Below are positions 1 through 64,000 of a DNA stretch of 64,000 nucleotides, one piece after another. The stretch spans positions 23,932,001-23,996,000 of the forward strand of contig OX597832.1 of assembly GCA_951406725.2 (NCBI GenBank). Direction: 5' to 3'. Positions within the stretch are counted from its first letter, which is position 1. The number at the start of each line of letters is the position of its first letter. The notes beneath the pieces were generated by a model that saw only the letters and a list, made by a program, of their open reading frames with translations, searched no databases and was not told the DNA's origin. The translations under genes and the position numbers were made by a program. This stretch comes from Octopus vulgaris (Eukaryota).

Positions 1-39
1 AATTCTTTTACAAGTTTTGGAAAAGCAAAGGGGGGAAAG

Positions 40-121
40 ATGGTCAGTAACAAAGTACACAGGGGCCAAAGGGGCAAGAGGCCCGAAAGGCTTAATAAAT
101 CTAGCCATAGTATGAATATAG
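40..121 (+). CDS. GNL2: GNL2 exon 1 ([27 protein letters not shown])
   Basis: ATG at 40; donor G|GTGAGT; phase 1 joins exon 2 to give [11 protein letters not shown]. Confidence 0.85.
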
Positions 122-3100
122 GTGAGTTATTTCGATGTTTATTTTCCTCTGCTTTTTGGTCCACCACGTGTTTGTCTTTTGCTGTAAACGTGTCTTGGTC
201 CTTAAATGTGTGATTTTAAGGCATCGGAGCTGGCAGAACTGTTAGCACGTCGAGCGAAATGCGTAACCGTATTTCGTCTGCCGTTACGTTCCGGGTTCAA
301 ATTCCGCCGAGATCGACTTTGCCTTTCGTCCCTTCGGGGTCGATAAATAAAGTACCAGTTACGCACTTGGGTCGATATAATCGACTTAATACCTATGTCT
401 GTCCTTGTGTGCAATAAAGAAATGGGTATCTCGTCTGCCGTACCCATCCTTTCGGGGTCGATTAAATAAGTACCAGTTACGCACTGGGGTCGATGTAATC
501 AACTTAATCCGTTTGTCTGTCCTTGTTTGTTCCCTCTGTGTTTAGCCCCTTATGGGTTATAAAGAAATAGAAATAGGTATTTCGTCTGCCGTTACGTTCT
601 GAGTTCAAATTCCGCCGAGGTCGACTTTGCCTTTCATCCTTTCGGGATCGATAAATTAAGTACCAGTTACGCACTGGGGTCGATATAACCGACTTAATAC
701 CTATGTCTGTCCTTGTTTAGCCCCTTGTGTGCAATAAAGAAGTGGGTATTTCGTCTGCTGTTACGTTCTGGGTTCAAATTCCGCCGATGTTGACTTTACG
801 TTTCATCCCTTCGGGGTCGATTAAATAAGTACCAGTTACACACTGGGTTCGATGTAATCGACTTAATCCCCAAGTCTGTCCTTGTTTGTCCCCTCTATGT
901 TTAGCCCCTTGTGGGCAATAAATAAATATATATTGTGTGGCTTTTAGAACATGTACATGAAGATAAAACACGTTGGTCGCTTCCAAAGGAGAAAAGATTT
1001 AGTAAAGAAATTTATATCTGTGTCGATTTTATGTATTTAGTTATTGATATTCGATTTTTCATTGCTTTTGAGAAAAATGAAAATAGGAATTAATGCAAGA
1101 TCGCCACTCCACTCTACTAAATAACTCCACTCCACGCCACTCCACTCCACTAAATAACGTGACATATTTTTATATGTGGTTTCTCGTATTTCTTCAACTT
1201 AATCATTTCACAAATGACGGCAATGAAGGTGCGTGTCTTAGTTGTGGTTAGAGTGTGGCACTGGAGATCGTGGTTTCGGTTCGCGGATCAGGTGGTTCGT
1301 CGTTTTTCTGGAGCAAACTTGTTCCAGTCGGGTCACCTGTAGACGAGTAAACCTGCGATGGACTGGCATCCCATTCAGGGTGGATGTTGTGATCTCGGTC
1401 ACTTCTACACCATGAATTCCAGGCAATCGTAGGACTCAATACAGTAATATCCAGGGATGATGACGATGATACCGACAAATGAGTTTGTTAAATGGTATGG
1501 AACCTTATTTGGAAATAATTAACAAGAGATAGAAGTGCTAGTAACTCTTGGCTGACCAAAGTTGGCATTCTTTCGATATAACTTGACAAAATCAAAACAT
1601 TTCACTTTGGGTATTTTCGTGGGGTTGTAGAGTATAGATATAACGACATTATCAGAAAATCAGGTGTAGTGTTGGCAAATCTCAGGAAGCATGGAAGTTT
1701 TGAAGGATGCAGTGCTCCGATAACTAACAACTGATGCCGGCAGTCTGGCCAAGGAAAAAATATTACTTTCTTTGGAAACAGATGAGGGTTGACGACAGGA
1801 TGGGCATCCAGTTCTACAATAGATTTTGACGTATGCAAACATGGAAAGTAAACGTCAAAATTAGTTCCATGCCTGCTTGAGTTGAGCTATGGTATTATTA
1901 TTTACATACAAGCCATACATCCTCTGGCCCAGCAGTTTTTGTTCAAAGATACTCCCAACACATATGTTTCGTTTTTGCTATAGTTTCTCAGCTGGATCAC
2001 TTTACAGACTGCGTTGGGTGTACTTTATTGTGAAACCAGCACACTAGATCATGCCTTGAAGAAAGCCAAAGGGCCCTCTCGATTTTACACTATCTCTGCT
2101 CCATCACCAACCACTTGGTGGAGAATATTCGGTAAATTTATAGCTTCACACCAGACTCAATTTCTTTACGTTTCTGCCAAGGTCCCCTTTCATCTTTCTG
2201 GCGTTTGATAAAATAAGTATCAATCAAGCTCTGGGGGTTGATGTAATCGGTTAGACCCCTTCACCTCAAAATTTCAGGCCCTCTGCCTATAAGTAGAAAG
2301 GATTATGAAACTGGTGTTTTGGACATAAATTAACAGGAAATTCTGATGGAAAGCTTGAATTTGTATCACTTCAAAACAGGATGACTATTGTAGAAGCCGG
2401 GAGAGTCTCAGATGTGTTAATATCAAAAGGGTTAATTGTCAAGTCCTGCCTAGAGAAATAATGGTAGCACTTGTGCTGGTGGCACGTGAAACATTCGAGC
2501 GAGGTCGTCACCAGTGCCGCTGGACTGGCTCCTGTGCAGGTGGCACATAAAAAGCATCATTTGGGCGAGGCCGATGCCAGTACCACCAAACTGGTGCTCG
2601 TGCCGGTGGCACGTAAAAGCACCCACTACACTCTTGGAGTGGTTGGCGTTAGGAGGGGCATCCAGCTGTAGAAACCCTACCAGATCAGATTGGAGTCTGG
2701 TTCACCAGACCTCAGTCAAATCGTCCAACCCATGCTAGCATGGAAAGCGGATGTTAAATGATGATGATGTTTGTGAGGGATTTGAACCTACAACCTGTGA
2801 ATTGATGGTCCAGTACCTTTCATAAACCAGTCACAGCTACAAGACCTTACACCTAAAACCACAAATTGCTATTTCAACAGATCATATTTTCTTAAATTTC
2901 CATAAAGCTGTTAATTCCTTATTTCATGTTTTCCCATTGTTTATTATTTTTTTGTATTTTTTAATATTTTTTCCAGATCGCCCCAAATCTGAAGGGCATG
3001 GTGGACATAACATGAGGGACCGGACCACCATTAAACGTCTCCAAATGTACAGAAATTACAAACCAAAAAGGTAACATTAATTACTTCCTTTTTTTGTAGG

Positions 3101-6100
3101 CTTCGTGAAATTAGTGTGACTTCTGAGTATTAACTCAAATTCTCTTTAACTATCTAACACACACAGCTCTGTGCTCGGTAGTACAGTCAAAACACATAAC
3201 AAAAATGAGACTACTGGATGGTGGTGGCAGTGGCAGTTATATATATATATCATCATCATCATCATCATCATTTAGCGTCCGCTTTCCATGCTAGCATGGG
3301 TTGGACGGTTCAACTGGGGTCTGTGAAGCCAGAAGGCTGCATCAGGCCCAGTCTGATCTGGCAGTGTTTCTCCGGCTGGATGCCCTTCTTAACGCCAACC
3401 ACTCCATGAGTGTAGTGGGTGCTTTTTACGTGCCACCCGCACAGGTGCCAGACGGAGCTGGCAAACGGCCACGGACGGATGGTGCTTTTTACGTAACACT
3501 GGCATGGGGGCCAGGCAAGGCTGGCAACGGCATATATATATATATATATATACTACTACTAATAATAATGATACTTTAATTTTACAAGACACATAGAAGA
3601 ACATGCATTCTAATCACAATTCTTTTATTATTTTTACAGAGACAGTGCAGGAAAAATCTTGCGGCCAGCACCGTTTCAAACTTGGTTAAAATCTGGAACT
3701 GTTGCTCGGGTGGAACCAAACAGAAGATGGTTTGGTAAATACTTTGTGCTCTTATATTTCTTTTTTTTTTCTCTTACCTTCCCTGCTCCCTTTGTTTTTT
3801 TGTTGTTATGCTTTTCTCCAAGAGGTTTTTAGTCTGGCATCAACCCCAGTATTCTGTCAGTCTGGTAATTGGTGACAAAAGCGGCGAGCTGACAGAAACG
3901 TTAGCACGCCAGGCGAAATGCTTTGCAATATTTCGTCTGCTGTTACGTTCTGAGTTCAAATTCCTCCAAGCTTGACTTTGCCTGTCATCCTTTCAGGGTC
4001 GATAAATTAAGTACCAGTTACACACTGGGGTCGATGTAATCGACTTAATCCGTTTGTCTGTCCTTGTTTGTCCTCTCTGTGTTTAGCCCCTTGTGGGTAG
4101 TAAAGAAATAGGTATTTCGTCTGCCATTATGTTCTGAGTTCAAATTCCTCCAAGCTTGACTTTGCCTGTCATCCTTTCAGGGTCGATAAATTAAGTACCA
4201 GTTATGCACTGGGGTCGATGTAATCGACTTAATCCGTTTGTCTGTCCTTGTTTGTCCTCTCTGTGTTTAGCCCCTTGTGGGTAGTAAAGAAATAGGTATT
4301 TCGTCTGCCATTATGTTCTGAGTTCAAATTCCTCCAAGCTTGACTTTGCCTGTCATCCTTTCAGGATCGATAAATTAAGTACCAGTTACACACTGGGGTC
4401 GATGTAATCGACTTAATCCGTTTGTCTGTCCTTGTTTGTCCTCTCTGTGTTTAGCCCCTTGTGGGTAGTAAAGAAATAGGTATTTCGTCTGCCATTATGT
4501 TCTGAGTTCAAATTCCTCCAAGCTTGACTTTGCCTGTCATCCTTTCAGGGTCGATAAATTAAGTACCAGTTACACACTGGGGTCGATGTAATCGACTTAA
4601 TCCGTTTGTCTGTCCTTGTTTGTATTTTCGCCCCTTGTGGGTAGTAAAGAAATTGGTGACATGTTAAAGGCACCTGAAACACTTTGTAAAGTGGTTGGCA
4701 TTAGGAAGGGCATCCAGCCATAGAAACGAACCCAAAACACAGACTGGGTCCTGGCTTACCAATTCCAGTCAAACCATCTAACCCCAGCCAGTATGGAAAG
4801 CAGATGCTAAATGATGATCCTGATGATGATTAAGGAAAGTTTCTGGCATAATGGAATGGTTTTATTATTACCCACAAGGGGCGAACATAGAGGGGACAAT
4901 ACAATCTGATGTGGGGTCAGATATACGAATGGGGTTACACAAAGATGAGTTTAAAAATTCAATAAAATACAAATATAAAATCGAATGGAGAACAGACCGG
5001 AAGACATTACGGATGGAGTGGGAGCGGGTTTAGCTCGGACCCCATGAGCCCCGCCTCCCCACTGATACTTTGGTTTCGTCTAGTTTTACATTTATGTGGT
5101 ATCATCCACTCGCAACTTTCGTGCTACATCCTTCCATCGTTCTTCATACACTTTCTTAGTCAGGCATTTTCTCTCCAGCCCTATCTTCCTTTTCAGGTGA
5201 AAGATGAAGGAATTCATCAATCCAGGGCCGGAGATGAACTTGCCTGACCGTAAACCTTTCATTCTCGTCTTCCATGATGGAATGGCATAATGGAACGGTT
5301 GCTTAAACATCAACGCAATAGAACTTGGATCCATGCCTTCTCTCAGAAACTGTAAATCCTCTAATTTATAACAATGCCAGGATGTCAAGACAAAGCACAT
5401 CATCATCACAAGCACACACATGTACAGTGGGCTTCTTTCAGTTTTCATCTATTGTATCTACTCAAGGCTTTGCTTGGCCCAGGGCTATAATAGAAAACAC
5501 TCACCCAAGATCACATGGTTGGGAAATGAACTTCTCAACCACACACCTACGCCTATACGTACGGGTGTACGGTGATTGCTGCCATAAAAAGAGAATGTTA
5601 TTATCGAGCTATTTTATTCAGGGTAGACACTGCCTACCCAAGTGGCACATCCCTGATATATATATGTATGTGTTTGTGTTTGTCCCCCCACCATCGCTTG
5701 ACAACTGATGGTGTGTTTATGTCCTTGTAACTTAGTGGTTCAGCAAAAGACACCGGTAGAATAAATACTCGGCTTACAAAGAATATAGTCCTGGGGGTCG
5801 ATTTGTTCGACTAAAAGCAGTGCTCCAGCATGGCTGAAACAACTGCATGGTATCTTGGGCAAGTGTCTTCTACTATGGCCTCTGGCTGACCAAATTCTCT
5901 TGTGAGTGAATCTGGTTGATGGAAACTGAAAGAAGCCCATCGTATATATATGTATGTGTGTCTGTGTCTTTTCCTCCCACCATCGCTTGACAGCCGATGC
6001 TGGTGTGTTCAGCAAAAGAAACCGATGGAATAAGTACTAGGCTTACAAAGAATAAGTCCTGGGGTCGATTTGTTCGCCTAAAAGGCAGTGCTCCAGCATG

Positions 6101-9100
6101 GCCGCAATCAAATGACTGAAACAAATAAAAGAATATAAAACTGTGTGAAGGTAAATTACATTTTGACGTAAGAGGTTTTTTTTTTCTGTAACGAAGTTTA
6201 CTCATCATTTATTTTTTTTTTTTTTGCTGTACAGGTAATACCCGGGTGATTACCCAGAATGCACTGCAGAGATTTCAAGAGGAGATGGAGAAAGTTAAGA
6301 AGGACCCTTACAAGATGGTTATGAGACAGAGTAAACTTCCTGTTTCCCTACTGAATGAAGCTGCCAAAGTGTGTAGACCATTTTTTATTGATTTATCTTT
6401 ATTTTACATTTTGTTGTCAATAGCATCATTAGTTGTATTGGGTTGTCCGGAAAGTTCATGCCAAATTACAGTAGCTTACCTTTCGACTTAATTTAGAACA
6501 TGGTTGAGTCCATAAAATAGGATTTGACTACACCTCCATTTAGAGCAAAGTTTAAGCTATCTTTTTGTGGAAGAAGGTTTATGTTCCTATAACCTGTGTT
6601 AATTTTGTAACCCTTTAAAATGGAAGATAAGAAAGTTCATTTTCGGCACTTGATGGTGATTGATAAAGCAAGGGGATGTAGCATGTGCCTTCTTGCTCTC
6701 AGGTGATAGAGAAGTATGGGTGTTAGGGGAGGAAATGGTTGATGGGGCAATGAGGATACAGGTGTGCAAGGGGCAGAGGCTCACAGACAGGCATGAACCA
6801 AGATGGTAGACAAGAGAAAGATGAGGAGTGGCAGATGTTAAATTTAATGTATTTATTTCACCATTTCTTGCCTTTCAGTATGCGCGTCCTCATCTTTTGG
6901 ATACCGAGAGCTACGCTGTGACATTTGGAAAGAAAGCTCAGCGCAAAAGACCGAAAATCAAAGTTGACAATTTGGAGGTAACTCATGTTTTGTACATCAT
7001 CATCATCATTACTATTTCATTTTCTGTGTTCCATACTGGTATGTTTTGTACAATTTTTGAAAAAAATCTGCTTTTTTTTTGTGTGTGTGTGTAGAAAGAA
7101 ATTGGAAGTTCCATTGTATCTACACAATTGGCACAGGAGTGGCTGTGTGGTAAGTAGCTTGCTTACCAACCACATGGTTCCGGGTTCATTCCCACTGCAT
7201 TGCACCTTGGGCAAGTGTCTTCTACTATAGCCTCGGGCCGACCAAAGCCTTGTGAGTGGATTTGGTAAACGGAAATTGAAAGAAGCCCGTCGTATATATC
7301 ATCATCATTTAGCGTCCGTTTTCCATGCTAGCATGGGTTGGACGGTTCAACTGGGGTCTGTGAAGCTGGAAGGCTTCATCAGGCCCAGTCAGATCTGGCA
7401 GTGTTTCTTCGGCTGGATGCCCTTCCTAACGCCATTTATATATGTATATATATAAATATAAATGCGTGTGTCTGTGTTTGTCCCCCTAGCATTGCTTGAC
7501 AACTGATGCTGGTGTGTTTACGTCCCCATCACTTAGCGGTTCGGCAAAAAGAGACCGATAGAATAAGTACTAGGCTTACAAAGAATGAGTCCTGGGGGTC
7601 GAGTTGCTCGATTAAAGGCGGTGCTCCAGCATGGCCGCAGTCAAATGACTGAAACAAGTAAAAGAATAAAAGAGAGAGAGATTGCATTTTTGTCTGTTGA
7701 GGTAAATGTGGGAAAGTGTCTGTTAGAACCTAATTAGGTATTTACCTAATTGGATTTCACATAAAGTTTTTCTATTTATGCGTCCTTTTCAAGCCTAGCC
7801 AGGTTCATGGGCCCGGTTTCCCTGTTTTTGTGGCGTATGTGTTCCCCACCCAGCTGGACATAAAATATCTTTGAAATGCAAAATTTCATTTTAAATTTGT
7901 TAATTTGATCTTCTTTTTTTTTCTCCATCCATAGGATTTAAGTAAACTTGTCCAAGAATCTGCAGAGAAGTATAATCCCCAGAAAGACATGGATTTAATG
8001 GTTGAATATGATGGTGTCCGTGATGAAGCCATTGAAATGGTGTTCAAAGCTGGACAATCGAAACGTATCTGGAACGAACTCTATAAAGTGAGTACAACCG
8101 GTCCCCTGATGTATATTTTGGAGTTTTTGGTGTTTCTGCAAGTAATATCTGCTTTATGGTTTTATTTGAGTTACATACACTTTCATCATCATCATTGTTC
8201 GACCGTGGTCGAGACAATGGAATTTACTATGTTACGCCAGACTTCACGGTCCATCATAGCATTACGGAGGTCCTGTTGCTGGATGCCTGTATCCCTGGAG
8301 ATTACATCAGGGTAGGAGAGTGTGCGCCCTCTGGTATTGCGAGTAGATGGCTTCCAGAGGAGAAGAGTAGAAATTACCTCTTTTTCAGCTCTACAACAAA
8401 CTGGACTCTCCTACCTTTCACAAGAGATGACACAGGTGGTAATTTCCCATATATTTGCATTTTGGTTGGATGGCACTTCCACGAGAGATTTTGAGCTCTC
8501 ATAAGGAGGCGAGTGTAGGTTCCATCCAACATACACTTTATCCCTGCTTGCACTATGGTCAAGGTTGTTTTTTGTTGGTGGAGCAAGAGATTATTTTCAC
8601 AGCCAGCGTATCTTCCTGTTTCTAATTGCTCGACTACAGAAAAAGGCAACAAACTGGCGTACACTTTCTGCAATTTTGCATAGACCTCTGAGCAGGTATC
8701 TCCATGACAACTTTCTCTTTCTCTGAGTGTAGTGGGTGCTTTTTACGTGCCACCAGCACAGGTGCCAGGCGAGGCTGGCAACGGCCATGATTAGTTGGTG
8801 CTTTTTATGTGCCACTGGCATGGAAGCCAGTCAAGGCGGCACTGGGATCAGCCACGTTCAGATGGTGCTTTTTACGTGCCACCGGCACAGGGATCACAAC
8901 TACATTTTCCATTGATTTTTGATGCTGATGTACTTGACTTAATAGGTCTCCTCAAGCACAGGGTCGAAACGGTGTTTCTTTACTTGCCACCTGCACAGGA
9001 GTCAGTCCAGTGGCACTGGCAACAGCCGGGTACCAGTCCCTATGGATATTAAAAATTAAAAAATTATATTTCAATCATTTTTTACTAATTTTGGTTAAAT

Positions 9101-12100
9101 ATTTTAGAAACTTACAAATATTACTTTTATGTTTGCTGTTTATTTATTCACCCTTTTTTTTTTTTTTTGTGCAGGTCATTGATTCTTCAGATGTCCTTGT
9201 CCAAGTTTTAGATGCCCGAGATCCCTTAGGAACAAGATGTTATCAAATTGAAAAATACCTTAAAAAAGAGAAACCTCACAAGCAGTTGATTTTTATTTTG
9301 AACAAAGTCGACCTTGTTCCAGTTTGGGTTACGGTAAGTTAACAGTTATACTTCCCAATACGTACAGAGACATATAATATATATATATATATATATATAC
9401 ATATCATCATCATCATCATCGTTTAACGTCCGCTTTCCATGCTAGCATGGGTTGGACGGTTCAACTGGGGTCTGGCAAGCCCGAAGGCTGCACCAGGCCA
9501 GTCAGATCTGGCAGTGTTTCTACAGCTGGATGCCCTTCCTAACGCCAACCACTCCGAGAGTGTAGTGGGTGATTTTATGTGCCACCGACACAGATATCTA
9601 TAATATAAATTGGACATGGGCGATCGTTGTATTCTTTCTTGTCTTGAGGTTCACAGCCAAACGGCTGGGTGGATTCGTGTGAAAAATGGCACACATGTAG
9701 AGACAGGTGCATAGATTGGAATGCGGTTTGTAGTTTTTTCCTAGCCCACATACTTACCGAGAAAATCGATTAAAACGTTTCTAAAAGAAATTTTCATACA
9801 GCTGGAGGCTCCAATCAAAACAAGGGACTCAAAATGATAAGGTTGAGAAACGCTGTTATAGATTATGCCTTACCAAAAAAAACAATCACAGCCACATCAT
9901 CCAAACAGACCAAGTGAAACCGGGCTTAGCTGCTTGTATAGTCATAGTGCTAGTATCTGTTATTTTTTTTATTTTTTCGTGTTGTTAATATTTATACTTA
10001 TTTATGTACTTTTCTTTTGACAGCAAAAATGGGTGACTATTTTGTCAGAAGCCCAACCTACCATGGCGTTCCATGCAAGCCTTACCAACGCTTTTGGAAA
10101 AGGAGCATTTATTAATTTGCTACGACAGTTTGCAAAGGTTAGAAGAAAACAAAGAAAAACATTTTATATTTCATATCCCTTTGTTTTGATTATTATTGCA
10201 TTTTGAAAATAGCAGAAAAATATTCTTTGTTTTTATATAAGCAAGCATGGGAGGCGCAATGGCCCAGTGGTTAGGGCAGCGGACTCGCAGTCATAGGATC
10301 GCGGTTTCGATTCCCAGACCGGGCGTTGTGAGTGTTTATTGAGCGAAAACACCTAAAGCTCCACGAGGCTCCGGCAGGGGATGGTGGTGATCCCTGCTGT
10401 ACCCTTTCACCACAACTTTCTCTCACTCTTACTTCCTGTTTCTGTTGTACCTGTATTTCAAAGGGCCGGCCTTGTCACTCTCTGTGTCACGCTGAATATC
10501 CCCGAGAACTACGTTAAGGGTACACGTGTCTGTGGAGTGGTCAGCCACTTACACGTTAATTTCACGAGCAGGCTGTTCCGTTGATTTGGATCAACCGGAA
10601 CCCTCGTCATCGTAACCGACGGAGTGCTTCCATAAGCAAGCATGGCTGTGTGATTAAGAAGTAGGCTTCCCCAGCATCAGTGGCTCTCTGTCCCATGTGT
10701 CACAGGATGTGTGACAAAGGAACTTTGACAGACATATAAACTAAAAATAATATAAATAAAAAACAAAGTGAAGATCAAATAAACAGTGTGTGTGTTTAAT
10801 CAGCAAAAGATGACCATCCCCAAGTATAACAATAACATATATATATATATATATATATCATCATCATCATCGTTTAGCGTCTGCTTTCCATGCTGGCATG
10901 GGTTGGACGGTTCAACTGAGGTCTGGGAAGCCAGGAGGCTGCACCAGGCCCCAGTCTGATCTGGCAATGTTTCTACAGCTGGATGCCCTTCCTAACACCA
11001 ACCACTCCATGAGTGTAGTGGGTGCTTTTTAGGTGCCAGGCGATGCTGGCAAACGGCCACAATCGGATGGTGCTTTTTACGTGCCACTGGCACAAAACAT
11101 AATAGGGCCCTCGGGGTCCTTCGCCCGTCACAATATATCAATTCAAGTGATCCAATAGAACTCATAAAAGAGCTCCTGAATGTATCATCCTACAAAACAT
11201 TAATGCAGACATTGTCAGTAATTTGTTTATTATTAAATGTAATAATATAAATTATCTTTACATGCTTTAAGTTATGAAACAATCTGTTATATTTTTCGTC
11301 ATGAGGTTTCCAGACATGAGTTCTACTCACATGTCAAGTTTCATCAAAATCAATTATACAATGTAGGGGGAGTTAGCTAACAACACCACAAACAAACACA
11401 CACCGGTTTTCCATATATGTCGTAGATATATTTATACATGTATATTTTGCTGGTGCTGCTGAGACCGCCTTCGGTCATGACTGACTGTGGGATTGCACCC
11501 AGAAAGTTACCCTCCAAGGCACAAGTCTGGGCAAGGTTGTTTATGGGTGACCAGCAGTCGCCCATGCATACCAGCCTCCCCTCTCCACACCACCGGTGCT
11601 ATCCAAGGGAAAGGCAAAGGGGCCGATACAGCTTGGCACCTGTGGTGTCGCAACTCATTTCTACAGCTGGAGCAACGTGAAATAAAGTGTCTTGCTCAAG
11701 AACACAACACACAGCCCAGTTCAGGATTCGAACTCACAACCTCGCGATTGTAAGCTCAATGCTCTAACCACTGAGCCATGTATATTTTAGTCTATTGCTA
11801 ACAAGATTTTCTGCTGTTTTATCTACCTATTACAGGTATTAACTCTACTTTTTTTTGCTTTCAGCTCCATTCGAATAAAAAACAAATCAGTGTTGGATTT
11901 ATAGGTTATCCAAATGTTGGGAAAAGTTCCGTTATTAATACTTTGCGCAAGAAGAAAGTTTGTAAAGTGGCTCCGATTGCTGGTGAGACAAAGGTAAGTA
12001 AATGACACAAACCACAGGTATGGTCTGAAGATCATACATAGACACAGGAGCGGCCGTGTGATAAGAAGCTTGCTTCCCAACCACATGGTTCCTGGTTCAG

Positions 12101-15100
12101 TCCCACTGTGTGGCACCTTGGGCAAGTGTCTTCTGCTATAGCCTCGGGCCAACTAAAGCCTTGTGAGTGGATTTGGTCACAGAAACTGAAAGAAGCCCAT
12201 TGTGTGTGTGTGTGTATACACACATATATATATATATATGTGTGTGTGTGTATGTATATGTGTTCGTCTCTGCCACCATCGCTTGACAACCGATGTTGGT
12301 GTGTTTACATCCCTGTAACTTAGCTTTTTGGGAAAAGAAACCAATAGAATAAGTGCTAGGCTTTCAAAGAATAAGTCCTGGGGGTGATTTGTTGGACTAA
12401 AGGCAGTGCTCCAGCATGGCCGCAGTCAAATGAGTAAAAGAGTACTAGACCCATTTCAATGTTCAATTTGATTTCTTGTCGTTTATTGTATTGCTGTTTT
12501 ATGAGTTCAGTGGAATGAACAATAATTTTTTTTATACAACAGTAAACAGACATTAGCGTAGGAGTGGCTGTGTGGTAAGTAGCTTGCTTACCAACCACAT
12601 GGTTCCGGGTTCAGTCCCACTGTGTGGCACCTTGGGCAAGTGTCTTCTACTATAGCCTCGTGCCGACCAAAGCCTTGTGAGTGAATTTGGTAGACGGAAA
12701 CTGAAAGAAGCCCGTGATATATATGTGTTTGTGTGTCTGTGTTTGTCCCCCCAACATCGCTTGACAACCGATACTGGTGTGTTTACGTCCCTGTAACTTA
12801 GCGGTTTGGCAAAAAAGACCGATAGAATAAGTACTAGGCTTACAAAGAATAAGTCCTGGGGGTCGATTTCCTAGACTAAAGGCGGTGCTCCAGCATGGCC
12901 ACAGTCAAATGACTGAAACAAGTAAAAGAGTAAACAATTTTGGGGATCAGTCTATGAGGGAGCCTCTATGTGGACACTTGACCTGTTAGAAATAGCAACC
13001 AAATCTCCCTCAAATTACCTTGGCCTTCATTGGAGCAGATGAAGAGGGGTGTTTCCAGTGTATGGATTGTCTCTTTCTCTCTGACTCAAAGTGGTGAGTC
13101 CAACATTCATCCTGGGTTAGGAAATGGTCAAAGAAATCAGCTGGTTATGCCTCAATGCCATAGTTTCCTGTGATGTGATTTCCTGCCAAGTTCTTTGTGC
13201 AGAATATTCTTAATTCTCTCATCATCATTATTTAACGTCAGCTTTCCATGCTAGCATGGGTTGGACGGTTCGACTGGGGTCTGGGAAGCCAGGAGGCTGC
13301 ACCAAGCCCAGTCTGGTCTGGCAGTGTTTCTACAGCTGGATATGTTAATAGCATTGGCTGTTTGATTTATAGTCAATAACCATGTGATTAACATAATCAA
13401 TGTTTTTGTCGGTGGTGGCAGTTGCAAGATATCCAAAGCTTGGGTCATCTTCAAGACTCTCTGTTCCCCTCCTAAATTGAGCCACCCGCTTTTGCACTGT
13501 TGATAGAGCTAGAGCAGGGGTTCTCAAAGTGGGCAGTGGAAAGATCCAGCGGGATGTTGAAGAAAAATAGGATGATAATGGGGTGGCCACAATCAGGTGA
13601 TAAATGTAAAAAAAAAATATATATTAATAAGTTAATTAGGTTTAATTAAGTTTTATTTGCGAACTACAGTTGTTTTGAATTTGCTGCAGAAAGTGGTCTG
13701 TGTTTGTGGTGGTGGGGGGGGGGCGCTAGGAATGTAGCCTGGGTGCCGAGTGGGCAGCATCCTGGCATAGTTCAGTCAGTAGAGCATCAGACTTTTATAG
13801 GTCAACCTTAGAAGTAATCTGAGGGACGCGGGTTCGAGTCCCTTGAATTTGGGCTGGATAGGGCTGGTTAAAATGCTAAAGGGTTCATACATTCTTATTT
13901 CTTTATTGCCCGCAAGGGGCTAAACATAGAGGGGACAAACAAGGACAGACAAAGGAATTGAGTCGATTACATCGACCCCCGTACGTAGCTGGTACTTAAT
14001 TTATCGCCCCCGAAAGGTTGAAAGGCAAAGTTGACCTCGGTGGAATTTGAACTCAGAACATAACAGCAGATGAAATACTGCTAAGCATTTCGCCCAGCAT
14101 GCTAACGTTTCTGCCAACTTGCTGCCTAGGGTTCATACATTCTATTACATAAAATGCTTCGTTTCTCATCTTCTTTATTTTTTTACTTATTAATTAACTC
14201 TTATAACTCAATTCATTCTCTTCTCTCTGTTTTACAGGTCTGGCAGTACATAACACTGATGAGAAGAATATATTTGGTAGATTGTCCTGGTGTGGTGTAT
14301 CCGTCTGGTTCCACTCCTACAGAAATTGTTTTGAAAGGTGTGGTAAGTATTATAGAGATTTCATTCTCTCCATCCATGACCATCTCATTGTTTTGTATCT
14401 CTAGGACTACATTATTCAAAATTAATTTTCTCTGTTGTTTGTACTCTGTGTAAGTTGGATCTATTAATATAAATATCTAAATATTTGTACTTAAATATTC
14501 ATCGTTTGAATGTCTTTTACGTGCCACCAGCACATCTATCACAACTACAATTTTCATTTGATATTTATTTTGATATTGTTGTATATATATATACATATTA
14601 GAAGAAATGAGGTAATCAGAAGATCAGATGGTTTATATTTACAGATATTTATTTATATATATATCATATCACTTAGATCATTAGCGCTTTCTCCCATTCT
14701 AGTGGGGTTTTCAAATCAAAATATATGCATATACATATATACACAACAGTTTTTTTCAGTTTCCATTCACCAAATCAAGCATATAACAAATATGTACCAT
14801 TCTTTTATAAAAAATATTTTTATTAAATTCTCTTAAAAGACGCCTCCTCTCGTGTTGCAGAACACCAGAATTTTTCCTTAAAGCTTGGGGGGTTCCTCAT
14901 AACTTCGAGGAAAAAAATTCTTCATCCATTGGACTGATCCACCAGTGGCTTGTTCTGGATAACCTTGTTGTAATGAAAGCATTCTCCTTAAATTCCAGGT
15001 ACGAGTGGAACATCTGAGGAATCCCGAAGACTACATCGGAGCTGTACTTGAACGAGTACGACCTGAATATATTACACGAGCCTACAAAATAGAAGGTTGG

Positions 15101-18100
15101 ACTGGTACAGAAGACTTCCTGGAAAAACTTGCCAAAAGATACGGGAAATTATTGAAGGTAAGAAATCTGTCTTGGATTTTATTTCTCGTTAGGCGCAGGA
15201 GTGGCTGTGTGGTAAGTAGCTTGTTTACCAACCACATGGTTCCAGGTTCAGTCCCACTGCGTGGCACCTTGGGCAAGTTGTCTTCTACTATAGCCTCGGG
15301 CCGACCAAAGCCTTGTGAGTGGATTTGGTAGACGGAAACTGAAAGAAGCCCGTCGTATGTATATGTATATATATGTACGTATACGTGTGTGTTTGTGTGT
15401 CTGTGTTTGTTCCCCGAGCATTGCTTGACAACCGATGCTGGTGTGTTTATGTCCCCATCACTTAGTGGTTCGGCAAAAGAGACCGATAGAATAAGTACTA
15501 GGCTTAGAAAATAATAAGTCCCGGGGTCGAGTTGCTCGATTAAAGGCGATGCTCCAGCATGGCCGCAGTCAAATGACTGAAACATGTAAAAGAGAGAGTT
15601 ACCTTCTATCTTTCACTTGTTTCAGTCATTGGACTGTGGCCATGCTGGGGCACTGCCTTGAAAGGTTTGGGCAAACCAATTGACCCAAGTATTTATGTTT
15701 TTCTTTTGAGTCTGGGACTTATCAATCTGTCTTCAGTCTCTTTTGCTGAACTGCTAAGTAGTGGGGATAGAAACAAACCAACACCAGTTGTTAATGGTAA
15801 TGGCGTTGAGCTGGCAGAATTGTTAGCATGCCGGGCGAAATGCTTAGCGGTATTTCGTCTGTTGCTACGTTCTGAGTTCAAATTCCGCCAAGATCGACTT
15901 TGCCTTTCATCCTTTCGGGGCCGATTAAATAAGTACCAATTACGCACTGGGGTCTTTGTAATCGACTTAATACCTTTGTCTGTCCTTGTTTGTCTCCTCT
16001 ATGTTTAGCCCCTTGTGGGTAGTAAAGAAATATATATAACCAACCAACTAATTGGTCATTTGTTTAATGTGTTGGTTAAACAATCAATTGATTGTTTGTC
16101 AAAGTCCTTTCTTTGCTATTCACAACCTCATCTGCCTAAAGACCCCTTTCACTCTTATTGTATTCTACTGGACACTCTTAACCATTCATTGTATATAAAA
16201 GAAATTTAGGAATAATAAATAAAAAAAATGAACCCTTTCATTACCAACCCAGCTGAAACTGGCTCTGTAGTACAAAATATGGTAACAAAAAGATTAAAGT
16301 CACCATGATATTTTTAACCCTTTCATTACCACTCCGGTTGAAACCGGCTCTGGCTCTGTAGTACAAATGTCTTGTTTTCATAAGTTTTGAATTCAAATCT
16401 TCCACCAAACCTTAGTCAGTATATGTTCCTAACACTAGCTTAATGATAACTAAGTTATTTAACTAAATTCTTTGTTATATTAAAAGTAATTGAAAGAAAC
16501 ACAGAGCATCTCAAAATAAATACAGTAATGAAAGGGTTAAATATTTTGTGCATTGTAGAAATGTAACCAATTTATACACAGAAATTTTAACGACAAAACC
16601 TTAGATGGACCCTTAAGGATGATATGGGGCCCCAGTTGAGAACCACTACCACAGGAACAAAAATGACAACAAAAGAATTCACAAAATATGGAATTTCTTG
16701 GAGAGAAGCAACACAGAAGAACCATTCAGCCCATGTCAGAATGGATTAGTTACTTCTGGAATGCATTATGATATAAATGAATGAATTTTTTTAAGAAACT
16801 GTTATCTTTTTTATATAAACTTCTAAATTTCTGTGTCTTTTTGATGTAACTATTTTCAGGGTGGCGACCCAGATTTCAACAATATTTCCAAAATTGTGTT
16901 GAATGATTGGCAGCGAGGACGTCTTCCGTATTTTGTTAAACCACCAGTAAGAGAGGTGTGGACAAATTTTTTTTAATGTATTAGGTGTTTTGTGTGTGTG
17001 TTTGGCTGGCTTCCTCATCATCCATTTCAATGCTTTTCCATGCTTGCAAGGATCAGGCGTATCTATATACTTTTACTTGTTTCAGTCATTTGACTGCGGC
17101 CATGCTGGAGCACCGCCTTTAGTCGAGCAAATCGACCCCAGGATTTATTCTTTGTAAGCCCAGTACTTATTCTATCGGCCTCTTTTGCCAAACTGCTAAG
17201 TGACAGGGACGTAAACACACCAGCATTGGTTGTCAAGCAATGCTAGGGGGACAAACACAGACACACAAACATACACGCACACATACATACATACATATAT
17301 ATATATACATATATACGACAGGCTTCTTTCAGTTTCCATCTACCAAATCCACTCACAAGGCTTTGGTCGGCCCAAGGATATAGCAGAAGACACTTGCCCA
17401 AGGTGCCACGCAGTGGGACTGAACCCGGAGCCATGTGGCTGGTAAGCAAGCTACTTACCACACAGCCACTCCTGCGCATATATTTATGGTTGCTGGAGAA
17501 AGTATTTTGTTTCTGGCAAAATAGCATGCAGTTTAAGCTTGCTTGCTTGCTTGTGACGGAATTCACCCAGGACGGGTTGAGCCGGCTTCTTCTCTGGTTC
17601 TGATGGCATCACGAACCATGGCAGCCCACACTCGATGATATGCAGTTTAGGACATCACTGCAGCCTTTATTAACAGGAGTGAAAATGCAACTTATTTACA
17701 ACTGCTGCTAAAGAAAAAGAAATAAGAATATCTACATATATATAAATGTGTGTGTGTGTGTAATAATTTTATATTTGAGTATGCTGTTTAAAGCCTCTTC
17801 ACAGTATTTGGCTACCTGATGTCAACACCAGTATGAAGGTACATGTACGAGTGAGATCATTGCCTGAGCAACAAGCTGGCCTTCGTGCTGATGGCACGTT
17901 AAACACACCATTCGAGCGTGATCATTCCCTGCGTCACCTTACTGGCACTTGTGATGGTGGCACGTGAAAAAACATTCGAGTGAGGTCGTCGCCAGTGCCG
18001 CTGGACTGGCTCCTGTGCAGGTGGCACATAAAATGCACCATTTGAGCATGGCCGTTGCCAGTACCACTAAACTGGCCCTCGTGCCGGTGGCATGTAAAAG

Positions 18101-19885
18101 CACCCACTACACACTCAGAGTGGTTGGCGTTAGGAAGGGCATCCAGCTGTAGAAACTCTGGCAGATCAGATTGGAGTCTGGTTCGCCAGACCTCAGTCAA
18201 ACCATCCAACCCATGCTAGCATGGAAAGCGGTTGTTAAATAATGATGATGATGATGATGGTGATTGCTTTGCTGTAAGAGTGATTTAAATAATTTAGTAA
18301 ATAAAAGTTCAAAGTTATTTTCCTGTCTTCCAGAAATCCCAGATACTTATGCTTGATTGTATTCTGAAATGAATGATTAATTTAATTTTTGCAGGGAGAC
18401 GAAATAGAAAGCGTTGTTGACAAAGTAGTCGTTGAGACCGCTTCACAGGAAACCGCAGTAATAGGTGAGGAAACTGTGAAAGCCATTCCACAGGTGCAGC
18501 AGGACTTGCGCAAAATTCAGGTGCAACCAGAGTTTGTTGCGGACGACGTTAAATCCGTGAACTTGGATGTATCGCGGGACGATTCCGACGCTGAAGATGT
18601 TTCAGACAAAGAAAGCGATGAAGATGGGGAGGAGACGAAAGAGATTGCAATTCCTGATGTCGAGAAGGAATCGGCCGATGCGGAAGCATTCGTTGAGTTA
18701 ATGACAAAGTCTAACGAAACAGAGCAAACTGCTACTGCTGCTGCTACTACTGCTGCTGCTGCTACTACTGCTGCTGCTGCTACTGCTGCTGCTACTACCA
18801 CCGCTGCTGCTGCTGCTGAAGAAAAAGATAAGGGAACTGATGATTCTTCAGATAAATCCATTTCCAAAGAAGAATCAAGTATTACGGAGACGGCTGCACA
18901 AGAAAATACATCAGCAAAAGACGAAGATAAGAGCGAAGAGATAATTGAGAACAGCAAAGATGAAACCAAAGAGAAGTCTTTGACAGCTTCTCTTGAGAGT
19001 ATTCCATCAGGAAGTGGTATTTCTGCTGTCCAACAGATGCCAGAGGATTCTGATGATGAAGGTATATATATATATTTATTTATATTGATGTTTGTTTTTA
19101 TGTTCAGTTATAATTTTTTTTTTTAAATTTGCATTAATCTGATGGGTTACTCTATACTTTTCTAGAGTAAAAATTTATTCTTATACAGGAATATTATTGA
19201 AAGTGACTTCGAAGTATCAGCAGCTAACCCATTGTTGGACTGCTGATATCTCTATATTTTGCTCCATCTATACCGGATGTCGCTTCTCCCACCACCATTA
19301 TAGGTGTCTACTCTTCGAACGCCCCTCTTCAATACGCTATTTCACCATGCATTACCCCTCTCTCGATATCCTACGTTCTACTTGCCTAGAACCTGTCATC
19401 ATTTCTCTGAACCACCCCTCCCCACTGGTGCTCCCCTATATTTCTGCACCCCCCCCATAAAAAGCACCATCCGAACGTGGCCGATGCCAGACCCCTCTGG
19501 CATCTGTGCAGGTGGCACGTAAAAAGCACCCACTACACTCGCGGAGTGGTTGGCGTTAGGAAGGGCATCCAGCTGTAGAAACACTGCCAGACTAGACTGG
19601 AGCCTGGGGCAGTCCCGAGCTCCCCAGACCCCGGTCGAAACCGTCCAACCCGTGCTAGCGCGGAAAACGGACGTTAAACGATGATGATGATGATGATGAT
19701 GATGATATATATATATATATATACATACACATTTTTTTCTCTCCTTGTTTCTTCTGCGTCCCTTTCTGTAGAAGAGCATAGGCTCGAAACATAAAAGACT
19801 TTTTCTATTCCCGAGTGTTATACTAATACATCTGTTTGTTTTGTACACCACCTGTCTTTGTCTTTTGTTTTTTTTCATAAACTTT

Positions 19886-19923
<38 letters not shown>

Positions 19924-21992
19924 AGACTGGAGCCTGGTGCAGCCTTCTGGCTTTCCAGATCCCCGGTCGAACCGTCCAACCCATGCTAGCATGGAGAACG
20001 GACGTTAAACGATGATGATGATGATGATGATGATATTATAAAGGCTACCGTTGGTTTCATGTTAAGAAAAATATTTTATTATCTTTAAAATTCTTCAATA
20101 ATGATGTTTGTCTCCATTTTGGACGAACACACAAAGTCTCGTGAATTCACAGAATTCAAGACTTTGTGTTTTCATCCAAAATGGAAACAAACACCATTCC
20201 TCCATATGATCGGCTTGAAAAATTGTTAAGATATTGAAACACTTTTCTTAACATGAAACCAATGGTAGCCTTAATACATGACTAAAGAACCTCTATCTAT
20301 CAATGCGGTGTAGAGCACTCATTCTCATTGTTCAGCATTTACATATATGTATATATTACAAATGTGGAGGCTCAGTGGTTAGGGCAGCGGACTCATGGTC
20401 GGAGGATCGCGGTTTCGATTCCCAGACCGGGCGTTGTGTGTGTTTATTGAGCAAAAACACCTAAAGCTCTACGCGGCTCCGGCAGGGGGTGGTGGCGACC
20501 CCTGCTGTACTCTTTCACCACAACTTTCTCTCACTCTTTCTTCTGTTGGCCTGCTCGTTTAGCCAGCGGGGTGGCGTCATTCGAAGGCTAAAACAATGCG
20601 AACGCATTGTGACCAGCGATGTGTAGCAACATCTGATAGCCTGGTCGGTCACGTGAAAATGGAGAAACACATTAGTTGGTTTATCAGCTTTAGGATATTA
20701 GAATGTTGACTTATTTAATTATCAAAACGACAACCATAACAACATACATATATACAGTATAAAATTCAATGGTGGAGGTGCAATGGCCCAGTGGTTAGGG
20801 CAGTGAACTCGCGGTCGTAGGATCGCGGTTTCGATTCCCAGATAGGACGTTGTGAGTGTTTATTGAGCGAAAACACCTAAAAGCTCCACGAGGCTCCGGC
20901 AGGGGATGGTGGTGATCCCTGCTGAACTCTTTCACCACAACTTTCTCTCACTCTTTCTTCCTGTTTCTGTTGTACCTGTATTTCAAAGGGCCGGCCTTGT
21001 CACTCTGTGTCACGCTGAATATCCCCGAAGACTACGTTAAGGGTACACGTGTCTGTGGAGTGCTCAGCCACTTACACGTTAATTTCACGAGCTGGCTGTT
21101 CCGTTGATCGGATCAACCGGAACCCTCGTTGTCGTAACCGACGGAGTGCTTCCATCCATAAAATTCAATGCATATAAGATAGGAATACAAGTGAAGGCGC
21201 ATGGCTCAGTGGTTAGAGCGTCGGGCTTACGATCGTGAGGTTGTGAGCTCGAATCCCGGACCGGGCTGCGTGTTGTGTTCTCGAGCAAGGCACTTTATTT
21301 CACGTTGCTCCAGTTCACTCAGCTGTAGAAATGAATTGCGACGTCTCTGGTGCCAAGATGTATCGACCTTTGTCTTTCCCTTGGATAACACTGGTGGCGT
21401 GGAGAGGGGAGGCTGGTATGCATGGGCGACTGCTGGCCTTCCATAAACAACCATGCCCGGACTTGTGTCTAGGAGGGTAACTTTCTAGGTGCAATCCCAT
21501 GGTCATTCATGACCGAAGGGGGTCTTTACCCTTACAAGTAGTTATTAAAAAAACATTAATATAAATTGTTAGAATCATTAAAATCACTTACACAATTTAT
21601 GCTCCTAACATTAGCTTAATGATAACTAAGTTATTTTACTAATTCTTTGCTCTATTTAAAATTAATTGAAAGAAGCACAGAAATATGGTAATGAATGGGT
21701 TAATGCCTAACAGGAAGATGGAGAGTAGCTGTACACACTGGTCTCTGACTTTGTAGTTCATTGTGATGTCCAGGTTTCTATCTTTCTACATACTCTTACT
21801 CTTTTACTTGTTTCAGTCATTTGACTGCGGCCATGCTGGAGCACCGCCTTTTAGTCGAGCAAATCGACCCCGGGATTAATTCTTTGTAAGCCCAGTACTT
21901 ATTCTATCGGTCTCTTTTGCCGAACCGCTAAGTGACGGGGACGTAAACACACCAGCATCGGTTGTCAAGCAATGCTAGGGGGACAAACACAT

Positions 21993-22045
<53 letters not shown>

Positions 22046-23214
22046 TACGACAGGCTTCTTTCAGTTTCCGTCTACCAAATCCACTCACAAGGCATTGGTC
22101 GGCCCGGGGCTATAGTAGAAGACACTTGCCCAAGATGCCACGCAGTGGGACTGAACCCAGAACCATGTGGTTTGTAAGCAAGCTACTTACCACACAGCCA
22201 CTCCTCCGCCTATAGGTTTACATGGGTTTTTTTTTTTTTTAATCTTACATTTTTTTTATGAAGTCTGGTACTTATTCAATCATTATCTTTTTGCCGAACT
22301 GCTAAGTTACAGGAACAAACAAACTGACACCAGGTCAAGCAGTAGCAGGAACAAGTACAAACACACACATGTGACAACCCTTCTTTCAGTTTCTTTCCAT
22401 CAAATTCACTCACAAGGCTTTGGTCAACCAGGGGCTATAATAGTAGAAAACACTTGGTCAGGTGCCACACTGTGGGATTGAACCCAAAAACATGTGGTTG
22501 CAAAGCTAGCTTCTTAACCACATGGCCATGCCAGTGCTTTTCATTTTTCCCTTTTTCTTTGTCTTCGAATATTTCAGCTGATTTCATGTACAAGATGAAG
22601 GAACCAGAAAGCAAGCCTAGCACCAGCGCAACAAAGGAAAGTTCTTCCAAGGTGAACATAGCCAAGTCAGGCAAGAACAAGAAACGAAAGCAAAAGCGAC
22701 ACCAAGAAAGTTCCGATGAAGATGAAGCTCCTAAGTTGACCGGAAAACAAGTAAGTTTATTTTGGTTTGTTTTGTTTGTTTTTTTTAACTGCTCAGATTT
22801 TAAGGCTGGCCATGATACAGCAGTTTTATAATGTTCAGCTTTTGTAAAAATATTGTAGAAGTAATGAAGAATTGTGCCTTAGGTCAGTGTTGCTCAAAAC
22901 CCTTTTTTTCTACCTCTGGACCCCTTTGTTTCCTGTTTTGCTCACATGGACCCTCCCAGCCATTCAATGCTTAAAAAGCCCTATTATATCATTGGGAATT
23001 ATTTTACGTGTTTCAATCATTTGACTGCGGCCAGGCTGGAGCACCACCGTGAAGAGCTTTTGGTCGAACAAATTGACCCCAGGACTTCTTCAGCTTAGTA
23101 GTTATTCTATTGGTCTCTCTTGCTGAACTGCTAAGTTACAGGGATGTCGATACACCAATACCAGTTGTAAAATGGTGATGCAGAGACAGACACAAAGGCA
23201 CACACACACATGCA

Positions 23215-23265
<51 letters not shown>

Positions 23266-23608
23266 AGTTAAGACACTCGTGCCGGTGACACATAAAAATC
23301 ACCGTCGGAACGTGGCAGATGCCAGCGCCGCTTGACTGGCGTCCGTGTCGGTGACACAGAAAAGCACCAAACGATCGTGGCCGTTTGCCAGCCTGCTCTT
23401 GCCCCTGTGCTGGTGGCACGTATAAAACACCAACTACACTCACGGAATGGTTGGCATTAGGAAGGGCATCCAGCTGTAGAAACACTACCAAATCAGACTA
23501 GAGCTCGGTGCAGCCTCCATGGCTTACCAGACCCCGGTCGAACCATTCAACCCATGCTAGCATGGAAAACGGATGTTAAACAATGATAATTATATATAAT
23601 GTGTGTGA

Positions 23609-23659
<51 letters not shown>

Positions 23660-24302
23660 CATATATCATCGTTTAACATCTGCCTTCCATGCTGGCATGG
23701 ATGGAACAGTTTCACAGGAATTGGCCAGGCAGGAGCATGCACCAAACTTCTGTGACTGTTTTGGTAGGATTTTTACAGCTGGATGCTCTTCCTAACACCA
23801 ACCACTCACTAGAGTGGACTTAAGTGCTTTTTATGTGGCACAAGCACAGGGGAGGTCAGTTTTAGTAAGATTTTTACTTTTTGATGCCCTTCCAAACACC
23901 AACCACTTTACAGTGTGGACTGGGTGCTTTTCAGAAGCACCTGTACTGACAGGGTCACCAAGTACTTGCAAGACAAAAAAAAAAATCTCTTTTGAGAGGC
24001 GGGAGGGCATTGGAGGAGGTGATCTTGTATCAGATGATGAAAGGTTATATATATATTTATGTATGTATCTCTTGTTTGATCTACGAAGAGACCCGTGGTG
24101 TGTTGAAGGTGTTCTTGCAGAATGGAAGGTGTCAAAATATTTTCGTCGCTTTGAGACCGCGACCTGTTCACTGATAAAACTTTGTGCTGCATCTAACGGT
24201 TTTTGTGTGTTTCTTAAATGGCTTATAAACACCTTCCACGCTGCAATTGTTTTCGTTCCAGCACGCGATCTCAGATCAGGTCACTTGCTATGCAAGTACA
24301 TC

Positions 24303-24336
<34 letters not shown>

Positions 24337-24702
24337 CTCACACAGTAGGAATAATACAGTTTCTGTCTATCACGGTCATTCACAAGTCATTAATCGGTTT
24401 GGGTTTCTAGTAGAAGGCAGCTAAAGTGCCAAGTTGTGGAACTAAACCAAGGTTGAGAAGCAAATTCGTCAGTCTCACAACAATCTTAGTCTTCTTTAGA
24501 CTTTCTCTTTCTTCTTTTGTGTGTGTGTGTGTGTCTATGGTAAACTCCTGAAAAGTTCTCGATCTATTTTGACCACCTTGGCATTTCATTTTATTTCCTT
24601 CAGCGTCGCAAACTGGATCGCAAAGAGAGACAGAAGAAAATTGGAAAGCATTTCTATGACTACGCAAACGTGAAGAACCGAAGCGACCGAGCAAGACGGT
24701 AG
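40..24702 (+). CDS. GNL2: Nucleolar GTP-binding protein 2 (GNL2/NOG2/NGP-1), complete 15-exon CDS, 782 aa
   Basis: Hand-spliced exons: 40-121, 2977-3070, 3640-3734, 6235-6368, 6879-6977, 7935-8087, 9175-9333, 10024-10137, 11865-11993, 14238-14342, 14999-15157, 16860-16946, 18395-19061, 22578-22750, 24604-24702 (2349 nt, open, all GT-AG). Carries the NGP1NT region, circularly permuted GTPase motifs ([23 protein letters not shown]), NDWQRG and the C-terminal [13 protein letters not shown]. Confidence 0.96.
221..930 (+). mobile_element. tRNA-derived SINE (family A: GGCGGCGAGCTGGCAGAA head) with tandemly reiterated body
   Basis: One head followed by four ~150-190-bp body copies, each starting GGTAT(T/C)TCGTCTG. 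Confidence 0.8.
2977..3070 (+). CDS. GNL2: GNL2 exon 2 ([31 protein letters not shown])
   Basis: Polypyrimidine-CAG acceptor, GTAAC donor; conserved NMRDR..I.RL.MY motif. Confidence 0.93.
3640..3734 (+). CDS. GNL2: GNL2 exon 3 ([15 protein letters not shown])
   Basis: TTTACAG acceptor, GTAAAT donor. Confidence 0.95.
3878..4650 (+). mobile_element. SINE family A multimer: one head plus four ~184-bp bodies, 11-bp TSD
   Basis: Later bodies start at 4111, 4295 and 4479; AATTGGTGACA at 3867-3877 and 4651-4661. Confidence 0.85.
6235..6368 (+). CDS. GNL2: GNL2 exon 4 ([17 protein letters not shown]...KLPVSLL)
   Basis: TACAG acceptor, GTGTGT donor; within ORF 6246-6491. Confidence 0.93.
6879..6977 (+). 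CDS. GNL2: GNL2 exon 5 ([22 protein letters not shown])
   Basis: TTTCAG acceptor, GTAACT donor. Confidence 0.94.
7130..7672 (+). mobile_element. tRNA-derived SINE family B (GGCGCAGGAGTGGCTGTGTGG head) with a nested fragment
   Basis: A/B-box-like head, internal microsatellite, GACTGAAACAAGTAAAAG tail; same family at 12043, 12556, 15192, 17069(-), 21795(-), 63010(-) and 63340. Confidence 0.8.
7935..8087 (+). CDS. GNL2: GNL2 exon 6 ([14 protein letters not shown])
   Basis: CATAG acceptor, GTGAGT donor. Confidence 0.95.
8185..8720 (-). mobile_element. RTE-type non-LTR retrotransposon 3' fragment
   Basis: Minus-strand peptide [44 protein letters not shown] followed by a (TGA)n tail. Confidence 0.7.
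9175..9333 (+). CDS. GNL2: GNL2 exon 7 ([17 protein letters not shown]...LNKVDLVP)
   Basis: DARDP and G4 NKxD motifs; GCAG/GTAAGT splice sites. Confidence 0.96.
10024..10137 (+). CDS. GNL2: GNL2 exon 8 ([25 protein letters not shown])
   Basis: GACAG acceptor, GTTAGA donor; conserved FHAS..N.FGKG. Confidence 0.95.
10249..10631 (+). mobile_element. tRNA-derived SINE family C with TSD
   Basis: TGGCCCAGTGG A box and GGTTTCGATTCC B box; ATAAGCAAGCATGG duplicated at 10237-10250 and 10632-10645. Confidence 0.85.
11466..11780 (-). mobile_element. tRNA/CORE-type SINE family D
   Basis: Reverse complement of the copy at 21195-21535. Confidence 0.75.
11865..11993 (+). CDS. GNL2: GNL2 exon 9 (P-loop GYPNVGKSS)
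   Basis: [37 protein letters not shown]; TTTCAG/GTAAGT. Confidence 0.97.
12556..12933 (+). mobile_element. SINE family B, full length
   Basis: Head-to-tail match with the copy at 15192-15597. Confidence 0.8.
13345..13510 (-). mobile_element. mariner transposase remnant
   Basis: [41 protein letters not shown] resembles the mariner HTH-linker consensus (F..GR.S.EDD.RSGRP). Confidence 0.65.
13760..13855 (+). pseudogene. tRNA-Lys(UUU)-like pseudogene retaining a ~19-nt intron
   Basis: TAGTTCAGTCAGTAGAGCATCAGACTTTTA[13798-13816]ATCTGAGGGACGCGGGTTCGAGTCCC matches eukaryotic tRNA-Lys(UUU); acceptor stem and D arm are degenerate. Confidence 0.72.
13896..14127 (-). mobile_element. SINE family A monomer with 16-bp TSD
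   Basis: AGGGTTCATACATTCT at 13880-13895 and 14128-14143. Confidence 0.87.
14238..14342 (+). CDS. GNL2: GNL2 exon 10 ([20 protein letters not shown])
   Basis: G3 DxPG motif; TACAG/GTAAGT. Confidence 0.97.
14999..15157 (+). CDS. GNL2: GNL2 exon 11 ([19 protein letters not shown]...GKLLK)
   Basis: TTCCAG/GTAAGA splice sites. Confidence 0.95.
15192..15597 (+). mobile_element. SINE family B, full length
   Basis: tRNA-like head, CORE-like middle, microsatellite, AAAAGAG tail. Confidence 0.82.
15801..16032 (+). mobile_element. SINE family A monomer
   Basis: Same head and body as the element at 3878-4110. Confidence 0.8.
16318..16536. mobile_element. piggyBac-type MITE
   Basis: TTAA|CCCTTTCATTAC ... 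GTAATGAAAGGG|TTAA. Confidence 0.8.
16860..16946 (+). CDS. GNL2: GNL2 exon 12 (GGDPD...[17 protein letters not shown])
   Basis: TTTCAG/GTAAGA; conserved NDWQRG motif. Confidence 0.96.
17069..17477 (-). mobile_element. SINE family B, full length, antisense
   Basis: Reverse complement of 15192-15597. Confidence 0.82.
17850..18258 (+). repeat. Abundant interspersed element with GGTGGCACGTAAAAAGCAC subrepeats, a GGCGTTAGGAAGGGCATCCAGC core and a (GAT)n tail (SINE-like)
   Basis: Also near 2470, 3250(-), 9403(-), 10858(-), 19450, 23270, 24870 and 59050. Confidence 0.7.
18395..19061 (+). CDS. GNL2: GNL2 exon 13, acidic low-complexity region with Ala/Thr tract
   Basis: Open 667-nt exon, TTGCAG acceptor, G|GTATAT donor, phases match both neighbours; [15 protein letters not shown] resembles the conserved post-GTPase segment. 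Confidence 0.88.
20041..20272. mobile_element. Fold-back palindromic MITE (Kolobok/TTAA-type)
   Basis: AAGGCTACCGTTGGTTTCATGTTAAGAAAA pairs with TTTTCTTAACATGAAACCAATGGTAGCCTT; inner arms are also complementary. Confidence 0.75.
20773..21157 (+). mobile_element. SINE family C with 13-bp TSD
   Basis: ATAAAATTCAATG at 20759-20771 and 21158-21170. Confidence 0.85.
21195..21535 (+). mobile_element. SINE family D (tRNA head plus CORE-like domain)
   Basis: TGGCTCAGTGG A box, GAGCTCGAATCC B box, TCGAGCAAGGCACTT CORE-like segment. Confidence 0.78.
22578..22750 (+). CDS. GNL2: GNL2 exon 14 (basic [16 protein letters not shown])
   Basis: TTTCAG acceptor in phase 1, GTAAGT donor. Confidence 0.87.
24604..24702 (+). 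CDS. GNL2: GNL2 exon 15, terminal ([32 protein letters not shown])
   Basis: TTCAG acceptor; matches the KK.G..YY...NVKNR C-terminal motif of GNL2; TAG at 24700-24702. Confidence 0.93.
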   Translation, partial: RRKLDRKERQKKIGKHFYDYANVKNRSDRARR

Positions 24703-25328
24703 AACCATCTTGGAAGAAACCATTGTAATTCTCTATATTTTTTGAGAAGGTATTATTCTATAAGCAAAGATGTATGTATGTAAATATTCTACAAATATAA
24801 ATAATATCTTTTGAGATATAAACTTTAGTTCTTGTTGTTATTAAACCCAGTTGTTTGGATTGCTAAACTCTCAGAGTGGTTGGCATTAGGAAGGGCATCC
24901 AGCTGTAGAAACTTTGCCAGATCAGACTGGAGCCTGGCGCAGCCTTCTGGCTTGCCCAGCCCTCAGTCGAACCATCCAACCCATGCCAGCATGGAAAGTG
25001 GACATTGAACGATGATGATGATAGCAAGTTTATCATCATACAGGTGTGGTTGTGTAATCTTTATTTATTCTCTTACCTGTTCCAGTCACTAGACCGTGGC
25101 CATGCCGGGGGGCACAGCCTTCAATTTATGTTTTAGTCAAACGAATCAACTCATGTTTATTCATTTTAATTTTAAGGTCTGGTACTTATTCTATTGGAGT
25201 CTTTTGCCAAACTGCTAAGTTACAGGGACACAAACACTATCATAGGCATGAAGTCCATGGAAGCAAGGGAAGTAATGCTTCCCTTAAAAATTATAGAATC
25301 AAATTGATTACTTACTATATATTACTTA

Positions 25329-25675
25329 CTAGCAGTATCGCCCGGCGTTGCTCGGGTTTGTAAGGGAAATAACTATATAAGCATTTTTAGAGAGTTACTT
25401 CCCTTATAGATGCCAATTCGGGCTTTCTTAGCCATTTCTGTTTTGGTGTCTTCAAGCCATGAAGTCGTTGTTCTAAAAGAACGCTGGTCTCCTTGACAAC
25501 GCTTTACGACGTTGATTTCCTTACACTCCCTTCCCCATAGCTTCACGAGGGAGGGAAAAAGGGGGAGAAGCAAACAGGTACAGGTGTGACCATGGACACC
25601 AACTCCGTGGGAGTAGTTAGGAATCTAAATCGAAGGGGACAGACACTCACACAACTAGAGTTTTATATATATAGA
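25329..25675 (-). mobile_element. Non-autonomous Helitron carrying a LINE-derived internal segment
   Basis: Minus strand reads A|TCTATATATA...CCCGAGCAACGCCGGG hairpin...CTAG|T; ends shared with 62654-62949. Confidence 0.8.
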
Positions 25676-25766
25676 TTTTTCATAAGATTGTTCTGTAAAA
25701 TTGGTATTAACTACATGACATCGTAGTAGGCTTCAGACTTTTATCGTCAGAATTAGCATGAGACGA

Positions 25767-26092
25767 GCAAGGGAAGCAACATGAGCTGTTGCATCCCTTC
25801 GGACATTTTTTTTATAAAAATGCCACAAAGAAACACCAAAAACAAAGTCTTTGCAAGGGAAGCAACACGACCTGTTACATCCTTTCCAACATTTTTTCCG
25901 ATAAAATGCCACAAAGAAACAACAAAAAACAAAGTCTTTGCAAGGAAAGCAACACGACCTGTTGCATCCTTTCCAACATTTTTTCTGATAAAATGCCACA
26001 AAGAAACAACAAAAAACAAAGTCTTTGCAGGGGAAGCAACATGAGCTGTTGCATCCTTTCCAAAATTTTTTTTTGATAAAAATGCCACAAAG
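25767..26092. repeat. 87-bp minisatellite, about 3.8 copies
   Basis: Units start at 25767, 25853, 25940 and 26027. Confidence 0.9.
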
Positions 26093-27749
26093 ACAAATTT
26101 TTTTTCTAGTAAGAGCTGATAACGAATCATTTTAGATATGGGACAGATTTTTTAATGGCGGTGCCCCAGCATGGCCACAGCTCATGAGCTGAAACTGGAA
26201 AAATCAAAATAATATTAGGACTTTATTCTTTTGTAAAGTGGTACAGTGAATCAAAGCAAGAAACATTACAATTTCTGTTGGTGGTGGTTGTTTGTCCATT
26301 TTGATAATTCAGCTTGGATCGGCATGGGCTCCGCTATATATCAGTTCTCCTGAAAATGGCAGGAATCTGCAAAAACTTGCCTCAATGGAAACGCTTAACC
26401 CACTGACTCATAAATATTGGGTTATCCCATAAATAATAGTTTTTTAAAAATTTTTACCTTGTACTTATTCTTAGTGCAAGTTTTGAAGAGTGCAGTTTGA
26501 TTTTAATAGTGTATCTATGTATGTATATATATATATGTATGTATGTATATATATATATATGTATGTATGTATATATATATATATGTATGTATATGTATGT
26601 ACATGTATATATGTGTATGTATATGTATGTATATATATATCTATCTTAGTTCCTGGCAGGGTATTTCCAATGCAGTACTCAACTCAAGTTCTGGGTTATC
26701 AACAATCTTGGATTCCAGACTAATACTAACATTCTTCAAGAGTAGAAAATCCTGGTTTCACAATGGTAAAACTTGTGTGGGTGAAGTGAAGAGTGAATTA
26801 TAATCCAAAAAAAAATAAGAAAACAAAGAAAATATTTTCACACATCTTTAATGATTCATTACAATTGTTTCTGCACCAATTCTGCTTGTAACAGCAGTTT
26901 ACACAAAACTTTATGTAACATTTGCAGTTTTAGACAGAGTGGCACTTCATCAGATCTGCATCAAAAGTGCACTCTTACATTGTGCATCTTCCGGACATTG
27001 TTTTTTTTTTTGCTTATACCGGGAAGTAAATATACAAGAAGTAAATAAAAGTATGGTTAAAGGATGAGTAATTAGTACAGAGATCATGTGAGAAGAATTA
27101 ATGAACAAAGAAGAAGGGGCTAAGAACATTAATAAACAAGGAAAAGACAAAAAAAAAAAAAAAAAAAAAGAGCAAATCAGTATATGTGGACTAAAGATTC
27201 TCAGAATGGTCAGTGTGTACAACATTGTTGGAAATTTCATTGAAAAATATCCATTTCGGTGGAAGTTATGACAAAACAAATTTGGTGGAGCGCATTGGTG
27301 TATGTAGATCTCGATATACAGTGACTGGTCAGAGTTAGCTGAGGCATATCTACACACACGTGCTCCAACGAATTTCTTTCCTCATAACTCTCGGAAACGC
27401 GGATATTTCTTAATGAAACTTTCTACAAGTACACTTCAGATGGTGCAGATATAGTGTAGGTTCAGATTATAATGGAATCTGTTGCGATTATAAATTTTTT
27501 GAAAATTTTCCCCCAAATAGTTTTGAAAATTTTTTCGAAAAGTTTCCCCAAAATTTTAGAAAATTTTTTTGAAAATTTTTCCCAAAAAGTTTTGAAAAAT
27601 TTTTTGAAAATTTTACCCCCCCAAAATTTTTAAAAAGTTCTTCGAAAATATTCCCCCAAAATTTTTGAAACGTTTTTCAGATTATAATGGAATCTTGTGA
27701 TTATAAATTTCCAAAGGGGGAAAAAAAATATGTGGTCAATATAAGCAGA

Positions 27750-28340
27750 ACTTATGAATCGTTTAATTTGACGTAGAATTTAATTATTGTTGAATATGCA
27801 TTTGAACACAGCAATAATAGAGCTGCCCGAAGGCATTTTAACATTAACGAAGCCAGTGCTGGAAATTGACATAAACAGTAGGACAAACTTTAAACTGTGC
27901 CTAGTAATAAACATGCCAATAAGGGTACATCCTCAAAATACCCCGAGTTAGAGATTGAACTTTATCACTGGATATGTGGCGAACACAATGAGGGTTTTGG
28001 TGTAAGCACCACCGAGATAAGATTAAGTGCTGGTCAGTTATTTAAGACCAAATGTGGAGCTGATAGTGTGGGCTTTAAAGCTTCGTTGAACAGGTGCTAT
28101 CATTTTATGAACCATTATGACTTAAGTGTACAACATAGAACAACAATTGTGCAAAGACTTCCTGAAGGTTATGAAGAAAATTTGACAAACTTTCAGAATC
28201 TTATTATCAAAGAAATGCAGAACGAACCCCGTTAACGTGTGATTTGCCGTATGACACAACAGTGACACATGTTAATGAAAAATCAGTTAAAATAAGAATT
28301 GGAAATGAAAAGAAAAAATTTACTGTGATGCTTGGGAAAT
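27750..28340 (+). mobile_element. pogo/Tigger (CENP-B HTH, POGK-like) transposase remnant
   Basis: KYPELEIELYHWI...VSTTEIRL...FKASLNRCYHFMNHYDLSVQHRTTIVQRLP. Confidence 0.78.
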
Positions 28341-28381
28341 GGAACAAAATTGGCACCATCTAAGGAAACAAAGTAGGTGTG

Positions 28382-30425
28382 GCATATTCATACAAGCATG
28401 CCCATTGCTTTAACATAAATAGTCTATTATATATCTATATAGGCATAAGTATGATATTTTGACTCTTTTTATCCAGAGTGTCCAAACAGGAGATTTGACT
28501 TTGAATATGGTAGATCTTGTTACCACAATCGAACTATATGGTTAGGGGAAAGTATAACTTTGATTCATATTATCCAAAGTGTCTTCAAATACGATAGATC
28601 CTGTTATCACCATGGAAACTATAAACTAAGACAAAATGGCAACCTATCAAATCATTTTTTCCGAATTGCAATGATGATGATTGTTCCTGAGAGGTAATGT
28701 TCTTTCGTAGATATAAGCTCAGCATATGAATATCGGTATGAACATTAACCAAAGAAGGCATGGACAAATTTATATTTCTTTGTGGAATCAAATGCAAAAT
28801 GTCTCTGTCTGATCTGTGGTGAAACAGTCGCAGTTCCAAAAGTTGAAAATGTGAAACGGCATTACACGTTAAAGCACACTTCGACCCATAATCGTTATGA
28901 AGGAGATCAAGTATTTTTACTTCAAAGGAATTTAGTCTCGCAACAGAATATTTTTGGGAAAATAGATGATGAAGTAAGTTTTGTCATTGCTGAAAAGATT
29001 GCACAAAACATGAAACCTTTTTCGGAAGGAGGCTTTATCAACAAATGTATCAGCTCGGCGATTGAAATTCTGTGCCCAGAGAAATAGAAAGCTATAAAAT
29101 GTGTTAGGTTGTCGCGTAATACAATAACCCGAAAGATTGAAGAACTGGCTGAAAATACGAAAATTCAGTTGAACAAACTGTAAAAACTTCAAAACTTACA
29201 GCATATTCATACAAATATGCCCATTGCTTTAACATAAATAGTCTATTATATATCTATATAGGCATAAGTATGATATTTTGACTCTTCTTATCCAGAGTGT
29301 CCAAACAGGAGATTTGACTTTGAATACGGTAGATCTTGTTACCACAATCAAACTATATGGTTAGGGGAAAATATAACTTCGATTCATATTATCCAAAGTG
29401 TCTAGGCCGAAGATTCGACTTCAAATACGATAGATCCTGTTATCACAATGGAAACTATAAACTAAGACAAAATGGCAACCTATCAAATCATTTTTTCCGA
29501 ATTGCAATGATGATGATTGTTCCTGAGAGGTAATGTTCTTTCGTAGATATAAGCTCAGCATATGAATATCGGTATGAACATTAACCAAAGAAGGCATGGA
29601 CAAATTTATATTTCTTTGTGGAATCAAATGCAAAATGTCTCTGTCTGATCTGTGGTGAAACAGTCGCAGTTCCAAAAGTTGAAAATGTGAAACGGCATTA
29701 CACGTTAAAGCACACTTCGACCCATAATCGTTATGAAGGAGATCAAGTATTTTTACTTCAAAGGAATTTAGTCTCGCAACAGAATATTTTTGGGAAAATA
29801 GATGATGAAGTAAGTTTTGTCATTGCTGAAAAGATTGCACAAAACATGAAACCTTTTTCGGAAGGAGGCTTTATCAACAAATGTATCAGCTCGGCGATTG
29901 AAATTCTGTGCCCAGAGAAATAGAAAGCTATAAAATGTGTTAGGTTGTCGCGTAATACAATAACCCGAAAGATTGAAGAACTGGCTGAAAATACGAAAAT
30001 TCAGTTGAACAAACTGTAAAAACTTCAAAACTTACAGCATATTCATACAAATATGCCCATTGCTTTAACATAAATAGTCTATTATATATCTATATAGGCA
30101 TAAGTATGATATTTTGACTCTTCTTATCCAGAGTGTCCAAACAGGAGATTTGACTTTGAATACGGTAGATCTTGTTACCACAATCAAACTATATGGTTAG
30201 GGAAAATATAACTTCGATTCATATTATCCAAAGTGTCTAGGCCGAAGATTCGACTTCAAATACGATAGATCCTGTTATCACAATGGAAACTATAAACTAA
30301 GACAAAATGGCAACCTATCAAATCATTTTTTCCGAAATGCAATGATGATGATTGTTCCTGAGTGGTAATGTTCTTTCGTAGATAAGCTCAGCATATGAAT
30401 ATCGGTATGAACATTAACCAAAGAA
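28382..30425 (+). repeat. ~836-bp tandem duplication (2.5 copies) of satellite monomers plus an hAT fragment
   Basis: GCATATTCATACAA at 28382, 29201 and 30037; identical ORFs at 28782 and 29618. Confidence 0.9.
28757..29200 (+). mobile_element. hAT (SPIN/Charlie, GTF2IRD2-like) transposase fragment; second copy 29593-30036
   Basis: WTNLYFFVESNAKCLCLICGETVAVPKVENVKRHYTLKH (BED-like finger), KPFSEGGFINKC, LSRNTITR.IEEL. Confidence 0.8.
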
Positions 30426-30963
30426 GATTAGACGTCATCAATAGATTCTCTGAGAACTTATTTGGCATGAAAGAGCAGTTACATCACTTTCAAATTGCAC
30501 CTAGCATCAATAGAGAAAGGACACATCAAATAATGTCCTTCTGCATTTGGCTGTCCATATGAACAGCTCAGGGAATTGGTGCTACACATGCTCTACAGAG
30601 GCCAGTGTAACGTCAGCATCTGTGGGAGTCCTGTGAAAAGTTACACAGGTGGAACTTGGCATCCCTCAAATCTTGGCTGGTAACCATGTTAGAGATGGCA
30701 TTATATTTGGGGTGACTCTTAACATGAAAATCTCAAAACATCCTCAAGGTGAAAAGCCTGTACAAAATCCTTCTCATTCTTTGCAATAATGATAACTAAT
30801 ACCAACGCAAATAACAGCATCAATAGGAGGACCTGACCTCCATGTCCAAAATGCTGGATCTCCTGCACCCAACAGGGGCCCCTCAGAGAGCAATGGATTG
30901 GAAGATCAAACTCCATCTGGTCGTGGTCCTTTTACTAGTAAAAATACACAACATGCTTTATAC

Positions 30964-31745
30964 CAGTGCTGCCCAACGTCCGGGCTGGATCCAGCCCACG
31001 AAGCCTTAGAATATGGCCCGCTAGTCGGTCTTCAATTTATGGGTATCTGCAAAACAAATTACAAAAAATCACATTAAAGTATCCCCTTTATGTCAAGGAA
31101 GTGTGCTACACGCAGGTCTTCTCCATACGTCATTATGAGACGTGATTTATCTGCGACAGAGATAGTTTTAAGCATGCTGAGTCAGCTGCTGACCATGTTG
31201 TGGACGAATACCAATTTTCCGTGGCTGAAAACTGTAAAGTCAAGCCAGCAGCCAATCACATCGCTCAATCAATGGGGAAAATCACCGCCTAAGAATTTCA
31301 TTAGATTTTGTGCTTGAAGACCGATTCTCGGTGGATGAATGAATAATTCTATAAAACTGGCATTTAAGGTGATTTAATTTCAAATTTACTCAGGCACAAC
31401 TTTTGATATGGACACCTTCTTATACTGATGAGCAAATTACAGTAGTTTCTTTTCCACAATAAATTTCAAATTTTGTTCATCCAAGGAATTTAGTCTCGCA
31501 ACAGAATATTTTTTTGGAAAATAGATGATAAAGTAAGTTTTGTCATTGCTGAAGAGATTGCACGAAACCTTTTTCGGAAGGAGGCTTTATCAACAAATGA
31601 ATCAGCTCGGCGATTGAATTTCTGGGTCAGAGAAAGAGAAAGCTATAAAATGTGTTAGGTTGTCGCGTAATACAATAACCCGAAGGATTGAAGAACTGGC
31701 TGAAAATATGAAAATTCAGTTGAACGAACTCTGTAAAAACTGCCA
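30964..31745 (+). mobile_element. hAT left end plus a third transposase fragment
   Basis: CAGTGCTGCCCAAC terminus with GGCCC subterminal motifs; 31485-31740 repeats the hAT coding piece. Confidence 0.6.
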
Positions 31746-31758
31746 GAATATAACAGTA

Positions 31759-32183
31759 AATTTCGCTGACACCCTGCATCAGAAAAAAGAAATTATAAAG
31801 TTCACAAATGAAGAGTTAATAGAAACGAGAGCACTCTTCACAACCTCAGGACAGGATCTGGTATTAGATACACCACAACAGATTAAGGAAGCAATAGAAA
31901 ACAAAACGATTATATATAAAATTACACTGGGGTCCCCAGTTTAATACAGTGGTGGTCCACTTCCCTAACCAGGAAGTGGCAAAAGCTCACTCTACGGAGT
32001 CTTTGCAAAATGATGAAATCATCATGATCCCATATCACAAAGGCCAGAGAGTGAGTAAAATTAGCATTAAAAATGTACCACCTGAGATACCTGAGCGATT
32101 TGTTACCATTTGAAAACTATAAATATTTTAGAGATTGCCGTATACAAAAACGACAATTGGGGTGGTAAATCGATAGAAATCGC
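31759..32183 (+). mobile_element. Tx1/L1-type ORF1 module, copy 1 (deleted)
   Basis: Homologous to 32985-33415. Confidence 0.7.
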
Positions 32184-32189
32184 CTGTTT

Positions 32190-33620
32190 TATTGTTTATT
32201 GTAAAAGTTTTGTTTCAAATTTTCGCACACGACGTGTGTAAGAAACCCAGCTTTCGTCTGGGTGTGTTTTCCGAGGGGGAATTTGCCCCTAGGGGCAATT
32301 TCAGCCCAGTTTTCATATCAAAATTTTTGCTTCTCCCTATTTTTTACATGTTTCGTCTAATGTATAAGCGGTCACTCTTCACAACTTCTGGACAAAATCT
32401 GATACTGCACACACCACAACATGTGGCTTTTTGTTTACATTTTTTTGCTTTCGAAGTTTTGAAGCGCCCAACTTTTGTTTGGGTATTTCTAAGTGTGGAA
32501 TTCGACCCTAGGGGCATTTTCTTCACCTTTTTAATATTAAATTTTATTTCTCGATACTAAAAATGTCGAGAAATTTGATTGTTGAGCAGTGGTCAACACT
32601 ATTCTCTGACGAAGATTTTCCCAGCCTAGGAATGACAGAAAGAAGAAGACATGAATTGCTGGATAACGTAAAGTCGAAAACAAGGTTTGAAAAAGAAATT
32701 GCTGTCGACCACAAAGATATTTCCACAACTCTTGATAGCCCTGTCATCACCAACACCACCAAAACTACCACCTCCACTGCCACAACAATCATTAACAACA
32801 ACAACAACATCAGTGATATTGATATAAATGTGCCTGCTATTTCGCAAGATTTGAATATCTCACCTATTACTGGTGAATATTAATAAAACAAAATTAACGT
32901 TCCCTGGAAATGCTACCAACACTACACCAACTAACACTAATATTTTGCTGCGGTAACAACAACAGTTAGAAGAGACCTTCTGTTAATTTCGCTGACACCC
33001 TGCATCAGAAAAAAGAAATTATAAAGTTCACAAATGAAGAGTTAATAGAAACGAGAGCACTCTTCACAACCTCAGGACAGGATCTGGTATTGCATACACC
33101 ACAACACAATGAAACAAAAGCAAACACACGATTATATATAAAATTATACTGGGGTCCCCAGTTTAATACAGTGGTGGTCCACTTCCCTAACCAGGAAGTG
33201 GCAAAAGCTCACTCTACAGAGACTTTACAAAATGATGAAATCATCATGATTCCGTATTACAAAGGACAAAGAGTGAGCAAAATTAGAATTAAAAATGTCC
33301 CAACAGATATACCACCCAAATGGATAACATCGGCGATATGTTATCACCTAAACACAATAAACATATTGGAAATCGCCATTGTTAAAAACGATAATTGGAG
33401 TGGTAAATCGATAAAGGTGACCCTTCAAATCGATGGGTCCTCTATCGAGAACTTACCCAATATCATATACTTGGAAAATGGGCAAAGCCTATATGTTGTA
33501 GTAGAAGGTAAAAAAACCACGATGTTACAGCTGTGGCAGCCCAGACCACTTAATCGCAAAGTGCGTTTTGACACATAATAAAACCAGAACAGTTACAAGC
33601 AAAACATAATGAAAATAGAA
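32190..33620 (+). mobile_element. Tx1/L1-type LINE 5' UTR plus ORF1 (gag-like, CCHC knuckle), copy 2
   Basis: ATG at 32563, Thr/Asn-rich linker, KIRIKNVP, VVVEGKK.RCYSCGSPDHLIAKC (frameshifted). Confidence 0.72.
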
Positions 33621-34904
33621 GAGTCCATAAACTATGAAAATATTTACGCCGCACGGATTTTGCAAATACCTAAATAACAACAAAGAAATCAGATGGGTAG
33701 TATGCGCGGATAAACTTGAAACAGACCAACAAAAAGCAATGCTTAAACAGCTAACGTGCAAAGATATAAACACAGAAGTCTTACCCTCGGCTGAAAACTC
33801 TGATAACGAGTCCATCAGCAAAACGAACACAGTCAGAGGGAACAAGTATGACTTTGTGAAAAAAATCATGAAAAAGTGTAATCCAACAGACATGGGTGAC
33901 ATTATAAGATTTTGTAAAAACACACCGAAAACAACTTACAGAAATAACTGGAGCAACATTTATAGAAATACACCAAATATAACGACAATCATTAATGCAG
34001 CTGCTACGGAAACCAACATCGAGACTCTAAGTACTCCCATATGGGAACAGATTAGAGATAAAAAGCAGTTCTTCTCTTACAATACAAATAACTACCACAG
34101 TGTACAAACATCGTTGGACATATACGAATGATGGCTGAAACACCACAATAAAGATGCAGACGATTTCGGCAGGCATACGTTCGAAGTTTGTCATAAGATC
34201 AACCCAAAAATTAACGGGTTGCATTTGACAGGGGCGAGTAACTCCGGTAAAAGTTATGTACTAAGAAGCATACGTAACAGACACATGAAATGCAGACGAA
34301 TGCGCTGTCAAGCGACAGACAACTTCACCTTCGGGTCATGCGTAGACAAAACACTCATATACACCGACGAAATGTGGTTTACCACAAACAACGTCGAGGA
34401 AGCAAAATGCATACTAGAAGGCACTGACACTTATATCAACATAAAACATCAGGCCGAAAGAGTTTTGAAACGTACACCTTCTCTCTTCACTTCAAATCAA
34501 GACCCATGGAGGGTCGTGCTACAAGAAGAACAGGTGCTGAAAAACCGGCTGTTTATCTACGAAACACAGAAGCATGCCGCAACTTAAAGATTGGGGAAAA
34601 GTAGAACTCAATCCGCTAATGTGGCTTACGATATGGAAAAACTACATTGAGAAATACGTCACAAACACATACAGTCAAATGTGTATAGAGAAAAACAAAC
34701 CCAAACCATCAAACCGCTTCAACACAAACGACATTGATCACCTTTCGCCAAACAAAAAGAGAACATTATACGCCATAAAAAGAAAACTAGAAAACGTATT
34801 AGACTCACCAGCAAAACGACCATGCGTACTAGACCCGACAATAGCAGCACAAGCATGCCTCTACCACAGCAACATTAGTGACGCCTGCTACTTCGCTGGT
34901 GACG
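33621..34904 (+). pseudogene. Endogenous parvoviral element: NS1 (SF3 helicase) pseudogene
   Basis: Frame 33634-34587 with one TGA (34129-34131). Walker A KINGLHLTGASNSGKS, Walker B LIYTDE, B' EEAKCILEG..INIKH, motif C FTSN, LKNR; a frameshifted tail contains LNPLMW. Confidence 0.85.
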
Positions 34905-35369
34905 AATACAGTGGTGGTCCACTTCCATAATCAGGAAGAAGCAAAAGACCACTCGACAGAAAATTTACAAAACGATGAACTAATAATGATTCCTTATTAC
35001 AGAAACCAAAAGAATCAGTAAAATTAAAATAAAAAATGTACCACCGGAGATACCTAACAAATGGATAACAGGAGCGATATGTTACCATTTGAAAACGATA
35101 AACATATTAGAGATTGCCGTATACAAAAACGACAATTGGGGTGGTAAATCGATAGAAGTCAGCATCCAGATTGATGGGTCCTCTATAGAGAAACTTCCTG
35201 ATAAGATTCTTTTAGAGAATGGGCAAAGACTATATGTGGTAGCAGAAGGGAAAAAGCCAAGATGCTACAACTGTGGAAGCCCAGAACTTTTAATCGCAAA
35301 GTGCGTTTTGGCACATAAAAAAACAAGAACAGTTACAAACAAAACACAAAACAAATAGAAAACAACCTT
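34905..35369 (+). mobile_element. ORF1 module, copy 3
   Basis: VVAEGKKPRCYNCGSPELLIAKCVLAHKKTRTVTNKTQNK*. Confidence 0.75.
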
Positions 35370-35400
35370 TGCTACCAACACCACCAAACCCACAACAGAT

Positions 35401-36660
35401 GCGTGACGGCATATGCGGACGATGTCACCATCATAGTGTCGAGCGTAAAGCACATCGTGATGCTAGGCGAGACACTAAAAGAATACGAAACGGTGACGGG
35501 AGCGAAAATTAACCCAAAGAAGTCAGTGTTTTTGCTACTCGGCACCTGGAGAAGCAAGCCCTTACTGTCCAACAGCAACTCAGTAGTGGGACGCTGGACG
35601 GACGGACCGGTTAAATTGCTCAGGGTCTGGTTCAGTCCAGACCGCCAAATGGATAAGAACTGGGACGAGATTGCGAGTAGAGTGGTCGCTCTCAGCCAAA
35701 CATGGGCCAAGGGAAAGCTGTCTCTAAAAGATCGGGTGGAGGTGGCTAATGCGTATATCGCATCCGTCATCGATTACCACCTGACTGTCGTGCCTTGTTC
35801 CGATGCTACCATCATGAAACTAGAACACATATTCTTCCACTTTCTGTGGAAGGGTGGCGTTCCGATGGTGAAGCGATCCATTTGCTGTCAACATACGTTA
35901 AATGGAGGACTGGGCATGCCATGGCTAATGATGCGCAGGCATGTGCCGAGACTGCGGCATCTCTAGAACTTCATTGACAACGGTGAACAGGTGTGGGCGT
36001 CGTTTGTGAGGCGCGCCTTCCCACAGCTTGTCTTACTGACCGAACTGCAAGCATGGATCAAAAAGAGACCGAAACTAGGCAATTGGCACCGAGAGTGTCA
36101 CCAAGCTCTACAGTAGTTCTGCTGTCCGGGATCAAATTTGTGGAACTTCCAAACGATCAAAGCGTTCTATAGAGGACTAGTGGAGGGGAGGTCCGACAAC
36201 ACACTCGGGGCAAATTCCTAACCCGCCTTTTCAGGACAACTTTCGGGCCGGGGCCTATGGATAACTTCCAGAGATCCCAGGCTTGGCAATGCTATCGGGA
36301 CGCACTACCAGTTCGAGAGAAGAGCTACAGACACGGTTCAAAAACCACCGGACCGACCTGCCCGAGATGCGGTCATAATGACGAAACCGTTCTGCACGCA
36401 CTCGTGCAGTGTCCAGATATTTCAGAGCTGTGGACCTTCGTCGAACAGCAGTTGTCGCGTGTAGGACGGGCCCGCTTATCGGCCGAGTCTATCGTGAATA
36501 TTGTTCCGCCACCTTCCTTTAAATGGGAAGCAAAAACAGTTTTCGTAACACTGGTAGCTATGGCAAAAGAATGCGTGTGGTGGCCACGTTTGAAAGGCTT
36601 ACAAACACATTCCTCTCTGGTCAGTCTCTCGTCAACTTTTTCAAGTACCACTTGAAAAGG
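35401..36660 (+). mobile_element. Tx1/L1-clade ORF2 fragment (RT C-half plus CCHC)
   Basis: TAYADDVT, GAKINPKKS, GGLG, CPRCGHNDETVLHALVQC; stops and frameshifts present. Confidence 0.88.
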
Positions 36661-37096
36661 AGGAAGTGGCAAAAGCTCACTCTACGGAGACTTTACAAAA
36701 TGATGAAATCATCATGGTACCATATTACAAAGGACAAAGAGTGAGCAAAATTAGAATTAAAAATGTCCCGACAGAAATAACACCCAAATGGATAACATCG
36801 ACGATATGTTACCATTTAAAAACGATAAATATATTAGAAATCGCCGTGTACAAAAATGACAATTGGGGTGGTAAAACAATAGAGGTTACCATCCAGATTG
36901 ATGGGTCCTCTATTGAGAACCTACCTGATAGGATTCACTTAGAAAATGGGCAAAGCCTATATGTTGTAGCAGAAAGGAAAAAGCCAAGATGCTACAACTG
37001 TGGCAGTCCAGAACATTTAATCGCAAAGTGCGTTTTGGCACATAAAAAAACAAGAACAGTTACAAGCGAAACACAAAACAAATAGAAAACAACCTT
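36661..37096 (+). mobile_element. ORF1 module, copy 4
   Basis: CYNCGSPEHLIAKC (CX2CX4HX4C) followed by TVTSETQNK*. Confidence 0.78.
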
Positions 37097-37119
37097 ATGC
37101 AACAACTAATTCATTTGGT

Positions 37120-37825
37120 TGTACAAATTGTTTGCACGGGAAACCTGCTCTGTGTGGTGGTTTTCCCGTTTTTGTATATGTTTTCGGCTTTTTTTAGCCA
37201 TTTTTGTTTTGACGATGGCGACTTCAAACCATGAAGTCGTCGTTGAAAAGAACGCTGGTCTCCTTGACAGCGCTTACGACGTTGATTTCCCTACACTGCC
37301 TTCACCACAGCTTCATGAAGAAGAGATGAAGGGGAGAAACAACACAGCTGCAAGTGTGAGCATGAACGCTAACATCGCCACCGACACACAAAAAATTGTA
37401 AACACACAGACAACAGCTTCACAGTCAACTACTGAATCAGACAACTCTGCCACCACCACCAACAACATCGTCATTTTGCCGTCTACCATAACTGCCAACA
37501 ACAACACCACTGCTACAACCTCAACTACTAGGGCTTTTCCAAGGGAGGAATTGGCCCCTAGGGGCAGTTTCAACCATAATTAAATTGTGTATTTTTCTTC
37601 TCGACATTAAAAATGTTGAGAAATTTTATTGTTGAATGCCGGTCAAACTCCTTCATGGACCAGCATTTTCCTAGACTTGAAACGCTACGAGAAAAAAAGA
37701 ACTTATGCACGCAAAGTGCAAACCTGAATGACGTGGTAGTGAACGCTGCAACCACTTGGCAAAAGAATGTGTATGGTGGACGTATCTGAAAGGCCTAGAC
37801 ACAAACTCTTTACACTCTGGTCAAC
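37120..37825 (+). mobile_element. Mosaic of LINE 5' UTR/ORF1 starts and a short ORF2 3' piece
   Basis: MATSNHEVVVEK..DFPTLP start; 37545-37690 resembles 32270-32640; 37755-37825 resembles 36560-36625. Confidence 0.55.
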
Positions 37826-37827
37826 TC

Positions 37828-38410
37828 CTGCTATGTGTTGCGCAAATGGAAAAAGTGAACCCCACACCGCTGGATGATCCACCACAGCTGTAGAGGCACA
37901 ACTATAGAGTCGAAACATTTCCTCAATAACATCTGAAAGTACAGTTGTGCATTAGAAATGACATCTTTCGGCGCTAATACTGTTCAAGAAGGCGGGTTTG
38001 TGTCTGCTTTCAAAGTGCAGGAACAGATTCACCATAGGATAGGATCACTCAAACCTGCTGAAAATCAAGATCCCCAATTCTTTCAACTGTACTTTGTGGG
38101 CAATTTACATGAACAAGCCACCCTACGAAACTCCATTTCAACTGGCACTAACTTTCACCCGACAATGCAACTACAAGAACTTTTGCACCAGAAAAACAGC
38201 TCTGTATGCAGCTTCAAGTATGCCTTTGATACAGAAGCTTGGTCAAATTTTAATGTTATCATTAATGCTCAGAAAAGATCATCTAGGGAACATACAGGCC
38301 GCTACTATGCACCCACATGCAATACAATAGCTGTACTCCTTCGCAGTGGACAGCACAATCCCAGAGACATTGTCTTTAGACGACGTGACACCACCCTTCG
38401 ACACGTCATA
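37828..38410 (+). mobile_element. Helitron Rep/Hel N-terminal fragment
   Basis: MCCANGK, MTSFGA...FKVQEQIHHRIGSLKP...PQFFQLYF, RYYAPT, RDIV motifs typical of Helitron helicase-like proteins. Confidence 0.82.
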
Positions 38411-38585
38411 CATGAGTCTTTGTTCGAGGACTTGTCGAAATTTCACCCCACAAACAGCCGAAAAAACAAAGATGACCGTTTAAGGTAGGTGATGTCTCGA
38501 ATTCATGTAGGGTGCACAAATGTGCGTGGCCAATCGTCGAACTGGAAGCAAGGGCGCTTCCTAAATGCCATCAGGTCACGGGATT
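38411..38585 (+). mobile_element. Tx1-type ORF1 end and ORF2 endonuclease start
   Basis: ...KDDRLR* followed by MSRIHVGCTNVRGQSSNWKQGRFLNAIRS (APE domain I, NVRG motif). Confidence 0.7.
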
Positions 38586-41500
38586 TGACTTTGAATCTAA
38601 CAGATCTTGTTACCACAATGGTCTCAGAAGATTCTACTTTGAACGGGAAAGAACCTTTACCACAATGGCAATAAGTATGTTGGTTATCAGACATACATTT
38701 CTACTCTTTTTCTCCAAAGTGTGATGATGATTTTTACTAAATTCATCATCATCTTCAGTGGATAAGTTCAGCGTATGAACATTAGTACGAGCATTAACCA
38801 ATGGTAATAATCACATGCTGGAAGCAAGGAATTCCTATCCACTTTTTTTCATCCTAAATATCTTGACAAAAGAATAAAGTATAAATATGATAAATCTTAC
38901 CATAATGGCAACTGTAAAGTAAGGCATAGTGGTAACATATCCACTCTTTTCATCCAAAAAGTGATGATGATGATTGTTGCTGAGTTGTAATCTTCTATCG
39001 ATATAACCAAAAAGGTACTGAAGTGCCTTTTAACAAGACTTTGAGTCTGGAGCAGGGACATCCATTCTTTTCATCCGAAGCATCCTGCCAGAAGATTTGA
39101 CTCGTGACATAAAGGATCTTCTTACCAAAATGGCAAAAGTTATGAAGTTGGGCACAAGGGAAACATTTTCCACTTTTTTTTTCATCTGAAGAGTCTCAAC
39201 AGAAGGTACGACTTGTAATATGATAAGTTTTATTACAACAACAGCATGTGAAAGTTCTTGTTACCACAATTGCAATAATTGTGAAATTAGACACACCGGT
39301 AACATTTGCATGTTTTTTCCGAGTGTTTATTAACAAATGATTCTGCTTGGAACATTATACAGGTAACTTTTGCACTCTCTTTACCTGAAGTAGGACGGTG
39401 ATTGTTGCTCACCTGTATTCTTCTTTCGTGGATAAGCTCAGCATATGAACAATAGTACGAACATTAACCAAAGGTTACATCTGACCAACAGATTCTCTGA
39501 GAACTCAGAATATCTTTCAAGTCGCACCTAACATCTACAAAAAAGGACACATTAGATGGCGTTCTGTATTTGGATGTCCGTATGAACATCTCAGGGAATT
39601 GGCGACATCCATGCCCTGCATAGGTCAGTGAAATTTCAGCATCTGTGGGAGACTTGTAGCAAGTTATACAGGGCGCCGAATGGAGCACAAGACTAGACTC
39701 CACCCGGTCACGGTCCTTTTACTGGTCAAAATACACAAAATGCTCGGAAGTGCAAGTGGTCAGTCAATATAAACAAAAACACATTTAAGTGCCATTTAAC
39801 GTGACTCACTCAAGTCAGGAGAAACAGACATCAGAATGTTTATTTCTGATAGAAATAGATATCAGAAAGTTGTTGCTATCATAATGGCAATAATTATGCA
39901 ACTAGGCATACGGATAACATTTCACCTTTTATTATCCAAAGGGTCTCAGAAGATTCTACTTTGAACAAGAAAGAACCTTTACCACAATGGCAATCAGTTT
40001 ATTGGTTATACGGCCACAGTTCTCTTTTTGTCCAAAAGCAATTATAAAGTGACACAAAGTGGAAACGTTTCCACTCTTTTTATCCAAAGAATTTGTTACA
40101 ACAAAAGCAATTATAAAGTTACACATAATGGGAACAATTCTACTCTTTTCATCCAAAGTGCCTTGACAGAAGATTCCACTTTGAATATAATAGATCCTGT
40201 TGCCACAATGGCAATAGTTATCTAGTTAGGTATATGTGTAACGTTTCCACAAATAGGCCCATAGCTTTTTAATCAGTAATTCTATTATATACCTACATCA
40301 GCAAAAGTCTGATTATTTGAGTCTTTTTATCCAAAATGTCATAGACAGAAGATTCAACATTTAATACAATAGGTCTTCTTAACACAATGGCATGTGATAG
40401 GTGTTGCCATCATAATGGCAATAATTATGCAATTAGGCATACGGATAACATTTCAACATTTATTATCCAAAGGGTCTCAGAAGATTCTACTTTGAACAAG
40501 AAAGAACCTTTACCACAATGGCAATAAGTTTGTTGGTTATCTGAACATTTCTACTCTTTTTCTCCAAAGTGTGATGATGATTTTTACTAAATCATCATCA
40601 TCTTCAGTGGATAAGTTCAGCGTATGAACATTAGTACGAGCATTATCCAATGGTAATAATCACTTGCTGGGAGCAAGGGATTCCTATCCACTTTTTTTCA
40701 TCCTAAATATCTTGTCAAAAGAATAAAGTATAAATATGATGAATCTTACCATAATGGCAACTATGAAGTAAGGCATAGTGGTAACATATCCACTCTTTCA
40801 TCCAAAAAGTGATGATGATGATTGTTGCTGAGTTGTAATCTTCTGTCGATATAACCAAAAAGGTATTGCAGTGCCGTTTAACAAGACTTTGAGTCTGGAG
40901 CAGGGACATCCATTCTTTTCATCCGAAGCATCCTGCCAGAAGATTTGACTCGTGACATAAAGGATCTTCTTACCAAAATGGCAAAAGTTATGAAGTTGGG
41001 CACAAGGGAAACATTTTCCACTTTTATTTTTTACTTGAAGAGTCTCAACAGAAGGTACGACTTGTAATATGATAAGTTTTATTACAACAACAGCATGTGA
41101 AAGTTCTTGTTACCACAATTGCAATAATTGTGAAATTAGACACACCGGTAACATTTGCATGTTTTTTCCGAGTGTTTATTAACAAATGATTCTGCTTGGA
41201 ACATTATACAGGTAACTTTTGCACTCTCTTTACCTGAAGTATGACGGTGATTGCTGCTCACCTGTATTCTTCTTTCGTGGATAAGCTCAGCATATAAACA
41301 ATAGTACGAACATTAACCAAAGGTTACATCTGACCAACAGATTCTCTGAGAACTCAGAATATCTTTCAAGTCGCACCTAACATCCACAAAAAAGGACACA
41401 TTAGATGGCGTTCTGTATTTGGATGTCCGTATGAACATCTCAGGGAATTGGCGACATCCATGCCTTGCATAGGTCAGTGAAATTTCAGCATCTGTGGGAG

Positions 41501-44500
41501 ACTTGCAACAAGTTATACAGGGCGCCGAACGGAGCACTAGACTAGACTCCAGCCGGTCATGGTCCTTTTACTGGTCAAAATACACAAAATGCTCGGAAGT
41601 GCAAGTGGTCAGTCAATATAAACAAAAACACATTTAAGTGCCATTTAACGTGACTCACTCAAGTCAGGAGAAACAGACATCAGAATGTTTATTTCTGATA
41701 GAAATAGATATCAGAAAGTTGTTGCTATCATAATGGCAATAATTATGCAACTAGGCATACGGATAACATTTCACCTTTTATTATCCAAAGGGTCTCAGAA
41801 GATTCTACTTTGAACAAGAAAGAACCTTTACCACAATGGCAATCAGTTTATTGGTTATACGGCCACAGTTCTCTTTTTGTCCAAAAGCAATTATAAAGTG
41901 ACACAAAGTGGAAACGTTTCCATTCTTTTTATCCAAAGAATTTGTTACAACAAAAGCAATTATAAAGTTACACATAATGGGAACAATTCTACTCTTTTCA
42001 TCCAAAGTGCCTTGACAGAAGATTCCACTTTGAATATAATAGATCCTGTTGCCACAATGGCAATAGTTATCTAGTTAGGTATATGTGTAACGTTTCCACA
42101 AATAGGCCCATAGCTTTTTAATCAGTAATTCTATTATATACCTACATCAGCAAAAGTCTGATTATTTGAGTCTTTTTATCCAAAATGTCATAGACAGAAG
42201 ATTCAACATTTAATACAATAGGTCTTCTTAACACAATGGCATGTGATAGGTGTTGCCATCATAATGGCAATAATTATGCAATTAGGCATACGGATAACAT
42301 TTCAACATTTATTATCCAAAGGGTCTCAGAAGATTCTACTTTGAACAAGAAAGAACCTTTACCACAATGGCAATAAGTTTGTTGGTTATCTGAACATTTC
42401 TACTCTTTTTCTCCAAAGTGTGATGATGATTTTTACTAAATCATCATCATCTTCAGTGGATAAGTTCAGCGTATGAACATTAGTACGAGCATTATCCAAT
42501 GGTAATAATCACTTGCTGGGAGCAAGGGATTCCTATCCACTTTTTTTCATCCTAAATATCTTGTCAAAAGAATAAAGTATAAATATGATGAATCTTACCA
42601 TAATGGCAACTATGAAGTAAGGCATAGTGGTAACATATCCACTCTTTCATCCAAAAAGTGATGATGATGATTGTTGCTGAGTTGTAATCTTCTGTCGATA
42701 TAACCAAAAAGGTATTGAAGTGCCGTTTAACAAGACTTTGAGACTGGAGCAGGGACATCCATTCTTTTCATCCGAAGCATCCTGCCAGAAGATTTGACTC
42801 GTGACATAAAGGATCTTCTTACCAAAATGGCAAAAGTTATGAAGTTGGGCACAAGGGAAACATTTTCCACTTTTTTTTTTACCTGAAGAGTCTCAACAGA
42901 AGGTACGACTTGTAATATGATAAGTTTTATTACAACAACAGCATGTGAAAGTTCTTGTTACCACAATTGCAATAATTGTGAAATTAGACACACCGGTAAC
43001 ATTTGCATGTTTCTTCCGAGTGTTTCTCGACAAACGATTCTGCTTGGAACATTATACAGGTAACTTCTGCACTCTCTTTACATGAAGTATGACGGTGATT
43101 GTTGCTCACCTGTATTCTTCTTTCGTGGATAAGCTCAGCATATGAACAATAGTACAAACATTAACCAAAGATTACAACTGACCAACAGATTCTCTGAGAA
43201 CTCAGAATATCTTTCAAGTCGCACCTAACATCCACAAAAAAGGACACATTAGATGGCGTTCTGTATTTGGATGTCCATAAGAACATCTCAGGGAATTGGC
43301 GACATCCATGCCTTGCATAGGTCAGTGAAATTTCAGCATCTGTGGGAGACTTGCAACAAGTTATACAGGGCGCCGAACGGAGCACTAGACTAGACTCCAG
43401 CCGGTCATGGTCCTTTTACTGGTCAAAATACACAAAATGCTCGGAAGTGCAAGTGGTCAGTCAATATAAACAAAAACACATTTAAGTGCCATTTAACGTG
43501 ACTCACTCAAGTCAGGAGAAACAGACATCAGAATGTTTATTTCTGATAGAAATAGATATCAGAAAGTTGTTGCTATCATAATGGCAATAATTATGCAACT
43601 AGGCATACGGATAACATTTCACCTTTTATTATCCAAAGGGTCTCAGAAGATTCTACTTTGAACAAGAAAGAACCTTTACCACAATGGCAATCAGTTTATT
43701 GGTTATACGGCCACAGTTCTCTTTTTGTCCAAAAGCAATTATAAAGTGACACAAAGTGGAAACGTTTCCACTCTTTTTATCCAAAGAATTTGTTACAACA
43801 AAAGCAATTATAAAGTTACACATAATGGGAACAATTCTACTCTTTTCATCCAAAGTGCCTTGACAGAAGATTCCACTTTGAATATAATAGATCCTGTTGC
43901 CACAATGGCAATAGTTATCTAGTTAGGTATATGTGTAACGTTTCCACAAATAGGCCCATAGCTTTTTAATCAGTAATTCTATTATATACCTACATCAGCA
44001 AAAGTCTGATTATTTGAGTCTTTTTATCCAAAATGTCATAGACAGAAGATTCAACATTTAATACAATAGGTCTTCTTAACACAATGGCATGTGATAGGTG
44101 TTGCCATCATAATGGCAATAATTATGCAATTAGGCATACGGATAACATTTCAACATTTATTATCCAAAGGGTCTCAGAAGATTCTACTTTGAACAAGAAA
44201 GAACCTTTACCACAATGGCAATAAGTTTGTTGGTTATCTGAACATTTCTACTCTTTTTCTCCAAAGTGTGATGATGATTTTTACTAAATCATCATCATCT
44301 TCAGTGGATAAGTTCAGCGTATGAACATTAGTACGAGCATTATCCAATGGTAATAATCACTTGCTGGGAGCAAGGGATTCCTATCCACTTTTTTTCATCC
44401 TAAATATCTTGTCAAAAGAATAAAGTATAAATATGATGAATCTTACCATAATGGCAACTATGAAGTAAGGCATAGTGGTAACATATCCACTCTTTCATCC

Positions 44501-47252
44501 AAAAAGTGATGATGATGATTGTTGCTGAGTTGTAATCTTCTGTCGATATAACCAAAAAGGTATTGCAGTGCCGTTTAACAAGACTTTGAGTCTGGAGCAG
44601 GGACATCCATTCTTTTCATCCGAAGCATCCTGCCAGAAGATTTGACTCGTGACATAAAGGATCTTCTTACCAAAATGGCAAAAGTTATGAAGTTGGGCAC
44701 AAGGGAAACATTTTCCACTTTTATTTTTTACTTGAAGAGTCTCAACAGAAGGTACGACTTGTAATATGATAAGTTTTATTACAACAACAGCATGTGAAAG
44801 TTCTTGATACCACAATTGCAATAATTGTGAAATTAGACACACCGGTAACATTTGCATGTTTTTTCCGAGTGTTTATTAACAAATGATTCTGCTTGGAACA
44901 TTATACAGGTAACTTTTGCACTCTCTTTACCTGAAGTATGACGGTGATTGCTGCTCACCTGTATTCTTCTTTCGTGGATAAGCTCAGCATATAAACAATA
45001 GTACGAACATTAACCAAAGGTTACATCTGACCTACAGATTCTCTGAGAACTCAGAATATCTTTCAAGTCGCACCTAACATCTACAAAAAAGGACACATTA
45101 GATGGCGTTCTGTATTTGGATGTCCGTATGAACATCTCAGGGAATTGGCGACATCCATGCCTTGCATAGGTCAGTGAAATTTCAGCATCTGTGGGAGACT
45201 TGCAACAAGTTATACAGGGCGCCGAACGGAGCACTAGACTAGACTCCAGCCGGTCATGGTCCTTTTACTGGTCAAAATACACAAAATGCTCGGAAGTGCA
45301 AGTGGTCAGTCAATATAAACAAAAACACATTTAAGTGCCATTTAACGTGACTCACTCAAGTCAGGAGAAACAGACATCAGAATGTTTATTTCTGATAGAA
45401 ATAGATATCAGAAAGTTGTTGCTATCATAATGGCAATAATTATGCAACTAGGCATACGGATAACATTTCACCTTTTATTATCCAAAGGGTCTCAGAAGAT
45501 TCTACTTTGAACAAGAAAGAACCTTTACCACAATGGCAATCAGTTTATTGGTTATACGGCCACAGTTCTCTTTTTGTCCAAAAGCAATTATAAAGTGACA
45601 CAAAGTGGAAACGTTTCCACTCTTTTTATCCAAAGAATTTGTTACAACAAAAGCAATTATAAAGTTACACATAATGGGAACAATTCTACTCTTTTCATCC
45701 TAAGTGCCTTGACAGAAGATTCCACTTTGAATATAATAGATCCTGTTGCCACAATGGCAATAGTTATCTAGTTAGGTATATGTGTAACGTTTCCACAAAT
45801 AGGCCCATAGCTTTTTAATCAGTAATTCTATTATATACCTACATCAGCAAAAGTCTGATTATTTGAGTCTTTTTATCCAAAATGTCATAGACAGAAGATT
45901 CAACATTTAATACAATAGGTCTTCTTAACACAATGGCATGTGATAGGTGTTGCCATCATAATGGCAATAATTATGCAATTAGGCATACGGATAACATTTC
46001 AACATTTATTATCCAAAGGGTCTCAGAAGATTCTACTTTGAACAAGAAAGAACCTTTACCACAATGGCAATAAGTTTGTTGGTTATCTGAACATTTCTAC
46101 TCTTTTTCTCCAAAGTGTGATGATGATTTTTACTAAATCATCATCATCTTCAGTGGATAAGTTCAGTGTATGAACATTAGTACGAGCATTATCCAATGGT
46201 AATAATCACTTGCTGGGAGCAAGGGATTCCTATCCACTTTTTTTCATCCTAAATATCTTGTCAAAAGAATAAAGTATAAATATGATGAATCTTACCATAA
46301 TGGCAACTATGAAGTAAGGCATAGTGGTAACATATCCACTCTTTCATCCAAAAAGTGATGATGATGATTGTTGCTGAGTTGTAATCTTCTGTCGATATAA
46401 CCAAAAAGGTATTGCAGTGCCGTTTAACAAGACTTTGAGTCTGGAGCAGGGACATCCATTCTTTTCATCCGAAGCATCCTGCCAGAAGATTTGACTCGTG
46501 ACATAAAGGATCTTCTTACCAAAATGGCAAAAGTTATGAAGTTGGGCACAAGGGAAACATTTTCCACTTTTATTTTTTACTTGAAGAGTCTCAACAGAAG
46601 GTACGACTTGTAATATGATAAGTTTTATTACAACAACAGCATGTGAAAGTTCTTGTTACCACAATTGCAATAATTGTGAAATTAGACACACCAGTAACAT
46701 TTGCATGTTTTTTCCGAGTGTTTATTAACAAATGATTCTGCTTGGAACATTATACAGGTAACTTTTGCACTCTCTTTACCTGAAGTATGACAGTGATTGC
46801 TGCTCACCTGTATTCTTCTTTCGTGGATAAGCTCAGCATATGAACAATAGTACGAACATTAACCAAAGATTACAACTGACCAACAGATTCTCTGAGAACT
46901 CAGAATATCTTTCAAGTCGCACCTAACATCTACAAAAAAGGACACATTAGATGGCGTTCTGTATTTGGATGTCCGTATGAACATCTCAGGGAATTGGTGA
47001 CATCCATGCCCTGCATAGGTCAGTGAAATTTCAGCATCTGTGGGAGACTTGTAGCAAGTTATACAGGGCGCCGAATGGAGCACAAGACTAGACTCCACCC
47101 GGTCACGGTCCTTTTACTGGTCTAAATACACAAAATGCTTGGAAATGCAATGGTCAGTCAATATAAACAAAAACACATTTAAGTGCCATTTAACGTGACT
47201 CACTCACAGTCAGGAGAAACAGACATCAGAATGTTTATTCCTGATAGAAATA

Positions 47253-48851
47253 CTGTGGGGGACAAAAGAGTTTGCAGACCTATTTTTTCTCAATTTCTTT
47301 ATTAATTTTGCTTTATTTTTTAGTTTCACCTCTTCCATCATTTGCTGGTTGCCATTCTGTTTTTTCATTACTACATTTTACGAAAAAACCCAGAATTTAA
47401 TAATTGTTAAACATTTTCCTCTTTTCAGGTGAGCCAAAAGTTTATGCAGGTAACATAAATTTATTAATAATGGCTAAAGGAAAGATATTGACAGATAGCG
47501 AGAAGGGTGAAGTTGTTAAATTACTTGCTGCAAAGAAGTCTACATTAGAAATTTCAAAAATTTTGAAACGAGATCATTGAACTGCGAAACGTTTCGTCAT
47601 TGACGGCAATGATGGAAGAAAAAAGCACAAAAGTGGCAGAGCAAAGGTGACTTCACCACGAGATTTGAGAAAAATCAAGAGGAGTGTGCTATTAAACCCA
47701 CACAGCACAAGCAAAGCTATTTTCGACCATGCAGGAGTGTCTGACATCTCTAAAAGGACCCGAAATCGGATTTTGAAACAAATAGCCGACCAGAGAACAC
47801 TGACAAAACGTCCTCCTTTGAGTGATATCAACTCTCAGAAGCGACTAGCATGGGCCACTAAATATTTGAAAACCAATTTTCAAAATGTTCTCTGGACTGA
47901 CGAGGCTAGAGCAACCCTCGACGGTCCCGATGGTTGGACCAAGGGATGGCTTCTTAAAGGCAATAGCCCACGCTTGCGATTCAGATGTCAACAGGGAGGA
48001 GGGAGAGTGATGATTTGGGCTGGGATTATTGGAAGTGAGATTGTTGGTCCTTTTCTTGTCCCTGAAGGTGTCAAAATGAATTCTGTGAACTACTGCGAGT
48101 TTTTGGAAGAGAATTTATTGCCCTGGTTGAATTCACAAAATGATGCTGTCAACCAGAATCTCATTATTCAACAAGACAATGCCCCAAGCCATGCTTCTCG
48201 GTTCACAAAAGCTTGGCTTTCAGAGCAGGGGATCTCTGGTGAACGTCTGATGGACTGGCCACCACAGAGCCCGGATTTGAATCCGATAGAGAACCTCTGG
48301 TCGATTCTGAAGAGGACGGTTTACGAAAACGGGCATCAATTCAACAGTAAAAAAGACATTTGGGAGAGGATCAAGGAAGTATCTTCTGAAATCACACCTC
48401 AACAAGTGCATAAATTAACATCCTCTGTTGATAGGAGGCTGATGGATTTGATTAAGAATGGAGGAAAGCGTATCAAGGGTTAAATTGTTTTATAAATTTG
48501 TATTGTTTTGTTAATTGTTATTTGAGCAATAACTGTTGATTTCTTGTAATATGTTATCAATATATGGTACGATTATCATAATAACACAATGTTTCAAATT
48601 ATATTATGTTTAAAAATGTTATTTATTTCGAATAAATGAGTCTTGCAAACTCTTTTGGCCCATATTTCTTTCGCAAATTTTTTTTAAATCCATATTTTCC
48701 CTCCAGAATATGATTATTTGGTTTCCGTCTCTAGGAATTTACTTTATATATTTGCATATCGAACAATGAGTAACATAGTTATTATATTGGAAAATATTGA
48801 AGCATAAATTTATCAATATATACAATTTGCAAACACTTTTGACCCCCACAG
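47253..48851 (+). mobile_element. Full-length Tc1-family DD37E (TRT-like) transposon, 1599 bp
   Basis: TIRs CTGTGGGGGACAAAAGAGTTTGCA / TGCAAACACTTTTGACCCCCACAG; TA on the left, AA on the right; inner repeats near 47430 and 48645. Confidence 0.92.
47470..48483 (+). pseudogene. DD37E transposase, 337 codons with a single premature stop
   Basis: MAKGKILTDSEK...RDH*T (TGA 47578-47580), WTDEARATLDGPDGW, QQDNA, SPDLNPIE; 37 residues between the second D and E. Confidence 0.9.
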
Positions 48852-51800
48852 AAGATATCAGAAAGTTGTTGCTATCATAATGGCAATAATTATGCAATTA
48901 GGCATACGGATAACATTTCAACTGTTATTATCCAAAGGGTCTCAGAAGATTCTACTTTGAACGAGAAATAACCTTTACCACAATGGCAACAAGTCTGTTG
49001 GTTATCGCCAGTATCGTTTCTACTCTTTTTCTCCAAAGTGTGATGATGATTGTTACTAAATCATCATCATCTTCAGTGGATAAGTTCAGCGTATGAACAT
49101 TAGTACGAGCATTACCCAAACCAAATCACAAGTTAGTAATGAATTCTGTGAGAATCTACTGGGTATGAAAGAAAGAGCAGTTAAATCTCTTTCAAATCGC
49201 ACATGACACCTAAAAGGAAGGACATAGCAGATAACGTCATTCTGTATGCAGCTGTTCATGTGAACAACTATGGAAATTGGTGTCACCCATGCTCTACTTA
49301 GACCAGTGAAACCTCTGCATCTGTGGGAGTCCTGAGGTAAATTACACAGGCAGAAATTTGCATCCCTAATCCATGGCCGGTCACCATGTTAGGGCTTGTA
49401 CTGCATCTGGGGTGAGCCACCTGATGGCAGAGCAAGTAACTCTGAGGTTCCCCACTTAGTCCTTTCTCCTTATCATTGTGACAGAAGCATGCAAGGACGT
49501 GACCTCCTTGGCTCTTACATAAACGCATACAAAAACCTAAAACACATTGAGCAGCTTTGTACAGTGTTCTTTCTTCAAATGACAACTATTACAACTTTCT
49601 GAATGGAGTTGTTATTGGATGGTTTCACCACGTGAGACTACAACCATCTGTGAAAGGCATTACACCATTTCCTCACTCCTGGATGTCGGAGACAACAGAT
49701 CTCCTACACCCAACAATGAGGCAGGAAGGCAATGTAGTGACAGATCAAACTCCACCAGGTTTTGGTCCTTTTACTGGTTATGATACACAACATGCTCACA
49801 AATGTAAGTGGCCTATCGATATAAACAAAAAGGCAATTCAGTGCCATTTAACAAGAGGAGAGTGTGGAGCAATAGACATCAGAAGTTTGAAGGTGGTAGA
49901 ACTTGTTACAACAAAAGCAATTACAAAGTGACACAAAGTGGAAACGTTTCCACTCTTTTTATCCAAAGAATTTGTTACAACAAAAGCAATTATAAAGTTA
50001 CACATAATGGGAACAATTCTACTCTTTTCATCCAAAGTGCCTTGACAGAAGATTCCACTTTGAATATAATAGATCCTGTTGCCACAATGGCAATAGTTAT
50101 CTAGCTAGGTATATGTGTAACGTTTCCACAAATAGGCCCATAGCTTTTTAATCAGTAATTCTATTATATACCTACATCAGCAAAAGTCTGATTATTTGAG
50201 TCTTTTTATCCAAAATATCTTAGACAGAAGATTCAACATTTAATACAATAGGTCTTCTTAGCACAAAGGCATGTGATAGGTGTTGCCATCATAATGGCAA
50301 TAATTATGCAATTAGGTATACGGATAACATTTCAACTGTTATTATCCAAAGGGTCTCAGAAGATTCTATTTTGAACGAGAAAGAACCTTTACCACAATGG
50401 CAATAGGTTTGTTGGTTATCTGAACATTTCTACTCTTTTTCTCCAAAGTGTGATGATGATTGTTACTAAATCATCATCATCTTCAGTGGATAAGCTCCGC
50501 CTATGAACATTAGTACGAGCATTATCCAATGGTAATAATCACATGCCGGGAGCAAGGGATTCCTATCCACTTTTTTTCATCCTAAATATCTTGACAAAAG
50601 AATAAAGTATAAATATGATAAATCTTACCATAATGGCAACTGTGAGGTAAGGCATAGTGGTAACATATCCACTCTTTTCATCCAAAAAGTGATGATGATG
50701 ATGCTGAGTTGTAATCTGTCGATATAACCAAAAAGGTATTGCAGTGCCGTTTAACAAGACTTTGAGTCTGGAGCAGGGACATCCATTCTTTTCATCCGAA
50801 GCATCCTGCCAGAAGATTTGACTCGTGACATAAAGGATCTTCTTACCAAAATGGCAAAAGTTATGAAGTTGGGCACAAGGGAAACATTTTCCACTTTTTT
50901 TTTACCTGATGAGTCTCGACAGAAGGTACGACTTGTAATATGATAAGTTTTATTACAACAACAGCATGTGAAAGTTCTTGTTACCACAATTGCAATAATT
51001 GTGAAATTAGTCACACCGGTAACATTAGCATGTTTTTTCCGAGTGTTTATTAACAAATGATTCTGCTTGGAACATTATACAGGTAACTTTTGCACTCTCT
51101 TTACCTGAAGTATGACGGTGATTGTTGCTCACCTGTATTCTTCTTTCGTGGATAAGCTCAGCATATGAACAATAGTACGAACATTAACCAAAGATTACAA
51201 CTGACCAACAGATTCTCTGAGCACTCAGAATATCTTTCAAGTCGCACCTAACATCTACAAAAAAGGACACATTAGATGGCGTTCTGTATTTGGATGTCCG
51301 TATGAACATCTCAGGGAATTGGCGACATCCATGCCCTGCATAGGTCAGTGAAATTTCAGCATCTCTGGGAGACTTGCAGCAAGTTATACAGGGCGCCGAA
51401 TGGAGCACAAGACTAGACTCCACCCGGTCACGGTCCTTTTACTGGCAATAATTATGCAATTAGGCATATGGATAACATTTCAACTTTAATTATCCAAAGG
51501 GTCTCAGAAGATTCTACTTTGAATGAGAAAGAACCTTTCCCACAATGGCAATTAGAAAGTTAGTTCTACGGGAAACATTTCTACTCTTTTTGTCCAAAGT
51601 GTAATGATGTTTTTTATGGCAATAGTTAACATTTCAACATTTATTATCCAAAGGGTCTCAGGAGATTCTACTTTGAACGAGAAATAACCTTTACCACAAT
51701 GGCAACAAGTCTGTTGGTTATCGCCAGTATCGTTTCTACTCTTTTTCTCCAAAGTGTGATGATGATTGTTACTAAATCATCATCATCTTCAGTGGATAAG

Positions 51801-52869
51801 TTCAGCGTATGAACATTAGTACGAGCATTACCCACACCAAATCACAAGTTAGTACTGAATTCTCTGGGAATCCACTGGGCATGAAAGAAAGAGCAGTTAA
51901 ATCTCTTTCAAATCGCATATGACATCTAAAAGGAAGGACATAGCAGATAATATCATTCTGTAAGCAGCTGTTCATGTGAACAGCTATGGAAATTGGTGCC
52001 ACCCATGGCCTCCATCGGCCAGTGTAACCTCTGAGTCTGTGGGAGTTTCTTGCAAGTTACACAGGCGGAACTTGGTGTCCCTAATCCTTGCCTAGTCACC
52101 ATGTTAGGGCTTGCATTGTATTTGGGGTTACACTTTACATGAAAATCTCCATTAAGCACACTCAAGGTGCAAGGCCTGTAGAAGATGATTCTTATTTGTT
52201 ACAATAATGATTAGAAATACCACCCCAAATAACAGCATGAAAGATACGACACTGTCCCATCACCCCTGGATATCTGAGACAATATATCTCTTGCACCCAA
52301 CAGAGGCCCCTCAGAGGGCAACGGATAGCAAGACCAAACTTCATCCATATACACAAAAAACAAAAAAAAAATGTGCCATAAACAAGCCTCACAACCTGGA
52401 GAAATAGACTTCAGAAATCTGAACACGATGGATCTTGTTACAACAATGGCAATAATTATGAAGTTGGGCACATGAAGAACATTTCCACTTCTTTTCTCTA
52501 AAATGTCTCCAGAGAAGACATTTAGATGCTCTTATATGACAGACCTTGTTATCGCAAAAGGCAACTATAAAATAACACAAAATGGAAACCTGTCCACTCT
52601 TTCTCTCCGAAATGTCTAGACAGAAGGTTTTCCCTTTGAATATGATAGATCTTTTATCACAATGGCAATTATAAAGTTGCACATACAGGTAACATTTTCA
52701 CTGTCTTAATCTAAAGTGCGGTGATCATCATCATCGTCTTCTTCAGTGGATAAGCTCAGAATATAAGCATTAGTATGAACATTAACCAAAGAAGATTACA
52801 AGTGAGCAATGGGTTCTTTGAGAACTCATTTGGCATGAAAGAAAGAGCAGTTAAATCTCTTTCAAATTG

Positions 52870-55250
52870 CACCTACTATCTAATAATGATATTATCTACG
52901 ATAACAGAAAAACTTATTTACACTGTAATAATAATAATAAAACCAATTTTAACAATGATTTTAGTCATAATCTTGGTAATATTAATCGTAGAGGGCATAT
53001 GGGTTGGAAGAGGAACAGAGTTTTTGCCGACAATACGAATTTGATAGGTAACCCACATAGTGATAATGATGCACTACGGCTGATAATCCCATATGCAATG
53101 CAAATTAAAACGGATATAGTTAGAATAATCCATAATTTATTGTACAAGCACTTTGTGAAGGGTAAGAATAAATTTTGTCAAATAATTAACAATAAAACTA
53201 TTAGAATAGGGTATAGCCTTACTCACAATTTAGCCACCATCATTTCCTCCTTTAATAATAGGATCTCAAACTGGAGTCCACGGTCCTCTAGGGAACTGCA
53301 AAGCGATTTTAGGGGGACCACAAAGTGACTGACTATTGGGCATTTATAAGCCATTATTTGGCCAAATATGTGTTTACTGAACTGAGAGAATTCTCAAGCC
53401 AAGTTTTTACAGAACAACCTTTAATGAGGACTTCAAATTGAATATCCAAGAATTAAGCTCAGACAAGGGTTGCAAAAAAGCGATTAAGGACCATAAAGAT
53501 AATTTCCCTAATAATACGCAAGTTAGATTAATCTGTCCTAGTAAATCAGACTTAGGTAAATTAAGTAAATTAATCCTTGATAAATATTTACCCATTATTA
53601 GAAATAAAATAAAGCTCAATCTATGGAAAAATACACAGGGTGCATTGGATTGATTCTCAGGTATTAAGGTAAATAACGGTAGTAACCATAAATTTATCCA
53701 ATTCGATATCCAAAATTATTACTCATCTATTAATCCTATAATTCTTAACCAAGCTTTAATTTTTGCTAGAAGACACACCAACATTAGCATGAAAGAAATT
53801 AAGGTTATTTTGGCAGCAAGAAAAACGGTTATAGAATTCAATAATAAATTATGGGCTAGGAAGGATACGCCCGTTTTGTTTGATATTACAATGGGTTCGC
53901 CAGATTCAGCAGAAACGACCGATTTAGAAGGGATTTATTTATTAGATAATCTAAGTAGAGAATTTCCTAAATTGAATGGCGGCTTCTATAGAGACAACGC
54001 TTTGTTTTTAGTTAAGAACATATCTAGCAGAAGTCTGGAAATACTCAAGAAACAACTGCACAAATCTTTTAAGGGTTTCGGATTATCAATCACTATTGAA
54101 AATGAGAATTACTCTGTTAATTACCTAGATGTTAATTGAAACCTCAATACTGAATGGACTTCATGAACCTTATGTAAAACAAAATTCTAATCTAGTATAT
54201 ATAAAAAACGATAATAATGGTGATTAATAATAATATGGCAATAAAAGAATGAGATCTCAATATTATGTAAAATAGAGGAATTTATCTATAAATATAATAT
54301 GTGACAATCAGTTGGAGCAGCACAAGATCAGTTTACGAAGGACATTATCCAAATAATGAAAACATTCGATCTTAGCAAAACAAGAGATACCAACCTGAAG
54401 CTTGACAATGTCCTAGATGTATCTTTAGATTTAAATAAGAATATTTATAAACCCTATAGAAAACCCAACGATAGACTTAGCTATATTAATGTAGGTTCTT
54501 GCCATCCCCCCACCATAGTGTTCCCAAGAATTTAGTTGAAAACATAAGCAAGAGAATTCCTCCGATATAAACATTTTTATAGTGTTGCCCCAATATATAA
54601 CAAAGCCCTAAAAGATAGTGGTTCTAGGGAGGAAATAACTTATACACCTGTTATTAGTCCTGTAACAAAGAAAAGGAAAAATAGGAATAGGAAAATTATC
54701 TGGTTCACACCACCTTACTCCGCCGAAATGACCTTTAATATAGATAGACATTTCTTATCACTTATAGATAGATATTTTCCAATCAATCATAATTATAGAA
54801 AGATCTTTAATAGGCACAACTTAAAAAAATTTTTTAAATACTAACTTTAATTGCACACAACAAACAAAAACAAAATGAAACCGGCTGTTCCTGCAGAGTT
54901 AAAAATTTGTGCCCGCTAAATGGAGCTTGTATGACCGAGGCCATCATTTACGAAGCCACCGTAGACTCTACAACCACTAAGGACGTAGTTTTGTCACAGA
55001 AATATGTGGGTCCCGCAGAGGGAAATTTTAAAGCCAAGTTCAACTATCACACCTTAAACTTCAGACACTGGGATAAAAGGAAAATAACCAAATTATCCAG
55101 TTATATATAGTCCTTAAAAGAATAGGGCGTCGGCTATAAGATTCACTGGAAGATCTTGGCCAAGTGGAGGCCTTACACCAACAGCTGTGGAAAGTGTGGT
55201 CTTTGCGATATGGAAAGATGGCTCATGTGGAAAACTATTGTCCCATATGC
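52870..55250 (+). mobile_element. Penelope-like retroelement fragments (RT plus GIY-YIG)
   Basis: KDHKDNF...VRLICPSKSDLGK, QFDIQNYYSSI, FDITMGS, FYRDN, RKIIWFTPPYS, CPLNGACMTEAIIYEATV..KYVG. Confidence 0.82.
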
Positions 55251-55254
55251 CTCG

Positions 55255-56135
55255 TCCCATGTATACAAGTTGTTCACAAAGATAATCCTAAACTGGTTAG
55301 CACAGCAACCAATGGAAAATAAATAATAAATATACAAGATCTCTCCTTTCATAAAAGGTTTTCTACAGCACAGGATGGGACTATGGAACACAAGATTATT
55401 TCTCAACCACAAAAACGGCACGTATTCGTCAGAGAACATTAAAATAGATTGTGAAATATTCCAGGGCAATCCACTCTACCCTTTCTCTCATTCCCCAGTC
55501 CCACAAGTTGAATGTAACAAGCTACTGTCACAAAATGTTTGACAAGATCATCCCACACTTGCTTTACATGGACAATCTGAAGTTATATGCAAAAGCTGAC
55601 AAGGATCTGAAAGGGCTACGAGAAACTGTGAAAAAAATTCAGTGATGACATCTCTATGGAATTGGCCCTTGACAGATGTGTAAAAGCTTCACTCAAACAT
55701 GGTAAACTGACAGTTAATACCACAGCCCGACTTAATCGTGATACATCTATCAAGGACCTGGACTGAGAAGGCTTCTATAAGTATCGTGGGATACACAAAG
55801 GGAAACGGATTCAACACAGATCAATGAAAGAAAAGATCAGGAAAGAGTATTATAGACGTATGAGAATGATCCTGAATACTGAGCAATACTGAGCTGAACT
55901 CTCAGAATAGAATAGCAGCTATAAACTCCCTCGCAGTACCAATTGTCAAGTATAGCCTTAATGTCATCAACTGGAATCTGAGTGATCTCCAGCATAAGGA
56001 CATAAGGACCAGGAAACTGCTGACACTAAACAGGATGCACCACCCAAAATCAGATGTCCACAGGCTCTATCTCCCATGAAAGAAGGTAGCAGAGGCCTAA
56101 TTCAGAATGTAACGTCCTATAAAACAACCATGATA
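55255..56135 (+). mobile_element. R4/Dong-like non-LTR RT fragment
   Basis: IFQGNPLYP, HLLYMDNLKLYAK, AINSLAVP, MHHPKSDVHRLYLP; many lesions. Confidence 0.75.
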
Positions 56136-56164
56136 GGACTATATATATATATATATATATATAG

Positions 56165-56197
<33 letters not shown>

Positions 56198-56784
56198 TTA
56201 ACGAGTTCATCCACAGGTTAAGATGGAAGATTTTCCACCATGAAAACAGTAATAACAAAACGAATCAACAACGTCTTTTGTATTGGATCAACTTCCTTTT
56301 ATAATTTTTGTTTTTTTATTGCTTATAATTTATTGTTTTTATACATGAACACATACATACATACATACATACTTCCACACACACCCACAGAGGAATACAC
56401 AGAAACCTATCCCACCCAACCCCACACACCTTAGACACACAACCACATACACGCACATACTCAAGCACACGCACGTACACAAAATAAACACAGCCTGACA
56501 CACATCTCCACGTTCACACACACACACACACACACCAGCAGATTCCCACATTTACCTACAACAAACAATACTCATAGATACGCACACAATTATACACACA
56601 TGGGCAGACACACGCATGCACATTACGCCTACACAACTCCAACCCTCCCCCACACACACTTATGCATATACATACACACAATATATGCCTACATGCGCAC
56701 ACACACATACGTATACACATATAGACACAGACACACACACATGCACACACCTAATACTCACAACCCCACGGATACACGTATATA

Positions 56785-58061
56785 CGGGGTGAGGAAGCAA
56801 AATTTACAATGAACGTTAAGTTGCTTTTTCTCAGGAGGCACTGAATCAATTGTTTTGAAACCTAGCATATACTAATGTCATTCTCATACCTAACACTATT
56901 ATCCTTACCTTTTCAGAAACTTTTGCCCATATGAGTAATCAGGAAAGCAAACGTCAAAGAGTGTGTGATTTGCTGAATGCAGTCGTCACACCAAAGGCGA
57001 TTTCAAGAATAGTTGGAGTGTCCATAAAGACTGTTTATAATGTAAAGAATAGAATGACTATGAGCAAAACTATTACGAGGAAGTCTGGAAGTGGAGGAAT
57101 CAACAAAAAACGTACCAAAGCTTTTATTAAAGCTCTCAAATCCAAAATCCTAAAGGATCCAACCAAATCCATGAGAAAAATGGCAATTGAACTTGAGGTA
57201 GACAAGAAGACCATTAGAAATGCAGTAAAATATGATTTGAGGTTAAAATCTTACACAAGAACACCAAAACACTTGTTGACAACAGCTATGAAGGTAAAAG
57301 AGATTGGAAAGGTGCCAAAAAATTATTACATGGTTCAAGAAAAAGTCCTCCATTGTAACAATCTTTATAGATGAAAAGATCTTCAGTGTCGATGCTGTTC
57401 TGAACCGCAGAAATGACAGATTTATTGCAAAACCAATAGCTGAGGTTAAGGGGACATTCAAAACAAAACATCCTGCTCAAGTTATGGCTTTTGGTGTTGT
57501 GGCTTCCGATGGAAAGAAAATGCCAATAAAATTCTACAAAGCTGATGAAAAGATCAATGTTAATACTTACTACAAGACTCTGAGATACCAGAGATGGCTT
57601 AAAGCAAACTACCCAGATGGTAATTATGTATGGACACAGGATGGTGCTCCAGCCCACACAGCCAGAAAAATACAAGATTTCTGCAAATCCAACTTTAGCG
57701 ATTTCTGGGAATCATGTTTAAGGCCACCTTCTAGCCCAGATCTAAACCCTCTGGATTATGCTATTTGGGGCGTTTTAGAACATGCTAACATCACACAGCA
57801 ATGTCGACTCTCTTAAAGATACTATTACAGAAGAATGAGAGAAGTTGTCTCCCGAATATTTGAGGAACACTTGTACAAGTTTCAGGAAGCGTATGAAGGC
57901 AGTTATTGAGAAAGAAGGAGGACACATGGAATAAAAACATTTTCTATTATGTAAATTTTCTTGCGGCAAATAAATTCTCATGACTTTCAATAAAATAATT
58001 GGTCATACACTGTCTTTCAATCCCTGCCTCAAAATATTGTAAATTTTGCTTCCTCACCCTG
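56785..58061 (+). mobile_element. Full-length DD37D (maT-family) Tc1/mariner element with frameshifted transposase
   Basis: TA|CGGGGTGAGGAAGCAAAATTTACAAT ... ATTGTAAATTTTGCTTCCTCACCCTG|TA; ORF from 56931; FIDEK, QDGA, SPDLNPLD with 37-residue spacing. Confidence 0.9.
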
Positions 58062-59760
58062 TACACCCACACACAACTCTCTTACACATCAAATTTCCTC
58101 CTCTATCTTTTTCTTTACTTTTTCATTGCACTCCTCAAGCCTAAATATTATTCCGCTACTTTGTCTTTACGCTTTTAATCGCACCCCTGCTACATATAAA
58201 CTTTACCCTCATTTACAGCAGCCTCTGCAAATATATACGAACTACCCACAATAGCTCCTATTAACCACACCGGATATCCCTAATTAGAGATAACTCCCCT
58301 CAGATTACACCGGCTGTCACATGGAAGTCATGCTAATAACTAACTGAACTACGAGACTTCAGATTCAACCATCCTTTAGTCTTCAACTACTTCACAATGA
58401 ATTTAATGAACTTTGAGCGCAACTAAAATGTAAGACTTTTGAATCACTGAACATTTTCTTTTCCGATTTCACCCTCTATCTTTCACTCTGTTCTCCTCTT
58501 TGTCTATCTCTGCCTTTTATCATTCTGAAGACATCTACCATTTGCAACTATGGTACACAGAAACAGCTGTAAAGTCACTCTTACCCTCATCTTGCTTATT
58601 TACTTAAATAATGGCTTTTTAACACCAGACACACTTTTATTTTCTGTTTTCCCCCATTTTCTTATCGTCTATATATACATTAAAATACAGTTTACCTCTT
58701 AAATTACCTGCAGCCGTATACCTTATACCAAGGACCATACTTACTGAGGTAATTACCAGGAGTGCCACTGGATACATCTATCCCTTAGAGGGCTTAACAC
58801 CTCTAACTTATACCTTATATATATATATATACACACGCATACCCTGAAGAACTATTGTGGTTTTGCACCCTATTGCATTTGGAACATCCACTGCGGAGGG
58901 TGTAAATAACCACAATGGTAAAATATAAGGAACAAATGATATAAACTTGTGTATGTCATAATTATAAATATATGTGTATGTGAGAATTTGGAATGAGTAA
59001 GCAATTGAGAAATAAAGTGAAACAAAACAGAAATTGTAATTTTGATCAACCAGCACCGCCCTAGACTGGCTTCTGTGCCGGTGGCACGTTAAAAGCACCA
59101 ACCGATCGTGGCCGATGCCAGACCCCTCTGGCACCTGTGCAGGTGGCACGTAAAAAGCACCCACTACACTCGCGGAGTGGTTGGCGTTAGGAAGGGCATC
59201 CAGCTGTAGAAACATTGCCAGATAAGACTGGAGCCTGGTGCAGCCCCAGACTTCCCAGACCCCCGGTCGAACCGTCCAACCCGTGCTAGCGCGGGAAACG
59301 GACGTTAAACGATGATGATAGAAAGAAGAGTTTGTGTGTGAAATATTTGTGGTACAGACAGGGAAGATACCTCTCTGATAATACTATATAGAAGTTAGGT
59401 GTGTCAGTCTGCTGAGAAATATTTGATGTGTTAGTGAAATTAAAAGTCTGATTTTTGCTTCTTATAACTTACCAGCACGGACCACCACCCCATCAATCTT
59501 AGAAAGCCTGCAAAGGTCAGCGGCATTGCTTGATTCCTCCAGACCCAGCAAGTTAACAAAAAATAAATAAATAAATTCAAGGGCTAATACAGGCAATAAT
59601 TAATCTACTCAAATTCTATGCATATTATTAATTAACAAGTTATTAACAAGAATCTTTAGTCTGAAGTCACATATAACTGACAGATATGGTACAAAGTTTA
59701 AAATGAAAATGAAAGAATTTTTGGGAAGGGTTAACATCAGTTTTGTGTAATGTTCTAAAG

Positions 59761-60025
59761 CAGCGGTTCCCAAAGTGGGTGGCATTGCCCCACTGGGGAC
59801 AGTGGAAAGTTCCAAGGGGGCATTAATGAGGTAGTGATTCATGAAAAAAAAAAAAAAAATAGTGGGTCCATTAGATTAAGTTACATTTGTGAAATACAGT
59901 TGCTTTGAATTTTCTTCAGAAAGAGGTCTATGTTTGTGATGGTTAGTTCGGGTGGGGTGGAGGGGCGCTAGGAATGTGGCCTGGGTGTCAAGGGGGCAGC
60001 AGGCGCAAAAGCTTGGGAACCACTG
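59761..60025. mobile_element. hAT/Charlie-type MITE with 8-bp TSD
   Basis: CAGCGGTTCCCAA / TTGGGAACCACTG TIRs; TTCTAAAG on both sides; truncated relatives at 13516-13759 and 61800-61885. Confidence 0.88.
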
Positions 60026-60536
60026 TTCTAAAGAAACACTACAATGAGACTGGTGTTGTTTTATGTTAGCAAGAAATTATATAGTAAAATCTATAAAGAA
60101 TGTACAACGAACTTGCCACAAGGAATGGTAAAACCCAATGCTTCAAGCGAAGTTCTCCTTTGGCGGGCAGAGTTGAAAGGAGAGAAATCAATGAGAGACA
60201 GCAGAGAGGAACATCTTCATGAGAGTTCCTGCATTCCTCATCATTTGCAGTCATTTTTACAATTATTTCAATCCTTTAATAATTGTTTGATATGTTTTCC
60301 TCATGATACAATAAGTATCCACTATATTTCATTTCCATTTTCTTATATTAACATAATACTATATATATACACACATATATATGTATATATCAGTAAATAT
60401 CTATATTATAATTTTGCATGTATGCTGATATAAATATATATTAATAAATATCTATATCATAACATAATTCTGCATGTGTGTGTGTGTGTGTGTATGTATA
60501 TATATTAGTAAATATCTATATTATAATTTTGCAATT

Positions 60537-60605
<69 letters not shown>

Positions 60606-60628
60606 TCTCTATTATAATTCTGCAAGTG

Positions 60629-60678
<50 letters not shown>

Positions 60679-60782
60679 TACAAATGGACAAAGGAAATTG
60701 TATATCAAATGTGGCACAAAAATAAAAATAATTTTCTGCAATTTGCATTAAAAAAAAAAACAAAAAAAAATTACAAAACTAT

Positions 60783-61129
60783 TTAAATGTTCACTGGGTG
60801 TTGTTCCTTTCCGTTCCGCAGAGAATCCAATGTATGAAGAAGTCTATGGATAGATTTTACTCTTCCTCCTTTCGTTGTTGGTGACGTGCATTCTTTGATG
60901 AGGAATCTCATGTCCCAGTCATCTAAGGCACCACGCGACATGTCGTGAAGGAGTCCACCCTTCATAGCCGGATCCGTAGCATGCTCTGACAGTACGTAGC
61001 GACATGCTAAGTAGATGTTCCAGTCTGAGCTGAGGTGGTTGCACAGCTCCATGGTAGGGGTCGGTGGGCAGACATTTTCACATTCGGTGAACATTGCTTC
61101 GAATATCTTCGGTTTCCCTGTGTTGGCAA
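60783..61129 (-). CDS. DIPK2A: DIPK2A/DIA1 (C3orf58)-like divergent kinase-domain protein, terminal exon
   Basis: FTECENVC...ELCNHLSSDWNIYLACRYVLSEHAT...GGLLHD...LIKEC..P...GGR aligns by eye with the DIA1 C-terminus (DHNYYAVCQNLLS..GGLLHD..LLDEC); TTTAG acceptor, TAA at 60783-60785. Confidence 0.8.
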
Positions 61130-62425
61130 CTAAACGAAATCAATGAAAAAAAAAACCTTTTTCTAATTTACAAAACAACAATCAATAAAAAAAAAAAAAA
61201 AACACAACTAATTATCTATAAAATCACATTAGCATTTTTTCTTTTACTTGTTTCAGTCATTGGACTACGGACAAGCTGGAGCATTGCCTTGAAGGGTCTA
61301 AGTCAAACAAAGTGACTCTAGTACTTATGTTTTTATAATGCTGGTCTCCTTTGCTGAACAGCTAAGTCACAAGAATAAACAAACCAACCTCATTGTGAAG
61401 CAGTGGGAGGGCAAATATAGGGTGCACTGTGAAGAATTCCCAATCAATTTTTAGGAAAGGACATGAAAACACACAAGTTCTTTAGGATTGAATTTAAACA
61501 TTTTCATAAGATTATTTCTGCAGATATTCGATACAAATCATAGCCAACACTGATTTTTGTTACAAAAATTGGGTAATGAGTGTATATGTAAATTGGTATA
61601 TCCAATAATTTAACACCGCTGTATGCGGTAGCTGTATAAACAATGTATTCAGAGGATAGAATGGGTTCGATGGGTGCTGATGAAGGGGCAAACACATCCA
61701 AAATATGGCATGTACACTCGTTCCCCATTTTTGTCTTTGATCTCATTGTTTGTTAACAAGTGAAGTCTCGATATGGTGCCCATGCTTCAGAGTCTATTCT
61801 TGTGATGGTTAGTTGAGGTGGGGGCTCTAGGAATGTGGCCTGGGTGTCAAGGGGGCAGCAACCCATAAAAGTTTGGGAACCACTGGGTAGATGGCTTGAC
61901 AAGGACTGGTAAGCTGGAGAGCTGCACCAGGTTCTCCAATCTGGTTTGACTTGGTTTCTACGACTGGATGCCCTTCCTAACACCAACCACTCCAAGGGCA
62001 TGGTGGGTGCCTTTTAAGTGTCACTAGCACTGGCCACAACTGTGATCTTACTTGGCTTAACATGTCTTCTCAAGCACAGCAAATCATCAAAGGTCTCGAT
62101 CTCTCATCATCACCTCCATGAAAAGCAACATCCAAAAATCATACGTCACCACCACATCCCATGTCTTCCTGGGACAAGGTGGTGAAGCATGGTCGTCGGA
62201 TGTTGAGTCACATGGAGGCTACCAAATCCGCTCACAAGGCTTTGGTTGGCCTATGGCTGTAATAGAAGACAATTATCCAAGGTCCCATGTAATGGGACTG
62301 AACCTAAGACCACATGACTAAAAGGCAAGCTTCTTAACCCCAAAGCCACACTTGTACCTAACAAGAGACAGAAAAATACCAACAAAAAGAAATGCAAAAA
62401 CAAGACTTAAAAGTGGTTCGTTTAC

Positions 62426-62603
62426 CTTCGTTGTACTCTTCTCTATCTACAACAACGATATTTTTCAGGTCCACAAATTTCACATGTCCGTTTTGATCGA
62501 CTACAAAATCACTGGGTTTCAAACTTGTCCAATATAAAGAAAAATTAGATGGATTTTCTGTGAGGAAATTAGCGATTTTCATCACTTGGTAGGCCAGGTC
62601 ATA
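62426..62603 (-). CDS. DIPK2A: DIPK2A/DIA1-like penultimate exon; the gene continues beyond the window
   Basis: YDLAYQVMKIANFLTENPSNFSLYWTSLKPSDFVVDQNGHVKFVDLKNIVVVD resembles DIA1 (DLAWQLMEIAEQLTNN..FALY..KVIIVDAENVLVAD); TACAG acceptor, G|GTAAA donor in phase with the next exon. Confidence 0.82.
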
Positions 62604-62653
62604 CTGTAAGGCAATACATAACAATAGAGTGAATATAAATACAATTACATATA

Positions 62654-62949
62654 TCTTTATATATAAAACTGAAGTTGTGTGTGTGAGTGTCTGTCTACTC
62701 TGATTTAGATTCCTAACCACTCCCACATTTTGCGGTGCAGTTTAACCAAAAGTGGGTATCTTATAGTCGTGATTCATATCGAGCCCTTCTGGGTATTAGC
62801 GCACGTCTATGATGAGTCTACGATTAAAAAAAAATTTACCATCATTTTTCCGCATTTTTGCTCGGTTTATATAAGGGAAGTAACTCTCTAAAAATGCTTA
62901 TATAGTTATTTCCCTTACAAATCCGAGCAACGCCGGGTGATACTGCTAG
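62654..62949 (+). mobile_element. Non-autonomous Helitron, 296 bp
   Basis: A|TCTTTATATATAAAA 5' end, CCGAGCAACGCCGGG hairpin, CTAG|T 3' end, no TSD. Confidence 0.82.
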
Positions 62950-63774
62950 TAAATAATAAAATGATAAGAAGCAGTACAAAAAGACCAACATAGAAATGAA
63001 ATATTTTATTCTTTTACTTGTTTCAGTCATTTGACTGCGGCCATGCTGGTGCACCGCCTTTAGTTGAACAAATAGACCCCAGGACTTATTCTATCATCAG
63101 ACTCTTTTACTGAACTGCTAAGTTATGGGGATGTAAGTAAACACACCGCCATCAGTTGTCAAGCATTGGTACAGGGGACAAAAACACACACATCTTATTG
63201 GTTTCTTTCAGTTTCCATCTACCAAATCCACTCACAAGGCTTTGGTCGGTCCAAGGTGCCATGCAATGGGACCAAACCTGGAACCATGTGGCTGGTAAGC
63301 AAGCTACTTACCACATAGCCACTCCTGTACCTATTGGGGGAGGCATGGTTGTGTGGTAAGAAACTTGCTTCTCAACCACTTGATTCTGGGTTCAGTCCCA
63401 CTCTGCAGCACCTTGGGCAAGTGTCTTCTACTATAACCATGAGCCAACCTAAGTCCTTGTGTGAGTGGATTTGGTAGATGGAAACTGAAAGAAGCTCATT
63501 GTATTTACGCCCCCCCCTCCCGCTCGACAACTGGTGTTGTTGCGTTTGCATCCCCGTAAGTTAGCAGTTTGGCAAAAGAGACCGATAGAGTAAGTACCAA
63601 GCATAAAAAAAGTACTGGTCTTGATTCATTCGACTAAGAAATCAAGGCAGTGCTCCAGCATGGCTGCCATCTAATGACTGGAACAAGTAAAAGATAACTA
63701 AAGCAAGTAGCATTGTACCAAGGCACTTCTGAAGGGTAGAGGTAGAATTTGAACTTATGATCAAGTGGTTGTTG

Positions 63775-64000
63775 TTTTGTTGTTTGTCCCTTCTCGAGCC
63801 ATGCCTGGCTCATTAGGGCCGGTTTCCCGGTTTCCTTGGTGTATAGGTTCCCCACCTGGATGGGACGCTGGTCCATTGCAGGTGAGCTGCAAGATGCGGG
63901 AGGAAAGAGTGAGAGAAAGTCGTGGCGGAAGAGTCAGCAGAAGTTTCGCCATTACCTTCAGCCGGAGCCACGTGGAGCTTAGGTGTTTCATTCATAAACA
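63775..64000 (-). mobile_element. SINE family C relative with a different 3' tail (partial)
   Basis: Reverse complement shares AAACACCTAAGCTCCACG.GGCTCCGGC...CTTTCTCTCACTCTT with the copies at 10249 and 20773. Confidence 0.65.

Follow-up and report, generated by a model that had tools for sequence, protein, structure and literature searches.

HeT-A and TART form head-to-tail arrays at telomeres, and HAL1 elements are ORF1-only derivatives of LINEs. In arthropods, strand-biased, TE-rich piRNA clusters bear EVEs. Chimeric retrotransposon-virus DNA forms are also known, with the partner elements in the described cases being mostly LTR retrotransposons. EVE routes outlined in PMC2987831 include retroelement-mediated entry and non-homologous recombination. 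Template-switch chimeras of LINEs with hot-spot switch sites are documented in PMC2104539; those described there have two or three parts (bi- or tripartite in Magnaporthe) and terminate in a LINE 3' end, the best case also carrying TSDs, and its account of the fungal chimera set reports no microhomology. Endonuclease-independent LINE insertions, as characterized in PMC1920257, lack TSDs, have lost target sequence, can bring along cellular RNAs and carry microhomology at their ends. We compared these systems with a locus of Octopus vulgaris located in a stretch of 64,000 nucleotides of contig OX597832.1 (positions 23,932,001 to 23,996,000, forward strand; the window).

Structure of the Block

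Window positions 31742-38586 were a mosaic of approximately 12 fragments, directly joined and all on the + strand, forming a block of ~6.8 kb between two satellite arrays. The block consisted of four LINE ORF1 (CCHC) pieces, three LINE 5' pieces, two ORF2 3' pieces, one LINE endonuclease start, one parvoviral NS1 fragment and one Helitron-like piece. Piece order was checked by mapping onto near-full-length LINE copies of the same genome, by Pfam and by BLASTP, which bore out the mosaic and the order described in a first-pass annotation, with the corrections given below. The pieces and their flanks were as follows:

28382-31741, +, left flank: tandem array of an 819-836-bp unit, units 97.6% identical (self-BLAST)
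31742-32178, +, ORF1 copy 1: LINE pre-ORF1 region and first part of the ORF1 C-terminal half
32179-33600, +, ORF1 copy 2: LINE 5'UTR through ORF1, contiguous match to the C13 element
33634-34900, +, parvovirus NS1-derived EVE, truncated at both ends (Pfam Parvo_NS1, 8.3e-17)
34905-35398, +, ORF1 copy 3: ORF1 and 48 nt of inter-ORF spacer (L032 1473-1942)
35401-36662, +, C-terminal part of LINE ORF2, YADD box through zf-RVT (L032 4789-6078, 88%)
36663-37095, +, ORF1 copy 4: 163-aa open frame with CCHC (Pfam zf-CCHC match)
37096-37529, +, 5'UTR and ORF1 start of a different-family LINE, beginning ~90 nt inside the full 5' end
37530-37758, +, LINE 5'UTR end and ORF1 start, L032 type (L032 726-954, 90%)
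37759-37822, +, short LINE ORF2 3' fragment (L032 5971-6037), paralogue of 36561-36627
37823-38397, +, repeated coding-sequence fragment (genome copies match at 82-88%)
38398-38586, +, LINE-type endonuclease ORF start from another repeat family (separate set of genome matches, 80-90%)
38582-47000, +, right flank: 38 nt like the left unit, then a 1849-bp satellite array from 38617

In reference coordinates the LINE pieces covered 1178-1722, ~635-1900, 1473-1942, 4789-6078, 1501-1922, 726-954 and 5971-6037. Because they are non-collinear and overlapping, they cannot stem from elements that nested insertions had cut in two, and the only collinear pair across an insert was that at the copy 3/ORF2 deletion. 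A single full-length LINE carrying nested, TSD-flanked insertions, the alternative that the annotation itself had named, therefore does not account for the pieces. The LINE pieces favoured the 5' 2 kb of the element: eight of the 10 derived from the first ~2.8 kb of ~6 kb, and none of the 10 kept the natural LINE 3' end. The three LINE 5' pieces lacked the outermost 32 to ~150 nt at the 5' side of the DNA copies. All 12 pieces were sense on the + strand, and the calculated probability of 11 joins agreeing by random orientation was ~2^-11. The block was unique genome-wide, with the best 39 non-window matches to 33400-37300 covering the ORF2 piece only. Other sequencing runs, among them runs under a second organism label, contained it as well: contigs from other runs bridged J3, J4, J7, J8, J9 and J10, and contigs under the second label (1.2-3.2% diverged) bridged J4, J5, J8, J9, J10 and the right edge. 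Among the listed bridging contigs, J1 and J6 were absent and J2 had only 30 letters on one side.

The ORF2 piece (Pfam RVT_1 and zf-RVT at 35319-36655) ended ~9 nt after the ORF2 stop, without 3'UTR and tail; 39 genome copies matched exactly 35401-36664, and the copies examined then continued differently. The piece at 37096-37529 had 1882 candidate copies, most with matches beginning at 37095; 17 of 19 inspected extended upstream and two (L090, L092) began at the same place. The endonuclease piece (38489-38585) matched the N-terminus of the L032 ORF2 by BLASTP (E 1e-8). Same-strand internal deletions or duplications were present in other copies of the LINE family (L033, L116, L117, L060).

The NS1 EVE contained a single in-frame TGA at 34129-34131 and, further along, a single frameshift near 34541-34587. 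Compared to a 568-aa protein (P0001), its identity was 56% over residues 138-450 and 35% over residues 450-560. Its ends were internal (aa 138 and ~560 of 568) and are therefore not RNA ends. The nearest other NS1 EVE in the genome was 83% identical at the protein level, and ORF1 pieces lay within 1.5 kb at none of 10 other NS1 EVE loci, so the acquisition route suggested previously does not generalize to these loci. The fragment at 37823-38397, called Helitron in the annotation, resembles a Helitron N-terminal region in its motifs and is a putative one; no Pfam match was found for it or for its C8 copy.

Joins and Flanking Sequence

Microhomology was scored at the nine joins for which parental copies were available on either side and amounted to 4, 1, 2, 4, ~3, 2, 1, 0 and 5 nt, a mean of 2.4 nt compared to a null of 0.73 (P = 0.0012 for all nine; P = 0.0015 without two ambiguous joins). 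Join J1, at copy 1, had 4 nt (AACT) and the right edge 5 nt (ATTTG). The join at 36660 did share sequence, as had been noted, but this was 4 nt (AGGA) against the parental copies and not 6. The earlier observation of no TSDs at the joins was confirmed, and the block contained neither a TSD nor a poly(A) or (TATC)n tail; full-length copies of the LINE family are bounded by (TATC)n.

The two flanks belonged to a single local repeat unit, of which ~122 nt were lost in between. The last, partial left unit ended with 31472-31741, which was 90.6% identical to 28914-29188 and 29750-30024; this segment had been taken for a hAT piece carried as array cargo, but it belongs to the local tandem unit and is flank. 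The left-unit ORF (28749-29084) matched Pfam zf-C2H2_12 at 3e-9. On the right, 38582-38619 was 87% identical to left-unit positions 29311-29348, and 38617-39300 was 96% identical to later units of the 1849-bp array. Other TE ORFs in 27.9-57.8 kb were all on the + strand (Tc5 HTH, zf-C2H2_12, DDE_3 twice; four distinct families). AT skew was positive over 26-58 kb. The locus was internal on its contig, with the window at 23.9 Mb and other matches on the contig at 0.35 Mb and 36 Mb.

ORF1 Copies and Their 3' Breaks

Copy 1 was cut at reference position 1722 and mapped to L032 1194-1364 and 1436-1722. Copy 2 aligned to the C13 element in two segments (32178-33106 to 1391-2330; 33145-33620 to 2465-2921), beginning ~32 nt inside the full-length 5' end as set against that copy, and contained an open ORF (32970-33578); its 3' break fell between 33592 and 33633. 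A start at 32563 had been given for copy 2, but LINE similarity began earlier, at 32179 in its 5'UTR. The starts given for copies 3 and 4 (34905 and 36661) were confirmed, with 37 of 37 non-window matches to copy 4 beginning at 36661. The copy 3 tail tracked a subfamily copy (L036) up to CCCACAAC.

The ORF1 bodies were 92-100% identical to copies on other chromosomes compared to 72-89% to each other, and a simple local duplication therefore fails. They were patchworks resembling several dispersed subfamilies, with the type switching over tens of bases. The annotation was right that the bodies differ; the copies are, however, not independent, and its exclusion of a local duplication holds only in part. 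Copies 1 and 2 shared a unique 86-nt deletion (one of 76 other rows spanned it, and that row was copy 1), three private variants absent from 44 genome copies were common to copies 2-4 and one was common to copies 1-3. This sharing points to a common template pool or to local sequence exchange among the ORF1 pieces. In addition, the last 136 nt of copy 4 were 95% identical to copy 3 and at most 85% identical to anything elsewhere.

Copies 2-4 had been described as ending within ~40 nt after the same AAATAG. The breaks were indeed clustered after the ORF1 TAG: ~+5 nt for copy 2 (ambiguous up to +30), +48 for copy 3 and +17 for copy 4. Three breaks within 44 nt had P ~1.5e-4 under a uniform null on the 6-kb element. 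In the same tail subfamily, 25 genome copies were compared and none stopped in the first 50 nt past the end of ORF1 (20 ran on, four stopped at +115-125 and one at ~+70). Likewise, none of 44 other distinct sampled copies ended at this 3' position: one (L060) had a ~100-nt internal deletion beginning at the break position, and the rest ran on into ORF2. AATAAA overlapped the ORF1 stop in 33 of 44 genome copies, which makes short ORF1-only transcripts conceivable; the three window ORF1 tails carried AATAGA instead. A new ORF1-only element family was considered and rejected, as the 3' end was no family feature genome-wide.

Origin of the Block

The interpretation that we prefer, and to which we give an even chance, is that serial template switching produced the block as a composite cDNA, which was then captured at a break. 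A LINE reverse transcriptase would have copied a small RNA pool (several LINE, parvoviral NS1 and Helitron-like transcripts), switching template about ten times in one event or a few successive ones, and the composite product would have been captured at a chromosome break in the satellite region without target-primed hallmarks. The joins would then date from the RNA/cDNA stage. Growing cDNA may have landed preferentially in the A-rich tract at the ORF1 end, so that 3' ends became near-fixed, and homologous (copy-choice) switches between related LINE RNAs could have produced the patchwork ORF1 bodies, with later local gene conversion perhaps adding to the ORF1 sharing. Of the two mechanisms put forward in the annotation, serial template jumping appears to fit best because of the sense orientation, the microhomology joins, the absence of a LINE 3' end, the 5' bias and the uniqueness of the block. 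LINE 5' bias and stops near LINE 5' ends would follow from synthesis proceeding toward RNA 5' ends, two other genome copies (L090, L092) share the 37095 5' start, and the ~122 nt missing between the flank parts are as in endonuclease-independent LINE insertions. Against template switching, no join proves an RNA intermediate (no spliced-out intron, tail or TSD), the LINE 5' pieces do not reach the DNA 5' ends (32 to ~150 nt are missing), both NS1 ends are internal, and the last 3'-side piece is a LINE endonuclease start and not a LINE 3' end, so that priming would be non-canonical. The two- or three-part make-up, LINE 3' end and TSDs of the chimeras in PMC2104539 also speak against it, since the ~12-part block has none of these hallmarks.

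Because the other TE ORFs in 27.9-57.8 kb also lie on the + strand, the orientation bias may be regional and not mechanistic. This, together with the positive AT skew over 26-58 kb, agrees with DNA-level accretion, the main rival though a less likely origin, in which ordinary LINE, Helitron and viral DNA insertions would have accumulated over time in a one-orientation TE cluster, possibly uni-strand and piRNA-cluster-like, later trimmed by microhomology-mediated deletions, local duplications and gene conversion. The unique 86-nt deletion of copies 1 and 2 and the private variants of copies 2-4 and 1-3 are explained equally well by local duplication or gene conversion, the copy 3 and 4 tails are more alike than either is to other copies, DNA end joining would leave microhomology just as well, and the divergence under the second organism label makes the block old enough for decay. 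Ordinary LINE insertions are, however, 5'-truncated with the 3' tail kept, whereas none of the 10 LINE pieces here keeps a 3' end and eight are 5' parts, and accretion sits poorly with the near absence of collinear pairs across inserts, with the lack of any visible TSD remnant and with ORF1 bodies nearer to other-chromosome copies than to each other. Three independent deletions ending within 44 nt would also be unlikely.

Repair of a double-strand break without reverse transcription, by multi-fragment NHEJ capture or by MMBIR/FoSTeS copying short stretches from dispersed LINE copies, is improbable. It would account for the directness of the joins and their 0-5 nt of microhomology, the missing ~122 nt of target unit and the patchwork of several dispersed subfamilies; furthermore, parvoviruses replicate as nuclear DNA, and direct capture of the DNA of such a virus is possible. 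Either orientation would be expected, yet all 11 joins were direct, and repair gives no reason for the LINE 5' bias or for stops near LINE 5' ends.

Very unlikely is the other mechanism of the annotation, in which an ORF1-only, non-autonomous retroelement, comparable to HAL1 or HeT-A and having a fixed 3' end of its own, inserts repeatedly and carries or abuts cargo. Three copies ending within 44 nt after the ORF1 stop and the AATAAA over that stop in 33 of 44 genome copies suit it, but it is refuted by the genome-wide breakpoints, since the 3' end (0 of 25 subfamily copies, 0 of 44 others) is not a family feature, and is further opposed by ends without tail or TSD, the AATAGA of the window tails and the internal position on the contig. 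Least probable of all is an assembly or polishing artefact mixing reads from different LINE copies, which could create subfamily switches over tens of bases but is contradicted by independent runs and studies that bridge J3, J4, J5, J7-J10 and the right edge with 0-3% differences.

Comparison With Known Systems

The block resembles HeT-A/TART and HAL1 in its same-strand array, variable 5' truncation and gag/ORF1-only units. It differs in its joins without oligo(A), its non-telomeric position and the lack of a genome-wide ORF1-only family, and the analogy with HeT-A that had been drawn thus fails on A-tails and chromosome position. Like arthropod EVE piRNA clusters, the block has a viral fragment among TE fragments of one orientation; unlike the described retrotransposon-virus cases, it involves a DNA virus, and its partners are LINE ORF1 pieces.

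As in the U6-L1 and Magnaporthe WEIRD/Mg-SINE/MGL chimeras described in PMC2104539, copies of different transcripts are fused directly in the same orientation, LINE pieces dominate and switch sites are non-random. The block departs from the chimeras described there in its ~12 parts, which include a viral gene fragment and no LINE 3' end, in its lack of TSDs and in its short microhomology. The human endonuclease-independent L1 insertions described in PMC1920257 are, unlike the block, mostly single L1 fragments with short extra sequence (internal rearrangement in 2 of 21). The block is nevertheless like them in having no TSD, 3'-truncated tailless LINE pieces, apparent target loss and end microhomology, and occasional co-capture of other cellular RNAs is a further point of likeness.

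Composition of the Block

In the window, G000:C19:23932001-23996000, mapping of the stretch from 29 to 42 kb onto near-full-length LINE copies of the same genome (the sampled copy L032 on C31, and elements on the chromosomes or contigs C13 and C16) resolved the block at 31742-38586 into 12 pieces, every one in sense orientation on the + strand and joined directly to the next. The order of pieces in the first-pass annotation was correct in substance.

Parts of the block (window coordinates, strand, identity, basis)
31742-32178, +, ORF1 copy 1; reference 1178-1722
32179 to about 33600, +, LINE 5′UTR through ORF1, copy 2; mapping to LINE references
33634-34900, +, parvoviral NS1 fragment; Parvo_NS1, aligns to residues 138-560 of 568 of P0001, an NS1-family protein
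34905-35398, +, ORF1 copy 3 and 48 nt of spacer; mapping to LINE references
35401-36662, +, ORF2 C-terminus, YADD box to 9 nt beyond the stop; mapping to LINE references
36663-37095, +, ORF1 copy 4; mapping to LINE references
37096-37529, +, 5′ region of a second LINE family; genome copies
37530-37758, +, LINE 5′UTR and ORF1 start; mapping to LINE references
37759-37822, +, short ORF2 3′ bit; mapping to LINE references
37823-38397, +, Helitron-like coding fragment; genome copies, without Pfam support
38398-38586, +, LINE endonuclease ORF start; genome copies, LINE ORF2 similarity

Reference L032 carries the Pfam domains zf-CCHC (1e-4), Exo_endo_phos (5e-16), RVT_1 (2e-29) and zf-RVT (1e-5), and by this domain content the LINE family of the block is classed as an abundant APE-type LINE with a CCHC ORF1, probably L1/Tx1-like. 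ORF1 pieces 2 and 3 matched no Pfam family significantly. Eight of the ten LINE pieces derive from the first 2.8 kb of the element, at its 5′ side, none of the ten has a natural 3′ end, and three end 32 to about 150 nt short of the LINE 5′ end. The start position of the piece at 37095 was found in 2 of 19 other copies. In several loci of the second LINE family (L080-L098) 5′ regions recur approximately 0.5-1.2 kb apart, which suggests monomer-like tandem 5′UTRs.

Joins Between the Pieces

Nine joins had parental sequences on both sides, with microhomologies of 4 (AACT), 1, 2 (GC, ambiguous), 4 (AGGA), about 3 (TGC, ambiguous), 2 (TG), 1, 0 and 5 nt (ATTTG, right edge). The mean of 2.4 compared to a null of 0.73 was significant (P = 0.0012; P = 0.0015 with the two ambiguous joins left out), and both ends of the block showed microhomology (4 nt at the first join, J1; 5 nt at the right edge). 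Full-length copies of the LINE family adjoin (TATC)n; neither (TATC)n nor poly(A) was found in 31400-38900, and no target-site duplication (TSD) inside the block. Placed on the reference, the LINE pieces overlap one another and are not collinear; only copy 3 with the ORF2 piece is a simple case, their join being an internal deletion from reference 1942 to 4789. Pieces that overlap without collinearity, TSDs or tails are not the nested insertions that had been named as the alternative. Splicing was considered as the source of the copy 3/ORF2 deletion and of an 86-nt deletion within ORF1, and was rejected, as no GT..AG was evident and the 86-nt deletion is bounded by direct repeats of ATATATAAA.

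Several rearranged LINE copies were observed elsewhere in the genome. A full-length LINE at 4266-10000 of L116 (G000:C25:44064000-44073999) contains an internal same-strand duplication of reference 1713-2099, which restarts at 1713, no more than 9 nt from the cut of ORF1 copy 1 (1722). L064/L065 (G000:C13:21008000-21024000) holds a 5.2-kb head-to-tail LINE duplication with 99.4% identity (1896-7059 compared to 7160-12322). LINE copies also often lie directly behind the (TATC)n tail of another copy, including in L032 and L117.

Insertion Site

The piece at 31472-31741, which the first-pass annotation had counted as hAT cargo, is instead left flank: it matches part of an 819-836-bp unit, arrayed in tandem at 28382-30426, with 90.6% identity. 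The right flank (38582-38619) has 87% identity to left-unit positions 29311-29348, and a 1849-bp satellite begins at 38617. As the flanks match one local unit, the block is one insert in a satellite region. They correspond to unit positions ...29188 and 29311..., with approximately 122 nt of the unit absent compared to paralogous units of the same array, and comparison of the flanks with the unit revealed no duplication of target sequence around the block. The satellite-like arrays at 38617-47000 (period 1849 bp, 96% between units) and 28382-30426 (819-836 bp, 97.6%) consist of related sub-repeats, and frames of both carry a recurring ‘CYHNGN’-like motif.

The ORF1 3′ Ends

Compared to parental copies, ORF1 copies 2-4 end approximately +5 (ambiguous up to +30), +48 and +17 nt beyond the stop, and three breaks inside 44 nt of a 6-kb element have a probability of about 1.5e-4 under a uniform null. 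One source proposed earlier was an ORF1-only retroelement with a fixed 3′ end. Sampling of ORF1 copies across the genome found no dispersed copies sharing the ORF1 end of the block: none of 44 distinct genome copies ended in the post-ORF1 zone, and none of 25 copies of the same tail subfamily, collected with a query of the type of sampled copy L036, stopped there. These counts refute an ORF1-only (HAL1-like) element with its own 3′ end. The LINE family runs >1.4 kb beyond ORF1 in 24-25 of 27 sampled loci; among the L036-type copies (n = 25), 20 continue past the zone, four terminate at +115-125 and one terminates at about +70. One of the 44 distinct copies, L060, has an approximately 100-nt internal deletion that begins in the post-ORF1 zone, inside a CAACAC repeat. 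Of the 44 genome copies, 33 have an AATAAA overlapping the ORF1 stop; premature polyadenylation was set aside as a putative source of the fixed end, as the three window tails carry AATAGA and have no A-tail.

Positions 261-276 of the L036-type query, in the inter-ORF spacer approximately 110-125 nt past the ORF1 stop, mark the end of four copies and the start of 13 others. They seem to represent a boundary at which different 5′UTR and ORF1 modules have repeatedly been joined to ORF2 modules in this LINE family.

Relationship Among the ORF1 Copies

The ORF1 bodies in the block are 72-89% alike mutually and are closer to copies on other chromosomes, with 93-100% identity of copy 4 to the sampled copy L002, 91-100% of copy 3 to L048 or L054, and 98-100% of part of copy 2 to L002. 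All three tails become L036-like from nearly the same position, and identity between those of copies 3 and 4 is 95%, with at most 85% elsewhere. Copies 1 and 2 have in common the 86-nt deletion between ATATATAAA repeats (spanned by one of 76 rows, that of copy 1), and four private variants common to window copies are absent from the 44 genome copies. The earlier statement that the copies are not a local duplication was thus upheld for the bodies and contradicted by the deletion, variants and tails held in common. From these shared features, the ORF1 pieces would either have been drawn from one small template pool or have exchanged sequence locally afterwards.

NS1 Fragment and Helitron-Like Piece

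The NS1 fragment (Parvo_NS1, 8.3e-17 in Pfam; 56% identity to P0001) is disrupted by one TGA and one frameshift and was present in DNA-type runs at single-copy-like depth. Its SF3 helicase domain homology, disrupted gene and host flanks identify it as a Parvoviridae NS1-derived endogenous viral element (EVE). The nearest other NS1 EVE in the genome is 83% identical at the protein level. The suggestion that ORF1 copies might also flank other EVEs was not borne out, with ORF1 within +/-1.5 kb of none of 10 NS1 EVE loci, and a 20-kb NS1 EVE locus on C14 lacked ORF1 pieces and carried only 38398-38586-type repeats in tandem. The published sources available to us in part contained no description of LINE-ORF1-flanked parvoviral EVEs, which is no proof of absence from print. 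At L113/L114 (G000:C14:64328000-64347999) four same-strand repeats of the 38398-38586 type, contained in larger tandem repeats, follow 2-9 kb downstream of the second-closest NS1 EVE (83% identity at the protein level).

The piece at 37823-38397, which we take to be Helitron-like from its N-terminal motifs, had no Helitron Pfam match in the window ORF (E<=5) or the ORFs of a copy on C8 (E<=0.001). Helitron capture of gene fragments was considered less likely; no Helitron termini or domains were identified.

Origin of the Block

The sense orientation over 11 joins, the direct joins with short microhomology and the lack of TPRT scars, together with the LINE 5′ bias, the stops near LINE 5′ ends, the uniqueness of the block and its single insertion with apparent target loss, point to joining of RNA-templated copies. 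Such joining could have proceeded by serial template switching of a LINE reverse transcriptase, with capture at a break as in endonuclease-independent LINE insertion (PMC1920257, PMC2104539). On this view the near-fixed ORF1 end would mark an A-rich tract on which the enzyme preferred to land; an A-rich tract also adjoins reference 1473 and 1501, where copies 3 and 4 start, and reference 1452, where the 86-nt deletion ends. Both the template switching and the A-rich landing site are what we infer from these positions and joins.

We consider it possible, if rather doubtful, that the whole block arose in a single germ-line reverse-transcription episode, in which approximately 10 jumps between LINE, Helitron-like and NS1 transcripts produced one cDNA that became fixed and is now found under two organism labels, so that a LINE enzyme endogenised a DNA-virus gene via its mRNA, with the A-rich ORF1 end as preferred landing site.

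The main rival is accretion and decay at the DNA level in a strand-biased TE cluster. The remaining Pfam-identified TE ORFs of 27.9-57.8 kb are likewise on the + strand (four families only, outside the block), and gene conversion would account for the private sharing among the ORF1 copies. Accretion gives a poor account of why LINE 3′ ends are missing, why the LINE parts are biased to the 5′ side and why the breaks cluster. Capture of DNA fragments, or replicative switching, leaves the shared orientation of the pieces unexplained. An assembly artefact is largely excluded by bridging contigs from other runs, which span J3 (run X2), J4 (X1, X2, X7), J7 (X1), J8 (X3), J9 (X1, X3, X7) and J10 (X1).

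Run X4, which carries the first organism label, spans J4 and J7. Runs under the second label differ by 1.2-3.2% and bridge J4, J5, J8, J9, J10 and the right edge; the NS1 contig of other runs showed 0.4-0.6% differences. J1 and J6 were absent from the outside contig pieces listed, and J2 had 30 letters on its left side compared to a threshold of 31. The best 39 non-window matches to 33400-37300 (40 of 8967 candidates scored) cover the ORF2 piece only; the same mosaic was not found elsewhere among these candidates, and within that scope the block is unique in the genome.

TE-type ORFs with a Pfam match at 27894-57813 were all on the + strand (Tc5 HTH at 27894, zf-C2H2_12 at 28749, DDE_3 at 47581 and 57298, and the mosaic), and AT skew was positive over 26-58 kb. 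Possibly the stretch of 27.9-57.8 kb is a piRNA-cluster-like locus of the uni-strand type. Several small contig sets (46-119 million letters, at least five studies), whose RNA kind is a guess, span the whole mosaic at 30500-39500 with the single-copy NS1 part and the flanking satellites, which may hint at transcription of the region but is no evidence of it.

If the pieces were joined as RNA-templated copies, the block would document, in nature, a LINE reverse transcriptase that switched templates serially and with high processivity, and a DNA-virus gene would have entered the germ line by retroelement activity, not DNA recombination. The breakpoint cluster at the ORF1 end points to a testable landing-site preference. 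If accretion were true, the block would be an aged, unremarkable patch of TE graveyard within a strand-biased cluster, of interest only as an annotated EVE. Neither reading leaves room for a novel family of ORF1-only mobile elements.

Comparison With Known Systems

To our knowledge, described natural LINE chimeras have no more than two or three parts, and a single episode would have involved several times more jumps than any of them. Unlike a HeT-A-like terminal array, the block has no A-tails at its joins and is internal on its contig, where matches occur at 0.35 and 36 Mb and the window at 23.9 Mb. Like LINE-mediated template-switch chimeric retrocopies, it fuses copies of different transcripts directly and in the same sense orientation; however, it ends in a LINE endonuclease start rather than in a LINE 3′ end and tail, and it is not flanked by TSDs. 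As these two defining features are missing, we do not file it as a classical chimeric retrocopy. With endonuclease-independent LINE insertion at a break it shares the lack of a TSD, tailless LINE sequence and microhomology at both ends. The block, a single locus, behaves like a template-switch chimera of many parts whose insertion left no endonuclease hallmarks, through a mechanism that we propose rather than prove.

Follow-up and report, generated by a model that had tools for sequence, protein, structure and literature searches.

We conclude with good confidence that the parvoviral sequence at 33621..34904 (+ strand) of the window, the 64,000-nucleotide stretch of Octopus vulgaris DNA analysed here, is a dead, 5′-truncated NS1 fossil within a likely piRNA-source tract, and that its source virus likely carried the capsid gene (VP) ahead of NS1. 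The fragment is NS1, its reading frame is broken, it is flanked by host DNA, and many related copies lie elsewhere in the genome. Parvoviral fossils are common in invertebrates, and the NS1 fragment alone is ordinary; cephalopod pieces of its lineage have been in print since 2016. The present data tie this unplaced lineage firmly to the cephalopod germline and supply its capsid gene. New relative to the literature that we found are the suggested VP-first order and the virus-bearing one-strand tracts.

A broken NS1 gene

The sequence-only reading had described about 320 codons in a single frame interrupted by one TGA, and translation agreed, giving 318 residues at 33631-34587 with that stop only (34129-34131, + strand). 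All of the SF3 motifs quoted at the time are present in this frame, with Walker A, B, B′ and C located in the helicase at ~34200-34570 (+). The second half of the frame matches the Pfam family Parvo_NS1 (E 8.3e-17, 61.5 bits against a cut-off of 20). Whether the best match might instead be a non-parvoviral SF3 helicase was checked. Among 177,635 solved sequences the best match of the window NS1 is AAV Rep, and the 11 matches at E <=1 all belong either to AAV Rep or to some other parvoviral NS1; a family profile run against solved sequences reached AAV Rep at 8e-14 and papillomavirus E1 at only 0.59. The papillomavirus family PPV_E1_C also scored below its own Pfam cut-off on the window frame, and a non-parvoviral identity was rejected on these grounds. 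A protein language model likewise returned NS1 clusters as the look-alikes of the lineage NS1 (score 0.97).

When aligned with P0002, a database relative of 514 amino acids, the window copy is 71% identical over residues 127-438; its frame then changes at ~34565-34572 (+), beyond which the match continues at 64%. The frameshifted tail, which had also been noticed earlier, matches relatives to ~34904, and the fragment as a whole corresponds to a full-length relative from residue ~127 almost to its C-terminus. The helicase had been called nearly intact. It is there, but the gene is less intact than this suggests: its 5′ end is cut, with the first ~126 residues gone, and with them the HxH motif that is present by eye in P0002, P0043 and P0012; the stop and the frameshift interrupt what remains; and, again by eye, 4 of the 38 columns invariant among 12 database relatives have changed, three of them just after Walker A. 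The window fragment cannot encode a working NS1. The N-terminal part of NS1 in the relatives gave no match in a Pfam scan, and its predicted fold was too poor to use (mean pLDDT 37.8). The internal TGA had been read as a possible transition from CGA, a proposal without support from the relatives, as 0 of 14 carry Arg in that column. The observed/expected ratio of CpG is 1.02 in the fragment, compared with 0.61 over the window's first 26 kb, which suggests that the insert is probably fairly young.

A lineage already known from squid and cuttlefish

In a large protein collection this NS1 has 14 close relatives (61-82% identity), every one of them from a Logan assembly. A profile run against 1.84 billion representatives returned 1,412 matches, with a sharp fall past the close-relative group. 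A FastTree tree was built from 131 helicase rows, comprising the 120 of 161 database proteins that were long enough and 11 of 17 genome copies, six short ones being excluded. Nine genome copies and 13 database proteins form a clade with a support of 0.988 and a stem of 0.65; deeper nodes are weak. In this tree, made of database proteins and genome copies without classified references, the helicase clade thus appears to stand alone on a long stem. Among 20 outside proteins that were looked up, a virus name was attached to two, both unclassified bird-swab parvoviruses.

The lineage itself is not new: squid and cuttlefish ESTs belonging to it appeared in 2016 without being assigned to a genus. 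The available text of Francois et al. 2016 (PMC5013282) names the Euprymna scolopes ESTs DW277466, DW283133 and DW277051 and the Sepia officinalis EST FO193416, and has mollusc sequences, these included, branching outside all known genera. By eye, a Euprymna EST and the window frame have 27 of 44 residues in common at the helicase end; the EST is of the same lineage, and the ESTs of both animals bear out the cephalopod host proposed from the window sequence. That text, however, gives short NS pieces only, for which contamination was possible there, and provides no capsid, gene order or chromosomal setting. No other paper on cephalopod parvoviruses or endogenous viral elements was found in the literature covered, which included the available parts of PMC11357303, PMC6950620, PMC9707805 and PMC9896142. 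A search for a free virus genome of the lineage in IMG/VR and JGI metagenomes gave no confirmed match.

The kinship to invertebrate denso- or hamaparvoviruses that the sequence-only reading had proposed is not supported, since the clade is alone in the tree and the VP1 of the lineage has a PLA2. The available text of PMC9896142 describes hamaviruses as having a VP1 without PLA2; the PLA2 in the lineage VP1 therefore argues against membership of the Hamavirinae (formerly Hamaparvovirinae). With the Parvovirinae and Densovirinae the lineage shares an NS1 with an SF3 helicase, preceded in full-length relatives by a putative HUH domain, as well as a VP1 with PLA2. It differs from them in that a long stem (support 0.99) leads to its helicase clade, which has no virus-named member, and in that its fossils have VP ahead of NS1 where the usual order is NS, then VP.

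The capsid gene and its position

Parvoviridae have genomes made of linear single-stranded DNA, 4-6 kb long, with hairpin ends, and a VP1 that carries PLA2 in most members. The earlier remark that no capsid gene or terminal hairpins are evident is correct for the window locus, where we found no capsid match, no notable inverted repeat and no terminal hairpins, but a capsid gene of the lineage is present elsewhere in the genome. A broken frame with a PLA2-like motif adjoins the NS1 copy at C20:32.07M, and VP pieces at C18 and C4 pass the cut-off of PF08398. P0198, a database relative of 608 amino acids, aligns with the C18 copy from one end to the other at 47% and resembles parvoviral VP1 clusters in the protein language model (0.94). 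When a VP profile was compared with the PDB, AAV VP1 came first (3e-4); single VP pieces had no match there. A structure model of VP was too poor to assess a jelly-roll capsid fold (mean pLDDT 37.5), and a scan of the genome with Pfam Parvo_coat, which matched nothing, is uninformative because its control matched nowhere either. Judged by these sequence comparisons, the lineage has in this genome a VP1 capsid gene predicted to bear PLA2, which is absent from the window.

P0198 (for VP) and P0002 (for NS1) were then mapped onto 23 loci and the window. Four independent loci hold both genes, and in all four the two share a strand, with VP as the upstream gene: C18:6.79M, C20:32.07M, C20:34.47/34.49M (a duplicated event, counted once) and C14:54.54M, where the two genes span ~3.6 kb. 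A TATA box is found 41-47 bases upstream of the VP start in each of the three copies that keep that start. The usual order of a one-strand parvovirus being NS, then VP, these arrangements lead us to favour, with some reserve, a source virus that carried VP ahead of NS1 on the same strand; four rearranged fossils underlie this order, the scans of IMG/VR and JGI having turned up no confirmed free genome of the lineage.

The same loci could also derive from an ordinary NS1-then-VP virus whose head-to-tail concatemers, or circles, were integrated across the genome ends. Parvovirus replication produces concatemers, the VP/NS1 junction is affected by deletions at two of the four loci, and an AATAAA follows the apparent end of VP at C14:54.54M. 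Integration of this kind is nevertheless less likely in light of the remaining copies: none of the seven loci that keep the NS1 tail runs on into VP, NS1 coding sequence never precedes a VP start, and the two loci that retain the intergenic gap have only ~130 bases (C14:54.54M) and ~170 bases (C18, with a 450-base host repeat set aside) between the genes. In addition, no hairpin with z below -2 was found in 28 windows at C18, and the sole hairpin detected lies upstream, ahead of the VP TATA box at C18 (z -3.65, chosen after the scan). Five other candidate loci had no hairpin below z -2, making one positive locus in six, and a GC-rich stretch behind NS1 at C20:32.07M folds like its shuffles (z 0.18). 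The VP-first order, which we continue to prefer, was stated by no paper found in a search with subscription journals and bioRxiv supplements outside its scope, and it is directly checkable on public contigs.

According to the available text of PMC13426907, the Swazi bat-associated megaparvovirus lineage has a PLA2 frame upstream of NS1 and its capsid gene after NS1. A PLA2-bearing frame thus precedes NS1 in both lineages; however, the frame of the bat virus is separate, whereas the upstream frame in octopus matches a 608-amino-acid VP1-like protein along its length.

Two further features of these loci were recorded. At a fifth place, C1:137.49M (L145), VP-like pieces lie upstream of NS1 on the same strand, this NS1 having been found with a query from a second NS1 lineage (described below) at 45% identity. 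At C18:6.79M, a direct repeat of ~300 bases, 89% identical, flanks the insert of VP and the start of NS1 (L091:2951-3273 and 6092-6385).

Many copies and probable repeated integration

In a genome of 2.8 Gb, the window corresponds to 23.93-24.00 Mb of a contig 71.8 Mb long, and its NS1 lies at 23.97 Mb. Two protein searches of the genome placed the NS1 lineage, window included, in at least 16 places on 10 contigs; three further matches belong to the second parvovirus lineage. Most of these copies carry stops or frameshifts; they are 65-80% identical among themselves, and no flanks are common to any. Host flanks, decay and a chromosomal place, by which an endogenous viral element is recognised, are all present, and the many broken copies on 10 contigs confirm the germline integration that had been proposed. 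An assembly artefact or contaminating virus sequence is scarcely credible for a fragment that lies deep inside a 71.8-Mb contig, is broken by a stop and a frameshift, and is related to decayed copies spread over 10 contigs.

The number of copies could instead suggest that a mobile element carries the helicase as cargo, or that the helicase is a gene domesticated by the host, as could the related frames in many Logan contigs (one cluster has 34 members) and the derivation of one copy, at C3:182.28M, from the C14 copy, which indicates some copying within the genome. This reading is largely refuted and we consider it very improbable, given that the NS1 copies have no common flanks, that the window frame is broken and lacks its start, and that a capsid gene goes with the lineage.

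The closest long copy, at C14:64.33M, differs from the window copy with a pS of 0.76 and a pN of 0.12 over 147 codons. Such values suggest divergence under selection, as between two viruses, and hence independent integrations. Because the two closest long copies differ in the manner of two virus strains, an unclassified, cephalopod-associated parvovirus lineage has very probably infected the germline repeatedly.

The copy at C3:182.28M (L065:5383-5600) is 218 bases long and has the 5′ start of the C14 NS1 copy, which its two pieces match at 98-100% identity; ~200 bases are missing between the pieces. This near-identity indicates recent copying inside the genome. Splicing was rejected as the origin of the two-piece structure, since neither strand shows GT-AG ends at the missing part.

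A second, unrelated parvovirus-like NS1 lineage was also encountered, at C9:9.515M (L066:4941-5936), C29:19.15M (L068:4935-5711) and about eight further places, without common flanks. The C9:9.515M copy is a 332-amino-acid open frame directly before a CR1-type endonuclease and reverse transcriptase. By eye, this lineage matches Octopus bimaculoides KOF81493 and KOF62817, which appear in the available supplement of PMC5013282.

LINE flanks and the route of capture

As the sequence-only reading had stated, NS1 is fused between two LINE ORF1 modules, and both neighbours proved to be pieces of one LINE family. This family is abundant (303 candidates in the genome), measures ~5.5 kb and encodes an endonuclease and a reverse transcriptase (RT) in ORF2; from its layout we label it L1/Tx1-like. 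To the left, a LINE 5′ region with an ORF1 piece (32178..33620, +; internal deletion near 33145) joins NS1 at 33620/33621. To the right, a second ORF1 module (34905..35400, +) starts abruptly in mid-ORF1; the two flanks are 82% alike and are therefore pieces of different LINE copies. At this identity, a target-site duplication or a single interrupted element was ruled out as the source of the flanks. The right module is joined, across a deletion of ~2.9 kb of the element, to the 3′ part of ORF2 (35401..36664, +; RT end and zf-RVT), which in turn has 4 bases in common with a further ORF1 module carrying a zinc knuckle (36661..37096, +) at their junction. Another ORF1 module (31735..32181, +) shares its internal deletion with the left flank. 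Altogether, four ORF1 modules that are 82-90% alike and one ORF2 end lie in the window, all on the + strand and with abrupt joins.

Viral and transposon pieces would have been joined by illegitimate recombination or by template jumps of RT, and capture of the window copy through RNA, as suggested by the sequence-only reading, has, in our estimate, a little less than an even chance. A specific form of it, in which a LINE RT switched template from LINE RNA to viral mRNA, then returned to LINE RNA, and the chimera was inserted in one event, is possible though somewhat less probable. NS1 and all LINE pieces do lie on one strand and are joined without spacers, 4 bases are shared at one LINE-LINE junction, and of the 16 transposon pieces that lie no more than 1.5 kb from 20 viral loci, 12 are co-oriented with the virus. 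Against a single chimeric insertion, neither the poly(A) tail nor the target-site duplication that would mark a LINE-made processed copy was found at the window NS1, and the four similar ORF1 modules, two with a common deletion, suggest an older local duplication. Moreover, scraps of DNA transposons are co-oriented as well; the neighbours of other NS1 copies are RTE, CR1, Gypsy, piggyBac or Helitron pieces and not this LINE; and the TATA box kept in three sister copies points to a DNA source. The common strand of all pieces fits template switching and selection for antisense piRNAs equally. Elsewhere, copies of the flanking LINE (L069, L070, L072, L074, L078 and L079) often stand head to tail with related LINEs, which may reflect targeted insertion.

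A one-strand tract with the layout of a piRNA cluster

The NS1 fragment lies in a tract of transposon scraps on one strand (27894..57897, +) that comprises pogo, two hAT/SPIN, LINE, Helitron, two Tc1, Penelope-like and RTE elements. All nine transposon blocks are on the + strand, as is NS1 (two-sided chance 0.004 if the blocks are independent), and such dense transposon fragments on one strand are the layout expected of a one-strand piRNA cluster; the two transposon blocks of the window outside the tract are on the minus strand. A comparable tract lies at C14:64,320,000-64,345,000 (L054, L055 and L097), with NS1 pieces of two parvovirus lineages, ankyrin-repeat frames and a piece of a CRESS Viral_Rep (E 9e-23). 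At C14:64.32-64.35M all 12 pieces, whether transposon or Rep, are on the viral (+) strand. Across 20 viral loci, 26 of 34 transposon pieces share the strand of the virus and 8 are opposite; as a control, 40 random 10-kb stretches had 2 pairs of different classes on the same strand and 8 on opposite strands. The query library of this strand test was partly drawn from viral loci, while the Pfam scans covered both strands, and every piece of the tract was still + when the test was repeated without queries derived from the window. The AT skew of the tract (0.10) lends weak support, given that 6 of the 40 control stretches reach 0.09 or more.

These data incline us slightly towards a window tract that acts as a piRNA source, with antisense piRNAs made from its minus strand; the NS1 fragment would have been retained in the tract, and transcription of the minus strand would yield piRNAs antisense to the virus. 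In Aedes aegypti, endogenous viral elements interspersed with one-way transposon fragments yield antisense piRNAs, as described in the available text of 10.1101/127498. The arrangement there is similar, with several virus families amid one-way transposon fragments in both animals. In contrast, the mosquito clusters as given in that text hold mostly RNA-virus elements and LTR elements, and their piRNAs were sequenced, whereas the octopus tracts, which are candidates by their DNA layout, have pieces of ssDNA viruses beside scraps of LINEs and DNA transposons. No paper with both piRNA clusters and cephalopods in its title or abstract was found.

We tentatively suggest a wider picture, in which cephalopods would host a parvovirus lineage of subfamily rank. 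In its one-strand genome the capsid gene, with its PLA2, would come first, driven by a TATA promoter of its own by the genome end, and NS1 would come second; octopus tracts resembling piRNA clusters would archive, as an antiviral record, pieces of this lineage, of the second parvovirus lineage and of a CRESS virus. There are now two candidate piRNA loci with pieces of three ssDNA-virus lineages in a cephalopod, and with them a single small-RNA library could test whether molluscs have an antiviral memory based on piRNAs.

Several other features of the window were observed. Host exons bracket the tract, NGP1NT (nucleolar GTPase) at 6192-7091 (+) and PIP49_C (FAM69 kinase) at 62361-62741 (-). A tandem array of ~5 copies of a 1,849-base unit, 96-100% identical, occupies 38617-47206, and an 836-base tandem lies at 28.4-30.4 kb; by eye, their + strand translations look like degenerate, intron-free scraps of Ig-repeat or ankyrin-like sequence, with no Pfam match. 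At 47581-48480 (+) is an open frame of 300 amino acids for a Tc1-like transposase, 93% identical to a copy beside the viral piece on C29.
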